Below, in pieces: positions 1 to 64,000 of a stretch of 64,000 nt of DNA. The first letter of the stretch is position 1; every line of letters starts with the position of its first letter. The stretch covers positions 4,076 to 68,075 of the forward strand of contig DAIPIU010000002.1 of the NCBI GenBank assembly GCA_036770645.1, written 5' to 3'. The notes under the pieces are model-generated. The model did no database searches. It was not told where the DNA came from and saw only the letters and a list, made by a program, of their open reading frames with translations. This stretch comes from Rubrimonas sp. (GTDB lineage: Bacteria; Pseudomonadota; Alphaproteobacteria; Rhodobacterales; Rhodobacteraceae). A program made the position numbers and the translations under genes.

Positions 1-48
1 CACGCGCTGCGCGCCCACATCTCGGATGCCCGCGCCGAGGCCGCCTGA
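1..48 (+). CDS. 3' end of an upstream CDS (15 codons plus TGA), product unknown; possibly same operon as the following permease
   Basis: The frame is open from the window edge (HALRAHISDARAEAA-stop, TGA 46-48). It ends 12 nt before the next ATG. It is too short for a functional call. Confidence 0.3.
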   Translation, partial: HALRAHISDARAEAA

Positions 49-60
49 CAGGAGACGACC

Positions 61-909
61 ATGGCCGACATCGCGCTCGACGCCCCCGCGGCCGCCCCGG
101 CCCGCGCGCGCCGCCCGCTGTTCGCCTCGCGCCGGGCGCTGGAGAACGCGCTGCCTTGGATCATCGTGATCGGGCTGTTCGCGGTGTGGGAGGGCTGCGT
201 GCGCCTGTTCGAGGTGCCGCAATTCGTGCTGCCCGCGCCCTCGGTGATCTTCGAGGCGATGTGGCAGTGGCGCGGGCCGATCCTCGACAACGCCTGGCAG
301 ACCCTGTTCACCACCACCCTGGGCTTCGGCATCGCCATCGTGTTCGGGCTGGTGACGGGGGTGCTGATCGGATCCTCGACGCTGATCTACAACGGATTCT
401 ACCCGGTGCTGATCGGCTTCAACTCGATCCCCAAGGTGGCCGTGGTCCCGATCCTCGTGATCTGGTTCGGCATCGGCACCATCCCGGCCGTGATCACCGC
501 CTTCCTGATCTCGTTCTTCCCGATCCTCGTGAACGTCGCCACCGGCGTCGCCACCATCGAGCCGGAGCTTCGCGACGTGATGCGCGCGCTCGGGGCCTCG
601 AACCGCGACATCATGGTGAAGGTCGGCGTGCCGCGCTCGATGCCCTATTTCTTCGCGTCGCTGAAGATCGCCATCACGGTCGCTTTCGTCGGCTCGATCG
701 TCGCCGAGACGGTGGCGGCCAACAAGGGCATCGGCCACCTGATGATGGTGGCGTCCTCGCGCTTCGAGGTGCCGCTGGTCTTCGCTGGGCTGCTGGTCAC
801 GGCGGTGATGGGCGTGCTGATGTACGTCGTCGCCAACGCCGTCGAGCGCCGCATGACCGGCTGGGCCACCCGCGGCATGCCGGGCGGCGCGAGCGCCGCG
901 CCCACCTGA
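61..909 (+). CDS. ABC transporter permease, NitT/TauT (nitrate/sulfonate/taurine) family
   Basis: 282-aa ORF with AGGAG just upstream of ATG 61. It has multiple hydrophobic helices and an EAA-type loop (IEPELRDVMRALGASNRDIMVKVGVP) typical of SsuC/TauC-like permeases. Confidence 0.85.
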   Translation: MADIALDAPAAAPARARRPLFASRRALENALPWIIVIGLFAVWEGCVRLFEVPQFVLPAPSVIFEAMWQWRGPILDNAWQTLFTTTLGFGIAIVFGLVTGVLIGSSTLIYNGFYPVLIGFNSIPKVAVVPILVIWFGIGTIPAVITAFLISFFPILVNVATGVATIEPELRDVMRALGASNRDIMVKVGVPRSMPYFFASLKIAITVAFVGSIVAETVAANKGIGHLMMVASSRFEVPLVFAGLLVTAVMGVLMYVVANAVERRMTGWATRGMPGGASAAPT

Positions 910-1108
910 GGGGGACCGCCGCGGGGGTCGGATCGATCGCGGCGCGCCGGGCGGCATCCGGCGAACCGCCTTCGGCCGGGGACGGGCGGCATTGCGAACA
1001 TAGACAGTGCAGATAGCGAACAAAAAGTTCGTCGACCAAATTCGTCTTTTGAAAACAACGGTCCCGACTGGGGACAGGCGCCCCGCAGGTCGACCTCCGC
1101 TCCGGGAA

Positions 1109-2152
1109 TCAGCCCGCCGGGGCCCACTGCACCGCCTCGACCGACGGGGCGGCCGTCGCCAGCATCGCGAGGCGGTCGAAACCCAGCGCCACGCCCGAGG
1201 CCGGGGGCATCAGGGCGAGCGCGGCGAGGAAATCCTCGTCGATGGGGTAGCGCTCGCCGTGGACGCGCTGCTTCTCGTCCATCTCCGCCTCGAAGCGGCG
1301 GCGCTGCTCGGCGGCGTCGGTCAGTTCGCCGAAGCCGTTCGCCAGTTCCACCCCGCAGGCGTAAAGCTCGAAGCGCTCCGCCAACCGCGGGTCGTCGGCG
1401 CAGCGGCGCGCCAGCGCGGCCTCGGCGGCGGGGTAGCGGTCGAGCACGGTCGGCCGGCCGATCCCGAGCCGCGGCTCGACGAAGGCGACCAGCAGCCGCG
1501 ACAGGATGTCGGACCAGCCGTCGTCGGGGGCGGTGCGCAGCCCCGCGCCCTCGGCCGCCGCCCGCAGGGCGCGCCCGTCGGTGGACCCGTCCGGCCCGAT
1601 GCTCGCCATCAGGTCGACGCCCGCGTGCCGGCCCACCGCATCGGCCAGCGTCACGCGCTCGGCCTCCGCGAAGGGGTCGCAGACGGCATCGCGCCAGCGC
1701 AGCACGCGCGTCCCCGCCGCCTCGGCCGCCAGCCGCAGGAAGGCCAGCGCATCGGCGATCACCGCGTCGTAGGGGGCGTGGGCGCGGTACCATTCCAGCA
1801 TGGTGAATTCGGGCGCGTGCAGCGGCCCGCGCTCGCGGTTGCGCCAGACATGGGCGAAGGCGAAGATCCGCGTCTCGCCCGCCGCCAGCAGCTTCTTCAT
1901 CGCGAATTCGGGCGAGGTGTGCAGCCACAGCCCCCGCCGCGCCCCGTCCGGCCCGATCGCCTCGGCGCCGAAGGCGTGCAGATGCGCCTCGCAGCCCGGC
2001 GAGACCTGCAGCGCCGCCGGATCCACCTCGGTGAAGCCGTCCGCCTCGAGCCGGCCCGCCACCGCGCGCCGCATGGCGTTGCGCGCCAGCAGGGCCGGGC
2101 GGCGGTCGGCGTGGCGCGCGGGCGACCACCAGGGCGAGGGCGTGCCGGGCAT
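1109..2152 (-). CDS. epmA: EF-P lysine ligase (EpmA/GenX/PoxA, truncated class II LysRS paralog)
   Basis: Class II aaRS-like motifs are present: [39 protein letters not shown]. The 646-aa track ORF was trimmed to ATG at 2152 (MPGTPSPWW) so that it does not run antisense through efp. The gene is divergent from efp. Confidence 0.85.
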
Positions 2153-2263
2153 GGGCTGTCCGTGGGGCTTTCCGTCTGGCGTCGCGGCGCGCGGCGCGCT
2201 AACTGCGGGGAAACGCTTCGCGCCTTCCTGACGGACGGGCCGCGCCAACGCAAGGACGCCCCC

Positions 2264-2833
2264 ATGGCCAAGGTCATCGCCTCCACCCTGCGCAAGGGCA
2301 ACGTCGTGGACATCGACGGGCGGCTTTATGTCGTGCTGACCGCGCAGAACTTCCACCCCGGCAAGGGCACGCCGGTCACGCAGGTCGACATGCGCCGCAT
2401 CTCGGACGGCGTGAAGGTGTCGGAGCGCTGGAAGACCACCGAGCAGGTCGAGCGCGCCACGGTGGACGAGCGCGAATACGCCTTCCTCTACGAGGACGGC
2501 GAGGGCTTCCACTTCATGGAGCCCGAGACCTTCGAGCAGATCACCGCCCCCGAGGATGTGGTCGGCGACATGAAGCCCTTCCTGACCGATGGGATGAAGG
2601 CCTTCCTCAAGGTGCACGAGGGCGTGGTGATCGGCATGGAACTGCCCGCCCGCGTCACAGTCGAGGTCGCCGAGACCGAACCCGTCACCAAGGGGCAGAC
2701 CGCGTCCTCGTCCTACAAGCCCGCCATCTGCACCAACGGCGTGCGCGTGATGGTGCCGCCCCATATCGGCGCGGGCACCCGGATCGTGATCCAGACCGAG
2801 GACAACGCCTACGTCGAGCGCGCCAAGGATTGA
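2264..2833 (+). CDS. efp: Translation elongation factor P
   Basis: 189 aa starting [24 protein letters not shown]...FHPGKGTPV, with the conserved loop lysine. The full three-domain length is present. The ATG is in frame inside track ORF 1007..2833. Confidence 0.95.
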
Positions 2834-2841
2834 GGGCGCGC

Positions 2842-3270
2842 TCAGCCCCGGCCGGTCAGCACGGCGAGGTCGGCCGCGTCCAGCGCCACGGGCATGCCCC
2901 CGCGGATCAGTTCCGCGAAGCCCTCGTTCGGGGCCATCACCGTGAGCGCATAGAGCCGCCCGGGCCCGGTGTTGCGCACCACATGCTCCTTGCCCGGCGG
3001 CAGCATGAGGAACGAGCCCTTCCGCAGCGGCACCTCCGCCCCGTCGCACAGGCCCACGCCCTCGCCCTCAAGGATATAGAAGAACTCGACCGCGGCGGCG
3101 TGCGTGTTCGGCGGCGTCGCGCCCCCGGGCTCGTATATCTCGACGATGGCGGTGAAGGGCACGCCCTCCGCCAGCGGGTCGGCCAGGCAGGCGAAGTAGT
3201 TCGTGTCGCCGGGCGCGATCCGGAAGGCCCGGAGATCCCCGGGGTTCTTGGCGACGGGCGTGGCGATCAT
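2842..3270 (-). CDS. Cupin domain protein
   Basis: 142 aa with cupin motifs PPNTHAAAVEFFYILEGEG and PPGKEHVVRN. The start ATG overlaps the upstream gene's stop (ATGA). Confidence 0.8.
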   Translation of the reverse strand: MIATPVAKNPGDLRAFRIAPGDTNYFACLADPLAEGVPFTAIVEIYEPGGATPPNTHAAAVEFFYILEGEGVGLCDGAEVPLRKGSFLMLPPGKEHVVRNTGPGRLYALTVMAPNEGFAELIRGGMPVALDAADLAVLTGRG

Positions 3271-4049
3271 GGGGCACTGTCCGCGAAGGCCGCGCGCAGG
3301 GCGTCGCTGCGGCAGGTGAAGCCGAAGATCTGCCTCGCATTGTAGAGCGTCGCCGCAAGGCAGAACTCCGGCGAGGTGGTGGCCGTCGCATCCTCGACGA
3401 GGATGGTGTCGTAGCCGAGGAAATTGGCGTCGGCGAGCGTGTGCAGCACGCACTGGTCGGCGTTCACGCCCCCGAACAGCAGCGTGTCCACCCGCAGCCG
3501 GCGCAGGACGCTGTCGAGCGGCGTGTCCCAGAAGCCGCTCATGCGGTGCTTGTCGATGCGGAGGTCGCCGGGCTCGGGGGACAGATCGCCGATCACCGCC
3601 GCGCCCCAGCTTCCCGCCGTCAGCACCGGCGCGGCGCGCGGCCCCGCCGGGTCGCCGAGGCCGCGGCCCCGCCCGGCCGGGTCGTAGACATGGCGCAGGG
3701 CGGGCGAGAGATTGGCGCGGTCGGGCCGCGCGCCCCAGTTCACCCACACCACCGGCACCCCGGCGGCGCGGGCGGCGGGGATCAGCGCCGCGAGCGGGGC
3801 GATGCAGGCGCGGGCGGGGGCGGGATCGACCCCGATGCCTGCCAGCCAGCCATCGGGGTGCAGGAAATCGTTCTGCATGTCGACGACCAGCAGCGCCGCG
3901 CGGGCCAAGTCGATCCGGACGGGCTTGGGCAGCGCCGGCACCCAGGCCGGGCGGGCCGGCCGCGCGGGGCGCACGAGGTCCGCACGCGCGTCGCCGACGC
4001 GCCAGCGGTCGCGGTCGTTGGGGCCGAGCGGGGCGAGATCGTCGTCCAT
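3267..4049 (-). CDS. Isochorismatase-family cysteine hydrolase (RutB-like amidohydrolase)
   Basis: Motifs LLVVDMQNDF, KHRMSGFWDTPLDSVLRRL, GGVNADQCVLHT (nucleophile Cys) and VEDATAT resemble RutB and isochorismatase hydrolases. The start was taken at MDDDLAPL; ATG 4085 is an alternative. The longer track ORF would overlap rplT. Confidence 0.8.
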   Translation of the reverse strand: MDDDLAPLGPNDRDRWRVGDARADLVRPARPARPAWVPALPKPVRIDLARAALLVVDMQNDFLHPDGWLAGIGVDPAPARACIAPLAALIPAARAAGVPVVWVNWGARPDRANLSPALRHVYDPAGRGRGLGDPAGPRAAPVLTAGSWGAAVIGDLSPEPGDLRIDKHRMSGFWDTPLDSVLRRLRVDTLLFGGVNADQCVLHTLADANFLGYDTILVEDATATTSPEFCLAATLYNARQIFGFTCRSDALRAAFADSAP

Positions 4050-4176
4050 GGCGGCAGTCTGGCGCGGTGCGCGGATACCGTCCATGGCACCGGGCCGGCG
4101 CTGGCCCGCGCGGGGGGCCGGCGCCCGGGAATCGGGCGGCGGCGGGGGCGATTCGCCCAAGGGACGGGCGCGGGCC

Positions 4177-4542
4177 TCAGGCGGCGAGGGCGGCCTTGGC
4201 CTTCTCGACCACGGCGGCGAAGGCCGCGGGTTCATGGATGGCGAGGTCGGACAGCACCTTGCGGTCGACCTCGACGCCCGACTTGGTCAGGCCGTCGATG
4301 AGGCGGCTGTAGGTCAGCGTCGCGTCGAGCTCGCGCACGGCGGCGTTGATGCGCTGGATCCACAGGGCGCGGAACGTCCGCTTGCGCACCTTGCGGTCGC
4401 GCGTCGCGTACTGTTCCGCCTTCATCACCGACTGCTTGGCGACACGGAAGACGCTGTTGCGCCGACCGTAATGGCCCTTGGCCTTGTCGAGGATCTTCTT
4501 GTGGCGCGCGTGCTGGACGACGCCGCGTTTGACTCGGGACAT
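4177..4542 (-). CDS. rplT: 50S ribosomal protein L20
   Basis: 121 aa starting [28 protein letters not shown]..., an unmistakable L20. Confidence 0.97.
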
Positions 4543-4554
4543 CTGCGGGCCTCC

Positions 4555-4755
4555 TCAGCGGTTGTAGGGCATGTAGGTCTTGACGATCTTCGTGTCCGGT
4601 TCGCTGAGGATCATGGTCCCCCTCGCGTCGCGGATGAACTTCGTCGTGCGCTTGATCATGCCGTGGCGCTTGCCGGCCTGCTGGACCTTGACCCGTCCGG
4701 TCGCGGTCATGCGGAAGCGCTTCTTGGCGCCCGACTTGGTCTTCATCTTGGGCAT
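4555..4755 (-). CDS. rpmI: 50S ribosomal protein L35
   Basis: 66 aa starting [23 protein letters not shown]..., located 12 nt upstream of rplT. Confidence 0.97.
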
Positions 4756-4990
4756 TTCGCTCTCCTGCGTGCAGGTGTGCCTTGCGACCCGCCGCGGCAG
4801 CCCGTTCAGGCCGGGCAGGTCCGGTGAAGCCGCGGTGATTAGGGCGAAAGCCGCCGTCTCGCAAGGGGCTGTGGCAGCGCGGCGACGGGGCGGGGGCGAC
4901 CTGCGCCCGGCGTCCCGCGCCGTCGCGCAACCGTTGCGCGATCATGCTTAATCGCGATGGCCTGCGACTCTACAAATCGGGGAGACACCC

Positions 4991-6061
4991 ATGCATCCGC
5001 GCCGGATCTCGACCATCGCCCTGCTCGCCGCGTTCGCGGCCGCGCCTGCGCTCGCCCAACAGGCACCGACCACGGTGAGCAGCAGCAACTTCAACGTCCG
5101 CGTCGGCGGCTTCATGACGCTGGGCCTCGGCTATGTCGACAGCGACGCGCACAACGCCGAGGTCGAGATCGTCAACGACTCGGAAGTCATCTTCAATTTC
5201 AGCTTGAATGCGGACAACGGCCTGACATTCTTTGCCAAGGCGGAGATCGAGAACAACGGCGGCCCGACGACCTCCGACGAATACGTCGGCGGCGTGCGCG
5301 GCTTCTTCGGCACCATCGAGGTCGGGGCCGAGGATGGCGCGCAGGACCGGCTGGCGGGCAGCGGGCGCATGGCGGGCGGCATGACCGTAACCTCGGTGGT
5401 CGACGGCAACGGCTTCCTGTTCGACTACGCCGCCGCCGAATCGCCGTTCCGGCAGACCGACTTCAACGGCAACGACACCGGCGACGACCTGAAGGCGACC
5501 TACTTCACGCCGCGTTTTTCCGGACTCCAGGCGGGCGTCTCCTACGCGAACGCCTCCGAGGGGCCGACCTCGACCGCCGGTTCGAACGGAGGACGCGAGG
5601 CGTTCGAACTCGGCGCGAATTTCATGCAGAAGTTCGGGGAGTTCGGTGTCGATGTCTGGGCCGGTTACGTCGGCTTCAGCGATCCGTACAATCCTCGCGT
5701 GCGGGGCCTCAGTCCCGACGACACATATAATTTCGGGACCAATCTCGGCTATGCCGGCTTCACGGTCGGGGCCACCTATTTCAGCAGCGCCTACAAGGAT
5801 ACGGGCGCGGCCGACGACGAGGCCTACGGCGTCGGCGTCGGTTACGCCACCGGGCCGTGGAGCTTCGGCCTGCAGTATGGCGAATACATCGGCGGCAGCG
5901 CCGAGGACGATTACGGCGTCTCGTTCGGGGCCGAATACGCCCTCGCGCCGGGCGTGATGATCGGCGGCGCGCTGGAATACGCCGACGGCAAGAACCTGAA
6001 CCGCAACGAGGGGTCCACGGACGCCTTCGCCGCCGGCGTGTTGCTGGGCCTGAACTTCTGA
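4991..6061 (+). CDS. Outer-membrane general porin (Rhodobacter-type)
   Basis: Signal peptide MHPRRISTIALLAAFAAAPALA/QQ. The sequence is Gly/Tyr-rich with an alternating beta-strand pattern and a C-terminal LLGLNF. GGGGAGA SD lies upstream. Confidence 0.85.
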   Translation: MHPRRISTIALLAAFAAAPALAQQAPTTVSSSNFNVRVGGFMTLGLGYVDSDAHNAEVEIVNDSEVIFNFSLNADNGLTFFAKAEIENNGGPTTSDEYVGGVRGFFGTIEVGAEDGAQDRLAGSGRMAGGMTVTSVVDGNGFLFDYAAAESPFRQTDFNGNDTGDDLKATYFTPRFSGLQAGVSYANASEGPTSTAGSNGGREAFELGANFMQKFGEFGVDVWAGYVGFSDPYNPRVRGLSPDDTYNFGTNLGYAGFTVGATYFSSAYKDTGAADDEAYGVGVGYATGPWSFGLQYGEYIGGSAEDDYGVSFGAEYALAPGVMIGGALEYADGKNLNRNEGSTDAFAAGVLLGLNF

Positions 6062-6097
6062 GGGCTGGCCGCCGGCCGCCGGATCGGCTTTCCTCGC

Positions 6098-6135
6098 GGG
6101 GCCGGGCGCGCGTCGCCCGGCCCCGTTCCGTTTCG
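6098..6135 (+). terminator. Rho-independent-like terminator after the porin gene
   Basis: 11-bp perfect stem GGGGCCGGGCG/CGCCCGGCCCC with loop CGCGT, followed by the T-containing tail GTTCCGTTTCG. Confidence 0.5.
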
Positions 6136-6142
6136 AGGCCGC

Positions 6143-6799
6143 ATGTCCCTGTCCGCCATCCGTGCCCGCATCGCCGCGGCCGAAGCCGCCGCCGGCAGGC
6201 CCGAAGGGTCGGTCCGCCTGATCGCCGTCTCGAAAGTCCAGCCGCCCGAGCGCGTGGAGGCCGTGCTCGAGGCCGGGCACCGCCTGTTCGGCGAGAACCG
6301 CGTGCAGGAGGCGCAGGGGCGCTGGCCGCCATTCCGGGCACGCTATCCGGGCGTCGCGCTGCACCTGATCGGGCCGCTGCAGACCAACAAGGCCCGCGCG
6401 GCGGTCGAGATGTTCGACGCGATCCACAGCCTGGACCGCGACCGCCTTGCGGCGAAACTGGCCGACGCCATGGCGGCGACCGGCCGGGCGCCCGCGCTGT
6501 TCGTGCAGGTCAACACCGGGGCCGAGCCGCAGAAGGCCGGTGTTCTGCCCGACGACGCCGACGCCTTCCTCGCCGCCTGCCGCCGCGACTACGGCCTGCA
6601 TCCAGAAGGGCTCATGTGCATCCCGCCGGCGGACGCGGACCCCGCGCCGCATTTCCGCCTGCTGGCCGCCATCGCCGCGCGAAACGGGCTGTCCGGCCTG
6701 TCGATGGGCATGAGCGACGATTTCGAGACCGCCATCGCCTGCGGGGCCACCCATGTGCGGGTGGGCTCTGCGATCTTCGGGGCGCGCGCGGCGGGCTAG
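6143..6799 (+). CDS. yggS: YggS-family pyridoxal-phosphate homeostasis protein
   Basis: 218 aa with LIAVSKVQP (PLP Lys), GHRLFGENRVQE and HLIGPLQTNK motifs. Confidence 0.9.
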   Translation: MSLSAIRARIAAAEAAAGRPEGSVRLIAVSKVQPPERVEAVLEAGHRLFGENRVQEAQGRWPPFRARYPGVALHLIGPLQTNKARAAVEMFDAIHSLDRDRLAAKLADAMAATGRAPALFVQVNTGAEPQKAGVLPDDADAFLAACRRDYGLHPEGLMCIPPADADPAPHFRLLAAIAARNGLSGLSMGMSDDFETAIACGATHVRVGSAIFGARAAG

Positions 6800-7057
6800 C
6801 GCTGCAGCCGTTCGGGCCGGATCGGGAACGCCGCGCGGGTCCGGCCCGGTCCCGGGTCGGGACCGTTGAATTGGCCCGCCTTTCTTGGAGAAACTTGCCG
6901 TGAACGCGGGGTGGTCCCGGGCGATCGGCCGATTCCGAACGGTCGGTCGGCGCTGTTGGCCCGGCACGCGCGACCGATCCGCGACCATGCCGGCGACGAT
7001 GGCGCCGCGCCCGGCCCGACGGCGTCGGGCGCAGCCCCGGCCCCGGGGCGGCGGGCC

Positions 7058-8239
7058 TCAGCCGCGCTCGACCGCGACCGCGGTGGCCTCGCCGCCGCCG
7101 ATGCAAAGGGCGGCGACGCCGCGCTTCAGGCCGTGGCGTTCCAGCGCGTGCAGCAGGGTCGCGACGATGCGCGCGCCCGAGGCCCCGATGGGGTGGCCCA
7201 GCGCGCAGGCCCCGCCATGCACGTTCATGCGGTCATGGGCGATGCCGAGCTCGGCCATCGCCGCCATGGGCACCACCGCGAAGGCCTCGTTGACCTCCCA
7301 CAACTCCACGTCGGAGACCGTCCAGCCGACGCGGTCCAGCAGCTTGCGGATCGCGGGCACGGGGGCGGTGGCGAACAGGCCGGGGGCCTGGGCGTGGGTG
7401 GCGTGCGCCAGCAGGCGGCCGCGCACCGCGCGGCCCTCGGCCCGCGCGTCGGCCGCGCGCATCAGCACCAGCGCCGCGGCGCCGTCCGAGATGGAGGAGG
7501 CGTTGGCCGCGGTGACGGTGCCGCCTTCGCGGAAGGCGGGCTTCAGCCGTGCGATCTTCTCCGGGCGCGCGGCGGCCGGCTGCTCGTCGGCCGCGACCGT
7601 CGCGGACCCGGCGCGGCCCGCGACGGCGACGGGCGCGATCTCGGCCGCGAAGGCCCCGCCCGCCTGCGCCGCCAGCGCCCGCTCGAGCGAGGCGAGCGCA
7701 TAGGCGTCCTGCCGCTCGCGGGTGAAGCCGTAGGCCATCGCGCAATCCTCGGCGAAGCTGCCCATCAGGCGGCCGCGTTCATGGGCGTCCTCGAGCCCGT
7801 CGAGGAACATGTGGTCCAGCATCTGCACATGGCCGATCCGCGCCCCGGCGCGCATCTTGGGCGCGAGGTAAGGGGCGTTGCTCATGCTCTCCATGCCGCC
7901 CGCGACGATCACGCGGCCCTCGCCGGCGCGCAGCGCGTCCATCGCCTGCATCGCGGCCTTCATGCCCGAGCCGCACATCTTGTTGACCGTGGCGCATGGC
8001 GCCGCCTCGGGCAGACCCGCCGCGAGCGCGGCCTGGCGCGCCGGGGCCTGGCCGAGGCCGGCGGGCAGCACGCAGCCCATCACCACCTCGTCGACCGACT
8101 CGGCCGCGACGCCCGCGGCCGCAACGGCGGCGCGGATCGCGGCGGCCCCGAGCAGCGGCGCGGCGACCGGGGCCAGCGCGCCCTGGAAGCCGCCCATCGG
8201 CGTGCGCATCGCGGCAAGGATGGCGACGGGTTCGGACAT
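7058..8239 (-). CDS. Acetyl-CoA C-acetyltransferase (thiolase II)
   Basis: 393 aa with VNKMCGSGMKA (Cys), NVHGGACALGHPIGASGARI and ALCIGGGEA. The track ORF was trimmed to MSEPVAILAAMRTPMG. Confidence 0.93.
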   Translation of the reverse strand: MSEPVAILAAMRTPMGGFQGALAPVAAPLLGAAAIRAAVAAAGVAAESVDEVVMGCVLPAGLGQAPARQAALAAGLPEAAPCATVNKMCGSGMKAAMQAMDALRAGEGRVIVAGGMESMSNAPYLAPKMRAGARIGHVQMLDHMFLDGLEDAHERGRLMGSFAEDCAMAYGFTRERQDAYALASLERALAAQAGGAFAAEIAPVAVAGRAGSATVAADEQPAAARPEKIARLKPAFREGGTVTAANASSISDGAAALVLMRAADARAEGRAVRGRLLAHATHAQAPGLFATAPVPAIRKLLDRVGWTVSDVELWEVNEAFAVVPMAAMAELGIAHDRMNVHGGACALGHPIGASGARIVATLLHALERHGLKRGVAALCIGGGEATAVAVERG

Positions 8240-8390
8240 GGCGGCTCTCTCCCCGATGTGGCGCCCGTTCCCGGCGCCTGCGACGCGCGAGCCTAGCGCG
8301 GGCCGCTGTCCCGCGGAACCCGCCCGGCAGCCGGCGCGCCGCCGTCGCGGGGTGCCAAGCGCGGCGAGCCCGGCCATCGGATGCGCAGGC

Positions 8391-8445
8391 GGGGCGCCCA
8401 GACGGGGGGCAATACGGGGCGGCCATATGGGGCGCCCAGACGGGG
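8391..8445. repeat. 17-bp perfect direct repeat GGGGCGCCCAGACGGGG x2 (8391-8407 and 8429-8445)
   Basis: Read directly from the sequence. It lies in the 366-bp divergent thiolase/lysE spacer. Confidence 0.7.
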
Positions 8446-8606
8446 CGGGCGCGTGCCGGGGTCGGCCGGCGATGCGCCCGAACCGGGTGCGATGCGCAGC
8501 GTCCCCGCCGATGGACACCCGCCGGATGCGCCCGGCCCGTCGCGACGCGGGTCGCGCGTCGCGGACGCGATTGACGGGCGCGAGGGCGCCGCCCCATGGT
8601 CGCGCC

Positions 8607-9227
8607 ATGGTCGATCATGCGCTTCTCCTCGCCTTCCTGCCCGCCGCGGCCGTGCTGCTGGTCACGCCGGGGCCGGACATGCTGTTCTGCCTGGGGCAGG
8701 GGCTGAAGGGCGGGCCGCGCGCGGCGCTGGCCGCCGATGCCGGCGTGGCGACGGGGGTGCTGGCGCATGCGATGGCGGGGGGCCTTGGCCTCGCCGCGCT
8801 GGTGGCGGCATGGCCCGCGGCCTTCGAGGCGATCCGCTGGCTGGGCGTCGCCTACCTGCTGTGGGTGGCGTGGCGGGCGCTGCGCGAACCCTTCGGCGGC
8901 GGCGGGGCGCGGTCCGGCGGCAGGCCGGGGCTTGCGTTCCGCGACGGGCTGGCGACCAACCTCTCGAACCCCAAGGTGCTGCTTTTCATGCTGGCGCTGC
9001 TGCCGCAGTTCGTGCGGCCGGAGGCAGGCCCCGTGCTGCCCCAGTTCCTGATCCTCGGCGCGGTGCTGGCGTTCGGCGCGCTGCTCGTGAACGGCGCGGT
9101 CGGCCTGATGGCGGGCGGCATCGGCGGCGCGCTGGCGCGCTCGCCGCGCGTCGAGCGCGCGACCCGCTTCGTGACCGCGGTCCTGTTCGCGGGGCTCGCG
9201 CTCCGCCTCGCGCTGGAGCGCCGCTGA
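8607..9227 (+). CDS. LysE/RhtB-family amino-acid exporter
   Basis: 206 aa with an N-terminal LVTPGPDMLF motif, NLSNPKVLLFMLALLPQF, and about 6 TM helices. Confidence 0.85.
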   Translation: MVDHALLLAFLPAAAVLLVTPGPDMLFCLGQGLKGGPRAALAADAGVATGVLAHAMAGGLGLAALVAAWPAAFEAIRWLGVAYLLWVAWRALREPFGGGGARSGGRPGLAFRDGLATNLSNPKVLLFMLALLPQFVRPEAGPVLPQFLILGAVLAFGALLVNGAVGLMAGGIGGALARSPRVERATRFVTAVLFAGLALRLALERR

Positions 9228-9769
9228 TGTCGCGCATCGACGTGACCCGCCCCTTCCTGCCGGTGCGCATCGCCGTGCTGACCGTCTCCGACACCCGCAC
9301 CCCCGCCGAGGACAAGTCGGGCGACACGCTGGCCGCGCGCATCGCCGAGGCGGGGCATCTGCTGGCCGACCGCGCCATCGTCCGCGACGAGGCCGACGCG
9401 ATCGCGGCCCGGCTGCGCGCCTGGGTGGCCGATCCCGGCGTGGACGTGGTGCTGTCCACCGGCGGGACGGGCCTGACGGGGCGCGACGTGACGGTCGAGG
9501 CGCACCGCCGGGTCTACGAGAAGGAGATCGAGGCCTTCGGGACGCTGTTCACGATGGTCTCGTTCGGCAAGATCGGCACCTCGGCCATCCAGTCGCGCGC
9601 CTGCGCGGGCGTGGCGGGCGGCACCTACCTTTTCGCCCTGCCGGGCTCGCCCGGCGCCTGCCGCGACGCCTGGGACGAGATCCTGGAGCCGCAGCTCGAC
9701 ATGCGCCACCGCCCCTGCAATTTCGTCGAGATCATGCCCCGGCTCGACGAGCATCTGAGGCGCAAGTGA
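9227..9769 (+). CDS. moaB: Molybdenum cofactor biosynthesis protein B (MogA/MoaB family)
   Basis: 180 aa with IAVLTVSDTR, VVLSTGGTGLTGRDVT and FALPGSPGAC. The ATG shares one nucleotide with the lysE stop. Confidence 0.85.
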   Translation: MSRIDVTRPFLPVRIAVLTVSDTRTPAEDKSGDTLAARIAEAGHLLADRAIVRDEADAIAARLRAWVADPGVDVVLSTGGTGLTGRDVTVEAHRRVYEKEIEAFGTLFTMVSFGKIGTSAIQSRACAGVAGGTYLFALPGSPGACRDAWDEILEPQLDMRHRPCNFVEIMPRLDEHLRRK

Positions 9770-10239
9770 CCCCCGCGCGCGGCGCGGACGCCTTCCCGCC
9801 GCTGAACGACCTGTCGGGCGCGGGGGCCGCCCGGGGCGCGCATGTCGTGCTGCGCGACGCCGCGGGCCGCTTCCTGTGCCAGCTTCGCGACGACGCCCCG
9901 GCCGGCCGCCCGGCCGCATGGGGCTGCCCGGGACTGTGGGGCCTGTTCGGCGGCGGCATCGAGGCGGACGAGGCCCCGCACGAGGCCGCGCTGCGCGAGG
10001 TGGCGGAGGAGACGGGGCTGGCGCTCGACGCGGCGGCGCTGCGACCCGTCGGCCGCGCGGTCCTGCACGCCACGCCGCGCGCGCCGCTGCTGTGGATGTT
10101 CGCCGCCGATGTCGATGCCGCGCCGGCCGACCTGCGCCTGCGCGAGGGGGCGGGCTTCGCCTTCCTCACGCTCGCCCAGGCGCGGCGCATGGACTTCATC
10201 CCCGAGCATCTGCGGGCGATGGAGGTCGCGGCGCGCTGA
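9766..10239 (+). CDS. NUDIX hydrolase
   Basis: Nudix box GGGIEADEAPHEAALREVAEETGL. The GTG start overlaps the moaB stop (GTGA). Confidence 0.8.
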   Translation: MTPARGADAFPPLNDLSGAGAARGAHVVLRDAAGRFLCQLRDDAPAGRPAAWGCPGLWGLFGGGIEADEAPHEAALREVAEETGLALDAAALRPVGRAVLHATPRAPLLWMFAADVDAAPADLRLREGAGFAFLTLAQARRMDFIPEHLRAMEVAAR

Positions 10240-10807
10240 GGTCCGCCGCCCGGTCCACATCGGCGAGCCGGTCGGCCAGCGCCGCGCGGCGCCCCCGCAG
10301 CGATTCGACGGCATCCGCCAGAGCATGGGGCGAGGACCAGCGCGCGGCGCGGAACAGGCCCGCGGGCGGGCGGCGAGACCGGCCGCGCCTCAGGCCGACC
10401 AGCCAGAAGCCGCCATCCGTCGCTGGCCCGAACACCGCCTCCGCGCCGCCCAGCGCCCGGATGGCGCGGGCGACATGCGCCGCGGTCATGCCCGGGATGT
10501 CGGCGCCGACCACCACCGCCGGCCCCGGGGGGGCGCCGCCGAGCGCCCGCGCCATGCGCGCCCCCAGGTCGCCCCCGCCCTGGGGGATGCGCGGCACGCC
10601 CCGCGGCAGGTCGCGCGCGCGCAGGGCCGCGTCGGGCGCGACCGCAAGCACCAGCCGCCAGCGCGGGTCGCGCAGCGTCCGCACCGCTGCCGCCGCCCGC
10701 CGCCGGAACCACCATGCCGCCGCGACCATGCCGATGTCCCGCCCCAGCCGCGTCTTGACCCGGCCGGGACGGGGCTGCTTGAGGAACAGGATCACCGTCG
10801 CGCGCAT
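10196..10807 (-). CDS. DUF2064 / TIGR04282-type glycosyltransferase-like protein
   Basis: MRATVILFLKQPRPGRVKTRLG..., GADIPGMT and GPATDGGFWLVGLRR are typical of DUF2064. It was trimmed to ATG 10807. Its 3' end overlaps the NUDIX gene convergently by 44 nt. Confidence 0.65.
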   Translation of the reverse strand: MRATVILFLKQPRPGRVKTRLGRDIGMVAAAWWFRRRAAAAVRTLRDPRWRLVLAVAPDAALRARDLPRGVPRIPQGGGDLGARMARALGGAPPGPAVVVGADIPGMTAAHVARAIRALGGAEAVFGPATDGGFWLVGLRRGRSRRPPAGLFRAARWSSPHALADAVESLRGRRAALADRLADVDRAADLSAPRPPSPADARG

Positions 10808-10953
10808 CGCCGCCTCCCCGCCATGGCCGGCCCCGGATGCGGCCCTTGTCGCAGAGCGGCCTAGGGGACTTGGCCCCCCCGTCAAGGCTGGCTAGGCTGG
10901 CCCGCAGCCGCGCGACCACTGCAGACGCGGCGCGACGACGGGGGGCGGGAGCG

Positions 10954-13299
10954 ATGGCGGACGCGGAAGCCGAGGCGGGCCTGCCGTCTGCCGGGGTGTT
11001 GCGCTTCCTTCCCGCGATCCTGTCCGCGGCCGCCTTCTGGTGGTTCCTCGGCCATGTCGAGACCGTGGCGGGCATCGGCCCGCTCGCGTGGCTGTGGCCA
11101 TGGGCCCCGTCGCTGGGCATCACCTTCGCCTTCCTGCTCGACGGCCTCGGGCTGGTGTTCGCGCTGCTGGTGACCGGGATCGGGGCGCTGGTGCTGCTCT
11201 ACACCGCGGAATACTTCGCCCATCACCGCCAGCGCGACCGGCTGCTGCTGCTGCTGCTGCTGTTCGAGGCGTCGATGCTGGGCCTCGTGCTGGCCGACGA
11301 CGCCATCACCCTGTTCCTGTTCTGGGAAGGCACCACCGTCACCTCGTTCCTGCTGATCGGCTTCGACCACGAGAAGGCCGAGGCGCGCGCCAAGGCGATC
11401 CAGGCGCTGCTGGTCACGGGCCTCGGCGGCGTCGCGCTGCTGGCGGGCCTGCTGCTGCTGGGGGCCGAGGCCGGCAGCTACCGCTTCAGCGTCATCCGCC
11501 ACCAGGCCCCGATGCTGGCCGACAGCGCGCTGTATGCGCCGATCTTCTGGCTGGTCATCGTGGGGTGCTTCACCAAGTCGGCGCAGATCCCGTTCCATTT
11601 CTGGCTTCCGAACGCCATGGCCGCCCCCACCCCGGTCTCGGCCTACCTGCATTCAGCCACCATGGTGAAGGCCGGGGTCTATCTGCTGGCGCGGCTTTCG
11701 CCGACGCTGGGCGGGACCGAGCTGTGGATGTGGACGCTGACGCTGGCGGGCGGGGCGACCATGCTGCTGTCCTCGGTCTGGGCGATGCGGCAGGGCGACC
11801 TGAAGCTTGCGCTGGCCCACACCACGGTGATGGGGCTGGGCACGCTGACGCTGTTCCTCGGCCTCGGCGGCGACAAGGCCATCATCGGCTTCTGCGTGTT
11901 CCTGATCGTGCACGCGCTCTACAAGGCCGCGCTGTTCCTGGTGATCGGCATCCTCGACAAGAAGGCCGGCACGCGCGAAGCGGACGGGCTGTCGGGCCTG
12001 CGCGGCGCCATGCCGGTGACCTTCGCGATCGCGCTGTGCGCGGCGGCCTCGATGGCGGGCCTCGCGCCGTTCTTCGGCTTCATCGGCAAGGAGGCGCTGT
12101 ACGATGGTGCGCTGCATGCCGGCCCGCTGGGCTGGGCGGCTGCCGCGGCGGCGCTGGCGGCCAATGCGATGATGATCGCCATCGCCGGCGCGGTCGGCCT
12201 GACGCCCTTCATCGGCGCGCGCCGGGCGAAGAAGGCCGAGCCCGGCGACCCGTCGGTGTTCATGTGGATCGGCCCCGGCGTGCTGGCGGCGCTGGGGCTG
12301 GGCTTCGGGCTGGCGCCGGGCATACCCGACCACGCGCTGGTCGCGCCGATGGCGCGGTCGGTTGCGGGCCATGCGGTCGAGCCGCACCTCGCGCTGTGGC
12401 ACGGGCTGGGCCTGCCGCTGGCGCTGTCGCTGCTGACCTTCGGCCTCGGCTACCTGCTGTGGCGCTGGCTGCCCGCCACCCGCGCCAGGCTGGCCGCGGC
12501 GGAGGGCGCGGGGCTGCTCGAGGCCGCCGCGCCGCGCCGGGGCCTTGCGGCGGCGCTGCTGGGCGGGCGCGGCCTGCGCCGGTTCGAGGGCGGCTATGAC
12601 CGCGGACTGGCCGGCCTGACGGCGGGGGCGGCGGCGTTCTCGGGCCTGTTCCAGTCGGGCTATCCGACGCGCTATCTGCGGCTGACCTTCGGCGTCATGG
12701 CGGCGATGGCGCTGGCGGCGCTGGCGCTGGGCGGCGGGGTCGCGGTGCCCGTCCCCGGCGAGGTTCCCGTGTTGGCGGTGATCGCGGCGGCGCTGATGGT
12801 CGCGGGCACGCTCGCCCTGCCCTTCACCGAAAGCAGGCTGCTGCAGATCCTGTCGCTCGGCGTGGTGGGCGTGGGCGTGGCGCTGGTGTTCGCGCTCTAC
12901 AGCGCCATCGACGTGGCGATCACGCAGCTGATGGTCGAGACGCTGGTGGTGGTGATCCTGACCGTGGCGCTGCTGAAGCTGCCGCGGCTGGCGCTGCCGG
13001 CCACGCCCGCGGCCCGCCGGGCGCGGCGCTGGAACATCGGCATCGCCGGGGCTACGGGGCTGGCCTTCGCGGGCGGGCTTTCGACGGTGCTGTCGGGGCG
13101 GCTCGACCTCGGCGTGACCGAGTTCTACGAGAAGGCGTCGGCCCCGGTCGCCCATGGATACAACATCGTCAACGTCATCCTCGTGGATTTCCGCGGGGTG
13201 GACACCATGGGCGAGATCGCGGTGGTCGCCACCGCCGGTCTCGCGGCGCTGGCCCTGCTGGCCGCGCGCGCCCCCGCGCTGAAGGATCGTGACGAATGA
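10954..13299 (+). CDS. mrpA: Na+(K+)/H+ antiporter Mrp/Mnh subunit A
   Basis: 781 aa, NuoL-like ([38 protein letters not shown]), with a C-terminal MnhB-like segment ([20 protein letters not shown]). It is the first gene of a seven-gene set. Confidence 0.9.
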
Positions 13300-13760
13300 A
13301 CTCGCTGATCCTGTCCACGGCGACGCGCTTCGTGGCCCCGCTGATGCTGGCCTATTCGCTGTTCATCCTGCTGCGCGGCCACGACGAACCCGGCGGCGGC
13401 TTCATCGGCGGGCTGATCGCCGCGACGGCCTTCTGCCTCTATGCCAAGGCCGAGGGCACGGCCGCGGCCCGGCGCGCCCTGCGGATCGACCCCGCGACGG
13501 TCTCGCTGGCCGGCGTGGGCGTGGCGGTGGCCGCGGGCGTGCTGGGCTGGGCGGACACGGGGCATTTCCTCGCCAGCGTCTGGCCGCTGGTCGAATTCGA
13601 CGCCGCCGGCAACAAGGCCGGCGGCGTGCCCTTCGGCAGCGCGGCGCTGTTCGACACTGGCGTCTACCTGGTGGTGGTCGGGGCCATCGCGGGGCTGTTC
13701 CTCGCGCTGGAGGAGGACGCCTCGCGGGTGGCGGACCCGGCCAAGGGCGGGGAGGACTGA
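13296..13760 (+). CDS. mrpB: Mrp antiporter subunit B
   Basis: 154 aa with [20 protein letters not shown] overlap with mrpA. Confidence 0.85.
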
Positions 13761-13764
13761 CCGG

Positions 13765-14121
13765 ATGGAGACGCTGATGATCGGCGTGATCGGCCTGATG
13801 GTCTCGGTCAGCGCCTACCTGATGATGTCGGGCAACCTCGTGCGCTTCCTGATCGGGCTGGGCAATCTGGGCAATGCCGTGAACCTGTCGATCTTCGTCG
13901 GCGGGCGGCTGACCTTCGGCGCGCCGCCCTTCGTTCCCGAGGGCGCGAAATACCCCGCGGGCGAGGTCGCCAACGCGCTGCCCCAGGCGCTGATCCTGAC
14001 CGCCATCGTCATCGGCTTCGGGCTGGTGGCCTTCACCCTGATCCTGATCTACCGCATCTACGGGGCCTTCGGGACGCTTGAGATGGACGAGATCGAGCTG
14101 GTCGAGAAGCGGGAGCGCTGA
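13765..14121 (+). CDS. mrpC: Mrp antiporter subunit C (NuoK-like)
   Basis: 118 aa starting METLMIGVIGLMVSVSAYLMMSGNLVRFLIGL...; PQALILTAIVIGF also present. Confidence 0.9.
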   Translation: METLMIGVIGLMVSVSAYLMMSGNLVRFLIGLGNLGNAVNLSIFVGGRLTFGAPPFVPEGAKYPAGEVANALPQALILTAIVIGFGLVAFTLILIYRIYGAFGTLEMDEIELVEKRER

Positions 14122-14127
14122 GAGCCC

Positions 14128-15627
14128 ATGCTGCCCGTCTCGCCCATCCTGCTGGGGTTCTGCGTCGCCATCCTGTGCCACGCGCTGCGCGACCGCCCGC
14201 TGGCCCAGCGCACCGCCAGCCTGCTGGGCGCGCTGGCGCAGTTCGCGGTGGCGGCCGTTCTGCTGCACGAGGCGATGAAGCGCGGCCCCGTGGTCGCCCA
14301 GATGGGCGGCTGGGCCGCGCCCTACGGCATCACGCTGGCGGTCGATACGCTGGGCGGGCTTATGCTGCTGGCGGCGGCGACCTGCGGCACGGCGGCGATC
14401 CTGTTCGGGTTTTCCGAGATCGACCGCGCCACCGAACGCCGGGGCCATCACAGCTTCGTGCACCTGCTGCTGGCGGGCGTCGGCGGGGCCTTCGCGACCG
14501 GCGACCTGTTCAACCTCTATGTCTGGTACGAGGTGCTGCTGATCGCGTCCTTCGGGCTGCTGGTGGTGCAGGGCGGGCGGCGGCAGCTCGACGGGGCCAT
14601 GCGCTATGTCGCGCTGAATCTCGTCGCCACGGTCGCCTTCCTGACCGGGGTCGGGCTGCTCTATGCGGCCACCGGCACGCTGAACATGGTCGACCTGCGC
14701 CGGGCGGTGGCCGACCTGCCCGCGCCGCAGCTGCTTGTGACGGCGGCGCTGCTGCTGTTCGGCTTCGGGGCGAAGGCCGCGATGTTTCCCGTCTTCGCCT
14801 GGCTGCCGGCCAGCTATCACGCGCCATCCTTCACCACCTCGGCGCTGTTCGCGGCGCTGCTGACCAAGGTCGGGGTCTATTCGCTGATCCGGGTGTTCAC
14901 GCTGATCTACCCGCCCGACACGCCCTATCTCGCCGACCTGCTGCTGTGGGGCGGCGGGCTGACGATGCTGGCGGGCGTGCTGGGGGCCATCGCGCAGCGC
15001 GAGCTGCGGCGGGTGCTGGCCTTCCAGGTGGTGGCCTCGATCGGCTTCATGGTCGCGGGGCTCGGCATCGGCACGCAGGCCGCGCTGGCGGGCGCGGTGT
15101 TCTACATGCTGCAGGACATGGTGGCGAAGGTGGCGCTGTTCGCGGTGGCCTTCCTCGCGGCGCGGCGCGGCGGCACCGAGGATCTGCGGCTGGCCGGCGG
15201 ACTGTGGGCCGCGGCCCCGTGGACCGGGGCGCTGTTCCTGATCCCGGCGCTGTCGCTGGCGGGCGTGCCGCCCTTCGCGGGCTTCTGGGGCAAGGTGATG
15301 GTGGTCGGCGCGGCGCTGGATGCGCAGGCCTGGTGGCTGGCCGCTGCGGCGCTGGGCACCGGCCTGCTGACGCTCTATTCCATGGGCCTCGTCTGGTCCG
15401 AGATGTTCTGGAAGGCCCGCATCGCCGGCGCGCCGGCGATGCCGGCGGCCCTGCCCGCGCCCCGGGCGGCGCTGCTGGCGACGCTGGCGCTGGCGGCGAC
15501 GATCATCGCGCTGGGGGTGGCCCCGGCGGCGCTGATCGAGGCCGCGCAGCAGGCTGCGGCGGAGCTGACGGCGCCGGATGCGCTGGGCCGCGCGGTGATG
15601 GGCCCGGACTGGAGCGACCCGCGATGA
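14128..15627 (+). CDS. mrpD: Mrp antiporter subunit D (NuoN/M-like)
   Basis: 499 aa polytopic protein with FNLYVWYEVLLIASF and LPASYHAPSFTTSALFAALLTKVGVY. Confidence 0.9.
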   Translation: MLPVSPILLGFCVAILCHALRDRPLAQRTASLLGALAQFAVAAVLLHEAMKRGPVVAQMGGWAAPYGITLAVDTLGGLMLLAAATCGTAAILFGFSEIDRATERRGHHSFVHLLLAGVGGAFATGDLFNLYVWYEVLLIASFGLLVVQGGRRQLDGAMRYVALNLVATVAFLTGVGLLYAATGTLNMVDLRRAVADLPAPQLLVTAALLLFGFGAKAAMFPVFAWLPASYHAPSFTTSALFAALLTKVGVYSLIRVFTLIYPPDTPYLADLLLWGGGLTMLAGVLGAIAQRELRRVLAFQVVASIGFMVAGLGIGTQAALAGAVFYMLQDMVAKVALFAVAFLAARRGGTEDLRLAGGLWAAAPWTGALFLIPALSLAGVPPFAGFWGKVMVVGAALDAQAWWLAAAALGTGLLTLYSMGLVWSEMFWKARIAGAPAMPAALPAPRAALLATLALAATIIALGVAPAALIEAAQQAAAELTAPDALGRAVMGPDWSDPR

Positions 15628-16097
15628 GCCTCCTGCCCATCAACCTGCTGATCGCGCTGGCCTGGGCCTTCGTGGCGGGCTCCTTCTCCGGGGCCAACCT
15701 CGCCCTGGGCTTCGCCGCGGGCTTTATCGCGCTCTATGCCTTCTCCGAGGCCGTGGGCGGCCCCGCCTATCACCGCCACGTCAAGGCCTGGGCATGGGTG
15801 CTGTGGTGTTTCGCCTACGACCTCGTGATGTCCACCTGGCAGGTGGCGGTCGCCGTGGTGACGATGAACCATCGCGGCCGGTCGCGCTTCGTGACCGTGC
15901 CGCTCGACGTGCAGTCCGACCTCGGGATCATCATGGTGGCGAACCTGATCTCGCTGACGCCCGGCACGCTGAGCGTCGATGTCTCGCCCGACCGGAAGTC
16001 GCTGCTGATCCACGCCCTGATCGCCGACGACCCCGAGGCGCTGGTGGCCGACATCAAGACCGGCCTCGAGAAGCGCGTGCTGGAGGTGACGCAATGA
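15624..16097 (+). CDS. mrpE: Mrp antiporter subunit E
   Basis: 157 aa starting MSLLPINLLIALAWAFVAGSF...; ANLISLTPGTLSVDV also present. ATGA overlap with mrpD. Confidence 0.85.
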   Translation: MSLLPINLLIALAWAFVAGSFSGANLALGFAAGFIALYAFSEAVGGPAYHRHVKAWAWVLWCFAYDLVMSTWQVAVAVVTMNHRGRSRFVTVPLDVQSDLGIIMVANLISLTPGTLSVDVSPDRKSLLIHALIADDPEALVADIKTGLEKRVLEVTQ

Positions 16098-16396
16098 GCC
16101 CCTTCGACCTGCCCCCGCTCGTGGCCGGCGCCTTGGCCGCCGCGGTCGCCATGAGCGGCCTGTCGCTGGTGCTGGCCTTCCTGCGCCTGCTGCGAGGGCC
16201 GACGCTGGCGGACCGGGTGGTGGCGGCCGATCTGGTCACCACCATCCTGATCGTGCTGCTGACGCTGGTGGGCCTCGGCCTCGACGACGGGGCCTATCTG
16301 GATGCGGCCGTGGCGCTGGCGCTGGTCGCGTTCCTCGCGACCGTGGCCTTCGCCCGCTACATCGACCGCCGCACCCCGCCGGAGGCCGCGCCATGA
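16094..16396 (+). CDS. mrpF: Mrp antiporter subunit F
   Basis: 100 aa with LRLLRGPTLADRVVAADL. ATGA overlap with mrpE. Confidence 0.85.
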   Translation: MSPFDLPPLVAGALAAAVAMSGLSLVLAFLRLLRGPTLADRVVAADLVTTILIVLLTLVGLGLDDGAYLDAAVALALVAFLATVAFARYIDRRTPPEAAP

Positions 16397-16731
16397 GCTT
16401 CGTCTGGGAGATCATCGCCGCGGGCCTGCTGGTCGCGGGCGGCGGGCTGGTGCTGCTGGCCGGGGTCGGCATCATCCGCCTCGAGGACGTGTTCCTGCGC
16501 ATGCACGCCGCCACCAAGGCGGGCACGCTGGGCCTCGGGCTGGTGGTGATCGCCGCCGGGCTGTGGACCGAAAGCACCGCGCTCGCCGAGAAGGCGATCA
16601 TGGTGTTCCTGTTCATCCTCGTGACCGCGCCGGTCAGCGCGCATCTGGTGGGGCGCGCCGTCTACCGCGCCATGACGCGCGACGAACGAGAGGCGGGCTC
16701 GCCCGGCGTCCACCCGGGCGAGCCGGGCTAG
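16393..16731 (+). CDS. mrpG: Mrp antiporter subunit G
   Basis: 112 aa with GIIRLEDVFLRMHAATKAGTLG. ATGA overlap with mrpF. Confidence 0.85.
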   Translation: MSFVWEIIAAGLLVAGGGLVLLAGVGIIRLEDVFLRMHAATKAGTLGLGLVVIAAGLWTESTALAEKAIMVFLFILVTAPVSAHLVGRAVYRAMTRDEREAGSPGVHPGEPG

Positions 16732-16944
16732 GCGCGGGACCCGGCCGGCGGTTTCGCGGCAGGGCGGCGCTCCGGTCCGGGGGCCGGGGGGCTGCGCGCC
16801 GGGCCGCCCCATCGCGCGCGGATCGTCGCGACGCTGCCGAACGCGCAGGAGCGCCGCGGCCCGGGGCGCGGCATCGCCGCCCTGCGCATCGGGGGAGGCG
16901 GGGCCACCGCGGTCGCGGTCGGGCGGGGCAGGGGACCAGACGCC

Positions 16945-18282
16945 TCAGCCCAGATAGACGCGCGCGGCGGGATAGGCGATCCGCGGCCGCGCGCGGGTCG
17001 CGAGGAAGAATCCCAACGTCAGGGGCCCGACCCGTCCGAGAAACATCGCCGCCATGATCACGCCGCGGCCCCAGTCGTCGAGACGGCCGGTCTCGCCGCG
17101 CGACAGGCCCACCGTTCCGAAGGCCGAGCAGAGCTCGAACACGATGTCGAGGAATTCGCCGTCATGGCCGATCAGGATCGCGAAGGCCCCGAACCCGACC
17201 ACCCCCATGCTGATGGTCGTCAGCGCCATCGCCTTGAACACCTCCTCGAGCCCCAGGCTTCGCCCGAAGGCGTTGAGCTGGGTGCGCCGCCGGAAGAAGG
17301 CGACGGTGGCGAGGATCAGCACGATGAAGGTCGTCACCTTGATGCCGCCGCCGGTCGATGCGCTGCCGGCCCCGATCAGCATCAGCGAGATCATCATGAT
17401 GGTGGTCGATTCGTGCAGGCCTGCGATGTCGACGGTGTTGAAACCTGCGGTGCGCGGCGTGACGCCCTGGAACCAGGCGGCCATGAGCCGGGTCGGCACG
17501 TCCAGCGGGCCGAGCGTGCGCGGGTTGTTCCATTCGAGAACGGCGAATGCGCCGACCCCCCAGAGGATCAGCGCCGCGGTGCCGGCGAGCATGAGTTTCG
17601 TGTGGAAGCTCCAGCGCCGCCAGCCGCGCTTGGTCGCGACTTCCCACACCACGCTGTAGCCGAGCCCTCCGAGGATGAAGAGCCCCGGCACGACGAGGTT
17701 GACCACGGGGTTCGCGACCCATCGCGACAGGCCGTCCGGGCTGAGCTGGAACCCGGCGTTGTTGAAGGCCGAGACGGCGTGGAAGGCCGCGCTCCACAGC
17801 CCGTCCCGCCAGCCGAGCGCAGGCACGAAGACCAGCGCGAGCAGCGCCGCGCCCGCAATTTCGACGGCGAACACGACGCGCACCACGATCCACACGAGCC
17901 GGCGCAGGCCTTGCAGCGAGGTCTGGCTGAGATCGTCGCGCAGGACCATCTGCGACGGCAGGCCCATCTGCAGGCCGAGCGCCGCAAGGATCGCCACGGC
18001 GAAGGTCATGAGCCCGAGGCCGCCGAGCTGCATCAGCACCATCAGCACGCCCTGACCGAACGGCGTCAGGGACGTGCCGATGTCGAACACGACGAGGCCC
18101 GTCACCGTAACGGCAGAGGTGGCGGTGAACAGCGCGTCGTTCCAGCCGAAGGGGATCGCCTGCGCCCGCGGCGTCATGAGCAGCGCCGAGCCGACCGCGA
18201 TGAAGCCGGCATAGGCGAGCGCGAGAAGGGCGGGCGGCGGCAGCCGCAGCCAGCGCCGCCCGCCCATGCCGGCGCGCGCCAC
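16945..18282 (-). CDS. ktrB: K+ transporter membrane subunit, TrkH/KtrB family
   Basis: 445 aa with repeated selectivity-filter-like segments (TSAVTVTGL, NNAGF, RTAGFN, STGGGIKV). Confidence 0.9.
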   Translation of the reverse strand: MARAGMGGRRWLRLPPPALLALAYAGFIAVGSALLMTPRAQAIPFGWNDALFTATSAVTVTGLVVFDIGTSLTPFGQGVLMVLMQLGGLGLMTFAVAILAALGLQMGLPSQMVLRDDLSQTSLQGLRRLVWIVVRVVFAVEIAGAALLALVFVPALGWRDGLWSAAFHAVSAFNNAGFQLSPDGLSRWVANPVVNLVVPGLFILGGLGYSVVWEVATKRGWRRWSFHTKLMLAGTAALILWGVGAFAVLEWNNPRTLGPLDVPTRLMAAWFQGVTPRTAGFNTVDIAGLHESTTIMMISLMLIGAGSASTGGGIKVTTFIVLILATVAFFRRRTQLNAFGRSLGLEEVFKAMALTTISMGVVGFGAFAILIGHDGEFLDIVFELCSAFGTVGLSRGETGRLDDWGRGVIMAAMFLGRVGPLTLGFFLATRARPRIAYPAARVYLG

Positions 18283-18287
18283 GTCGG

Positions 18288-18947
18288 CTAGAGCGTGTCG
18301 CCGAAGGCGCGCAGAGCGGGCCTGCGGCCGAGCATCAGCATCCGGTCCTCCGCGTGCAGCACCGTCGCCGGGTCCGCCGCGTCAACGTAGTCCGGCCCGC
18401 GCATGATGCCGAGACAGCGCAGGTCGAATTTTGCCGCCAGCTTGAGCGAGCCGACGGCCTTGCCCTCCATCCAGGCTGGGGCGACCATGTTGACGACGTG
18501 GAACCCGTTGCCGAGGCTGACGTAATCGCGCACGGCCGGGTTGTTCAGCATCTGCGCGATGTGCTGGCCCATCTCGACTTCCGGCAGCACGACACGCTCC
18601 GCGCCGAGCTTGAGCAGGATGCGGTGCTGCGTGCGGTCGGCGGCCTTGGCCCAGACGGTCTTCACGCCGATGAGCTTGGCGTTCATCGTCGCCAGCACGG
18701 CGGCCTCGAGATCGCCGCCCATGGCGACCACTGCGACCGTGCATTCCTCGATGCCGGCCTCGCGCAACGCGGCCTCGTCGCGGGCATCGGCGATCACCGC
18801 CTCCGCGAGCACGTCCGCCAGCCGCGAGACGGCGCGTTCGTTGCTGTCGATCCCGAGGACATGGTTGCCGAAACGGGCGAGTTCCGACGCCACGGTCGAG
18901 CCGAAGCTGCCGAGGCCGATGACCGCGAAGTTCCTGCGCTTCTCCAT
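18288..18947 (-). CDS. ktrA: K+ uptake regulatory subunit, TrkA-N/TrkA-C (KtrA-like)
   Basis: 219 aa with Rossmann motif FAVIGLGSFGSTVA and a C-terminal RCK_C segment. It lies 5 nt upstream of ktrB. Confidence 0.9.
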   Translation of the reverse strand: MEKRRNFAVIGLGSFGSTVASELARFGNHVLGIDSNERAVSRLADVLAEAVIADARDEAALREAGIEECTVAVVAMGGDLEAAVLATMNAKLIGVKTVWAKAADRTQHRILLKLGAERVVLPEVEMGQHIAQMLNNPAVRDYVSLGNGFHVVNMVAPAWMEGKAVGSLKLAAKFDLRCLGIMRGPDYVDAADPATVLHAEDRMLMLGRRPALRAFGDTL

Positions 18948-18981
18948 CGGTCCATCCCGCAGTGCGAGCGGGCCCCCGGTT

Positions 18982-20328
18982 TCAGGCCCGGGCCACCCCG
19001 GTGAGGCGTTCGGTGACGGCGGGCGCCGCTGCGACGGCCCGGGCGATCACCTCGGCCGCGCGCTCGATCTGGTCGGCCGTGTGTTCGGACGTCGCGAACA
19101 GGCGCAGGCGGGCGCGGCGCTCGGGCACCGCGGGGTGCATGATCGGCGGGGCGCAGACGCCGGCGGCGAAGGCCCGGTCGGCGACGACGGCCGTGGTCGG
19201 GCTGTCGCCCAGCACCACGGGCGCGACCGCTAGGCCCTGGCTGAGGCCGGTGTCGAGGCCCCGCGCCTCGAGCGCCGCCTTCAGCAGCCGTCCGTTCTCG
19301 GCGAGGCGCGCGACGCGCTCTGGCTCGCGCCGCATGACCGCGAGCGCGGCCTCGGCCGCGGCGGCCAGCGGCGCGGACAGGCCAACCGAAAACACGAAGC
19401 CCGGCGCGCGCGCCTTGAGATAGCCGATCAGCGCCGCGGACCCCGCGATGTAGCCCCCTGTCGAACCGAGCGTCTTCGACAGCGTGCCCATCCAGATCTC
19501 GACCGAGGCCGGATCGACGCCCTGCGCCTCGGCGATCCCGCGCCCGGTCGCCCCGAGCACGCCCAGCGCATGCGCCTCGTCCACCATCAGCCAGGCGTCA
19601 TGGGCGGCCTTCACCTCGACGAAGCGGCGCAGGTCCGGCGCGTCGCCGTCCATGCTGTAGAGTCCCTCGATCACCACCAGCACGCGGTTGAACTCGCCGC
19701 GCAGGCGCGTCAGCGTCGCGTCCAGCCATTCGGCGTCGTTGTGCGGCATGGTCAGCCGCCGCGCCCCGGAGATGCGCGCGCCCTCGAGCGCCGAGTTGTG
19801 CACCAGCTCGTCGGTCACGATCAGGTCGCCCTGGCCGACCAGCGCCCCGATGGTGGTGACGTTGGTGGCGTGGCCCGAGACCATGACCACCGCGTCCTCG
19901 GTCCCCGTGGTCTCGGCCAGCGCGGCCTCGAGGCTGCGGTGGAAGGGGCGCTCGCCCCCCACGACGCGCGAGGCCGAGCACGAGACGCCATAGGTCGCGA
20001 TGGCGGCGGCGGCGGCGGCGCGGACCTCCGGGTGGCGGTTCAGCCCGAGATAATCGTAGGACGCGAAGTTGATCCGTTCGGCCCCGTCGATCATCGCCAT
20101 GGGACCGGCCTCGCCGCTGAGCGTGCGGAAATAGGGCGAGCCCACGCCCAGAACGGCCGCCGCGGCGCGCTGGATCTCGAGTTCGCGCGCGCCCGGCAGG
20201 GTGGCGAAGTCGAAGGCGCGCACCGCCGCCCGCGCGTCGGAGGCCGCGGCGGGCGCTGCGCGCCGGCGGGCGCGATGGGCCGCGCGCAGGCTCTCGACGA
20301 GGGCCGCGGGATCGGTGGGTCGGCTCAT
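18982..20328 (-). CDS. Alpha-oxoamine synthase family PLP enzyme (8-amino-7-oxononanoate synthase / serine palmitoyltransferase-like), PKS-coupled
   Basis: 448 aa with INFASYDYLGL, SGHATN, MVDEAHALG and GTLSKTLGSTGGY (PLP Lys). The ATG overlaps the PKS stop (ATGA at 20325-20328). It carries a ~60-aa N-terminal extension relative to BioF-sized enzymes. Confidence 0.9.
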   Translation of the reverse strand: MSRPTDPAALVESLRAAHRARRRAAPAAASDARAAVRAFDFATLPGARELEIQRAAAAVLGVGSPYFRTLSGEAGPMAMIDGAERINFASYDYLGLNRHPEVRAAAAAAIATYGVSCSASRVVGGERPFHRSLEAALAETTGTEDAVVMVSGHATNVTTIGALVGQGDLIVTDELVHNSALEGARISGARRLTMPHNDAEWLDATLTRLRGEFNRVLVVIEGLYSMDGDAPDLRRFVEVKAAHDAWLMVDEAHALGVLGATGRGIAEAQGVDPASVEIWMGTLSKTLGSTGGYIAGSAALIGYLKARAPGFVFSVGLSAPLAAAAEAALAVMRREPERVARLAENGRLLKAALEARGLDTGLSQGLAVAPVVLGDSPTTAVVADRAFAAGVCAPPIMHPAVPERRARLRLFATSEHTADQIERAAEVIARAVAAAPAVTERLTGVARA

Positions 20329-23300
20329 TCGATATCCTCTGCGACGGCCGGGGCGCCGGCCGCGCCCAGCCTTTCGGTGACGCGCGCCACGGCCTCCGGC
20401 CCGAGATGGCGCGCGGCGACGGCGGCAACGGCCGCCTGGGGGTCGCCGTCATCGTCGGTCGCCCCGCCCTCGCGCAGCTGCCCAGCGACGCGCGCGGCGA
20501 GCGCCGCCAGCGTCGCGCCCTCGGACAGCGACAGGACGGGCAGGCTGGCCCCGTATTTCTCCTCGAAGGACAGCTTGAGTTCGACGGCCATCAGGCTGTC
20601 GAAGCCGAGTTCGGCCATCGGGCGGTTCGGGTCGATCTCGCCCGGGTCGAGCCGCAGGATGGTGGCGGCCTCGGCGGCGAACAGGGCGACGACGGCGCGC
20701 ACCGCACCCCCCTCGTCCAGCCCCCGCAGCCGCGCCCGCAGGTCCATCCCCTCCGCCCCCGGCTGGGCCGTTCCGAGGCTGAGGTCCAGACGTTCGGTCA
20801 GCCCGCCCTCCAGCGTGCGCAGCGCGCCGGCCAGCGCGCCCCAGCGCACCCGGCCGATCGCCAGCGCCGCGTCGCCCTGCCCCTGGCCCGCCACCGCGGC
20901 CTCGAGCGCATCGAGCGCCGCCTGCGCGGCCATCGGCATCGCCCCCTGCCGTTCGAGCCGCAGGCGGGCATCGGCGTCCTCCGCCAGCATGCCCGCATCC
21001 GCGACGGGACCGAAGGCCAGCGCCAGACCTGGGCGACCCTCGGCCAGCCTTGCGGCGGCCAGCGCCTCGAGACCCGCATTGGCCGCGACATAGGCAGCCT
21101 GACCCGGGTTGCCGATCCAGGCGGCGAGCGAGGAGAACAGCAGGAAATGCCCGACCTTCGGGCCGCTGCGCGCCCGCTCGGCCGCGTCGAGCGCCAGTGC
21201 GCCGTCGAGTTTGGCCCGCAGCGCCGCCCGCGCCGTCACAGGGTCGAGCCGGTCCAGCAGCGCGTCCGAGGGCAGCGTCGCCGCATGGGCGATCCCGCCC
21301 AGCGGCGTCCCCGACGCGTCGATCTCGGCCATCAGCGCCGCGACGGCCGACGGATCGGCCGCGTCGCAGGCCCGCGCCACGACCCGCGCGCCCGATGCCG
21401 CGAGCCGCGCCCGCGCCGCGGGATCGAGCGTTCCCGTCCGCGACACCAGCCACAGCGCCCCCGCGCCGCGCAACGCCAGCCTTTCCGCCAGCGCAAGGCC
21501 GAAGCCCCGCGTGCCGCCGGTCACGAGCCAGGCGCGGTCCGGCCGCGCCAGCGGGGCGCGCGTCGCGGGGGCCTCCGGGGCGGCGGGCGGCAGCACCACG
21601 ATCTTGCCGATATGCCCCGAGCGCTGCATCAGCCGGAAGGCTTCGCGCACCTCTGTGCCGCCCACCGCCTGGAACGGCGGGGCGGCAAGGCCGCCGCTCG
21701 CCGCCTCGGCCGCCAGCGCGTCAAGCAGCGGGCGCGCGGAACCGGGGCGCGCCTTCAGCATGGCGTCGAGGTCCACGCCGAAATAGGACACGTTGCGCCG
21801 CAGGGGCCGCAGGCCGACGCGCGCATTGGCGTAGAAGTCGCGCTTGCCCAGTTCCACGAAGCGCCCGAACGCCCTGACGCAGCCGAGGCTGCGCTCCATC
21901 GCCTCGCCCGACAGGCTGTTGAGCACGACGTCGACGCCCTCGCCCCCGGTCGCCGCCATCACCCCGTCGGCGAAGTCGAGCCCGCGGCTGTCGAAGACGC
22001 GCTCCGCCCCCAGCAGCGTCAGCAGACGGCGCTTGGCCGGCGAGCCGGCGGTGGCGAACACCCGTGCGCCGCGCGCGCGCGCGATGCGCAGCGCCGCGAG
22101 GCCCACGCCCCCGGCGCCGCCATGGATCAGCACCGTCTCGCCGGATTCGAGCCTGCCGAGATCGACCAGCGCCCGCCAGGCGGTCGCGAACACCACCGGC
22201 AGGCTGGCCGCGGCTGCGGCGTCGAGACCCTCGGGCGCGCGCACGGCGGCCGCCGCGGCCATCACCGCATGGGTCGCGAGCGCGGAGGCCGCGAAGCCCG
22301 TCACGCGTTCGCCCTGCGCGAAGCCTGCGCCCGGCCCCGCTCGGGTCACGACGCCCGCGCATTCCATCCCCAGCCCTGCGCCGGAAAAGCCGTCCTCCAC
22401 CGCCTCCTCGGGCAGCAGGCCCATCGCCCACATCACGTCGCGGAAGTTCAGGCCCGCCGCTTCGACCGCGATCTCGATCTCGCCCGGGCCGGGCGCGCGC
22501 CGGGCGACCGGGGCCCAGCGCAGGCCTTCGAGGCCGCCCCCGCCATCGGCATCGAGCCGAAGGGCCGGCGGTTCGGTGCCGCCGAGCGCCGCGACGGCTG
22601 CGGATCGCGCGACATCGGCCGCGGCCTCGATCCGCGGGGCGGACAGCCCGCCGGGTCCGGCCTCGGCCTCGGTCTCCGCGCCCTCCGCCGTCAGCGCCGC
22701 AAGCGCGGCCACGGCCGCGGCCGGCGCGTCGAGGGCGGCGTCGAGGTCGAGCGCGCGCAGGTCGAGGTCGGGGCGTTCGTTCGCCGCCACGCGCACGGCC
22801 CCGCGGAGGGCCGCCGTCACGGGGCTCCGCGCGGCGCCGCGGGTCAGCACCAGCAGTCGCGAGGGCCGAGCCGCCAGCGCCGTTCGCAGCCTCGACAGCC
22901 CCGCCGTCACCGCCTCCGACGCCGCCGCGCCGTCGCCTCCATCGAGCAGCAGCACGAGCCAGCGCGCGTCGGCCCCCGTCTCGCCGGGGCCCGACAGGCG
23001 CGCCGCGCCCCCGCTGTCGGAGACGAGCGCCGCGAGCGCCCTTGCGTCGGGCATCCGGCCGGAGCCGGTCCAGATGACGGTCTCGCCCGGCGCGACCGGG
23101 CGCGCCGCCTGACCCGCGGCGGCCCGCGCCACGAGGACCGGCGTCGCCGGTCCCTCGATGGCGAGCCAGCCCGCCGACGCCTCCGCATAGCCGGCCGCGC
23201 GTGCCGCGGCGGTCAGCGCCGCCGGATCCGCCGCGCCGGCCGCCGCATCGGCCCCGTCGAGCGCGTCGAGCAGGTCGCGCAGCAGGTCCGTTCCCGTCCC

Positions 23301-26300
23301 CGCGAGCAGCAGCGTCGCCCCCGGCCGCAGCGCCCCCGCGGCCATCCGAAGCGCCGCGGCGCCTGCGGGGATCGCACCCGGATCGGCGAGAACAAGGTCG
23401 AAGTGACCCCGCTGGGACGCCGCGGCCCGCAGCGCCTCCGGTCCGTCGACCCGCTCGACGCGCGAGGCCCCCGCGGCGCGCAGGCCGTCCTCGGCCCGGT
23501 CCGGCGCGGTGCCTGCCAGCGCCACGTCGAAAGGCGCAGCATCCAAAGGCGCCCCCGCCGCCGCCCGCCGCGCCATGTCCGCGGCCGCGCGGAGCAGCGC
23601 CTCCCACGCGCCGGCCGGCGGCGCCGTCCGCGCGGGGGCGGGCGCGGTCGCGGCGGCGCCGGGTTCGAAGGCCGCGACAAGCCGCAGAAGGCGCGCCAGA
23701 TCGACGGCGCGCCCCGGGGCCTGCGCCGTCAGGGCTTCGACCAGCAGGTCGAGGCCCGGTGCGGGCGGGATCGCGCCCGGCTGGTCGGCGGCCGGATCGT
23801 AGGCCCCGTCCTCTGCGAGCGCGGCGAGGCCGCGTTCGAGCGCGCGCCGCTGGCCCTGTCCCAGCAGGCGGCGCGCGCGCAGCCCGACGCCGCCCGCAGG
23901 GGCGAGATCGCCCGCCACGTCCCAGATCAGGCGGCGGCAGGCCGCGTCGAGCAGCAGCGTGCCCGCATCGGGCTCGGGCGCCTCGGCCGCGGCCAGCCCA
24001 AGCGCGGCGAGGCGGTCGAGGTCCATGGGCACCGGCAGGGCGTCGGCCGGGCCGGAAAGCGGCCGCGCGACGCGCCGCCAGATCGGCTCGGCCGACGCCG
24101 CGCCGCGCCCGATGCGCACCGCCGCGAAGCGCACGCCCTCGGCGCTCGCGACCGCCTCGCCGTCGGACCCGCGCAGCACGAAACGCGCCTCGACCGACCG
24201 CGCGCCGATCCGCGTCACCGACGCCTCGGCGCTGGCCGGCGCCGCGCCGGGCCGGTGCAGCGTCAGCCTGCCGATGCGCACCGGCAGATGCGTCATGCCG
24301 CGCCGCGCCGCGCCCGGACCGCCGGCCAGCGCCGCCGCCACGAGGTGGAAGGCCGCGTCGAAGGCGGTCGGGTCGAGCATCCAGCCCGTGTCCGCGCCGG
24401 GGGCGGTCAGCGCGGCGACGGCGCGTCCGGCTTCTGCGACGACCGCGCCCGCCCTGCGGAACCGCGGCCCGTAGGCGAGGCCGAGCGCGGCCAGCCCGTC
24501 ATAGAGCGCCGCGTCCGGCATCTGCGCGAAGGCGACGGGCGGCACGCCCCGGGGCGCGGCGGACGGCGCGCGGCGCAGGACGCCCGCCGCATGCAGGGCC
24601 CACGCATCGTCCCGCAGATGCGCCCGGCCCTCGATGCGCAGCACGCCCGCGGCGGCATCCACCGCTGTGCGCAGTTCGATCCGCGCCCCGGCCTCGAGCG
24701 AGACGGGGCGCGTCAGGTCGAAGTCGCACAGCTCCAGCGGACCGTCGCCCAGCGCCTCGGCCCCGGCGGCGAGCGCCATCTCGACCAGCGCGGCGGCTGG
24801 CACCGCCGGCGCGCCGTCGACCACGTGATCGGCGAGCCAGGGTTCGAGCGTCGCGTCGAGGGTCAGCCGCCAGGCCGTGGAGTCCGGCGTCGGCCGCCAG
24901 CCCAGCAGCCGCCGCGGCGCGGGCGTGCGCAGCACGTCGATCCTCTCGGGCGTGGCCTGGATCGCGTGGGCCGTCTTGCGCCACGGATAAGACGGCGGAT
25001 CCGCGGCCAGAGCCGTGGGCGCGCCGAAGAAGGCCGCGTCGTCGATCGCCCCGCCCGCCGCGAGCGCGCGCGCGACGATAAGGCCGATGTCCTCGGCCCC
25101 GTCGCCCTGCCGGCGCAGCCCGGGGATCGCGGCGAAGGCGGCCCCCCGCGCGGCGAGCGTGTCCGACACATAGTTCACGAGCGTCGGCTGCGGCCCGATC
25201 TCTAGGAACACGCCGCAGCCGATTTCGGCCAGCGCGCCGACCGCCTGGCGGAACAGCACCGGTTGGCGGGCGTTGCGCCACCAGTATGCGCCGTCAAGGG
25301 CCTCGCCGGGCAGGACACGGCCCTCGGTCGTCGAGACGAAGGGGATCCGCGCCGGTCCCGGGGCCAGATCGGCGAGTTCGCTCAGCAGCGTCTCGCGGAT
25401 GCGCTCCATCTCGGGGCCGTGGAACGGATAGTCCACCTTGAGCCGGCGCATGGCGACGCGCGCCGACCTGCCGGCGGCTAGCAGCGCCTCGACCGCCTCG
25501 GCCGGGCCGGTGACGGTGGCGCCGCGCGGGCTGTTGTCGGCGGCGATGTCGAGGCCGTCGATGCCGGCGGCGGCGATGAGGCGCCGCGCTTCGTCGGCCG
25601 AGGCCAGCACCGCGGCCATCGACCCGGTGCCATAGAGCGGTCCCTGCCGGCGCGCGCGCCGCACGCACAGCCGCGCGGCCTGTGCGCGGCTCAGCGCCCC
25701 GCTGGCCCAGGCGGCGCCGACCTCGCCGACGCTGTGGCCCGCGACCGCCGCCGGCCGGAGCCCGCGCGCCGCCAGCGCGTCCGCCAGCGCGGCCTGGATG
25801 GCGAACAGCAGCGGCTGCGCGACCGTTGCCCGGCTCAGCCGGTCGGCGAGATCGGGGCGCGACAGCTCGTCGAGCAGGTCGGTTCCGCCCTCGGCCAGCA
25901 CGCAGGACGCGGTCGCGTCGAACGAGGCGCGGAAGGCGGGGTCGGCCGCATAGGCCGCCCGGCCCATTCCCGCGAACTGGCTGCCGTTGCCCGAGAACAC
26001 GAAGGCCACCGGCGCGGCGGTCCCGGCGGCCGCGGCATCGGCGGCGACGCGGCCCTCGCCGCGCCCCTCGGCCCAGGCCGCCACCGCGCGGCGCCGCGCC
26101 TCGGGGTCGGTTTCGGTCACGACCAGCCGGCGCGACAGCCGCGCGCGGCGATGCGCGGCCGCGGACACCAGGGCCGCCGTCTCTGCCGGTTCAGCGGCGG
26201 CCAGGCGATCCGCCCAGCGGGCGGCCAGCGCGCGCAGCCCGTCCTCGGTCGCGGCGCTGAGGATCAGGGGCGCCGACGGGTCGGGCGCCGCGGCGCCGGC

Positions 26301-27611
26301 CGCCGGCGCGGCCTCGGCGGCGCTCGGCTGGCGGATCGCGACATGGGCGTTGGCCCCGCCGAACCCGAAGGAGTTGACCCCCGCCACCCAGGGCGCGTCG
26401 CGCGGTGGCAGCGGCGCGCGCGCGCCGGCCGGCGCGATGTTCAGCGCCTCGAACGGGATCGCAGGGTTCGGTTCGCGAAGGTGCAGCGTCGCGGGCAGCA
26501 TCCCGCGCTCGAGCGCCATCTGCGCCTTGAGCAGCCCCACCAGCCCCGAGGCGGGCTCGAGATGGCCGACATTGGATTTCGCCGAACCGACGGGCAGGGG
26601 GCGCGCGCGGTCCCCCCCCAGCGCCGCGCCGATGGCGCCGGCCTCGATCGGATCGCCCACCGCCGTGCCGGTGCCGTGCGCCTCGACGAAGGCCAGATCG
26701 TCCGCCCGCACGCCGGCGCGCGCATAGACGGCGCGCATCAGGTCGGCCTGCCGGGCGCCGTTGGGGATCGACAGCGCGCCGGCGCGGCCGTCGCTGTTGA
26801 CGGCCGAGCCGACCACGACGCCGCGCACGGGGTCGCCCGCCGCCTGCGCGGCCCCGAGCCGCCCCAGCACGAAGGCGACCGCCCCCTCGGCGCGCACATA
26901 GCCGTCGGCGGCGCCGTCGAAGGGCCGGCAGAGGCCTGTCGGCGACAGCATGCCGGCCCGGCTGAAGCCGATGAAGGGCATCGGCGTCAGCAGCAGGTTC
27001 ACGCCCCCGACGATGGCGATGTCGACCTCGCCCGCCTCCAGCGCCTTGCAGGCGGCGTGGAAGGCGAACAGCGACGAGGAGCATGCAGTGTCGATCAGGT
27101 AGCTCGGGCCCTGCGCGTCGAGCACGAAGGACAGGCGGTTCGGAATGATGCTGAGCGTGTTGCCAAGCATGAACTGGGCGTCGGCCGAGGCCGGATCGCC
27201 CGCCTGCCGGTTGCCGTAATCCAGCCCCGAGGCCCCGACATAGACGCCCGTGCGCGGGCCCGCGAGGCGCGCCGGCGTCAGCCCGGCATGCTCGATCGCC
27301 TCCCAGGCGACCTGCAGGATCAGCCGCTGCTGCGGATCCATCTGCGCCGCTTCGCGCGGCGAGATGCCGAAGAAGCCGGCGTCGAAGCCGAACGGATCGG
27401 CCAGCAGCCCCGCCGCAGCCGTGTAGGTGCGCCCGGTGGCGGCGCGGTCGGGATGGACGAAGGCGCGCGGATCCCAGCGGTCCGGGCCTACGGCGCCGAC
27501 CGAGCAGCGCCCTTCGTCGAGCAGGGTCCAGAACGCCGCGGGGTCGTCGGCACCGGGCAGGCGGCAGCCGTATCCGAGAACGGCGACGCCAGGCTCTCCG
27601 CCGGTGTCCAC
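20325..27611 (-). CDS. Single-module, fully reducing type I polyketide synthase: KS-AT-DH-(pseudo-MT/pseudo-KR spacer)-ER-KR-ACP, no TE
   Basis: Numbering follows the 2553-aa track ORF. KS: DTACSSS (C302), EAHGTGT, KSNVGHLE, ~26328-27587. AT: GHSVGE (S752), ~25152-26012. DH: HVVDGAPAVP (H1054) and DPTAFDAAFH, ~24117-24929. ER: LIHGGAGGVGLAA, ~21588-22559. KR: VTGGTRGFG and GQAAYVAANA, ~20982-21533. ACP: GFDSLMAVEL (S2464), ~20487-20714. The start is set at GTG 27611 (GAGGGG SD 9 nt upstream, and codon bias changes there). Alternative ATGs are at 27767 and 27788. The track start 27986 overlaps the upstream gene. Confidence 0.9.
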   Translation of the reverse strand: MDTGGEPGVAVLGYGCRLPGADDPAAFWTLLDEGRCSVGAVGPDRWDPRAFVHPDRAATGRTYTAAAGLLADPFGFDAGFFGISPREAAQMDPQQRLILQVAWEAIEHAGLTPARLAGPRTGVYVGASGLDYGNRQAGDPASADAQFMLGNTLSIIPNRLSFVLDAQGPSYLIDTACSSSLFAFHAACKALEAGEVDIAIVGGVNLLLTPMPFIGFSRAGMLSPTGLCRPFDGAADGYVRAEGAVAFVLGRLGAAQAAGDPVRGVVVGSAVNSDGRAGALSIPNGARQADLMRAVYARAGVRADDLAFVEAHGTGTAVGDPIEAGAIGAALGGDRARPLPVGSAKSNVGHLEPASGLVGLLKAQMALERGMLPATLHLREPNPAIPFEALNIAPAGARAPLPPRDAPWVAGVNSFGFGGANAHVAIRQPSAAEAAPAAGAAAPDPSAPLILSAATEDGLRALAARWADRLAAAEPAETAALVSAAAHRRARLSRRLVVTETDPEARRRAVAAWAEGRGEGRVAADAAAAGTAAPVAFVFSGNGSQFAGMGRAAYAADPAFRASFDATASCVLAEGGTDLLDELSRPDLADRLSRATVAQPLLFAIQAALADALAARGLRPAAVAGHSVGEVGAAWASGALSRAQAARLCVRRARRQGPLYGTGSMAAVLASADEARRLIAAAGIDGLDIAADNSPRGATVTGPAEAVEALLAAGRSARVAMRRLKVDYPFHGPEMERIRETLLSELADLAPGPARIPFVSTTEGRVLPGEALDGAYWWRNARQPVLFRQAVGALAEIGCGVFLEIGPQPTLVNYVSDTLAARGAAFAAIPGLRRQGDGAEDIGLIVARALAAGGAIDDAAFFGAPTALAADPPSYPWRKTAHAIQATPERIDVLRTPAPRRLLGWRPTPDSTAWRLTLDATLEPWLADHVVDGAPAVPAAALVEMALAAGAEALGDGPLELCDFDLTRPVSLEAGARIELRTAVDAAAGVLRIEGRAHLRDDAWALHAAGVLRRAPSAAPRGVPPVAFAQMPDAALYDGLAALGLAYGPRFRRAGAVVAEAGRAVAALTAPGADTGWMLDPTAFDAAFHLVAAALAGGPGAARRGMTHLPVRIGRLTLHRPGAAPASAEASVTRIGARSVEARFVLRGSDGEAVASAEGVRFAAVRIGRGAASAEPIWRRVARPLSGPADALPVPMDLDRLAALGLAAAEAPEPDAGTLLLDAACRRLIWDVAGDLAPAGGVGLRARRLLGQGQRRALERGLAALAEDGAYDPAADQPGAIPPAPGLDLLVEALTAQAPGRAVDLARLLRLVAAFEPGAAATAPAPARTAPPAGAWEALLRAAADMARRAAAGAPLDAAPFDVALAGTAPDRAEDGLRAAGASRVERVDGPEALRAAASQRGHFDLVLADPGAIPAGAAALRMAAGALRPGATLLLAGTGTDLLRDLLDALDGADAAAGAADPAALTAAARAAGYAEASAGWLAIEGPATPVLVARAAAGQAARPVAPGETVIWTGSGRMPDARALAALVSDSGGAARLSGPGETGADARWLVLLLDGGDGAAASEAVTAGLSRLRTALAARPSRLLVLTRGAARSPVTAALRGAVRVAANERPDLDLRALDLDAALDAPAAAVAALAALTAEGAETEAEAGPGGLSAPRIEAAADVARSAAVAALGGTEPPALRLDADGGGGLEGLRWAPVARRAPGPGEIEIAVEAAGLNFRDVMWAMGLLPEEAVEDGFSGAGLGMECAGVVTRAGPGAGFAQGERVTGFAASALATHAVMAAAAAVRAPEGLDAAAAASLPVVFATAWRALVDLGRLESGETVLIHGGAGGVGLAALRIARARGARVFATAGSPAKRRLLTLLGAERVFDSRGLDFADGVMAATGGEGVDVVLNSLSGEAMERSLGCVRAFGRFVELGKRDFYANARVGLRPLRRNVSYFGVDLDAMLKARPGSARPLLDALAAEAASGGLAAPPFQAVGGTEVREAFRLMQRSGHIGKIVVLPPAAPEAPATRAPLARPDRAWLVTGGTRGFGLALAERLALRGAGALWLVSRTGTLDPAARARLAASGARVVARACDAADPSAVAALMAEIDASGTPLGGIAHAATLPSDALLDRLDPVTARAALRAKLDGALALDAAERARSGPKVGHFLLFSSLAAWIGNPGQAAYVAANAGLEALAAARLAEGRPGLALAFGPVADAGMLAEDADARLRLERQGAMPMAAQAALDALEAAVAGQGQGDAALAIGRVRWGALAGALRTLEGGLTERLDLSLGTAQPGAEGMDLRARLRGLDEGGAVRAVVALFAAEAATILRLDPGEIDPNRPMAELGFDSLMAVELKLSFEEKYGASLPVLSLSEGATLAALAARVAGQLREGGATDDDGDPQAAVAAVAARHLGPEAVARVTERLGAAGAPAVAEDIE

Positions 27612-27707
27612 GTCAATCCACCCCTCAGGCAATCCGGCGTCCCCAATCTGTCGGTTGAAGGACAGCCTCGATCGGCCCCTCGCAGCAGGCCCTCCCCCAG
27701 CCTCAGT

Positions 27708-27736
27708 TGTATCGCGAACGCCCGCGGCGCCGTCAA
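27708..27736 (-). promoter_or_regulatory. Candidate sigma-70-type promoter for the PKS-AONS pair
   Basis: On the minus strand, TTGACG (27736-27731), a 17-nt spacer, then GATACA (27713-27708). It sits in the 226-nt less GC-rich gap upstream of GTG 27611. This is pattern match only. Confidence 0.3.
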
Positions 27737-27837
27737 TGGCGGCATGGATGCGGCGCAGAAAAGGCATGCCGCGGCGCCGAAGGCGCATGGCGCGCCGCCG
27801 CAACGCGCGCCGCCGGGCGGCGTTGCCGCCGGGGCGA

Positions 27838-28653
27838 TCAGGCCAGCGCGGGATAGCCCAGCGCGTCGGCCGCCGCCGCCCGCGCCGCCACGGCCGCATA
27901 GGCCCCCTCATCGGCCGGGACCGCGCCGAGCAGGCCCAGCACGCGCCGCGCCGGCAGCGTTCCGGGCGCGCCGCAGGTCTCGACAAGGGCCTCGGTCAGC
28001 AGCGCCGCGGTCGCATCCGGAGCCGCCGCGGCCGCGATGAAGGGCAGGGACGGGGCGGGGTCGGTCCAGCCGATCGCCCGCAGCGCTCCGGCCAGCGCGG
28101 GATCGACCCTGCCGATCAGGCGCCACGTCACGCAATCGAGCGCGCAGGCGTCCGCCCGTCCCGACGCGACCGCCGCCGCCGAGGCGCGGTGGGTCCCGGT
28201 GGTCAGGACGGTCCCGAAGAATCGCCCCTGCGACGCGAGCGGCGCCAGGGCCATGCGCAGGGCATGGCAGCCCGACAGGCTGTCGGACCCGTTCATCGCG
28301 AGCCGCCGTCCGCGCAGGTCGTCCAGCGCCTGCGCTGGATCGTCCCGGCGCACGACGACCGCCGAGCGGTAGGTCGGCCCCGCGCAGCCCTCGGCCTCGT
28401 AGACGGGCGAGGCCAGCAGGCGCACGCGGCCCGCCAGCGCCGTGGCGTAGGGCCAGCCGCAGGTCTGCGACAGCAGCAGGCGCGGGTCGCTCCAGTGGTC
28501 GACGAGCGGCCCGTTCGGGCGGGTCAGGCGCGAGGGCGCGCCGAGGCCCCGCGCGCGGATCGCCGCCGCCAGCGCCTCCCACAGGGCGTCCGTCGCGGCA
28601 CGGATCTCGGGGAAGTCGTACATCGGCAGCGAGGCGGGGCCGGGTTCCCGCAC
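27838..28653 (-). CDS. PhnD/SsuA-like periplasmic-binding-protein-fold protein without signal peptide
   Basis: 271 aa. LPMYDFPEIRAATDALWEAL, LSQTCGWPY, RSAVVVRRD, NGSDSLSGCHALR and GRADACALDCVTW resemble the phosphonate-binding (PF12974-like) fold. The N-terminus is not hydrophobic. It lies 11 nt after the desaturase stop. Confidence 0.7.
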   Translation of the reverse strand: MREPGPASLPMYDFPEIRAATDALWEALAAAIRARGLGAPSRLTRPNGPLVDHWSDPRLLLSQTCGWPYATALAGRVRLLASPVYEAEGCAGPTYRSAVVVRRDDPAQALDDLRGRRLAMNGSDSLSGCHALRMALAPLASQGRFFGTVLTTGTHRASAAAVASGRADACALDCVTWRLIGRVDPALAGALRAIGWTDPAPSLPFIAAAAAPDATAALLTEALVETCGAPGTLPARRVLGLLGAVPADEGAYAAVAARAAAADALGYPALA

Positions 28654-28664
28654 GCCGTCCGCGG

Positions 28665-29618
28665 TCAGGGCGCGCGTCCCAGCGGATGGGGCACCGGGTC
28701 CTTCGCGGTCAGGAGATGCTTCCGGAACACCTCAAGATACGAGGCGTAGCGATAGCCGCGGTTGCGCGCCAGGAACCGGTCGCGCCGCGCCGCGTAAAGG
28801 CCGGGCAGCGCGTGCCATGCGAGGCGCGGATGGGCGTGATGCACCGCATGGAAGTTGTTGTTCAGGAACAGCAGCGCCAGCGGCCCGCGATCCTCGATCA
28901 CCACGCTGCGGCCCGCCGCCTGCTCGTGCGCACGGTGTTCGAGGAAGGTGCGGATCTTCAGGACCGACAGCGCCACATAGCAGGAGGCGAGATAGGCCCA
29001 TGCGGGCATGGTCCCGACCGTGGACAGCCAGACCGCCACCGGCGCGGCCCCCGCCGCGTGCAGCGCCCAGGCCCTGCGCACCGCCGCACGGTCCGGACCG
29101 GCGGTCGCGGCGCGCCATTCCCCGGCCGCGAAGCGCGCCAGCCCGATGGCGGGCCCCAGCGCCATCCTGCCGAGCAGCGTGTTGTTAGCTTGCAACAGCG
29201 CGCGCAGCGCCGGGTGCAGGCGCGCCCAGACGACCGGATCGAGGAAATTGGATTCGGGGTCGTCATAGGGGTCGGTCAGGCGCTCGTCGCGGTGATGCGC
29301 GAGGTGCAGGTCGCGGAAGCGTCCGTAGGGGATCAGCAGGCCCAGCGCCGGGAACACCAGCGCCTCCGACAGTGCCCGGCTGCGGAACGGGTGGCCGTGC
29401 AACACCTCGTGCTGCAGCGAGGAATGCTGGGTCAGGCACAGCGCCGTCAGCGGCACGGCCAGCCACAGGGTCATCGTCCCGGCCCACAGCGTCGCGCCGG
29501 CCCACAGGGCATAGGTCGCGGCCAGCAGCGCGAGCGTCGGCGTTTCGGATGCGCCGCGGGTGGCGAAGCGCGGGTGGTCTAGCCGTTCCGTCGGCGGAAG
29601 GGTCTGTGGTGCTGACAT
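28665..29618 (-). CDS. Membrane fatty-acid/lipid desaturase (three His boxes)
   Basis: 317 aa with His boxes HEVLHGH, HLAHHRDE and HAVHHAHP, plus hydrophobic helices. It is the first gene of the minus-strand cluster. Confidence 0.85.
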   Translation of the reverse strand: MSAPQTLPPTERLDHPRFATRGASETPTLALLAATYALWAGATLWAGTMTLWLAVPLTALCLTQHSSLQHEVLHGHPFRSRALSEALVFPALGLLIPYGRFRDLHLAHHRDERLTDPYDDPESNFLDPVVWARLHPALRALLQANNTLLGRMALGPAIGLARFAAGEWRAATAGPDRAAVRRAWALHAAGAAPVAVWLSTVGTMPAWAYLASCYVALSVLKIRTFLEHRAHEQAAGRSVVIEDRGPLALLFLNNNFHAVHHAHPRLAWHALPGLYAARRDRFLARNRGYRYASYLEVFRKHLLTAKDPVPHPLGRAP

Positions 29619-29656
29619 GTCACGATGCTGCCACGGCGCGCGCCGCGCGCCAGTGG

Positions 29657-29737
29657 GCGAGTTCGCGTGCGGCGATCACGCATCCACAATGAACGGCCCG
29701 ATTCATTGCGAACTCGCATCTCTCGTGCGAGATGTAA
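29657..29737. promoter_or_regulatory. Candidate operator/promoter block between the desaturase and the XRE regulator
   Basis: GCGAGTTCGC (29657-29666) and its reverse complement GCGAACTCGC (29708-29717). Inverted repeat CTCGCA-N7-TGCGAG (29713-29731). Possible promoter TTCGCG-N17-CACAAT (29662-29690). ATGTAA start-stop (29732-29737) lies 3 nt before the regulator ATG. Confidence 0.3.
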
Positions 29738-29740
29738 CCG

Positions 29741-30601
29741 ATGGATCGTCGCGCCCTCGCCGCCCTGTTCCGCGAACGCCTCGGCGCGCTGGTCGCAGGC
29801 GGGCAGGGCGGGCTTGCGCGCCTCGGCCGCGACAGCGGCGTCGACCGATCGGCGCTGAGCCAGTTCCTCGATCCCGGCGCCGACCGGCTTCCGCGCGCGG
29901 AGACGCTGCGCGCGCTGGCCGCCGCGCGGGGCGTCTCCACCGACTGGCTGGTGGGCCTCAGCCATGCCCAGCGCGGCGGGCAGGGGCTGGCCCCGAGCGC
30001 CGAGATCGAATCCGCCTTCCATGCCGATGGCGGCTCGCCCCTCGAGCGCTGGCGGCGCGAGGCGGCGGGGGGGAAGCTGCGCTATGTGCCATCGACCCTG
30101 CCGGACATGCTGCGCCTGCCCGAACTGATGGCCTGGGAGGAATCGGGACCGCAGGGCGGGGTGCGGCTGGATTTCGCCGAGGCCCTGCTCGACGACGCGC
30201 GGCTGGGCGATGTCGATGTCGAGATCGCGATGCCGCGCCAGACGCTCGGGGCGCTGGCGGCGGGGGCGGGGCTGTGGTCGGGGATGGATGCGGCGCTGCG
30301 CCGCCGCCAGCTCGCCTTCATGGCCGAGCAATGCGCGGCGCATTACCCGCGCCTGCGGCTGCACCTGCATGACGGGCGGCGCACCTATTCCGCGCCCTTC
30401 ACGGTGTTCGGCCTCGCCCGCGCCGCGATCTACCTCGGCCGGTCCTACCTCGTGCTGACGGCCGCCGATCAGGTGCGGGCGCTTGCCCGCCATTTCGACC
30501 TGCTGGTGCGCGATGCCGAGACGCCCTCCGACCGCGCCCCGGAGGCGCTGCGCGCGCTTGCCGCGTCGGTGCCGGATGATGCGAACCGCGAGGCGGTCTA
30601 G
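29741..30601 (+). CDS. XRE-family HTH transcriptional regulator with ~200-aa C-terminal domain of unknown function
   Basis: 286 aa. The N-terminal HTH is LARLGRDSGVDRSALSQFLDPG...ETLRALAAARGVSTDWLVGLS. It is divergent from the desaturase-PKS cluster. Confidence 0.75.
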   Translation: MDRRALAALFRERLGALVAGGQGGLARLGRDSGVDRSALSQFLDPGADRLPRAETLRALAAARGVSTDWLVGLSHAQRGGQGLAPSAEIESAFHADGGSPLERWRREAAGGKLRYVPSTLPDMLRLPELMAWEESGPQGGVRLDFAEALLDDARLGDVDVEIAMPRQTLGALAAGAGLWSGMDAALRRRQLAFMAEQCAAHYPRLRLHLHDGRRTYSAPFTVFGLARAAIYLGRSYLVLTAADQVRALARHFDLLVRDAETPSDRAPEALRALAASVPDDANREAV

Positions 30602-30645
30602 AGAGAGAGCGGATGCGCCGCTTCCGCTGCGCCACGGAGTTCCCG

Positions 30646-31209
30646 ATGCGCCTCGTCGCCGTTGCCCTCGCCGCTCTCGCCGCCGTCCCCGCCCTGGCCG
30701 AGCGGCCGCCCCACGCCGTCACCGGCTTCGCCGGCGCCCTGATCGATGCGCCGTGGGAGGAGGCGGCCGTCTTCTGGGACTGGGACTTCCAGTCCGCCTA
30801 TCCCGTGGGCATCGCCGCATCGGCCCGTCTGGCGCGGCCGGCGCCGGGCCTCGCCCTCGAGGCGGAGCTTCAGCTCGTTCGGCATTTCGGCGATCAGGAC
30901 CACTGGGAGGTCAACGCGCCGGTGATGACCGCCCGCTGGCTCGCCTTTCCCTGGAGCGAGACCCTGGACACCAGCGCGGCCTTCGGGCTCGGGCTGTCCT
31001 TCGCTTCCGAGGTTCCCGCCGCCGAGGTCGCCCTCGAGGGCGAGTCGGAGCAGATCCTGGCCTACTGGATGATCGAGCTCGATGCGGGCCTGCCCGAAAG
31101 CCCCTGGCGCGTCGCGGGGCGCCTGCACCACCGCTCGACCGCTTTCGGCGCCTTCGGCGAGGACGGCGGCAGCAATGCATTGGTCGTGGGCGTGAAGCGG
31201 CTGTTCTGA
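30646..31209 (+). CDS. PagL-like acyloxyacyl hydrolase / lipid A deacylase-type outer-membrane beta-barrel
   Basis: Signal peptide [22 protein letters not shown](T) resembles the PagL His-x-Ser catalytic motif. The C-terminus is VGVKRLF. Start at the second ATG; 30613 is an alternative. Confidence 0.55.
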
Positions 31210-31339
31210 TTCGGCGGCGGAGCCGCGGCCCGCATGCCGCAGGGCCGCGACCTCGGGCCCCGCCCGTCACCGCGCGCTTGCGGACCGGTGCGCGGGATGT
31301 ATCTTCCGGTCAGCCATGCCGCCAACCGGAGCCGCGCCC

Positions 31340-31519
31340 ATGATCGACGCCCCCGAGGTCGTTCTCGTCGATGCCGACCGCGTGTCCTGCGAGGGCGAGG
31401 GCGGGGCGCTCGGCCATCCGCGCGTCTGGTACAGCATCCCGAAGGACACCGGCTGGGTCGACTGCAAGTACTGCGACCGCCGCTTCGTCCGCCGGGGCGG
31501 GGCGGCCGACCGGGGCTGA
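31340..31519 (+). CDS. zf-CHCC zinc-finger protein (NDUFS6 C-terminal-like)
   Basis: [19 protein letters not shown]...[11 protein letters not shown] matches the CHCC finger pattern. The start is MIDAPEV; 31316 is an alternative. Confidence 0.7.
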
Positions 31520-31544
31520 CCGGGGCTGACCGGATGATGTCCGC

Positions 31545-31835
31545 TCAGGGCGGCGCGGCGGGTTCCGTCTCGGCGTAGAGCAGCCTCGCCTCCGCGGCCG
31601 GCCCGCGCCGGTCGCCCAGCGCGGTCACCGTCAGCACCCTCACCGCGCCGCCCGCGCTGACCGTCAGCACGTCGCCGATCCGCACGCGCGCGCCGGGCTT
31701 TTCGATTCGGCGGCCATTGATGCGGACGCCGCGCGCGCAGGCCGTCGCGGCGAGGGATCGGCTGCGATGCAGGCGCGCCCGCCACAGCCAGACGTCGAGG
31801 CGCAGGGCCTCGCCGGCTTCCGCCCCGTCGCTCAT
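31545..31835 (-). CDS. S4-domain RNA-binding protein (Hsp15/HslR-like)
   Basis: 96 aa. LRLDVWLWRARLHRSRSLAATACARGVRINGRRIEKPGARVRIGDVL is a typical S4 fold signature. Confidence 0.8.
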   Translation of the reverse strand: MSDGAEAGEALRLDVWLWRARLHRSRSLAATACARGVRINGRRIEKPGARVRIGDVLTVSAGGAVRVLTVTALGDRRGPAAEARLLYAETEPAAPP

Positions 31836-31896
31836 CGGGACTGGCGCGGGCCCCGGCCCCGCGGCGGGCGTCTGCGCGCGGTCGCGCGGCCGTCGG

Positions 31897-35397
<3,501 letters not shown>

Positions 35398-35463
35398 CGG
35401 GCGCGTCCTTCGGTCGGGGCGCAGAGGGGGCAGGGCGCCGCCCGGCGGCGGGGGCGTGGTCCC

Positions 35464-36102
35464 TCAGATGTCGCGGCCGTCCACCTTCGGCGCAAGGCGG
35501 TCGACCATCTCGCGCCCGGACTCGAGATGCGGGTTCAGGCGAAGCGCCTCGCGCATGGCGGCCAGCGCCCCGCGTTCGTCGCCCGTGCGCTCGAGCATCG
35601 CCGCAAGCCCGGCCAGCGCCCCGTAATGCCGCGGCTCGAGCGCGAGCGCGCGCTGGAGGTCTGTCACCGCCATCCAGAACTCGTCCTGCAGGAAATGGGC
35701 GGTCGCACGCGTCGCGAAGCCTTCCGCGAAATCGGGCGCAAGCTCGACCAGCGCCGTCAGATGGTCCAGCGCCTTGTCCAGATCGCGCGCGTCGATGGCC
35801 TCCCGTCCGCGATACAGCAGCAGGTCCATCGAATCCGAACCCGATTCGGCCCAGAGCTCGCCGATCTCGCGCTGCAGCGCCCGCGCATCCGGGGCGGCCC
35901 CGTCCGCCAGCCGGCCGAACAGTTCGTCGAGCCTTTCGGCGCGGCGGTCGCGCCTCGCCCGCTGGCCCGTCGCCGCGTCGCCGAGCGCGGCCTGCCGCTC
36001 GGTTCCGGCCGCGGGCGGGCCGGCCGCATCCTGTGCCGCGACGGGCGCAGCGGCGAGAAGGCACAGGGTCAGGGCGCGCGCGGCTCTCATCATTGCAAGC
36101 AT
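35464..36102 (-). CDS. Secreted tetratricopeptide-repeat protein
   Basis: Signal-like N-terminus MLAMMRAARALTLCLLAAAPVAA. TPR-like repeats are present (ALDHLTALVELAPDFAEGFATRA, AVTDLQRALALEPRHYGAL). The track ORF was trimmed. Confidence 0.7.
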   Translation of the reverse strand: MLAMMRAARALTLCLLAAAPVAAQDAAGPPAAGTERQAALGDAATGQRARRDRRAERLDELFGRLADGAAPDARALQREIGELWAESGSDSMDLLLYRGREAIDARDLDKALDHLTALVELAPDFAEGFATRATAHFLQDEFWMAVTDLQRALALEPRHYGALAGLAAMLERTGDERGALAAMREALRLNPHLESGREMVDRLAPKVDGRDI

Positions 36103-36214
36103 GGAACTAGCCCCTATCCTGCGCAAGGCGAGAGTGCGCCGCGCCCATGGGGACGCGATTTCGGAAAGGCGGACGCGCAGGAACGCGCGCCGGGGACGGA
36201 CGGGGGACCACGGC

Positions 36215-36508
36215 ATGGACGATGCGCTGGAAAAGGCGCTGACGGCGCTTCAGGACAAGCTGAAGGGGCAGAAGCTCGACGCCGCGGTGAAGTTCGTCTT
36301 CACCGACATGGGCGCGCTGCGGCTCGACGGGCAGGGGGCGCGGCGCGACGACGGCGCGGCCGCCGACTGCACCATCAGCGCCACGGCCGACACCTTCCGC
36401 GCCATGTTCGACGGCGACCTCAGCCCGACGGCGGCCTTCATGTCCGGCAAGCTGCGCATCGAGGGCGACATGGGCGTGGCCATGCGCGCCGCGAGCCTGC
36501 TCGCCTGA
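36215..36508 (+). CDS. SCP2 sterol/lipid-binding domain protein
   Basis: 97 aa. FRAMFDGDLSPTAAFMSGKLRIEGDMGVAMRAASLL is a classic SCP2 C-terminal motif. Confidence 0.8.
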   Translation: MDDALEKALTALQDKLKGQKLDAAVKFVFTDMGALRLDGQGARRDDGAAADCTISATADTFRAMFDGDLSPTAAFMSGKLRIEGDMGVAMRAASLLA

Positions 36509-37425
36509 GCGCCGCCGCGGCGCAGGGTCCGCTCGGCCCCGGATCGCGCGCGCTGGCGCTTGCGGCGCGCGACGGTGCCCGCCTGCGCGGCGCGGCCATC
36601 CTGCCCGGCGCGCGCGGCCTCGCGGTGCTGCTTCAGGGGCGGACGGAGTTCCTCGAGAAACACGCGCCCGTCGCGCAGGCGCTGGCGGCGCGCGGCTTCG
36701 CGGTGGCCTCGGTCGACTGGCGGGGGCAGGGCGGCTCGGCCCGCGCGCTGCCGAACCCCCGCAAGGGCCATGTCGAGACCTTCGCCGCCTATGGCCTCGA
36801 CCTCGACGCGCTGCTGTCCGCGCCCGAGATCGCGGCGGCGGCCGGGCCGCGGCTGATGGTGGCCCATTCCATGGGCGGCTGCGTCGGGCTGCGCGCGCTG
36901 CTGCGTCCCGATCCGGGCTTCGCCGCCGCGGTGTTCTCGGCCCCGATGTGGGGATTGGCGCAGGGCCGGGCCCTGGGGCGGCTGGCGCGGGGGCTGTCCC
37001 GCGCGGCGGTCGCGCTGGGTCTCGGCGGGCGCTACGCGCCGGGCGGGGGCGATGCGCCGCTGACCGCGCAGGGCTTCGCGGGCAACCCGCTGACGGGCGA
37101 CGGGGACGAATTCGCCCGCATCGCCGCGCTGACTGCGGCCAATCCGGCTCTGGCGCTCGGCGGCCCGACCTGGGCCTGGGTGCGGGCCGCCTATGCCGAG
37201 ATCGACGCGCTGGCGCCCGCCCGCTGTCCGGTTCCGGCGCTGGTGGCGCTGGGCGGGGCCGAGGGGGTGGTCAGCCCCGCCGCCATCCGCCGCCGCGCGG
37301 CGCGGGACGGGATGCGGCTGGTCGAACTGCCCGGCGCGCGCCACGAGCCGCTGTTCGAGGCGCCGCCCCTGCGCGCCCGCCTCTGGGCGGAGATCGACGG
37401 CTTTCTCGCGGAGAGGGGTCTCTAG
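36505..37425 (+). CDS. Alpha/beta hydrolase (lysophospholipase / monoglyceride lipase-like); start codon uncertain
   Basis: VLLQGRTEFLEKH, DWRGQGGS, nucleophile elbow AHSMGG, and a late ARHEP His. There is no in-frame ATG. Candidate starts are CTG 36505 (overlapping the SCP2 stop as CTGA) and GTG 36625. Confidence 0.7.
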   Translation: MSAAAAQGPLGPGSRALALAARDGARLRGAAILPGARGLAVLLQGRTEFLEKHAPVAQALAARGFAVASVDWRGQGGSARALPNPRKGHVETFAAYGLDLDALLSAPEIAAAAGPRLMVAHSMGGCVGLRALLRPDPGFAAAVFSAPMWGLAQGRALGRLARGLSRAAVALGLGGRYAPGGGDAPLTAQGFAGNPLTGDGDEFARIAALTAANPALALGGPTWAWVRAAYAEIDALAPARCPVPALVALGGAEGVVSPAAIRRRAARDGMRLVELPGARHEPLFEAPPLRARLWAEIDGFLAERGL

Positions 37426-37621
37426 CGCGGCGGTCGTCCGGACCGGATCGGGACAGGCGCGGGCATCATGCGGTGTCCACAGCGGGGAAATCCGGCATCA
37501 CTGGCCTGTTCCTGGTCGTTCTTCCCCGAGCCGGACCGGTTCCCGGCGGCGGGCCGATCCCGGATGGCCGGCGGGCCGGCCCGGGGCTGCGGGGTGCGCC
37601 GGCGTCGGGCCCGCGCGGGTC

Positions 37622-38467
37622 CTATGCGCCCGACAGGATCGCGCGCGCCGCAGCGTGCACGCGCGGGTCGCCCGCGGCCAGCACGCGGCCGCCGGCCTGG
37701 CAGTCGCCCCCGCGCCAGTCGGTGATCAGGCCGCCCGCCCCCTCGATCACCGGGATCAGCGCCTGCACGTCGTAGGGCTCGAGGCCGGCTTCGATCACGA
37801 GGTCGATGCAGCCCGCCGCCAGCAGCGCGTAGGCGTAGCAGTCGAGCCCGTAGCGCGTCAGCCGGACCCGGTCGCGCACCGCCTCGAAACGCGCGCGCTC
37901 GTCGTCCGTGCCGATCTCGGGAAACGTCGTGGACAGCACCGCTCCGGCCAGTTCGGCGCAGGGGCGGGTGCGCAGGGGGCGGGCCTCGGCGCCGCGCCGC
38001 CAGAGCGCCTCGCGCCGCCCGCCGTGGACGAGCCCCGCGAAGCGTTCGCCGGTGAAGGGCTGGTCGATCAGGCCCAGCACGGGCCGGCGACCGTCGTTCA
38101 GCGCCACCAGCACGCCCCAGCTCGGCGTGCCGGCCATGAAGCCGCGCGTGCCGTCGATGGGGTCGAGGACCCAGACGAGGCCGGTTCCCCGCCCCGCGGC
38201 GCCCTCGCTGCGCCCCTGCTCCTCGCCCAGCACGCTGTCGCCGGGGCGCAGGCGCGCCAGCACGGCACGCATCGCGGCCTCGGCCGCGCGGTCCGCGACG
38301 GTGACGGGATCGAAGCCCGCCGCACCGCCCTTGTCCTCGGCGGCAAGGCCGCTGCTGCGGAAATGCGGCAGGATGGCTGCCCCGGCCGCATCGGCCGCGG
38401 CATCGGCGACCGCCTGAAGCGCAGACAGGACGGGCGCATCGAGCGGCGCTGCCATGGGATGGAACAT
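37622..38467 (-). CDS. hisN: Inositol monophosphatase-family enzyme, probably histidinol-phosphatase (HisN-type)
   Basis: VTVADRAAE, WVLDPIDGTRGF and WDVQALIPVIEGAGG-type motifs (here YDVQALIPVIEGAGGLITDW). ATG 38455 is an alternative start. Confidence 0.75.
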   Translation of the reverse strand: MFHPMAAPLDAPVLSALQAVADAAADAAGAAILPHFRSSGLAAEDKGGAAGFDPVTVADRAAEAAMRAVLARLRPGDSVLGEEQGRSEGAAGRGTGLVWVLDPIDGTRGFMAGTPSWGVLVALNDGRRPVLGLIDQPFTGERFAGLVHGGRREALWRRGAEARPLRTRPCAELAGAVLSTTFPEIGTDDERARFEAVRDRVRLTRYGLDCYAYALLAAGCIDLVIEAGLEPYDVQALIPVIEGAGGLITDWRGGDCQAGGRVLAAGDPRVHAAARAILSGA

Positions 38468-38650
38468 GAACCCGTCCGGTCGGGGGATGACCCGTGCGGA
38501 GCTATTCGGCCGCGGCGCCGGGGTCAACATGCCCCGCCGCCGCGGCCCAGTTGGCCGGGGTCCGGCCGACGCGATGCAGCCAGGGCCGCATCTGAACGCA
38601 CGCCTTGACGACACGCGACCCGCCATCGTTCGGGCGGATCCGACACACGC

Positions 38651-38671
38651 AAAGAAAGGGAATCCTTCCCC
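38651..38671 (-). terminator. Rho-independent terminator after the small XRE gene
   Basis: The minus strand reads GGGGAAGGATTCCCTTTCTTTG. The stem is GGGAA/TTCCC and it is followed by a T-rich tract, ~55 nt downstream of the stop at 38727. Confidence 0.5.
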
Positions 38672-38726
38672 TGTCAGGATGCCGCGGCGACCCGGAAGCG
38701 CCGCGCCCCCGAGACTGTCCGCAGCC

Positions 38727-39101
38727 TCAGGCCGCCGCGCTGAGCACCCGCGCGAGGTCGAACAGACGCCGCCGCTGGGCCTCGGGGATCGCGTAGTAGG
38801 ACCGGACGAGATCGAGCGCCTCGCGGTCCGACAGCAGGTCGCCCAGCGCCGCCTCGGCCTCGGCATGCTCGGCGACGGCCGGGGCACCGAGCCCTTCGAA
38901 GAAGAACGAGACCGGCACGTCGAGCGCCTGCGCCACGTCGAACAGGCGCGATGCCGAGACCCGGTTCATGCCGGTCTCGTATTTCTGGATCTGCTGGAAC
39001 TTGATGCCGACCTTCTCGGCCAGCTGCTGCTGGGTCATGCCCGACATCCAGCGCCTCTGGCGGATGCGCTGGCCCACATGGGCGTCGACCGGATGTTTCA
39101 T
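38727..39101 (-). CDS. Small XRE/Cro-C1-type HTH transcriptional regulator
   Basis: 124 aa with GQRIRQRRWMSGMTQQQLAEKVGIKFQQIQKYETGMNRVSASRL. Trimmed to MKHPVDAHV. Confidence 0.85.
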   Translation of the reverse strand: MKHPVDAHVGQRIRQRRWMSGMTQQQLAEKVGIKFQQIQKYETGMNRVSASRLFDVAQALDVPVSFFFEGLGAPAVAEHAEAEAALGDLLSDREALDLVRSYYAIPEAQRRRLFDLARVLSAAA

Positions 39102-39314
39102 TGTCACGTCCCCTACACTCACCACGCCCCAACCTCTGCAGGTTGCATGCCAAGTGTCGGCGCCCGTCCGACGAAACCGTCGCGATGCGAATAAGTCCGT
39201 ATCCGTAGCCACTAAGGCGGCCCCGGCGACAGGCGCGACGCGCCGCTTGTTCGGCGCGGCGACAGGAGCCGCGCCCAAGGGTTGCAAAGCGAGTCGCAAA
39301 ACGCGAAGCGGACG

Positions 39315-41135
39315 TCAGTCGTTCGCTTTCCGCGACTGCCGTTTGCGTTCGTTGCTGTCGAGATAGCGTTTGCGCAATCTCAGCGAACCCGGCGTCACCT
39401 CGACCAACTCGTCGTCGTCGATGTAGGCGATGGCCTCCTCGAGGCTCATGCGGATCGGCGTCGTCAGCACCACGGCGTCGTCCTTGCCCGAGGCGCGGAC
39501 GTTGGTCAGCTTCTTCCCCTTGAGCGGGTTCACCTCGAGGTCGTTGTCCCGGCTGTGCTCGCCGATGATCATGCCCTCATAGACCTTCTCGCCGTGGCCG
39601 ATGAACATCTTGCCGCGTTCCTCGAGGTTCCACAGCGCATAGGCCACGGCGTCGCCCGATTCCATCGAGATCAGCACGCCCTGCCGCCGTCCGGGGATCG
39701 CGCCCTTGTAGGGGGCCCAGGCGTGGAAGATCCGGTTCAGCACCCCGGTTCCCCGCGTGTCGGTCATGAACTCGCCGTGATAGCCGATCAGCCCGCGGCT
39801 CGGCACATGCGCCACGATCCTTGTCTTGCCGGCCCCGGCGGCCCGCATCTCGACCAGCTCGCCCTTGCGCTGCGCCAGCTTCTCGACGACCGACCCGGCA
39901 TAGGGCTCGTCCACGTCGACCGTGACCTCCTCGATGGGCTCGAGCCTCTCGCCGTTCTCCTCGCGCATCAGCACGCGGGGGCGCGAGATCGACAGCTCGA
40001 AGCCCTCGCGGCGCATGTTCTCGATCAGCACGCCCATCTGCAGCTCGCCGCGGCCCGCCACCTCGAAGGCCTCGCCGCCGGGAGTGTCGCTGACCTTGAT
40101 GGCGACGTTGATCTCGGCCTCGCGCATCAGGCGGTCGCGAATCACGCGGCTCTGCACCTTGTCGCCCTCTCGGCCCGCCAGCGGGCTGTCGTTGATGCCG
40201 AAGGTGACCGAGATGGTGGGCGGGTCGATGGGCTGCGCGGCGATGGGCGCGCCCACCGACAGGTCGCACAGGGTGTCCGCGACGGTCGGTTTCGTCATGC
40301 CCGCCAGCGCGACGATGTCGCCCGCCTCGGCCTTGTCCACCGCCGTGCGCGACAGGCCGCGGAAGGCGAGCACCTTCGACACGCGGAAGCGCTCGATCTC
40401 GGCGCCCTCGCGGCTCAGCGCCTTCAGCGTCGAGCCCTGCACGACGCTGCCGCTCTCGATGCGGCCGGTGAGGATGCGCCCGAGGAACGGGTCGGCGTCG
40501 AGCGTGGTGGCGAGCATCGAGAAGGGCTCGGCGGCGCGGGCGACCTGCCTCGGGGCCGGCACATGGACGAGCACGGTCTCGAACAGCGGCGCGAGGCTTT
40601 CGCGCGGGGCCTCGAGCGTCTCGGCCGCCCAGCCGCTGCGCCCGGAGGCGTAGAGCACGGGGAATTCGAGCTGGTCCTCGTGGGCGTCCAGCGCCACGAA
40701 CAGGTCGAACACCTCGTTCAGCGCCCGGTCGGGCTCGGCGTCGGGCTTGTCGACCTTGTTCAGCACCACGATGGGCCGCAGTCCCAGCCGCAGCGCCTTG
40801 GACAGCACGAATTTGGTCTGCGGCATGGGGCCTTCGGCGGCGTCGACCAGCAGGCAGACGCCGTCGACCATGCTCAGGATGCGCTCGACCTCGCCGCCGA
40901 AATCGGCGTGGCCGGGCGTGTCGACGATGTTGATGCGCGCGCCCTTCCATTCGACCGAGGTGCACTTGGCGAGGATGGTGATGCCCCGCTCGCGCTCGAG
41001 GTCGTTGCTGTCCATGGCGCGTTCGGCCACGGCCTGGTTGGCGCGGAAGGAACCCGACTGCTTCAGCAGTTCGTCGACCAGCGTGGTCTTGCCATGGTCG
41101 ACGTGCGCGATGATCGCGATGTTGCGGATGTCCAT
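39315..41135 (-). CDS. typA: Translational GTPase TypA/BipA
   Basis: 606 aa starting [24 protein letters not shown]...; [12 protein letters not shown] and NKVDK also present. Confidence 0.97.
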
Positions 41136-41254
41136 GGAGTCCCGATGCTGCGGCTGCGTTCCCGCGGCACATAGCGGGGCGCGGCCCCGGCGCCAACCGC
41201 GGCCTTCCGGGCGGTGGGCGACCGGGGCCGCGCAGCGGCGCGCGGGGCGCAGGT

Positions 41255-43687
41255 TCAGGCGCGCAGCGTCCCGCCCGTCGCCTTCGCCACCGCCTCGACC
41301 ACGCGGGCCGAGACGGCGGCGATCTCGTCATCGGTCAGGGTGCGGTCGGCGGGCTCGAGCCGCACCCACAGCGCGACCGACTTCTTCCCCGCGCCCAGCG
41401 CCGCCTCCGCCCGCGGGCCGTCGAACAGGTCGAAGGCGTCGGCGGCCGCGATCAGCTTGCGGTCGGCGGCGCGGGCGGCGCGCAGCAGGGCCGCGGCCTC
41501 GGTGCGGGCGTCCACGACGAAGGCGAAGTCGCGCTCGACCGCCTGATAGGCCGAGACCGCCAGCGCCGGCCGCGTCGCGCCGCGCGCCCTCGGCGCGGGG
41601 GCGGCCTCGGGCCAGACCAGCGCAGCGACGGCCGCGCCGCGCAGGCCGAAGGCCGCGACGACCTTCGGGTGCAGTTCGCCGAACACCGCCAGCGTCTCGC
41701 GCCCGAGCTTCAGCGCCGCGGAGCGGCCGGGGTGCAGCCAGACCGGGGCCTCGCGCACGACCTGCAGCTTCTCGGCCGCCACGCCGCAAGCGGCGAGCGC
41801 GGCCTCGGCGTCGGCGCGGGCGTCCCACAGGTCGGGCGGGCGGCGCGCGCCGGTCCATTCCCGCGGCGCGGTGAAGCCCGCGCGCAGGATCGCCGCCGCC
41901 TCGCGCTGCTGGCCGGGCTCGGGCCCGTCGAAGGCCGGCCCCAGCTCGAACAGCGCGATCTCGGCCGCGCCGCGCGCCTGGTTGCGCGCGGCGGCGGCGC
42001 ACAGGCCCGGCAGGGCCGAGGGGCGCATATGCGACAGGTCGGCCGAGATCGGGTTGTCCAGCGCCATCTCCGGCCCGCCGCCGCCGAAGGCCTGCGCATG
42101 GGCCTGCGAGACGAAGGAATAGGTGACGCACTCGTTCAGCCCCTCGGCCGCGAGCCGCCGCCGCACCGCGCGCAACCGCCGCTGGGCCGGTGTCAGCGAC
42201 GGCCCCAGCGCGCCCTGTCCGCCGCGGTCGAGCGGCCGGGCCTTCAGCTTCGTCAGCGAGGCGATGCGCGCGACCTCCTCGACGAGGTCGGCCTCGCCGC
42301 GCACGTCGAGCCGCCAGGACGGGGGCGAGACGCGGAAGGCCGCCCCTTCGGCCGCGACCGCGAAGCCCAGCGCGCGCAGCGTGGCGGCCTGCGTCTCCGG
42401 CGCGATCTCCATGCCGACCAGCGACACCACGCGGGCGGGGTCGAGCGCATAGCTGCGCGCCGTGTCGGGGACGCGCCCCGCTGCCACGATCTCCGAGGGC
42501 TCGCCCCCGCACAGGTCGATGATCATGCGCGTCGCCAGCTCGATGCCGTCGAAGGCCGATGCTGGGTCCACGCCGCGCTCGAAGCGATAGCGCGCGTCGC
42601 TGGCGATCTTCAGCGCCCGGCCGGTCGCGGCGGTGCGGGTGGGGTCGAACCAGGCCGATTCGATGAACACCTCGGTCGTCGCGTCGGTGCATCCCGTGGC
42701 GTCGCCGCCGATCACGCCCCCCAGCGCCTGCGGCCCGGCCTCGTCGCAGACCACGGTCATGCCGGCGTCGAGCGCGTAGGTCCGGCCGTCGAGCGCGGCC
42801 AGCGCCTCGCCGGCCCGCGCGGCGCGCACCGTGATGCCGCCGGTCAGGCGGGCGGCGTCGAAGGCGTGCAGCGGCCGGGCGCGGTCGAAGGTCAGGTAAT
42901 TCGTCACGTCCACCAGCCGCGAGATCGGGCGCAGGCCGATGGCCCGCAGCCGCCGCTGCAGCCAGTCGGGCGAGGGGCCGTTGGCGACGCCGCGGATCAG
43001 CCGTCCGACGAACAGCGGGCAGGCGCCGTCCGCGACCTCGGGGGCCAGCGTCACGGAGACGGGGCAGGGGAAACGCCCCGGCACGGGCGCCGCGGCGGGC
43101 GCGATCAGGCGGCCCAGCCCGCGCGCGGCGAGGTCGCGCGCGATGCCCGCAACGCCCAGCGCGTCGGGGCGGTTGGGGGTGATGGCGATCTCGATCACCG
43201 GGTCCGCCATCCCCGCCCAGTCGATCCAGCGCGCGCCCAGCGGCGCGTCCTCGGGCAGCTCGATGATGCCGTCATGGGCGTCGGACAGCATCAGCTCGCG
43301 CTCGGAGCACAGCATGCCGTTCGATTCGACCCCACGGATCACGCCGGGCTTCAAGTCGACGCCCGTGCCCGGGATGCGCAGGCCCGGCCGCGCGAACACG
43401 CCCACCAGCCCGGTTCGGGCGTTCGGCGCGCCGCAGACCACCTGCACCTCGACCGACGGCGCGCCCGGACCGTCCGGCCAGGTCTCGACGCGGCAGACGC
43501 GCAGCTTGTCGGCGTCGGGGTGCTTGGACGCCTCGATGACGCGCGCGATGGTGAAGCCGCCCAGCGTCGCCGCGGGGTCCGTCACGCCCTCGACCTCGAG
43601 GCCGAGATCGGTCAGGGCCTCGGCGACCGCCTCGACCGGGGCGTCGGTCCCGAGATGCTCCCGCAGCCAGCCCATCGTGAACTTCAT
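41255..43687 (-). CDS. pheT: Phenylalanine--tRNA ligase beta subunit
   Basis: 810 aa starting [15 protein letters not shown]... It has a tRNA-binding domain ([13 protein letters not shown]) plus B3/4, B5 and FDX-ACB regions. Confidence 0.95.
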
Positions 43688-43854
43688 CGCCCGCCCCCAT
43701 CGCCCGCGCCCGCGCGGTTTACGCGATGGGCGCCCGCCGCGCCAAGGTGCGGCGCGCTTTCGGTCCCCGCGCCAAGGCGCGTCGCGCGCTTGCCGCCTCC
43801 GCGCGCCGCGGCTAGCGTCCGCGCTCCCTGTCCCAGCCTCCGGAACCCGCGCCC

Positions 43855-44133
43855 ATGTCCGTCGAGCCCGCCGCCGGCGCCTTCTCGACCGAGCCCGTCT
43901 CGGCCGCCCAGCTGCGTTCCATCATCGAGCGCATCGAGTCGCTCGAGGAGGAGAAGCGCGCGATCGCCGAGCAGATCAAGGAGGTCTACGCCGAGGCCAA
44001 GGGCAACGGCTTCGACGCCAAGATCCTGCGCAGGATCGTGGCGCTGCGCCGCAAAGACCTCGAGGAGCGGCAGGAGGAGGAGGCGATGCTCGACCTCTAC
44101 ATGCAGGCGCTCGGGATGAACGCGCCCGGCTGA
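43855..44133 (+). CDS. gapR: DUF2312 nucleoid-associated protein (GapR homologue)
   Basis: 92 aa. [48 protein letters not shown] closely parallels Caulobacter GapR as I recall it. Confidence 0.85.
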
Positions 44134-44142
44134 GGGCCCGCC

Positions 44143-45324
44143 TCACACCAGCGGCATCCGCCGGTGGACGCCGGGCCGCGCGGGGTCGTGGTGCTTGTCG
44201 GGCGGCCCGCGCTCGGCCAGCAGCCGCCGGCAGAAGGCGAGGCGGTCGGGATCGAGCGTCACGCCCAGTCCGGGGCCCTCCGGCAGGGGCAGCATGTTGC
44301 CCCGGGGCGAGAACGGCCCCTCCGCGATCACGTCCAGCGGCTGCCAGCGCAGCAGCGACTGGTTGGGCTCGCGGATGTGGGGGTGGGCCGCGCAGGCGTG
44401 CAGATAGGCCGCCGTCCCCAGCCCCGAATCGCCTGAATAGCACCAGAAATCCACGCCCGTCGCCTCGCAGGCGGACACGAAGCGCAGCATCCGCGTGAAG
44501 CCGCCGAACCCCGCCACGTTCGACACGATGGCGTCGGGCGCGCCCAGCGCCAGCGCCTTCGGCAGGTCGGCGTTGTGCGACGAGAAGGGGATGGTCGTGC
44601 GCGCGCGCAGCCGGGCCATCTCGGCCGGGGTGGCGCAGGGGTCCTCCCAGTTGCGCACGCCCAGCTCCTCGAAGGCGGGGGCGAGGCGCAGCGCGGTCGG
44701 CACGCTGAAGGCCTGGTTGCTGTCGATGCGGATCATGGCGTCCTCGCCCAGCGCATCGCGCAGGGCCCGCACCAGCGCGATGTTGGCGCGGATATCGGGG
44801 TCCGAGACCTTGCCCTCGAAGAAGGTGGTGCCGTGCGCCTCGCGGAAGGCGAGGCACTGCTCGGCCACCGCCGCGACCGTCGCCTCGCCGCCGCGCCCGT
44901 CGCGGGGCAGGCGATAGCCGAAATAGTCGGTGAAGGGGATCTCCCGGCGCACCGGCCCGCCCAGCAGGTCCGCCACGGGGCGGCCCCACAGCCTGCCGCG
45001 CAGATCCCACAGCGCGATCTCGACCCCGCCCCACGCCCCCAGCAGCCCGAAATCCACGATGGATTCTACGCCCGCGCACCAGGGCAGCACCGCGGCCTCG
45101 CAGCCGGCGATGTCGATGGGGTCGCGGCCGATCAGGCGGGGCGCGAAGGCCTCGATGCGCGCGGCGTCGGCATGGGAGGGGGCCTCGCCGATCCCGGTCA
45201 GGCCATCCGCGGTCTCGACCTCGACGATGGTCTTGGAAAAGCCGTCGAGCGTCCCGTAGGACCAGACATAGGGGGCCTCGAGCGGGATCAGCACCGGCGT
45301 GGCGCGGATGGCGGCGATCTTCAC
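44143..45324 (-). CDS. Enolase-superfamily enzyme (mandelate racemase / muconate lactonizing family)
   Basis: 393 aa with TGIGEA, IRIDSNQAF and NWEDP metal-ligand-type motifs. The GTG start (VKIAAIRATPV) has GGGAGAGG SD upstream. The track ORF was trimmed. Confidence 0.8.
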   Translation of the reverse strand: MKIAAIRATPVLIPLEAPYVWSYGTLDGFSKTIVEVETADGLTGIGEAPSHADAARIEAFAPRLIGRDPIDIAGCEAAVLPWCAGVESIVDFGLLGAWGGVEIALWDLRGRLWGRPVADLLGGPVRREIPFTDYFGYRLPRDGRGGEATVAAVAEQCLAFREAHGTTFFEGKVSDPDIRANIALVRALRDALGEDAMIRIDSNQAFSVPTALRLAPAFEELGVRNWEDPCATPAEMARLRARTTIPFSSHNADLPKALALGAPDAIVSNVAGFGGFTRMLRFVSACEATGVDFWCYSGDSGLGTAAYLHACAAHPHIREPNQSLLRWQPLDVIAEGPFSPRGNMLPLPEGPGLGVTLDPDRLAFCRRLLAERGPPDKHHDPARPGVHRRMPLV

Positions 45325-45398
45325 GGGCCTCTCCCTGCGGCGGACGGGCCAGCGTGGCGCGACCGGCACTCCCGGCGCAAGGCCGCGCGGGCGGGGCG

Positions 45399-46625
45399 TC
45401 AGCCGCGGGCGAAGGCGGCGGCCAGTTCCACATGCGGCGACCAGCGGAACTGGTCGACCGGCTGAACCCACAGCAGGCGGAACCCGGCGTCGACCAGCAG
45501 CCGCGCGTCGCGGGCGAAGGTGGCGGGGTTGCAGGACACCGCGGCCACCCGGCGCAGGTCCGACCGCGCGATCTGCGCCGCCTGCGCCAGCGCCCCGGCC
45601 CGGGGCGGGTCGAACACCGCGGCGTCGAAGCGCGCCAGCTCCTCCGGGTGCAGCGGGCGGTCGGCGAGATCGCGCGCCTCCGTGCTCACGGCCTTCATCC
45701 CGGGTGCCGCGCGCCACGCGGCCGACAGCGCCGCGAGCGCGCCGCGGTCGGCCTCGACCGCATGGACCTCCGCCGCCGCCGCCAGCCGCAGGGCGAATGT
45801 GCCGCAGCCCGCGAACAGATCCGCGATGCGCGCCGCGCCGCCCGCGGCCTCCGCCACGGCCGCCGCCAGCGCGGCCTCGCCGTCGCGGGTCGCCTGCAGG
45901 AATCCGCCGGGCGGCGGCACCACGCGCGCCCGGCCCATGGGATGCGCGGGCGGGCGGGCCTGCGCCACCGTCTCGCCGTCGATCGTCAGGCGCGCCACGT
46001 CCAGCGCGCCCGCCCAGGCGGCCAGCCGAAGCCGCCCCGGACCGTCCAGCGGCTTCGCCCCCTCCACCGCCACGTCGAGCCCCGCCTGCGCGGCGGTCAG
46101 CGCGATGCGCAGCGCCCCCGCGCGCGAGGCGCAGAGCGCGGTCAGTTCGGGCAGCGACGGCAGCACCGCCACGATGGCGGGGTCGGCCACCGGACAGGCG
46201 CTCACGGGGACGATGGCCTCGTCCGCGCGGCCGTGGAAGCCGACGAGCGCGCCCTTCCTGGTCCGTCGCGCCGCCAGCGTCACGCGCCGCCGCGCGCCGG
46301 GCGGCGACACATGGATCGGCCGCAGCGGGGCCTCGAGGCCCCGCGCCGCCAGCGCCGCCGCGACCTGCGCCGTCTTCCAGCCCGCCAGCAGCGCGTCCGA
46401 GCCGTGCTGCAGGGCGCAGCCGCCGCAGGCGCCGAAATGCGGGCAGGGCGGCGCGACGCGGTCGGGCGAGGGCGCCTCGATCCGCGCCACGGCCAGCCGG
46501 TCGCCCGCGCGCGGCCCGGTCGCCGTCTCGCCGGGCAGGGCGAAGGCGGCGTAGACGGGCCCCTCGGGCGTGTCGGCCACCCCGTCGCCGCGATGGCCCA
46601 GCCGGTCGATGATGAGCGTTTCCAT
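45399..46625 (-). CDS. RumA/TrmA-family SAM-dependent RNA (uracil-5) methyltransferase with Fe-S cluster cysteines
   Basis: 408 aa with a CPHFGACGGCALQH cluster motif, DLFAGCGTFAL SAM motif, FDPPRAG, and VSCNPATF (nucleophile Cys). Confidence 0.85.
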   Translation of the reverse strand: METLIIDRLGHRGDGVADTPEGPVYAAFALPGETATGPRAGDRLAVARIEAPSPDRVAPPCPHFGACGGCALQHGSDALLAGWKTAQVAAALAARGLEAPLRPIHVSPPGARRRVTLAARRTRKGALVGFHGRADEAIVPVSACPVADPAIVAVLPSLPELTALCASRAGALRIALTAAQAGLDVAVEGAKPLDGPGRLRLAAWAGALDVARLTIDGETVAQARPPAHPMGRARVVPPPGGFLQATRDGEAALAAAVAEAAGGAARIADLFAGCGTFALRLAAAAEVHAVEADRGALAALSAAWRAAPGMKAVSTEARDLADRPLHPEELARFDAAVFDPPRAGALAQAAQIARSDLRRVAAVSCNPATFARDARLLVDAGFRLLWVQPVDQFRWSPHVELAAAFARG

Positions 46626-46688
46626 CGCCGCCGGTTATCCCCCGCCGCGCCCCCGGTCCAGCCCGCGCGGCGGCGGCCGGACCGGCCC

Positions 46689-47414
46689 TCAGGGCTTGCG
46701 CGCGGCGATCAGGAACTCGGCGTTGCCGTCGCCGCCGCGGATCGGGCTTTCCGTCTCCCCCGTCACCGCCCAGCCCGACGCGCCCAGGAAACCGGCGATG
46801 CGCGCCCTGACAGCCGCGTGCACGGCCGGGTCGCGCACGACCCCGCCCCGGCCCACCGCCGCCCGGCCGGCCTCGAACTGCGGCTTGACCAGCGCCACCA
46901 GCGTCGCGCCGGGGTCCGCGCGGTCCAGCGCCGGCGGCAGGGCCTTCTCCAGCGACACGAAGGACAGATCGGCGGTGATCCAGTCGAATCTCGGCAGGTC
47001 GTCGGGCAGGTCGCGCGCATTGACCCCCTCGCGCCGCAGCACCCGCGGGTCGGCGGCAAGGCGCGGGTGAAGCTGGCCGGCGCCGACATCCAGCGCGATC
47101 ACGCGGGCGGCCCCGCGCGACAGCAGCACCTCGGTGAAGCCGCCGGTCGAGGCCCCGAGGTCGAGCGCCACGGCCCCAGCCGGGTCCAGCCCGAAGGCCT
47201 CCAGCGCGTGCAGGAGTTTCAGCGCCCCCCGCCCGACCCAGGGCATCGGGTCGCCCTCCAGCGTCACGGCCGCGCCGGGCGGGACGCCGCGCGCCGCGCG
47301 CGTCTCCCGCGCCCCGTCCACCCGCACCGCGCCCGCGGCGATCAGCGCCTGCGCCCGGGCGCGGCTGGGCGCGAGCCCCAGCGCCACCATCCGCCGGTCG
47401 AGCCTTTCGGCCAA
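46689..47414 (-). CDS. tlyA: TlyA-family rRNA 2'-O-methyltransferase
   Basis: N-terminal S4 domain (RLDRRMVALGLAPSRARAQALIAAGAVRVDG), RGALKL, and LDLGASTGGFTEVLL. The proposed TTG start at 47414 lies 5 nt after the gshA stop. ATG 47390 is an alternative. Confidence 0.8.
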   Translation of the reverse strand: MAERLDRRMVALGLAPSRARAQALIAAGAVRVDGARETRAARGVPPGAAVTLEGDPMPWVGRGALKLLHALEAFGLDPAGAVALDLGASTGGFTEVLLSRGAARVIALDVGAGQLHPRLAADPRVLRREGVNARDLPDDLPRFDWITADLSFVSLEKALPPALDRADPGATLVALVKPQFEAGRAAVGRGGVVRDPAVHAAVRARIAGFLGASGWAVTGETESPIRGGDGNAEFLIAARKP

Positions 47415-47418
47415 GGCG

Positions 47419-48783
47419 TCAGTAGCTGTGGTCGCGGTAGAGGCGGGAGAGATCGCCGCCCCATGCGCCGTCGTAGAGGCGCAGCAACTCGTCGGCCAGC
47501 GTCTCGCCGCTTTCCACCGTGTCGCGCAGGGCGTTGAGGAAATGCCCCTCGTCGGCGTCGAAGCCGCCCGACCGCGCCCGCGCCGCGAGGCCGCGCGCGG
47601 CGATGTCCAGCAATTCGCCCGCGACAGCGCGCAGCGTGCGCCCGCCGATCCGCGCCGCGAGGCCGGACTCGGCCGCGTCGTCGCGCAGCGCCTCGCGCTG
47701 CGCCTGCGTCCAGCCCCTGCAGACATCGAGCGCGGCATCGAGCGCCGCGTCGTCATAGAGCAGCCCGACCCAGAAGGCCGGCAGCGCGCAGAGCCTGCGC
47801 CACGGGCCGCCATCGGCCCCGCGCATCTCGATGTATTTCTTCAGCCGCGCCTCGGGGAACAGCGTCGTCAGGTGGTCGGCCCAGTCCGACAGCGTCGGCT
47901 TCTCGCCGGGCATCGCCGGCAGGCGGCCGTCGAGGAAATCGCGGAAGGACTGCCCCGCGGCGTCGACATAGGCCCCGTCGCGGTAGACGAAGTACATCGG
48001 CACATCGAGCGCCCAGTCGACATAGCGTTCGAACCCGAAGCCGTCCTCGAACACGAAGGGCAGCATGCCCGACCGCCGGCGGTCCACGTCGCGCCAGATG
48101 CGGCCGCGCCAGCTGCGGAAGCCGTTGGGCCGCCCCTCCCAGAAGGGCGAGCTGGCGAACAGCGCGGTTGCCACCGGCTGCAGCGCCATGGCGGCGCGCA
48201 TCTTGCGCACCATGTCGGCCTCGGTGGCGAAGTCGAGGTTCACCTGCACGGTGCAGGTGCGGTACATCATGTCGAGGCCCTGCGTGCCGACCGTCGGCAT
48301 GTAGCGGGTCATGATGTCGTAGCGGCCCTTCGGCATGCGCGGCATGTCCGCGTGACGCCATTCAGGCGCGGCCCCGAGGCCGATGAAGCCCGCGCCGATG
48401 TCCTGCGCGACCGACCGCACCTCGGCGAGGTGCTGGTTCACCTCCTCGCAGGTCTGATGGATGGTGGTCAGCGGCGCGCCGGACAGTTCGAGCTGGCCCC
48501 CGGGCTCGAGGCTGACATTGGCCCCGCCCTTCTTCAGCCCGATGATGTGCGCCCCCTCCATGACGGGGGCCCAGCCGAAGCGGTCGCGCAGGCCTTCCAG
48601 CATCGCGCGCACCGAGCACGCGCCCGCATAGGGCAGGGGCGCGCGGTCCGCGAGGCGATAGCCGAACTTCTCGTGCTCGGTGCCGATGCGCCAGTCCTCG
48701 CGCGGCTTGCAGCCCGCCGCGATGAACGCGACGAGCTCGTCGCGGCTCTCGACGAGGCCGCCGCCCTGCTGGGGTATCGACAT
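47419..48783 (-). CDS. gshA: Glutamate--cysteine ligase, plant/alphaproteobacterial type
   Basis: 454 aa with IGTEHEKFGY, SLEPGGQLELSGAP, TCTVQVNLDF and YIEMRGADGGPW. Confidence 0.92.
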   Translation of the reverse strand: MSIPQQGGGLVESRDELVAFIAAGCKPREDWRIGTEHEKFGYRLADRAPLPYAGACSVRAMLEGLRDRFGWAPVMEGAHIIGLKKGGANVSLEPGGQLELSGAPLTTIHQTCEEVNQHLAEVRSVAQDIGAGFIGLGAAPEWRHADMPRMPKGRYDIMTRYMPTVGTQGLDMMYRTCTVQVNLDFATEADMVRKMRAAMALQPVATALFASSPFWEGRPNGFRSWRGRIWRDVDRRRSGMLPFVFEDGFGFERYVDWALDVPMYFVYRDGAYVDAAGQSFRDFLDGRLPAMPGEKPTLSDWADHLTTLFPEARLKKYIEMRGADGGPWRRLCALPAFWVGLLYDDAALDAALDVCRGWTQAQREALRDDAAESGLAARIGGRTLRAVAGELLDIAARGLAARARSGGFDADEGHFLNALRDTVESGETLADELLRLYDGAWGGDLSRLYRDHSY

Positions 48784-48854
48784 GGCGCGCAGTCCTCGGT
48801 CAGCGACATTGTGGCGCTGAGTTATGCGGCCACCCGGGCCCCTGTCCAGCGCGC

Positions 48855-49376
48855 TCAGGATGCGACGGGCAGGGGGCCGCGCCGGCGCCAGAGGATCACG
48901 TGCGCGCCCTGCGGCGCGTCCAGCGCCGAGGCGACCGACGCGGCCGAGAATCCGGGCAGCGCGGCGAGCGCGTCGAGCAGGCCCTCCGCCCCCTCGGCCG
49001 CCACGGGGATCGCCACGGCGGGGCCGCCGGCCGGGCGCAGCAGCCACACCGGGCCGCCCGGCCGCTGCGCGAGTTCGACCGACAGCAGCGCGTCCAGATC
49101 GGCGATGCCCCCGGCCTCGGGGCCCAGATAGCCGACGCGGCCCTCGCGCACCGCGACGAGGCCGGGGCCGCCGCCATCGCGCAGCCGCGCGCGCAGCGCC
49201 GCATCGCGGACCAGCCAGGCGGCCGCGGCCAGCGCGAGGACCAGCAGCGCGGCCGGGACCGGCGCGCCTGCCAGCGCCGCGGGCCCGAGCCAGAGCGCGG
49301 CCAGCCCGGCCAGCGCCGCCGCCGCCAGCATGCCGCGCCGGCGCGCGATCCAGTCGCGGGCTCCGGGGCGGATCAT
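48855..49376 (-). CDS. Hypothetical membrane protein
   Basis: 173 aa with two hydrophobic helices near the N-terminus and no recognisable motif. The frame was chosen because it fills the gshA-rsmE gap. The start is uncertain (49376 or 49331). Confidence 0.4.
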   Translation of the reverse strand: MIRPGARDWIARRRGMLAAAALAGLAALWLGPAALAGAPVPAALLVLALAAAAWLVRDAALRARLRDGGGPGLVAVREGRVGYLGPEAGGIADLDALLSVELAQRPGGPVWLLRPAGGPAVAIPVAAEGAEGLLDALAALPGFSAASVASALDAPQGAHVILWRRRGPLPVAS

Positions 49377-49434
49377 GCGACGCCCCGCGCGCGGGCGCGG
49401 TGGACCCGCGCCGATGCCCCTGTGCCGCCGGCGG

Positions 49435-50262
49435 TCACGGCGCGTCGCCCGGCGGCGCGTAGCCGGGTCCGCCGGGCGGTGCCCGCTCCGTCCCGGCGAC
49501 TTCCCGCGCCGCGCGGTCCGGCGGCGCGCGCCAGTCGCCAAGCGCGGCCTGCCAGAGCGCCAGCGCCGCCACGGCGGCGGTGTCGGCGCGCAGGACGCGC
49601 GGCCCAAGGCCCGCGGGGCGCGCGAAGGGCAGGGCGCGCAGGGCCGCGGCCTCCTCGGGCGCGAACCCGCCCTCCGGACCGATCAGCACCGCCCAGGGGC
49701 CCGGCGCCTCCGCCGCCAGCATCGCGGACGCCGGCGGGCCCGCGCCGGTCTCGTCGCAGAACATCAGCCGTCGCGCGGGGTCCCAGCCGGCCAGCGCCGC
49801 CTCGAGCGGCAGGGGCGCCGCGACCTCCGGCACGGACAGCAGGCCGCACTGTTCCGCGGCCTCGACCGCATGGGCGCGCAGGCGGTCGAGGTTCACGCGG
49901 TCGGCGTTGGTGCGCCGGGTGAAGACGGGCACGAGGCGCCGCGCCCCCATCTCGGCCGCCTTCTCGGCCACGAAATCGGTGCGGGCGCGCTTGAGCGGCG
50001 CGAACAGCAGCCACAGATCGGGCGGCGCCGCCTGCGGGCGCAGCGCCGTCCCGCAGACCAGAGACCCGCCGCGCCGGTCCGCCGTCTCGACCGCGGCGCG
50101 CCATTCCCCGTCGCGCCCGTTGAACAGCGCCACGCCGTCGCCCGGCTGCAACCGCATGACGGAGAACAGGTAATGCGCCTGCTCGCGCCCGGGCGCGACC
50201 GTCGCGCCCGGGCCCAGCGGGGCCTCGACGAACAGCCTGACTTTCGGCGCGGGATGCGGCAT
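49435..50262 (-). CDS. rsmE: 16S rRNA (uracil1498-N3)-methyltransferase RsmE
   Basis: RLFVEAPL, HYLFSVMRLQPGD, LIGPEGGF and RAETA-type (here LRADTAAV) motifs. Confidence 0.85.
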   Translation of the reverse strand: MPHPAPKVRLFVEAPLGPGATVAPGREQAHYLFSVMRLQPGDGVALFNGRDGEWRAAVETADRRGGSLVCGTALRPQAAPPDLWLLFAPLKRARTDFVAEKAAEMGARRLVPVFTRRTNADRVNLDRLRAHAVEAAEQCGLLSVPEVAAPLPLEAALAGWDPARRLMFCDETGAGPPASAMLAAEAPGPWAVLIGPEGGFAPEEAAALRALPFARPAGLGPRVLRADTAAVAALALWQAALGDWRAPPDRAAREVAGTERAPPGGPGYAPPGDAP

Positions 50263-50273
50263 GACGTGTCCCC

Positions 50274-51251
50274 ATGACGATGCGCACACTGAACACCGCC
50301 GGGGCGCCCGGCGAAAGTCCCGCTCAGGCCGGTCGCGTCGCGGATGCCGTCCCCGACAACTGGGTGGACCGCCTCGCCCCGCCATGGTCGCGGCCCTGGC
50401 TGCGGCTGTCGCGCGCCGACCGGCCGGTGGGGACATGGCTGCTGCTGATCCCCTGCTGGCAGAGCCTCGCGCTGGCCGCCGGCCAGGACGGCTGGCGCTG
50501 GGGCGACGCCTGGATCGCGGCCGCCTGCGCCTTGGGCGCGTTCCTGATGCGCGGGGCGGGCTGCACCTGGAACGACGTGACCGACCGCGACATCGACGGG
50601 CGCGTGGCGCGCACGCGGTCGCGGCCGATCCCGTCGGGGCAGGTCACGGCGCGGCAGGCCTTCGCCTGGGGGGTGGCGCAGGCGCTGGCGGCCTTCTGCA
50701 TCCTGCTGACATTCAACGGTTACGCGATCTGGCTGGGCGTGGCCGCGCTGCTGCCGGTGACGATCTACCCCTTCATGAAGCGCTTCACCTGGTGGCCGCA
50801 GCTGTTCCTCGGCATCGCCTTCAACTGGGGCGCGCTGATGGGCTGGGCGGCGCATCAGGGGTCGCTGTCGGCCGCGCCGCTGCTGCTATATCTGGGCGGG
50901 ATCGCCTGGACGCTGCACTACGACACGGTCTACGCGCACCAGGACCGCGAGGACGACGCCCTGATCGGGGTCAAATCGACCGCGCGGCTGTTCGGCGCGG
51001 CGACGCGGCGCTGGCTGTGGGGCTTCGCCGCCGCCGCGGTCGCGGGGCCGCTGGCGGCGTCGGCGCTGGTGTTCGAGGGCTGGGCCCTGTGGTCCATGGT
51101 CATCGTCTGCGGGCTTTACGGCGCGCATCTGTCCCGCCAGATCCTGCGGCTCGACACCGACGACGCCGGCCTGTGCCTGCGGCTGTTCCGGTCGAACCGC
51201 GACGCCGCGCTGATCCTCGCGGCGGGTTTCGCGGCGGCCTCGCTGCTCTGA
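50274..51251 (+). CDS. ubiA: 4-hydroxybenzoate polyprenyltransferase
   Basis: 325 aa with RLSRADRPVGTWLLL, NDVTDRDIDGRVARTRSRPIPSG and YDTVYAHQDREDD. Confidence 0.92.
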   Translation: MTMRTLNTAGAPGESPAQAGRVADAVPDNWVDRLAPPWSRPWLRLSRADRPVGTWLLLIPCWQSLALAAGQDGWRWGDAWIAAACALGAFLMRGAGCTWNDVTDRDIDGRVARTRSRPIPSGQVTARQAFAWGVAQALAAFCILLTFNGYAIWLGVAALLPVTIYPFMKRFTWWPQLFLGIAFNWGALMGWAAHQGSLSAAPLLLYLGGIAWTLHYDTVYAHQDREDDALIGVKSTARLFGAATRRWLWGFAAAAVAGPLAASALVFEGWALWSMVIVCGLYGAHLSRQILRLDTDDAGLCLRLFRSNRDAALILAAGFAAASLL

Positions 51252-51297
51252 GCGCGCGGGCCGGCCGACCGGCCCGCGGCGGATGCGCGCCCGGGCT

Positions 51298-52533
51298 TCA
51301 GTGCCCGCCCGACAGGACCAGCGTGCGCACCGGCGTCAGCAGCGCCTGAATGCGGATGATCGCGGCATGCACGACCGCGGTGGCGTCGACGACATGCAGC
51401 GCCACCGCCTCGAGCGTGCCGGTCTCGGGGTCGGACAGCCGCTCGTGGTTGCTGGTGTAGACGTTCGCGATGCAGCTCGCGCCCGGCGGCAGGCCGTCGA
51501 GCCCGCCGGCGAACATCGGCTCGAGCGTGGTCAGCAGCGTGCCGGCGCTGCCCAGCGCCGAAGCGTCGAGCAGCTGGTCGGCCAGCCGCACCTGGCCCGA
51601 GGCCACTGCCTCCTGCACGTCCACGACGACCATCGGGATGACGCGGAAGGGCAGGGCGGCGCAGGTGATCTCGGCCGCCATGCCGGGGCGCAGCACCTGC
51701 GCCTCGATCTGGCCGAAGCCCGCGAGCACGGACTTGCGCCCGGCGTCGGCGGGCAGCAGCACGCCGGCCGGCCGCATCACGGCGCTCACGAAATCGCCGA
51801 CGCGCAGCGAGAACTGCTCGACCGTGCCCGCGACGCCGGCGGCGACCAGCGTCTGCGCCAGCGCCACCTCGGCCTCCGCCAGCTGCGCCAGCGCGCTGGC
51901 CCGGCGGGCGGGCAGCACGACCGAGATCTCGGCCTCGACCGCGGCCTTCTGCGCCTGCGCGGCCTCGACCGCGCCGGCGCGCGCCGCGGCGGCATTGCGC
52001 AGGCGCTCGAGCTCGCGCGTCGCCACGACGTCGGGGTTGCGCGCGGCGAGCGTCTCGCGCGTCTCGAGTTCGTCGCGCGCCTCCTGCAGCGCGCTCTCGG
52101 CCTGCTGCACGGCGCCCTGCGCCGCGGCCAGCCGACGATCGGCCACGGCGAGATCCGCCTCGATCTCGGCGGCGCGCAGCCGCGCGGTCTCGAGCGCGGC
52201 GCGTTCGGCCGAATCGTCGAGGCGGAACAGCGGCTGGCCCGGCTCGACCCGCGCGCCGTTGACGACCAGCACCTCCGCCACCCGGCCGCCACGTTCGGGC
52301 AGGATCGGCACGGCGCGGAAGAAGCTGCCCGCGCTGACGGTCGAGGGGTGGAAGTAGAAGATCATGGTGATCAGCGACACCGTCAGGATCACGCAGGCGA
52401 TGATCCCCCAGCGCAGTTCGTAGAACACCGAGAACAGCGTGATCTCGCGACCGATCCGCTTGCCCTGCACGAAGCGGCGGTAGAGGTAATCGGGAAAGAT
52501 GGTGACGAGCGAGCAGAGGAAGGCCTCAATCAC
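51298..52533 (-). CDS. HlyD-like membrane-fusion-fold protein of the YibH/YiaV type
   Basis: 411 aa with an N-terminal TM segment, a barrel-sandwich lipoyl-like motif (GGRVAEVLVVNGARVEPGQPLFRLDD), and a long coiled coil. The GTG start overlaps the upstream stop (GTGA). Confidence 0.8.
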   Translation of the reverse strand: MIEAFLCSLVTIFPDYLYRRFVQGKRIGREITLFSVFYELRWGIIACVILTVSLITMIFYFHPSTVSAGSFFRAVPILPERGGRVAEVLVVNGARVEPGQPLFRLDDSAERAALETARLRAAEIEADLAVADRRLAAAQGAVQQAESALQEARDELETRETLAARNPDVVATRELERLRNAAAARAGAVEAAQAQKAAVEAEISVVLPARRASALAQLAEAEVALAQTLVAAGVAGTVEQFSLRVGDFVSAVMRPAGVLLPADAGRKSVLAGFGQIEAQVLRPGMAAEITCAALPFRVIPMVVVDVQEAVASGQVRLADQLLDASALGSAGTLLTTLEPMFAGGLDGLPPGASCIANVYTSNHERLSDPETGTLEAVALHVVDATAVVHAAIIRIQALLTPVRTLVLSGGH

Positions 52534-52916
52534 GGCTCGGCCCCCCCGGCGGGCCGGTCCTGTCCGGGTTCGCCGCGGCCCGCGATGCGCTCCAGCGCAT
52601 CGACCGCCCTTCGCGCCGGGCCCGTGATGTCGGGCAGCTCGACGATGGCGAGGATCAGGGCGGCGACCCAGAACAGGTTCTGGTGGGTCACCAGCGCCAG
52701 CAGGCCCAGCACCGCGATCAGCTCGAACTGCGCGCGGTGGCGGCGATGCGCCATGCGTTCGGGCAGCGAATGCAGGGTCAGGTAGAACACGCCCGCGCCC
52801 AGCACGCCCAGAACCAGCAGCAGCGCCATCGCGGTCATCAGCGTGTCGCCCTCGCCCGGCGGGGTGATGAAGGGCGGCAGATGGTGCGGCGCGAGGGGGT
52901 GCGGCTCGCCGGCCAT
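52530..52916 (-). CDS. Small inner-membrane protein, DUF3302 (YibI/YiaW)-like
   Basis: LLVLGVLGAGVFYLTLHSLPERMAHRRHRAQFELIAVLGLLALVTHQNLFWVAALI resembles the DUF3302 pattern as I recall it. The start is uncertain (52916, 52838 or 52829). Confidence 0.6.
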   Translation of the reverse strand: MAGEPHPLAPHHLPPFITPPGEGDTLMTAMALLLVLGVLGAGVFYLTLHSLPERMAHRRHRAQFELIAVLGLLALVTHQNLFWVAALILAIVELPDITGPARRAVDALERIAGRGEPGQDRPAGGAEP

Positions 52917-53227
52917 GGCGTCGTCTCCGAACGGCGCGGCGGGCGGCCCGCCGCAATCGCGCGGACAATTCCACGGGATCGCCGCGAACGCCATCGCCGC
53001 GACGATCCGCGCGCCCGCGGACGTCGCGCTGCGACCCGATTGCGACGGCATGCCCCGGGCCGACGGTGCGCCGATGGCGCGCCGCGTCGGGCCCCGGCGG
53101 CGGCGCGATCCCTCGGGTCGCCGGCGCGCAGGTCTTGCGTCCCGCTGTCGCATCCGGCGCGGTTCCGGGTCTATGCTGCGCGACCGACCCGGCCGCCAGA
53201 GCCGGGCGCGCAGGGAGGACCGGAAGG

Positions 53228-55135
53228 ATGGGCGCAGCGGCGCGACACATCGACGAGATCGAGCGGGTGGCCGCCGGGGCCGACAGCGTCCGGGACCTGG
53301 CGGTGGTGGAAAGCTGGCGGCGCTGCATCGACCGCCACCGGCTCGACCCCGCCCGCCCGAGTCCGGCCTACATCGTGCCGGAGACGCGGCTGCGCGAGCA
53401 CCGCGAGCAGTACGAGCGCCTGATCGCCATCGCCCGCTCCGGCCTGCAGAGCCTGTTCCGGCAGGTGGCCGGACAGAACTATGTCCTGCTGCTGGCCGAC
53501 CGGCAGGGCGTGACGGTGGATTTCTTCGGCGACCCGGCCTTCGAGGACGAACTGCGCGCGGCAGGCCTCTATCTGGGCGCCGAGTGGTCGGAGCCGCGCG
53601 CCGGCACCTGCGGCGTGGGCGCCTGCATCGAATCGGGCGAGGCGCTGACCATCCACCAGTCCGACCATTTCGACCTGACGCACACGCCGCTCAGCTGCAC
53701 CGCCGCGCCGATCTACGACACGGACGGGGCGCTGACGGCGGTGCTCGACATCTCGCTGCTGCGCTCGCCGCAGCCCAAGATCAGCCAGCGTCTGGCGCTG
53801 CATCTGGTGGGCGCGGCGGCGCGGCGCATCGAGCTGGCCAACCTGATGGCGACCATGCGCACCGACTGGGTGCTGCGGCTGGCCCATTCGCCCGAGTTCC
53901 TCGACGTGGACCCCGAGGCGGCCGTGGCGCTCGACGCGGCGGGCCGGGTGATCGGCATGACCCATGGCGCGGCGCGGATGATGGCGCGCGCCGCGGGGAC
54001 CGACTGGCGGCGGCCCGAGACGCTGCTGGGCCGGCCGGTGTCGCAGTTCTTCGAGCTGTCGGTGGACGACCTGCCGTCGCTGACCCGCTGCCGCCCGGCC
54101 GAGGAACGGGTGGCGGTGCTGCGCGACGGGGCGGGCCTGTTCGCCCACGCCATCGCGCCCGCCCCTGCGCCGACGCGCGCGCGTGGCGGACGCGGCGGGC
54201 GAGGCGGGCAAGCGGGGCAGGGCGGGCGCGACGCCATCCCCGCCCCGCTGCGCGCCCTGAGCGGCGAGGATCCGGCCATGCGGACGCTGCAGGCGCAGGC
54301 CGCGCGCCTTGCGCCCGGCCCCCTGCCCATCCTGCTGCGCGGCGAGACCGGCGCCGGCAAGGAGCGGCTGGCCCGCGCCATCCACGCGGCGCGGCCGGAG
54401 GGCGGGCCCTTCGTCGCCGTCAACTGCGCCGCCATCCCGGAGGCGCTGATCGAGGGCGAGCTGTTCGGCCATGCGCCGGGCGCCTTCACCGGCGCGCTGT
54501 CGCGCGGGCGGCGCGGCCTGATCGAGGAGGCGGATGGCGGGGTGCTGTTCCTCGACGAGATCGGGGACATGCCGCTGGCGCTGCAGGCGCGCCTGCTGCG
54601 CGCGCTGTCGGAGGGCGAGGTGACGCCGGTCGGCGGCGCGCGGCCGCGCCGCGTGCGGCTGAAGGTGCTCTCGGCCTCGCACCGCGACCTCGCCGCGCTG
54701 GTGCGCGCGGGCCGCTTCCGCGAGGACCTGTTCTTCCGCCTCGCCGCCGCCACGCTCAGCCTGCCGCCGCTGCGCGAGCGCGAGGATTTCGACTGGCTGG
54801 TGGACCGGCTGCTGGCCGACCGCGCGCCGGAGGGCGGACCCCGCCCCGCCATCGGCCCCGCCGCGCGCCTTGCGCTGTCGCGGCGGCGCTGGCCGGGCAA
54901 CCTGCGCGAGCTGTCGAATGCGCTCGCCGTCGCCGCGACGCTGGCGGACGGCGCCGCCATCGCGCCCGAGCACCTGCCGGCGCCGGCCTTCCCCGAGCCG
55001 GCGGCGCCCGCCGACCTGCGCGCGACGCTCGACGCCTGCGGCTGGAACGTCAGCGCGGCGGCCCGGACGCTGGGGGTGGACCGCACCACCGTCCACCGCC
55101 GGATGCGCCGCGAGGGCGTGACCGCACGGCGCTGA
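53228..55135 (+). CDS. Sigma-54-dependent transcriptional activator, AcoR type (GAF sensor - AAA+ - Fis HTH)
   Basis: 635 aa with an AcoR-like N-terminus (VESWRRCI), Walker A GETGAGKE, GAFTGA sigma-54 contact loop, LFLDEIGDM, RELSN, and a C-terminal HTH (AARTLGVDRTTVHRRM). GGAAGGA SD lies upstream. Confidence 0.9.
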   Translation: MGAAARHIDEIERVAAGADSVRDLAVVESWRRCIDRHRLDPARPSPAYIVPETRLREHREQYERLIAIARSGLQSLFRQVAGQNYVLLLADRQGVTVDFFGDPAFEDELRAAGLYLGAEWSEPRAGTCGVGACIESGEALTIHQSDHFDLTHTPLSCTAAPIYDTDGALTAVLDISLLRSPQPKISQRLALHLVGAAARRIELANLMATMRTDWVLRLAHSPEFLDVDPEAAVALDAAGRVIGMTHGAARMMARAAGTDWRRPETLLGRPVSQFFELSVDDLPSLTRCRPAEERVAVLRDGAGLFAHAIAPAPAPTRARGGRGGRGGQAGQGGRDAIPAPLRALSGEDPAMRTLQAQAARLAPGPLPILLRGETGAGKERLARAIHAARPEGGPFVAVNCAAIPEALIEGELFGHAPGAFTGALSRGRRGLIEEADGGVLFLDEIGDMPLALQARLLRALSEGEVTPVGGARPRRVRLKVLSASHRDLAALVRAGRFREDLFFRLAAATLSLPPLREREDFDWLVDRLLADRAPEGGPRPAIGPAARLALSRRRWPGNLRELSNALAVAATLADGAAIAPEHLPAPAFPEPAAPADLRATLDACGWNVSAAARTLGVDRTTVHRRMRREGVTARR

Positions 55136-55157
55136 GACCCGCGCGCGGCGGCGCCCC

Positions 55158-55195
55158 CCTGTGGCGGCGCCGCGCTTGGCCTGTGGCGCCGCCAC
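55158..55195. promoter_or_regulatory. Candidate enhancer (UAS) for the AcoR-type activator
   Basis: Direct repeat CCTGTGGCG at 55158 and 55180, 22 nt apart. The inverted pair GTGGCGGCGCC (55161-55171) / GGCGCCGCCAC (55185-55195) is centred ~75 nt upstream of the -24 element. Confidence 0.3.
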
Positions 55196-55250
55196 GGGCC
55201 GGGCGTCGGGGCGCGGCCGCAAGCCCATGGATCTGCTTGCCCGCGTGATG

Positions 55251-55265
55251 TGGCACGGCCTTTGC
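55251..55265 (+). promoter_or_regulatory. Sigma-54 (-24/-12) promoter
   Basis: TGGCAC-GGCCT-TTGC matches the TGGCAC-N5-TTGC consensus exactly. It lies 72 nt upstream of the monooxygenase ATG and directly downstream of a sigma-54 activator gene. Confidence 0.7.
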
Positions 55266-55336
55266 GATGCACCTGATGCAACCGAACGGACCGCGGCGAC
55301 GCAACCGCCGCGGCCGCCACCAAGGGGAGGACATCC

Positions 55337-57136
55337 ATGCTCGACATGACGCCGCAGGCGCGCGTCCAGCACCTGCTCACCACGCTCGGCGAGGCGCTGG
55401 AGGCAGGCGACATCGACCGCGCCGTTTCGCTGTTCGAGCCGGGCGGCTACTGGCGCGACCTCGTGAGCTTCACATGGAACATCAGGACCATGGAGGGCCG
55501 GGACGCCATCCGCGCCATGCTGGAGGCCCAGCTTCCCGCGGTGCGGCCCTCGGCCTGGACGCTGGACCCCAAGGGCGGCGCCTCGGAGGAGGGCGGGGTT
55601 GCGACCGGCTGGTTCGGCTTCGAGACCGCCGTCTCGCGCGGCTATGGGCTGGTGCGCATCCGCGACGGCAGGATCTGGACGCTGCTCACCTCGATGGTCG
55701 AGCTGAAGGGCCATGAGGAGCCGCTCGGCTTCGACCGCCCGCTTGGGGCTAAGCACGGCGCGGGCAAGCATCGCCCGAGCTGGAAGGAGGAGCGCGAGGA
55801 GGAGGCGCGCACCCTCGGCCACACCACCCAGCCCTATGTCGTCATCATCGGCGGCGGGCAGGGCGGCATCGCGCTGGGGGCCCGGCTGCGCCAGCTCGGC
55901 GTGCCGGCCATCATCGTCGAGAAGAACGCCCGTCCCGGCGACAGCTGGCGCAACCGCTACAAGTCGCTCTGCCTGCACGACCCGGTCTGGTACGACCACC
56001 TGCCCTATCTGCCCTTCCCGCCGAACTGGCCGGTGTTCTCGCCGAAGGACAAGCTCGGCGACTGGCTGGAGATGTACGCCAAGGTCATGGAGCTGAACTA
56101 CTGGGGCTCCACCACCGCCAGGTCGGCGCAATACGACGAGGCCGCCGGGGAATGGACCGTCGTCGTCGAGCGCGACGGCCGCGAGATCGCGCTGCGCCCG
56201 AAGCACCTGGTGTTCGCCACCGGCATGTCGGGCAAGGCGAACCTGCCGAGCTTCCCCGGCATGGAGAGGTTCAGGGGGGACCAGCACCATTCCTCCAGGC
56301 ACCCCGGCCCCGATCCCTATGTCGGCAAGAAGGCCGTGGTGATCGGCTCCAACAACTCTGCCCACGACATCTGCGCCGCGCTCTGGGAGAATGACGTCGA
56401 CGTGACCATGGTGCAGCGGTCGAGCACCCACATCGTGCGGTCGGACACGCTGATGGAGATCGGCCTCGGCGCGCTGTATTCCGAACAGGCGGTGGCCAAC
56501 GGCATCGACCATCACAGGGCCGACCTGATCTTCGCCTCGGTGCCCTACGCCATCCTGCACGAGTTCCAGATCCCGCTCTACGCCCAGATGAGGGAGCGCG
56601 ACGCCGAGTTCTATGCGGGGCTGGAGAAGGCCGGGTTCTGGCTGGACTGGGGGGCGGACGGGTCGGGCCTGTTCATGAAGTACCTGCGCCGCGGCTCGGG
56701 CTACTACATCGACATCGGCGCGAGCCAGCTGATCATCGACGGCAAGATCAGGCTGAAGCGGGGCCAGGTCGAGGAGATCACCGAGACGGGCGTGAAGCTC
56801 GACACCGGCGAGGAACTGCCGGCCGACGTGATCGTCTACGCCACCGGCTACGGCTCGATGAACGGCTGGGTGGCGGATCTGGTCAGCCAGGAGGTGGCGG
56901 ACAGGGTGGGCAAGGTCTGGGGCCTCGGCTCGGGCACGCCCAAGGACCCCGGCCCCTGGGAGGGCGAGCAGCGCAACATGTGGAAGCCGACGCAGCAGGA
57001 GGCGCTGTGGTTCCATGGCGGCAACCTGCACCAGTCGCGCCACTACTCGCAGTTCCTGTCGCTGCAGCTGAAGGCGCGGATGGAGGGCATCCCGACGCCG
57101 GTCTGGGGGCTTCAGGCGGTGCACCACAAGGGCTGA
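55337..57136 (+). CDS. NTF2/SnoaL-like domain fused to a flavin-containing (Baeyer-Villiger-type) monooxygenase
   Basis: 599 aa. The N-terminal ~130 aa look NTF2-like. This is followed by the FAD motif VVIIGGGQGGIALG, the FATG-like LVFATGMSG, and a second dinucleotide motif AVVIGSNNSAHD. Confidence 0.85.
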   Translation: MLDMTPQARVQHLLTTLGEALEAGDIDRAVSLFEPGGYWRDLVSFTWNIRTMEGRDAIRAMLEAQLPAVRPSAWTLDPKGGASEEGGVATGWFGFETAVSRGYGLVRIRDGRIWTLLTSMVELKGHEEPLGFDRPLGAKHGAGKHRPSWKEEREEEARTLGHTTQPYVVIIGGGQGGIALGARLRQLGVPAIIVEKNARPGDSWRNRYKSLCLHDPVWYDHLPYLPFPPNWPVFSPKDKLGDWLEMYAKVMELNYWGSTTARSAQYDEAAGEWTVVVERDGREIALRPKHLVFATGMSGKANLPSFPGMERFRGDQHHSSRHPGPDPYVGKKAVVIGSNNSAHDICAALWENDVDVTMVQRSSTHIVRSDTLMEIGLGALYSEQAVANGIDHHRADLIFASVPYAILHEFQIPLYAQMRERDAEFYAGLEKAGFWLDWGADGSGLFMKYLRRGSGYYIDIGASQLIIDGKIRLKRGQVEEITETGVKLDTGEELPADVIVYATGYGSMNGWVADLVSQEVADRVGKVWGLGSGTPKDPGPWEGEQRNMWKPTQQEALWFHGGNLHQSRHYSQFLSLQLKARMEGIPTPVWGLQAVHHKG

Positions 57137-57319
57137 GCCCCCCGGGCCGGGCGGGCGGGGGCGCGGGGGGCCGGGCGGCCCGGTCCCCGCGTCGCGTGCC
57201 GCCCCAAGCGCCGGGGGGGGGGCGCGACCGGCCGCGTCCGGGCGCGGCTCGCGGGGCGGATCGGGCATGCCGACCCAGGGCGGTTCGCGTCGCGGAGCGC
57301 CGCCGCCGCCGGCCCGGTC

Positions 57320-58113
57320 TCAGAACGGGAAAGGCCCCTGCGCGGGGTCGAGCAGGCAGGTCTGGCTCGTCAGCCGCCCGTAGGCCCATCGGTGCACGAG
57401 CGCGGCGCCAGGCTCGAGGTCGAAGCACGCCGGCGCGCCGGGGCGCAGGTCGAGCCGCACGGCATGCGAGGGGGCGGGCGCGATCATCGCCGGCCTGCCC
57501 GCCCAGACCGTCGTGAAGGCCCGGTGGACATGGCCGCACGCGACCAGCCGGATCGCGGGGCTGCCGGCGACCGCCGCCTCGAGCGCGCCGGGGTCGAGCA
57601 GCCGCTGCGCGTCCATGAAGCCGATGCCGGTCTCGAAGGGCGGGTGATGCAGGAACAGGATCGCGGGCCGGTCCGACGCCGTCCGCGCCGCGACCCAGCG
57701 GGCCTGCGCCGCGCTCGCCTGCCCGTGACTGGCGCCCGGTGTCGCGGTGTCGAGGCCCACCAGCCGCAGCGCCCCGACATCGGCGCAGAAATCGATAGTC
57801 TCGGCTTCCGCCAGCCCGCCGAAGGCGTCGCGGAACGGTCCCCGCGCGTCGTGATTGCCGGGGATGGCGAGAAGGGCCGCGCCGGTGGCGGCGGTCGCCT
57901 CGGCCATGATGGCGCGGAACAGGGCATAGGCCTCCGGCTCGCCGCGGTCGGCGATGTCGCCGGTCACGACGATCGCGTCGATGCCGCCGAGCCGCGGGGC
58001 CAGCGCGATCAGGCCCGCCGCGGCGCGCCGCAGCCCCGCCTGCGTGTCGACGCGGCCGTAGGCCAGCGCGCCGCCGGCCAGCAGATGGGTGTCGGAAAGC
58101 TGCACGACGGTCG

Positions 58114-58117
<4 letters not shown>
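57320..58117 (-). CDS. Metallophosphoesterase-type phosphodiesterase (GpdQ/CpdA-like)
   Basis: 265 aa with QLSDTHL, VVTGDIADRG, GNHD, LHHPP and GHVH metallophosphatase motifs. The GTG start overlaps the ATPase stop (GTGA), with GAGGAG SD upstream. Confidence 0.85.
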
Positions 58118-59162
<1,045 letters not shown>

Positions 59163-59166
<4 letters not shown>

Positions 59167-59975
59167 CGGGCCGGCCCCTTCGACTGCCCCTGCGCCGGCC
59201 CCTGGACGCGGGCCGCGGCCCACTGCATCGCCACCAGCAGCGGCAGCACCATCACGAAGAACACCAGCGTGTAGGCCGAGGCGATCTCGAGCCGCATCGA
59301 GGCGTAGCTGTCGGCCAGCCCGACCGGCAGCGTCTTGGTCAGCGGCGTGTGCAGCATCCAGGTCAGGTTGAACTCGCCGACCGACAGGGTCACGACCGTC
59401 AGCGCGCCCGCGAGGATGCCCGGCGCGGCATTCGGCACGGCGATGTCGATGAAGCGCCGCCAGGGCGGGGCGCCCAGCGCCGCCGCGGCCTCCTCCAGCT
59501 TCGGCAGGTCGATGGCGGCGAACACCGCAAGCACCGAGCGGATCATGAAGGGCAGCGTGTAGAGGACATGGCCGACCAGGATGAACCACTCGGAGATGCG
59601 GAACCCCCGCCAGGTTCCGTAGAGCTGCAGCAGCGCCAGCGCCAGCGCGAGGCCGGGCACGGCCAGCGGCAGCGACACCACCTCCTCGACCGCGCGGGAC
59701 AGGCCGCGCGGCGCGCGCGCCAGCGCATAGGCGGCCGGCACGCCGATCAGCAGCGCCGCCGCCAGCGCGCCCAGCGCGATGCGCATCGAGCGCCAGACCG
59801 TCGGCGCGTAGAGTTCCCAGACCTGCGCCACCCAGGCGAGGGTCAGGCCCGACGACAGCCCGCGGAAATAGTTCGCCGTCACGCCCGTGACCGCCGACAG
59901 GACCGCGGGCAGCACGAGGAAGGCGACCGCGAGCGCCGTGACGGCGATCTGGAGGCCGAGCGCGGCGGCGCGCAC
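59163..59975 (-). CDS. ABC transporter permease (PotC-like)
   Basis: 270 aa with 6 TM helices and the EAA loop LEEAAAALGAPPWRRFIDIAVP. Confidence 0.9.
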
Positions 59976-59979
59976 CGCC

Positions 59980-60798
59980 TCAGCCCCCCGCCGCCACCGC
60001 CGCGCCCGCGAAGGAGCGGGCGAGAAACAGCAGCGCCCAGGTCACGAGCCCCAGCACGACCGAAAGCGCCGCGGCGGTGGCGATGTTCGCCGCCAGCGTG
60101 AACTCGGTGTAGATCACCATCGGCAGCACGTCGATGTTGGTCGCCAGCGTGAAGGCGGTGCCGAAGGCGCCCATCGCGGTGGCGAAGGCGACGGCGCCCG
60201 AGGCGACCAGCGCCGGCGCCAGCCCCGGCAGCGTGACGTCGCGCAGCACCGCCATCGGCCCGGCGCCGAGGCTGCGCGCGGCCTCGTGCAGCGCGGGGTC
60301 CAGCTTCTCGGCCGCGGCCATCACCGTCAGCAGCACGCGCGGGATCGAGAAGTACAGATAGCCGAAGAACAGTCCCGTGATCGAATAGGCGAACACGAGG
60401 CGGGCGTCGAACAGGTCGCGCGCCAGCGCGTTCATCAGCCCCTGCCGCCCGCCCAGCAGGATGATCATGAAGCCCACCACCACGCCGGGGAACGCCAGCG
60501 GAAAGGTCAGCAGCCCGATCAGGACGCTGCGCCCGGCAAAGCGCCGCCGCACGAGGAACAGCGCCGCCGTGGTGGCGACGGCGAGCGCGGCGAGGCTGAC
60601 AAGCGCCGAGACGGCGACGGTCTGGCCGAGCGAGCGCAGGTAGCGCGGGTTCGACAGGGCCTCGATGTAGAGGCTCCAGCCCGACGGCCCCTCCGCCGAC
60701 GCCAGCACCAGCCGCGACAGCGGCAGCAGCAGGAAGGCCGCCGCGAAGATCGCGAGCGGCAGCGCGGCGAGCAGGGCGAAGCGGTCGGCGGGGCGCAT
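59980..60798 (-). CDS. ABC transporter permease (PotB-like)
   Basis: 272 aa with the EAA loop LHEAARSLGAGPMAVLRDVTLP. The track ORF was trimmed to MRPADRFALL. Confidence 0.9.
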   Translation of the reverse strand: MRPADRFALLAALPLAIFAAAFLLLPLSRLVLASAEGPSGWSLYIEALSNPRYLRSLGQTVAVSALVSLAALAVATTAALFLVRRRFAGRSVLIGLLTFPLAFPGVVVGFMIILLGGRQGLMNALARDLFDARLVFAYSITGLFFGYLYFSIPRVLLTVMAAAEKLDPALHEAARSLGAGPMAVLRDVTLPGLAPALVASGAVAFATAMGAFGTAFTLATNIDVLPMVIYTEFTLAANIATAAALSVVLGLVTWALLFLARSFAGAAVAAGG

Positions 60799-60863
60799 GG
60801 GCGACGGTCCGTCGATGGGCCGCGGCCCCTCCCGGTCGGGGGGCCGCGGGCAGGCATGCGGGG

Positions 60864-61856
60864 TCAGCGCACCTCGGCGAGGTAGCGCTCGCCGAAGGCC
60901 TTCTGGACCTCGGCCATGCGCGCATAGTCGATGGCGCGGGCGCGGGCATAGTCCTGCGGGGGCAGGAACTTCGCGGCGACCTCGGCGGGAAGCTCGATGT
61001 CGCGCGCCGGGCGGAGATAGGCATTGGTCCAGATCGCCTGGCCCTTGTCGGACAGGATGAAGTCGAGCACCCGCTTGCCGGTCTCGGCGTTCGGGGCCCC
61101 GGCGACCAGCCCCATCACATAGGGCACCACCACCGAACCCTCGCAGGGGATCACGAACTCGAAATTCCCGCCTTCGGTGTACTTGGCGCGGTAGGCGTTG
61201 AAGTCGTAGTCGAATAGGATCGGGATCTCGCCCGACACCACGCGGGCATAGCTGGTCTGCTTGGGCACGATCGGGTCGTTGGCCGCGAGTCGCGTGAAAT
61301 ACTCGATCGCCGGCCCGAAATCGTCGAGCGAGCCGCCGAACGCCTCGTTCACGGCGACCGCGCCCGCATAGCCGACGAAGGCCGAGGACGGGTCGAGATA
61401 GCCGACCATGCCGCGGTATTCGGGTTTCGCGAGGTCCGCCCAGCACTGCGGCACCGGCGCGCCGCCGAGCGCGTCGACGTTCACGAACAGGCCCAGCGTG
61501 CCGGAGTGGATGGTGAACCAGCGGCCCTCGGGATCCTTCAGCCCGTCGGGGACCTCGTCGAAGCCCGCGGGCTTGTAGGCCTCGATCACGCCCTCCTCGG
61601 CCGCGGCGATGCCGAAGCTGACGCCGAAATAGGCGACGTCGGCGACCGGGGCGGCGCGTTCGGCGATGAGCTGGCTCAGCGTCTGGCCGGAGTTCTTGTT
61701 GTCGTGGGGGATCTCGACGCCCAGCTCGGTCCTGATCGCGGTCAGCATCGAGGCCCAGTCCGCCCATTCCGGGGGGCAGTTGTAGCAGATGGCGTCGGCG
61801 GCGAGCGCGGGGGCGGCCAGGCTGGCCGCCAGCGCCGCGGCGATGATGCGCTTCAT
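60864..61856 (-). CDS. ABC transporter periplasmic substrate-binding protein (family 1; Fe3+/polyamine/phosphonate-like cluster)
   Basis: 330 aa with signal peptide MKRIIAAALAASLAAPALA. The ATG overlaps the LacI-family gene stop (ATGA). Confidence 0.88.
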   Translation of the reverse strand: MKRIIAAALAASLAAPALAADAICYNCPPEWADWASMLTAIRTELGVEIPHDNKNSGQTLSQLIAERAAPVADVAYFGVSFGIAAAEEGVIEAYKPAGFDEVPDGLKDPEGRWFTIHSGTLGLFVNVDALGGAPVPQCWADLAKPEYRGMVGYLDPSSAFVGYAGAVAVNEAFGGSLDDFGPAIEYFTRLAANDPIVPKQTSYARVVSGEIPILFDYDFNAYRAKYTEGGNFEFVIPCEGSVVVPYVMGLVAGAPNAETGKRVLDFILSDKGQAIWTNAYLRPARDIELPAEVAAKFLPPQDYARARAIDYARMAEVQKAFGERYLAEVR

Positions 61857-62941
61857 GTCGGTCTCTCCTCGGGGGTCTGTCGCAGGGCTCTCTCGGGGGA
61901 AGGTCCGGCCCGGCGTCGGCGCGCCGGTCCCGGACCGGCCGCCGCGGCGAGGGTCTCGCCGGGGCGGAACTGGTGGGGCAGGATCAGCGTCCGCGGCGCG
62001 GGCGCCCGGCCCTCGGCGCGCGCCGCGAGCAGCAGCTCCGCAGCGGCGCGCCCCATCCCGACGGTCGGCGTCGCGACCGTGGCGAGGCTCGGGCGCAGCA
62101 TCGCGCCGACGCCGATGCCGTCGAAGCCGACCACGGCGACGTCGGCGGGCGTCTCGCGCCCCAGCGCGCGCAGGGCGGCGATCACGGCGAGGGCCAGCAT
62201 GTCGTTCGAACAGAACAGCGCGTCCGTGTCCGGCGCGCGGGCGAACAGCGCCGCCAGCGCGCCGCGGTGGTCGTCGTCGGCATAGGACACTTCCACCAGC
62301 GCGGGCGGCGCCGCGCCCGCCGCGGCGAGCGCGGCGGCCAGCCCCTCGAAGCGCTGGCGCGACCGGTCCGAACTGGCGAAGCGCCCCGCGACGAACCCCG
62401 CGCGCCGCCGCCCGGCCGCCAGCAGGGCCGCGGCGACATCGGCCGCGGCGGCGCGGTTGTCGACGCAGACCGCGGGCAGGCCGTCGGATGGCTGGTTGAA
62501 CATCAGCGCGAAGGGCGCGCCCGCCGCACGGGCCAGCGCGACGGCGGCGCTGGCCGCGGCGTCGGCCACGGTCATCAGCAGCCCGTCGATGCGGCGGTCG
62601 ATCAGCGCCTCGACCGCAGCGGCCTCGCGCGCGGCGTCATAGCCCGAGCAGGCGACCAGCACCGTCAGCCCCGCTTCGGCCGCCGCCGCCTCGACCCCCT
62701 CGATCGCCGCGGCGAACACCGGGTTGGCGAAGCTCGGGACCAGCACCCCGATGGCGCCGGACCGCCCGTGGCGAAGCGCGCGTCCCAGCGGATCGATGCG
62801 GAACCCGAGCGTCCGCGCCGCGGCCTCGACGCGCAGCCGCGTCCCGGCGCTGACCGGCCCGCGCCCCGACAGCGCGCGGCTGGCCGTGGCGACCGCGCAG
62901 CCGGCGGTCCGGGCGACATCGGCGATGGTCGGGCGGCGCAT
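61853..62941 (-). CDS. LacI-family transcriptional regulator
   Basis: N-terminal HTH MRRPTIADVARTAGCAVATASRALSG, followed by a periplasmic-binding-like effector domain. It is the first gene of a six-gene minus-strand operon. Confidence 0.9.
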   Translation of the reverse strand: MRRPTIADVARTAGCAVATASRALSGRGPVSAGTRLRVEAAARTLGFRIDPLGRALRHGRSGAIGVLVPSFANPVFAAAIEGVEAAAAEAGLTVLVACSGYDAAREAAAVEALIDRRIDGLLMTVADAAASAAVALARAAGAPFALMFNQPSDGLPAVCVDNRAAAADVAAALLAAGRRRAGFVAGRFASSDRSRQRFEGLAAALAAAGAAPPALVEVSYADDDHRGALAALFARAPDTDALFCSNDMLALAVIAALRALGRETPADVAVVGFDGIGVGAMLRPSLATVATPTVGMGRAAAELLLAARAEGRAPAPRTLILPHQFRPGETLAAAAGPGPARRRRAGPSPERALRQTPEERPT

Positions 62942-62943
62942 GG

Positions 62944-63029
62944 CGGGTTCGTCGGTCCCTCTGGAAACGTTTCCAGACTAAGCCCGTCCTGCGACAGCTT
63001 GATGATATCCGCCCGGGTTCGTCGGTCCC
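62944..63029. repeat. 16-bp perfect direct repeat CGGGTTCGTCGGTCCC (62944-62959 and 63014-63029) bracketing the operator
   Basis: Read directly from the sequence. The 54 bp between the copies are visibly less GC-rich and contain the palindrome. Confidence 0.7.
62960..62977. promoter_or_regulatory. LacI-type operator: perfect 18-bp palindrome TCTGGAAACGTTTCCAGA
   Basis: The perfect inverted repeat has a central CG, as in LacI/GalR-family operators. It lies 19-36 nt upstream of the regulator's ATG. A possible -10 (TATCAT on the minus strand, 63007-63002) lies further upstream. Confidence 0.6.
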
Positions 63030-63454
63030 GGCATGCCGCGCCGCGGCCCCCGCCTTCCCTCCCGCCCGTGCGCATGGTCCCGCCCGCCGGACGGACCGCA
63101 CCACGACGCGATCGGGGTTCGAGGCGGGCCGGGCCGTCGGGTTCCCGCGTCGGCGAACGGGCCGGGTGTCGGACGCCCCGCATCGGGCGCCGCGACCTCG
63201 CATCCGTGCAGGGCGGCGCCGAAAAAGCGCCTCGGCCCGCAATCGGCCCGTCGAAGGTCGCGCAAGAACTCGCGCGCGGGGCAGTCGACCGGACGCCATT
63301 GCGCGACGGGGATCGCAAGCCTCGGCCGCCGGACCGCAAGTCGCGCAGCGCCAGGTCTTTGCTCTTCGGACGGGGTTGCTCGGCCTTCCGATGCCTGCCG
63401 GGCCTTGATCCATGCCGGGTTGGCAGGTAAGCGTGAAGAACTCGTCGTGACCGC

Positions 63455-63530
63455 GCCCCCATAGCTCAGCTGGTAGAGCAAGAAATTTGTAATTTCGAGG
63501 TCGGGAGTTCGAGTCTCTCTGGGGGCGCCA
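63455..63530 (+). tRNA. tRNA-Thr (anticodon UGU)
   Basis: A 76-nt cloverleaf folded by hand. Acceptor GCCCCCA/TGGGGGC. D arm GCTC-AGCTGGTA-GAGC. Anticodon loop TTTGTAA. T arm GGGAG-TTCGAGT-CTCTC. Discriminator G with encoded CCA. Confidence 0.92.
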
Positions 63531-63602
63531 CGCGCGCGCGTCATGGCGCGGGCGGGATGAGGGTTCGGGTCCGACGCGCGCCGACGCCGGGGCGCGCTGC
63601 GG

Positions 63603-64000
63603 TCAGCCTGCGGCCAGCGCCGGGCCGGAGGCGTTCGCGGCAGGCGGCACCCCTTGCAGCGCGGCGGGCAGGGTGAAGCGGAAATCCGCGCCGCCGCCGC
63701 GCGCCTCGGTGATCCAGATGCGCCCGCCATGGTGGTCGACGATCATGCGCGCGATGGCCAGCCCGAGGCCGGTGCCGGTGGGGTTGCCGCCCTCGCTCGG
63801 GGCCTGGTGGAAGCGGTCGAACACGAGGTCGCGCTGGGCGGGCGCGACGCCCTTGCCGTTGTCGGCGACGCTGACCAGCCACAGGCCCGGCGCCTCGCCC
63901 AGTTCGATGCGCACGAGGCCGTCGTCCCTGCGGGCGAACTTGCGGGCGTTCGAGACGAGGTTGACGATCACCTGCAGCAGCCGGTCCCGGTCGCCCGAGA
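63603..64000 (-). CDS. Sensor histidine kinase, C-terminal HATPase_c part (5' end lies outside the window)
   Basis: N box DRLLQVIVNLVSNARKF, G1 ADNGKGV, F box FDRF, G2 GTGLGLAI. The frame stays open to the window edge. Confidence 0.8.
   Translation of the reverse strand, partial: SGDRDRLLQVIVNLVSNARKFARRDDGLVRIELGEAPGLWLVSVADNGKGVAPAQRDLVFDRFHQAPSEGGNPTGTGLGLAIARMIVDHHGGRIWITEARGGGADFRFTLPAALQGVPPAANASGPALAAG

Follow-up and report, generated by a model that had tools for sequence, protein, structure and literature searches.

The closest described relatives of the locus reported here are pairs of one polyketide synthase (PKS) and one alpha-oxoamine synthase (AONS). In Pseudomonas fluorescens MYb115, SgaA is an iterative PKS and SgaB (PfSgaB) is a serine-specific SPT, virtually serine-exclusive in vitro, which together yield C24-C28 sphinganines and phosphoglycerol (PG) sphingolipids, and deletion of sgaA or sgaB leads to loss of the C24-C28 sphinganines (Peters et al., Nat Commun 2025, PMC12134224). 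In MYb115, both free sphinganines and PG-sphingolipids were found as lipids themselves, and the same study lists 6,101 SgaAB-like clusters (PMC12134224). The locus reported here has its PKS-then-AONS order in common with the K-antigen capsule region rkp-1 of Sinorhizobium meliloti (rkpA[BCDEF]-rkpG-rkpH-rkpI-rkpJ) and with wcbR/wcbT of the Burkholderia pseudomallei CPS-I operon; both rkp-1 and wcb are established as capsule regions (PMC7902896, PMC7858667, PMC3908369), the S. meliloti pair is genetically needed for capsule (PMC7902896), and 'WcbR/RkpA-type' denotes a class of mono-modular PKS (PMC3908369). In the canonical bacterial sphingolipid route (Caulobacter, Sphingomonas), the first step is likewise a PLP-dependent joining of serine to an acyl thioester by a member of the same AONS superfamily; there, Spt works with a dedicated ACP and acyl-ACP synthetase and is followed by CerS/CerR (PMC9386255).

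Here, we describe a PKS-AONS pair in a 64-kb stretch of Rubrimonas sp. DNA (the whole stretch is called the window), and we put at roughly 80% the reading that it is a two-gene sphingoid-base unit of the RkpA/RkpG type, separate from the desaturase module beside it. Fungal Fum1/Fum8 (fumonisin) also couple a TE-less highly reducing PKS to release by a discrete AONS, a likeness by analogy only; such enzymes are eukaryotic and work with alanine and methylated chains.

Gene structure of the pair

Gene structure, motifs, sequence-based family membership and gene-context statistics were established directly. All four minus-strand genes were found at the coordinates in Table 1, with a GC3 of about 0.9 for their frames. 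Pfam searches and motif reading agree with the sequence-only reading of this locus on a TE-less KS-AT-DH-ER-KR-ACP type I PKS (GTG start codon at 27611) with nothing after the ACP, where a tail of about 53 residues contains no Pfam domain. Catalytic motifs are intact in all six domains, including DTACSS (residue 174), HGTGT (residue 312) and NVGH in the KS, GHSVG (residue 625) in the AT, the NADPH-binding site LIHGGAGGVG in the ER, VTGGTRGFG and the catalytic YVAAN in the KR, and the attachment serine (residue 2339) within GFDSL in the ACP. The AT has YPFH at the position of HAFH, the canonical motif of malonyl-specific ATs, an observation that we count against our best explanation.

The stop codon of the PKS overlaps the start codon of the AONS in an ATGA, claimed earlier and read directly at 20325-20328, by which the AONS is translationally coupled to the PKS. 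Upstream, a 226-bp gap (27612-27837) lies between the PhnD-like gene and the PKS. Its only strongly conserved stretch, among the window and two near relatives (L081, L094), is a promoter-like block that a consensus promoter scan missed and that, judged by this conservation, may act as the promoter of the PKS-AONS pair.

Table 1. Positions of genes, PKS domains and intergenic elements in the window.
Feature	Position	Strand	Size or residues	Remarks
AONS	18982..20328	-	448 aa	PLP-dependent; Pfam Aminotran_1_2, E 8e-46; RkpG/WcbT/SgaB-type, SPT-like
PKS	20325..27611	-	2428 aa	single-module, fully reducing, RkpA/WcbR/SgaA-type; no TE/R/C
ACP domain	20487..20675	-	2313-2375	Pfam PP-binding
KR domain	20997..21530	-	2028-2205	Pfam KR, E 4e-39
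ER domain	21594..22490	-	1708-2006	Pfam ADH_N, ADH_zinc_N, ADH_zinc_N_2
DH domain	24114..24890	-	908-1166	Pfam PKS_DH_N + PS-DH; HVVDGAPAVP at residue 929
AT domain	25068..26003	-	537-848	Pfam Acyl_transf_1, E 5e-65
KS domain	26478..27587	-	9-378	Pfam ketoacyl-synt + Ketoacyl-synt_C
Promoter-like block	27707..27736	-		TTGACG (27736-27731), 17-nt spacer, GATACA (27713-27708)
PhnD/SsuA-fold protein	27838..28653	-		leaderless; Pfam Phosphonate-bd, E 2e-27
Desaturase	28665..29618	-	317 aa	membrane fatty-acid-desaturase family; Pfam FA_desaturase, E 1.5e-29
Candidate operator	29714..29730			perfect palindrome TCGCA-N7-TGCGA; regulator/desaturase intergenic region
XRE-like regulator	29741..30601	+	286 aa	divergent from desaturase; weak HTH_3, E 0.078

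Family membership and substrate

By sequence, the PKS-AONS core belongs to the known, widespread family RkpA/RkpG = WcbR/WcbT = SgaA/SgaB. The PKS is colinear with the S. meliloti rkpA-position PKS (39-42% identity) and with a Pseudomonas SgaA-like PKS, at about 40% identity to each, and the window AONS, the S. meliloti rkpG-position protein (52% identical to the window AONS) and PfSgaB are 50-52% identical pairwise; the S. meliloti record (L092) has no gene names, and rkp names were assigned to it by gene order and literature. Against PfSgaB (sequence taken from Fig. S6 of PMC12134224), the AONS aligns with 51% identity over 392 aa (E 2e-124), a similarity that is no proof of serine specificity or of C24-C28 chains for the window pair, and solved SPT/KBL/BioF structures match far less well (about 170-210 bits). 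As in the window, the MYb115 genes encode a single-module type I PKS, iterative in MYb115, and then a discrete AONS, with no TE. The closest named relatives of the AONS come from Oceanicella, Albimonas, Paroceanicella and Mongoliimonas, genera that are all in the list of SgaAB-like clusters (PMC12134224). The sequence-only reading had taken the locus for an orphan cluster with no characterised product, which fails on the match of its core to this literature pair of known product; the release logic that it proposed, in which a discrete AONS unloads a TE-less highly reducing PKS and forms a 2-amino-3-keto sphingoid-like lipid, fits the SgaA/SgaB experiments (PMC12134224). The source of the acyl donor differs from that of the canonical route, being a type I PKS dedicated to the task and carrying its ACP in cis rather than fatty-acid synthesis via a small ACP, and near the pair we found no acp, acyl-ACP synthetase, cerS or cerR gene.

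The AONS scores below every curated NCBIfam cut-off, and the best model is bioF. That it is simply the organism's BioF, as the sequence-only reading had considered, and stands beside the PKS by coincidence is barely credible: JGI labels AONS relatives '8-amino-7-oxononanoate synthase', but the bioF score of 344 falls short of the cut-off of 426, other bio genes are absent from the 64-kb window, the AONS start overlaps the PKS stop, the PKS-AONS pairing recurs across three proteobacterial classes (see below), and the characterised homologue PfSgaB is an SPT (PMC12134224). Scores for the three SPT equivalog models (score/cut-off) are 287/640, 263/500 and 197/670.

Use of alanine, glycine or a short acyl chain, giving a 1-deoxy-sphingoid base or a CqsA/LqsA-like alpha-hydroxyketone signal, is highly unlikely. 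Although the substrate choice of an AONS is unreadable from its sequence and the identity to PfSgaB is just 51%, PfSgaB itself is virtually exclusive for serine (PMC12134224), about 150 alignment columns, including the active-site blocks HNS, DEAH and TLSKT, are invariant among the window AONS, its relatives and PfSgaB, the autoinducer-synthase model scores 159 against a cut-off of 428, and the full reducing loop of the PKS points to a long saturated chain.

Distribution and capsule context

More than 598 relatives were confirmed among GTDB species representatives, and gene context was counted in the best 80. In 77 of these 80 loci, from Alpha-, Beta- and Gammaproteobacteria, a PKS lies immediately upstream of the AONS, and 51 of the 80 have, beside the pair, either Kps-type capsule genes or an SDR of RkpH/SgaC type. 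The S. meliloti pair has a polysaccharide-export gene on one side and, on the other, an SDR, an LtaS-like stretch, a capsule-biosynthesis gene and kpsF. In a Pseudomonas plasmid locus (L093) with an AONS 77% identical to PfSgaB, the SDR is five genes from the AONS, and PhyH-family dioxygenase, KpsC/KpsS-like, GNAT and LTA-synthase-family genes lie between or around them; in MYb115, the KDSR-like SDR SgaC is five locus-tag steps from SgaB (PMC12134224). In contrast, none of these L093 genes, and no RkpH/SgaC-like SDR, KpsC/S, LtaS-family or other capsule gene, was found within the 64-kb window, so the steps after condensation are unaccounted for there. The pair lies upstream of trkAH. A further Rubrimonas pair, with an AONS 73% identical to that of the window, has a quite different gene context with no kps genes around it; the pair is portable.

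It is possible, though short of an even chance, that the lipid made by the pair has the specific role of anchoring or priming a Kps-type (ABC-transporter-dependent) capsular polysaccharide, whose kps, SDR and phosphoglycerol-transferase genes would then be in another part of the genome. The 51 loci with adjoining capsule genes or SDR, the presence of the pair in the rkp-1 region and in a Pseudomonas kps locus, the known capsule role of rkp-1 and wcb, and an NJ tree that nests the window clade among Rhodobacterales loci linked to capsule all argue for this; the missing kps genes in the window and around the further Rubrimonas pair, and the occurrence of the MYb115 sphinganines and PG-sphingolipids as lipids in their own right (PMC12134224), argue against it, and no sphingolipid-anchored capsule was found in the literature searched.

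The adjacent desaturase module and a proposed pathway

The desaturase, PhnD-like protein and XRE-like regulator had been read as members of the same cluster. In that case the four minus-strand genes and the regulator would act together, with the desaturase, and perhaps the PhnD-fold protein, tailoring the product to an unsaturated sphingoid or alpha-aminoketone lipid, which we consider unlikely. The four genes are co-directional and closely spaced, and the three nearest relatives (L081, L088, L094; 82-100% AONS or desaturase-module identity) share the order regulator/desaturase/PhnD-like/PKS/AONS/trkA, but this synteny says little because these relatives are close and the unrelated trkAH is conserved alongside. 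None of the best 80 PKS-AONS loci carries the desaturase, PhnD-like gene or regulator, whereas regulator, desaturase and in some cases PhnD-like gene stand alone, with no PKS, in other Rhodobacterales (L086, L087, L091, L095, L096). Desaturase orthologues in PKS-free loci (these five and L085) are 64-71% identical, and the PhnD-like gene follows the desaturase in L091, L095 and L096. Pfam found no Lipid_DES (sphingolipid-desaturase) domain in the desaturase, and the 226-bp gap with its conserved block sets the PKS apart. Further desaturation of the product, also proposed earlier, has no comparative support because the desaturase module was absent from the 80 PKS-AONS loci compared.

The candidate operator lies only before the desaturase, with none upstream of the PKS in a scan of the window; it is the sole perfect copy in the window, one match not being above chance by count alone, and L096 has TCACA-N7-TGTGA at the matching site (alignment A3). 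Regulator orthologues next to the desaturase carry HTH_3 (38-42% identity in L086/L087, 65% in L095/L096), while the match in the window copy itself is weak. The PhnD-like protein is leaderless, as claimed: no signal peptide was found in it or in six homologues inspected, and all begin right at a conserved (A/S)L(P/S)MYD motif (NCBI calls an ATG start at 28623, 261 aa). A neighbour described as PagL-like gave no family match in profile searches and an AlphaFold model too poor to use (pLDDT 36). Desaturase, PhnD-like gene and regulator form a conserved module of their own that probably adjoins the pair by juxtaposition, and a functional link to the PKS-AONS pair may have newly evolved in this lineage.

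For the two-gene unit that we favor, we infer that the single-module PKS would iterate, extending a starter with malonyl units and fully reducing each, so that its own ACP would come to carry a very long saturated acyl chain. As the PKS is without a thioesterase, release would fall to the coupled PLP enzyme, which would condense the chain with an amino acid, most likely L-serine, in a decarboxylative Claisen reaction to give a very-long-chain 3-ketosphinganine. An SDR would reduce this to sphinganine, the RkpH/SgaC-type enzyme found next door in most relatives being, in this case, presumably encoded elsewhere in the genome, and a head group, e.g. phosphoglycerol, may be added later. Most relatives have the unit within a Kps-type capsule locus, from which it appears to have become detached in this Rhodobacterales lineage, with a promoter-like element of its own. 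The window pair is most likely a capsule-detached member of the RkpA/RkpG family that makes very-long-chain 3-ketosphinganine.

Structure and family of the PKS-AONS pair

The pair consists of a type I PKS lacking a TE domain and an alpha-oxoamine synthase (AONS), and lies beside genes for a PhnD-like protein, a desaturase and a divergent XRE-like regulator (coordinates in the table below). In a window with a G+C content of about 75%, the four minus-strand ORFs have a codon-position GC profile typical of real genes (GC3 of about 0.9), and this together with their Pfam assignments confirms all four as genes. The PKS is a single KS-AT-DH-ER-KR-ACP module without a TE, R or C release domain, and a Pfam scan of the tail beyond the ACP found no domain. 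All catalytic motifs are present (DTACSS, HGTGT, GHSVG, HVVDGAPAVP, HGGAGGVG, TGGTRGFG with YVAAN, and GFDSL), and architecture and motif set agree with the earlier description of an intact PKS that ends at its ACP. The AONS gene follows directly downstream on the same strand, and the overlap reported between the two genes is indeed there, as an ATGA at 20325-20328 in which the PKS ends and the AONS begins.

Features of the PKS-AONS region and its flanks (window coordinates)
Feature	Coordinates	Strand	Properties
AONS	18982-20328	-	class I/II aminotransferase fold (Pfam)
PKS	20325-27611	-	KS, AT, DH, ER, KR, PP-binding (Pfam); GTG start at 27611
Conserved block TTGACG-N17-GATACA	27707-27736 (27736-27708)	-	about 96 nt upstream of the PKS GTG; sole well-conserved intergenic stretch among the window and its near relatives L081 and L094
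PhnD-like protein	27838-28653	-	Phosphonate-bd fold (Pfam)
Desaturase	28665-29618	-	FA_desaturase (Pfam)
Perfect palindrome TCGCATCTCTCGTGCGA (TCGCA-N7-TGCGA)	29714-29730		regulator/desaturase intergenic region
XRE-like regulator	29741-30601	+	divergent
Small secreted protein ("PagL-like")	30643-31209 (30613-31209 as tested for PagL)	+	signal peptide; C-terminal ...VKRLF (Phe); HHRS motif near C-terminus
Helicase-domain ORF	31897-35397	-	1166 aa; first ~272 residues Suv3-type DEXQ helicase and Helicase_C

Pseudomonas fluorescens MYb115 makes C24-C28 sphinganines, together with phosphoglycerol sphingolipids, by means of the iterative type I PKS SgaA and the AONS SgaB (Peters et al., Nat Commun 2025, PMC12134224). 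The products are lost when sgaA or sgaB is deleted, and SgaB, once purified, acts as a serine palmitoyltransferase specific for serine (PMC12134224). With the MYb115 protein (PfSgaB; sequence from Fig. S6 of PMC12134224) as query, the window AONS shows 51% identity over 392 residues (E 2e-124, 357 bits). It is 52% identical (386 bits) to the S. meliloti protein at the rkpG position, which is itself 52% identical to PfSgaB, and these two scores compare with at best only about 170-210 bits for solved SPT, KBL and BioF structures (209 bits for the top SPT/KBL structure). The window PKS is colinear with the S. meliloti and Pseudomonas PKSs at 39-42% identity over residues 9-1236 and 1559-2404.

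The AONS passes no curated NCBIfam model, and its NCBIfam score profile is identical to that of the rkpG-position protein. Assignment as BioF was rejected on a score of 343.9 bits against the TIGR00858 cut-off of 426.45, with no bio genes in the window. A canonical bacterial Spt was likewise rejected, as the NCBIfam SPT models gave scores of 287, 263 and 197 against cut-offs of 640, 500 and 670, respectively; Pfam scans found no small-ACP or acyl-ACP synthetase gene beside the AONS.

Mono-modular PKSs of this kind are known in the literature as the "WcbR/RkpA-type", and such a pair occurs in two capsule regions, the S. meliloti rkp-1 K-antigen region (rkpA[BCDEF]GHIJ, with rkpU upstream) and the Burkholderia wcb CPS-I operon (wcbR PKS and wcbT) (PMC3908369, PMC7902896, PMC7858667, PMC9386255). 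For rkpG and rkpH, roles are taken from secondary literature and from the gene order. Among named organisms, the AONS has its closest relatives in Oceanicella, Albimonas, Paroceanicella and Mongoliimonas, all of which are in the list of 6,101 SgaAB-like clusters (PMC12134224). Judged by the AONS identities and the PKS colinearity, RkpA/RkpG, WcbR/WcbT and SgaA/SgaB are one family, and the window pair is a member. The sequence-only reading had called the cluster an orphan; SgaA/SgaB is a published counterpart of the PKS-AONS core whose product is known (PMC12134224), and the label no longer holds.

Capsule-linked neighbours and the detached window pair

Scanning an alignment of the AONS against one genome per GTDB species confirmed at least 598 relatives, of which the best 80 were taken for a comparison of loci. 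The AONS is immediately preceded by a homologous PKS in 77 of these 80. Neighbouring ORFs were clustered and representatives scanned, and the commonest were an SDR just past the AONS, Capsule_synth (KpsC/KpsS), Poly_export, an ABC ATPase and UDP-glucose dehydrogenase, a set that is the signature of the rkp-1 and wcb capsule regions. By tblastn, capsule genes were found in 40 and the SDR in 35 of the best 80 of at least 598 loci, with one or both in 51. An adjacent RkpH/SgaC-type SDR (3-ketosphinganine reductase) and a Kps-type locus are thus common in the family, not universal.

The S. meliloti record (CP090106.1, 639917-665059) reads, in order, a divergent polysaccharide-export gene, a 2502-aa PKS, a 471-aa AONS, an SDR, an unannotated LtaS-family-like stretch, a capsule-biosynthesis gene and kpsF. 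On a plasmid of Pseudomonas sp. TMW 2.1634 (NZ_CP016850.1, 10971-36119), an AONS 77% identical to PfSgaB is followed by genes for a PhyH-family dioxygenase, KpsC, a GNAT protein, an LTA-synthase-family protein, an SDR resembling the MYb115 protein PfSgaC, KpsS-like proteins, KpsF and KdsB. Searches with the SDRs at the S. meliloti rkpH position (PDB, NCBIfam) and in Pseudomonas (NCBIfam) gave generic SDR matches, with no KDSR entry among the matches listed, and the basis for calling the SDR a KDSR is thus the claim made for SgaC in PMC12134224.

The 64-kb window contains no RkpH/SgaC-like SDR (by tblastn, and with no SDR in Pfam scans), and no KpsC/S, export or LtaS-family gene. In a neighbour-joining tree of 86 AONS sequences, without bootstrap support, the window, its near relatives L088 (the same locus, in GCA_964582945.1) and L081, and a Rubrimonas MAG (L001) form a clade that lacks both capsule and SDR neighbours and is nested among Rhodobacterales loci carrying them (L003, L006, L013, L016, L017, L061 and L063). 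This nesting suggests that the pair became detached from a capsule context secondarily. Capsule genes are likewise missing around the pair in Rubrimonas, the nearest named relative, where it is flanked by genes for an AMP-binding enzyme and a ketopantoate-reductase-like protein, with hydrogenase-maturation genes on the other side. The cultured relative Rubrimonas cliftonensis carries the pair too, with an AONS 70% identical to that of the window. Given the different context in Rubrimonas, the PKS-AONS pair behaves as a portable two-gene unit, and its capsule-detached, SDR-less arrangement is a modest variant of a known family.

Beyond the AONS (10783-18947), trkA-trkH (K+ uptake) follow the pair at a distance of 34 bp, and an operon for an Mrp-type multi-subunit cation/proton antiporter lies just beyond. 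The position of trkAH is kept in the near relatives L081, L083, L084 and L088.

The adjacent desaturase module and other ORFs

The desaturase, the PhnD-like protein and the regulator had been proposed as members of the cluster, and comparative evidence speaks against this. Homologues of the three were found in 0 of the 80 PKS-AONS loci, even at E 1e-2, and the three recur together or in part where there is no PKS. Desaturase orthologues (64-71% identity) are common in Rhodobacterales; in loci without a PKS the gene adjoins an orthologous divergent regulator (L086 and L087), both the regulator and a PhnD-like gene (L095 and L096), or just a PhnD-like gene, stop and start overlapping (L091). The gene order of the window is shared only by its closest relatives (L081, L088 and L094), which also keep the unrelated downstream trkA-trkH. 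As to type, a sphingolipid delta-4 desaturase (DEGS/Des1 type) was rejected, as only PF00487 was found and Lipid_DES is absent; the best NCBIfam match is a weak one to CrtR (E 1.6e-7).

These loci and the window (27838-30601) share a conserved Rhodobacterales module, in which an XRE-like regulator of about 286 aa is divergent from a membrane desaturase of about 300-325 aa. Often a PhnD/SsuA-fold protein comes after the desaturase; it lacks a leader and begins at a conserved (A/S)L(P/S)MYD motif. The lack of a leader had been read from the window copy and proved to hold in all six homologues inspected. The XRE assignment of the regulator is weaker, being sub-threshold in the window copy (HTH_3 E 0.078), though its orthologues have HTH_3.

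A gap of 226 bp separates the stop of the PhnD-like gene from the PKS start, and the conserved TTGACG-N17-GATACA block within it is read as the putative promoter of the pair itself. A consensus scan for sigma-70 promoters and terminators (18200-31400) gave no promoter and no intergenic terminator, and is uninformative at 75% GC; an Rfam scan of 16000-32000 gave no match at E <= 0.1. The palindrome between regulator and desaturase, at whose position L096 has TCACA-N7-TGTGA, is a candidate operator, as a single match not above chance by count alone, and the region ahead of the PKS holds no counterpart to it. The comparative evidence, the gap, the palindrome and the absence of Lipid_DES agree in pointing to two separate units, the PKS-AONS pair and the desaturase module. 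We give only a small chance to the reading that in this high-GC Rhodobacterales lineage the pair, once out of the capsule locus and captured beside the regulator/desaturase/leaderless binding-protein module, now cooperates with that module to form an unsaturated very-long-chain sphingoid lipid of the membrane, independent of any capsule; the cytoplasmic PhnD-fold protein would then help the desaturase by handling the lipid or its head group, and would not be part of a transporter.

On the far side of the regulator, the small secreted protein is kept in L088 and L094. It has no Pfam or NCBIfam match, and its single-sequence AlphaFold model is unusable (pLDDT 36). A small outer-membrane barrel, perhaps of the PagL type, would be compatible with its signal peptide, C-terminal Phe and HHRS motif. 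The next ORF carries a helicase domain and about 890 C-terminal residues without a Pfam match; it is likelier to be a gene than the overlapping plus-strand ORF at 31717-37425 (1902 aa; stop-to-stop frame from 31579) because of its higher GC3 and its Pfam matches, and the plus-strand ORF is probably a high-GC artefact.

Proposed product and its relation to capsules

The most likely mechanism of the pair is this. The PKS would act iteratively to build a long saturated acyl-ACP, and the AONS would free the chain by decarboxylative condensation, most likely with serine, with a very-long-chain 3-ketosphinganine as the result. Genes elsewhere in the genome would supply its reduction and whatever head group is added. 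The present analysis shows gene structure and family membership; we infer iteration, chain length, serine specificity and biological role from the characterised homologue PfSgaAB. The product could serve as a capsule anchor or as a free lipid.

The main text of PMC12134224 never mentions capsule, rkp, wcb or kps. The SgaAB sphingolipid cluster and the "capsule lipid" genes rkpA/rkpG (wcbR/wcbT) nevertheless appear to be one and the same module, and for this reason the phosphoglycerol sphingolipid may be the lipid anchor of rkp/wcb-type capsules. The lyso-PG of E. coli group 2 capsules is an analogue of such an anchor. Literature searches found no paper that explicitly connects capsule anchors with sphingolipids made by a PKS.

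The apparent orphan is thus removed, and the pair sits in a family that has been genetically tied to capsules since the 1990s (rkpA/rkpG, wcbR/wcbT) and for which the synthesis of very-long-chain sphinganines (sgaA/sgaB) was demonstrated in 2025. Rubrimonas-like high-GC Rhodobacterales join the likely PKS-dependent sphingolipid producers, and the pair can occur as a portable unit away from capsule genes. A wider by-product, maybe more useful than the window itself, is that the phosphoglycerol sphingolipid as a capsule lipid anchor is now a directly testable question.
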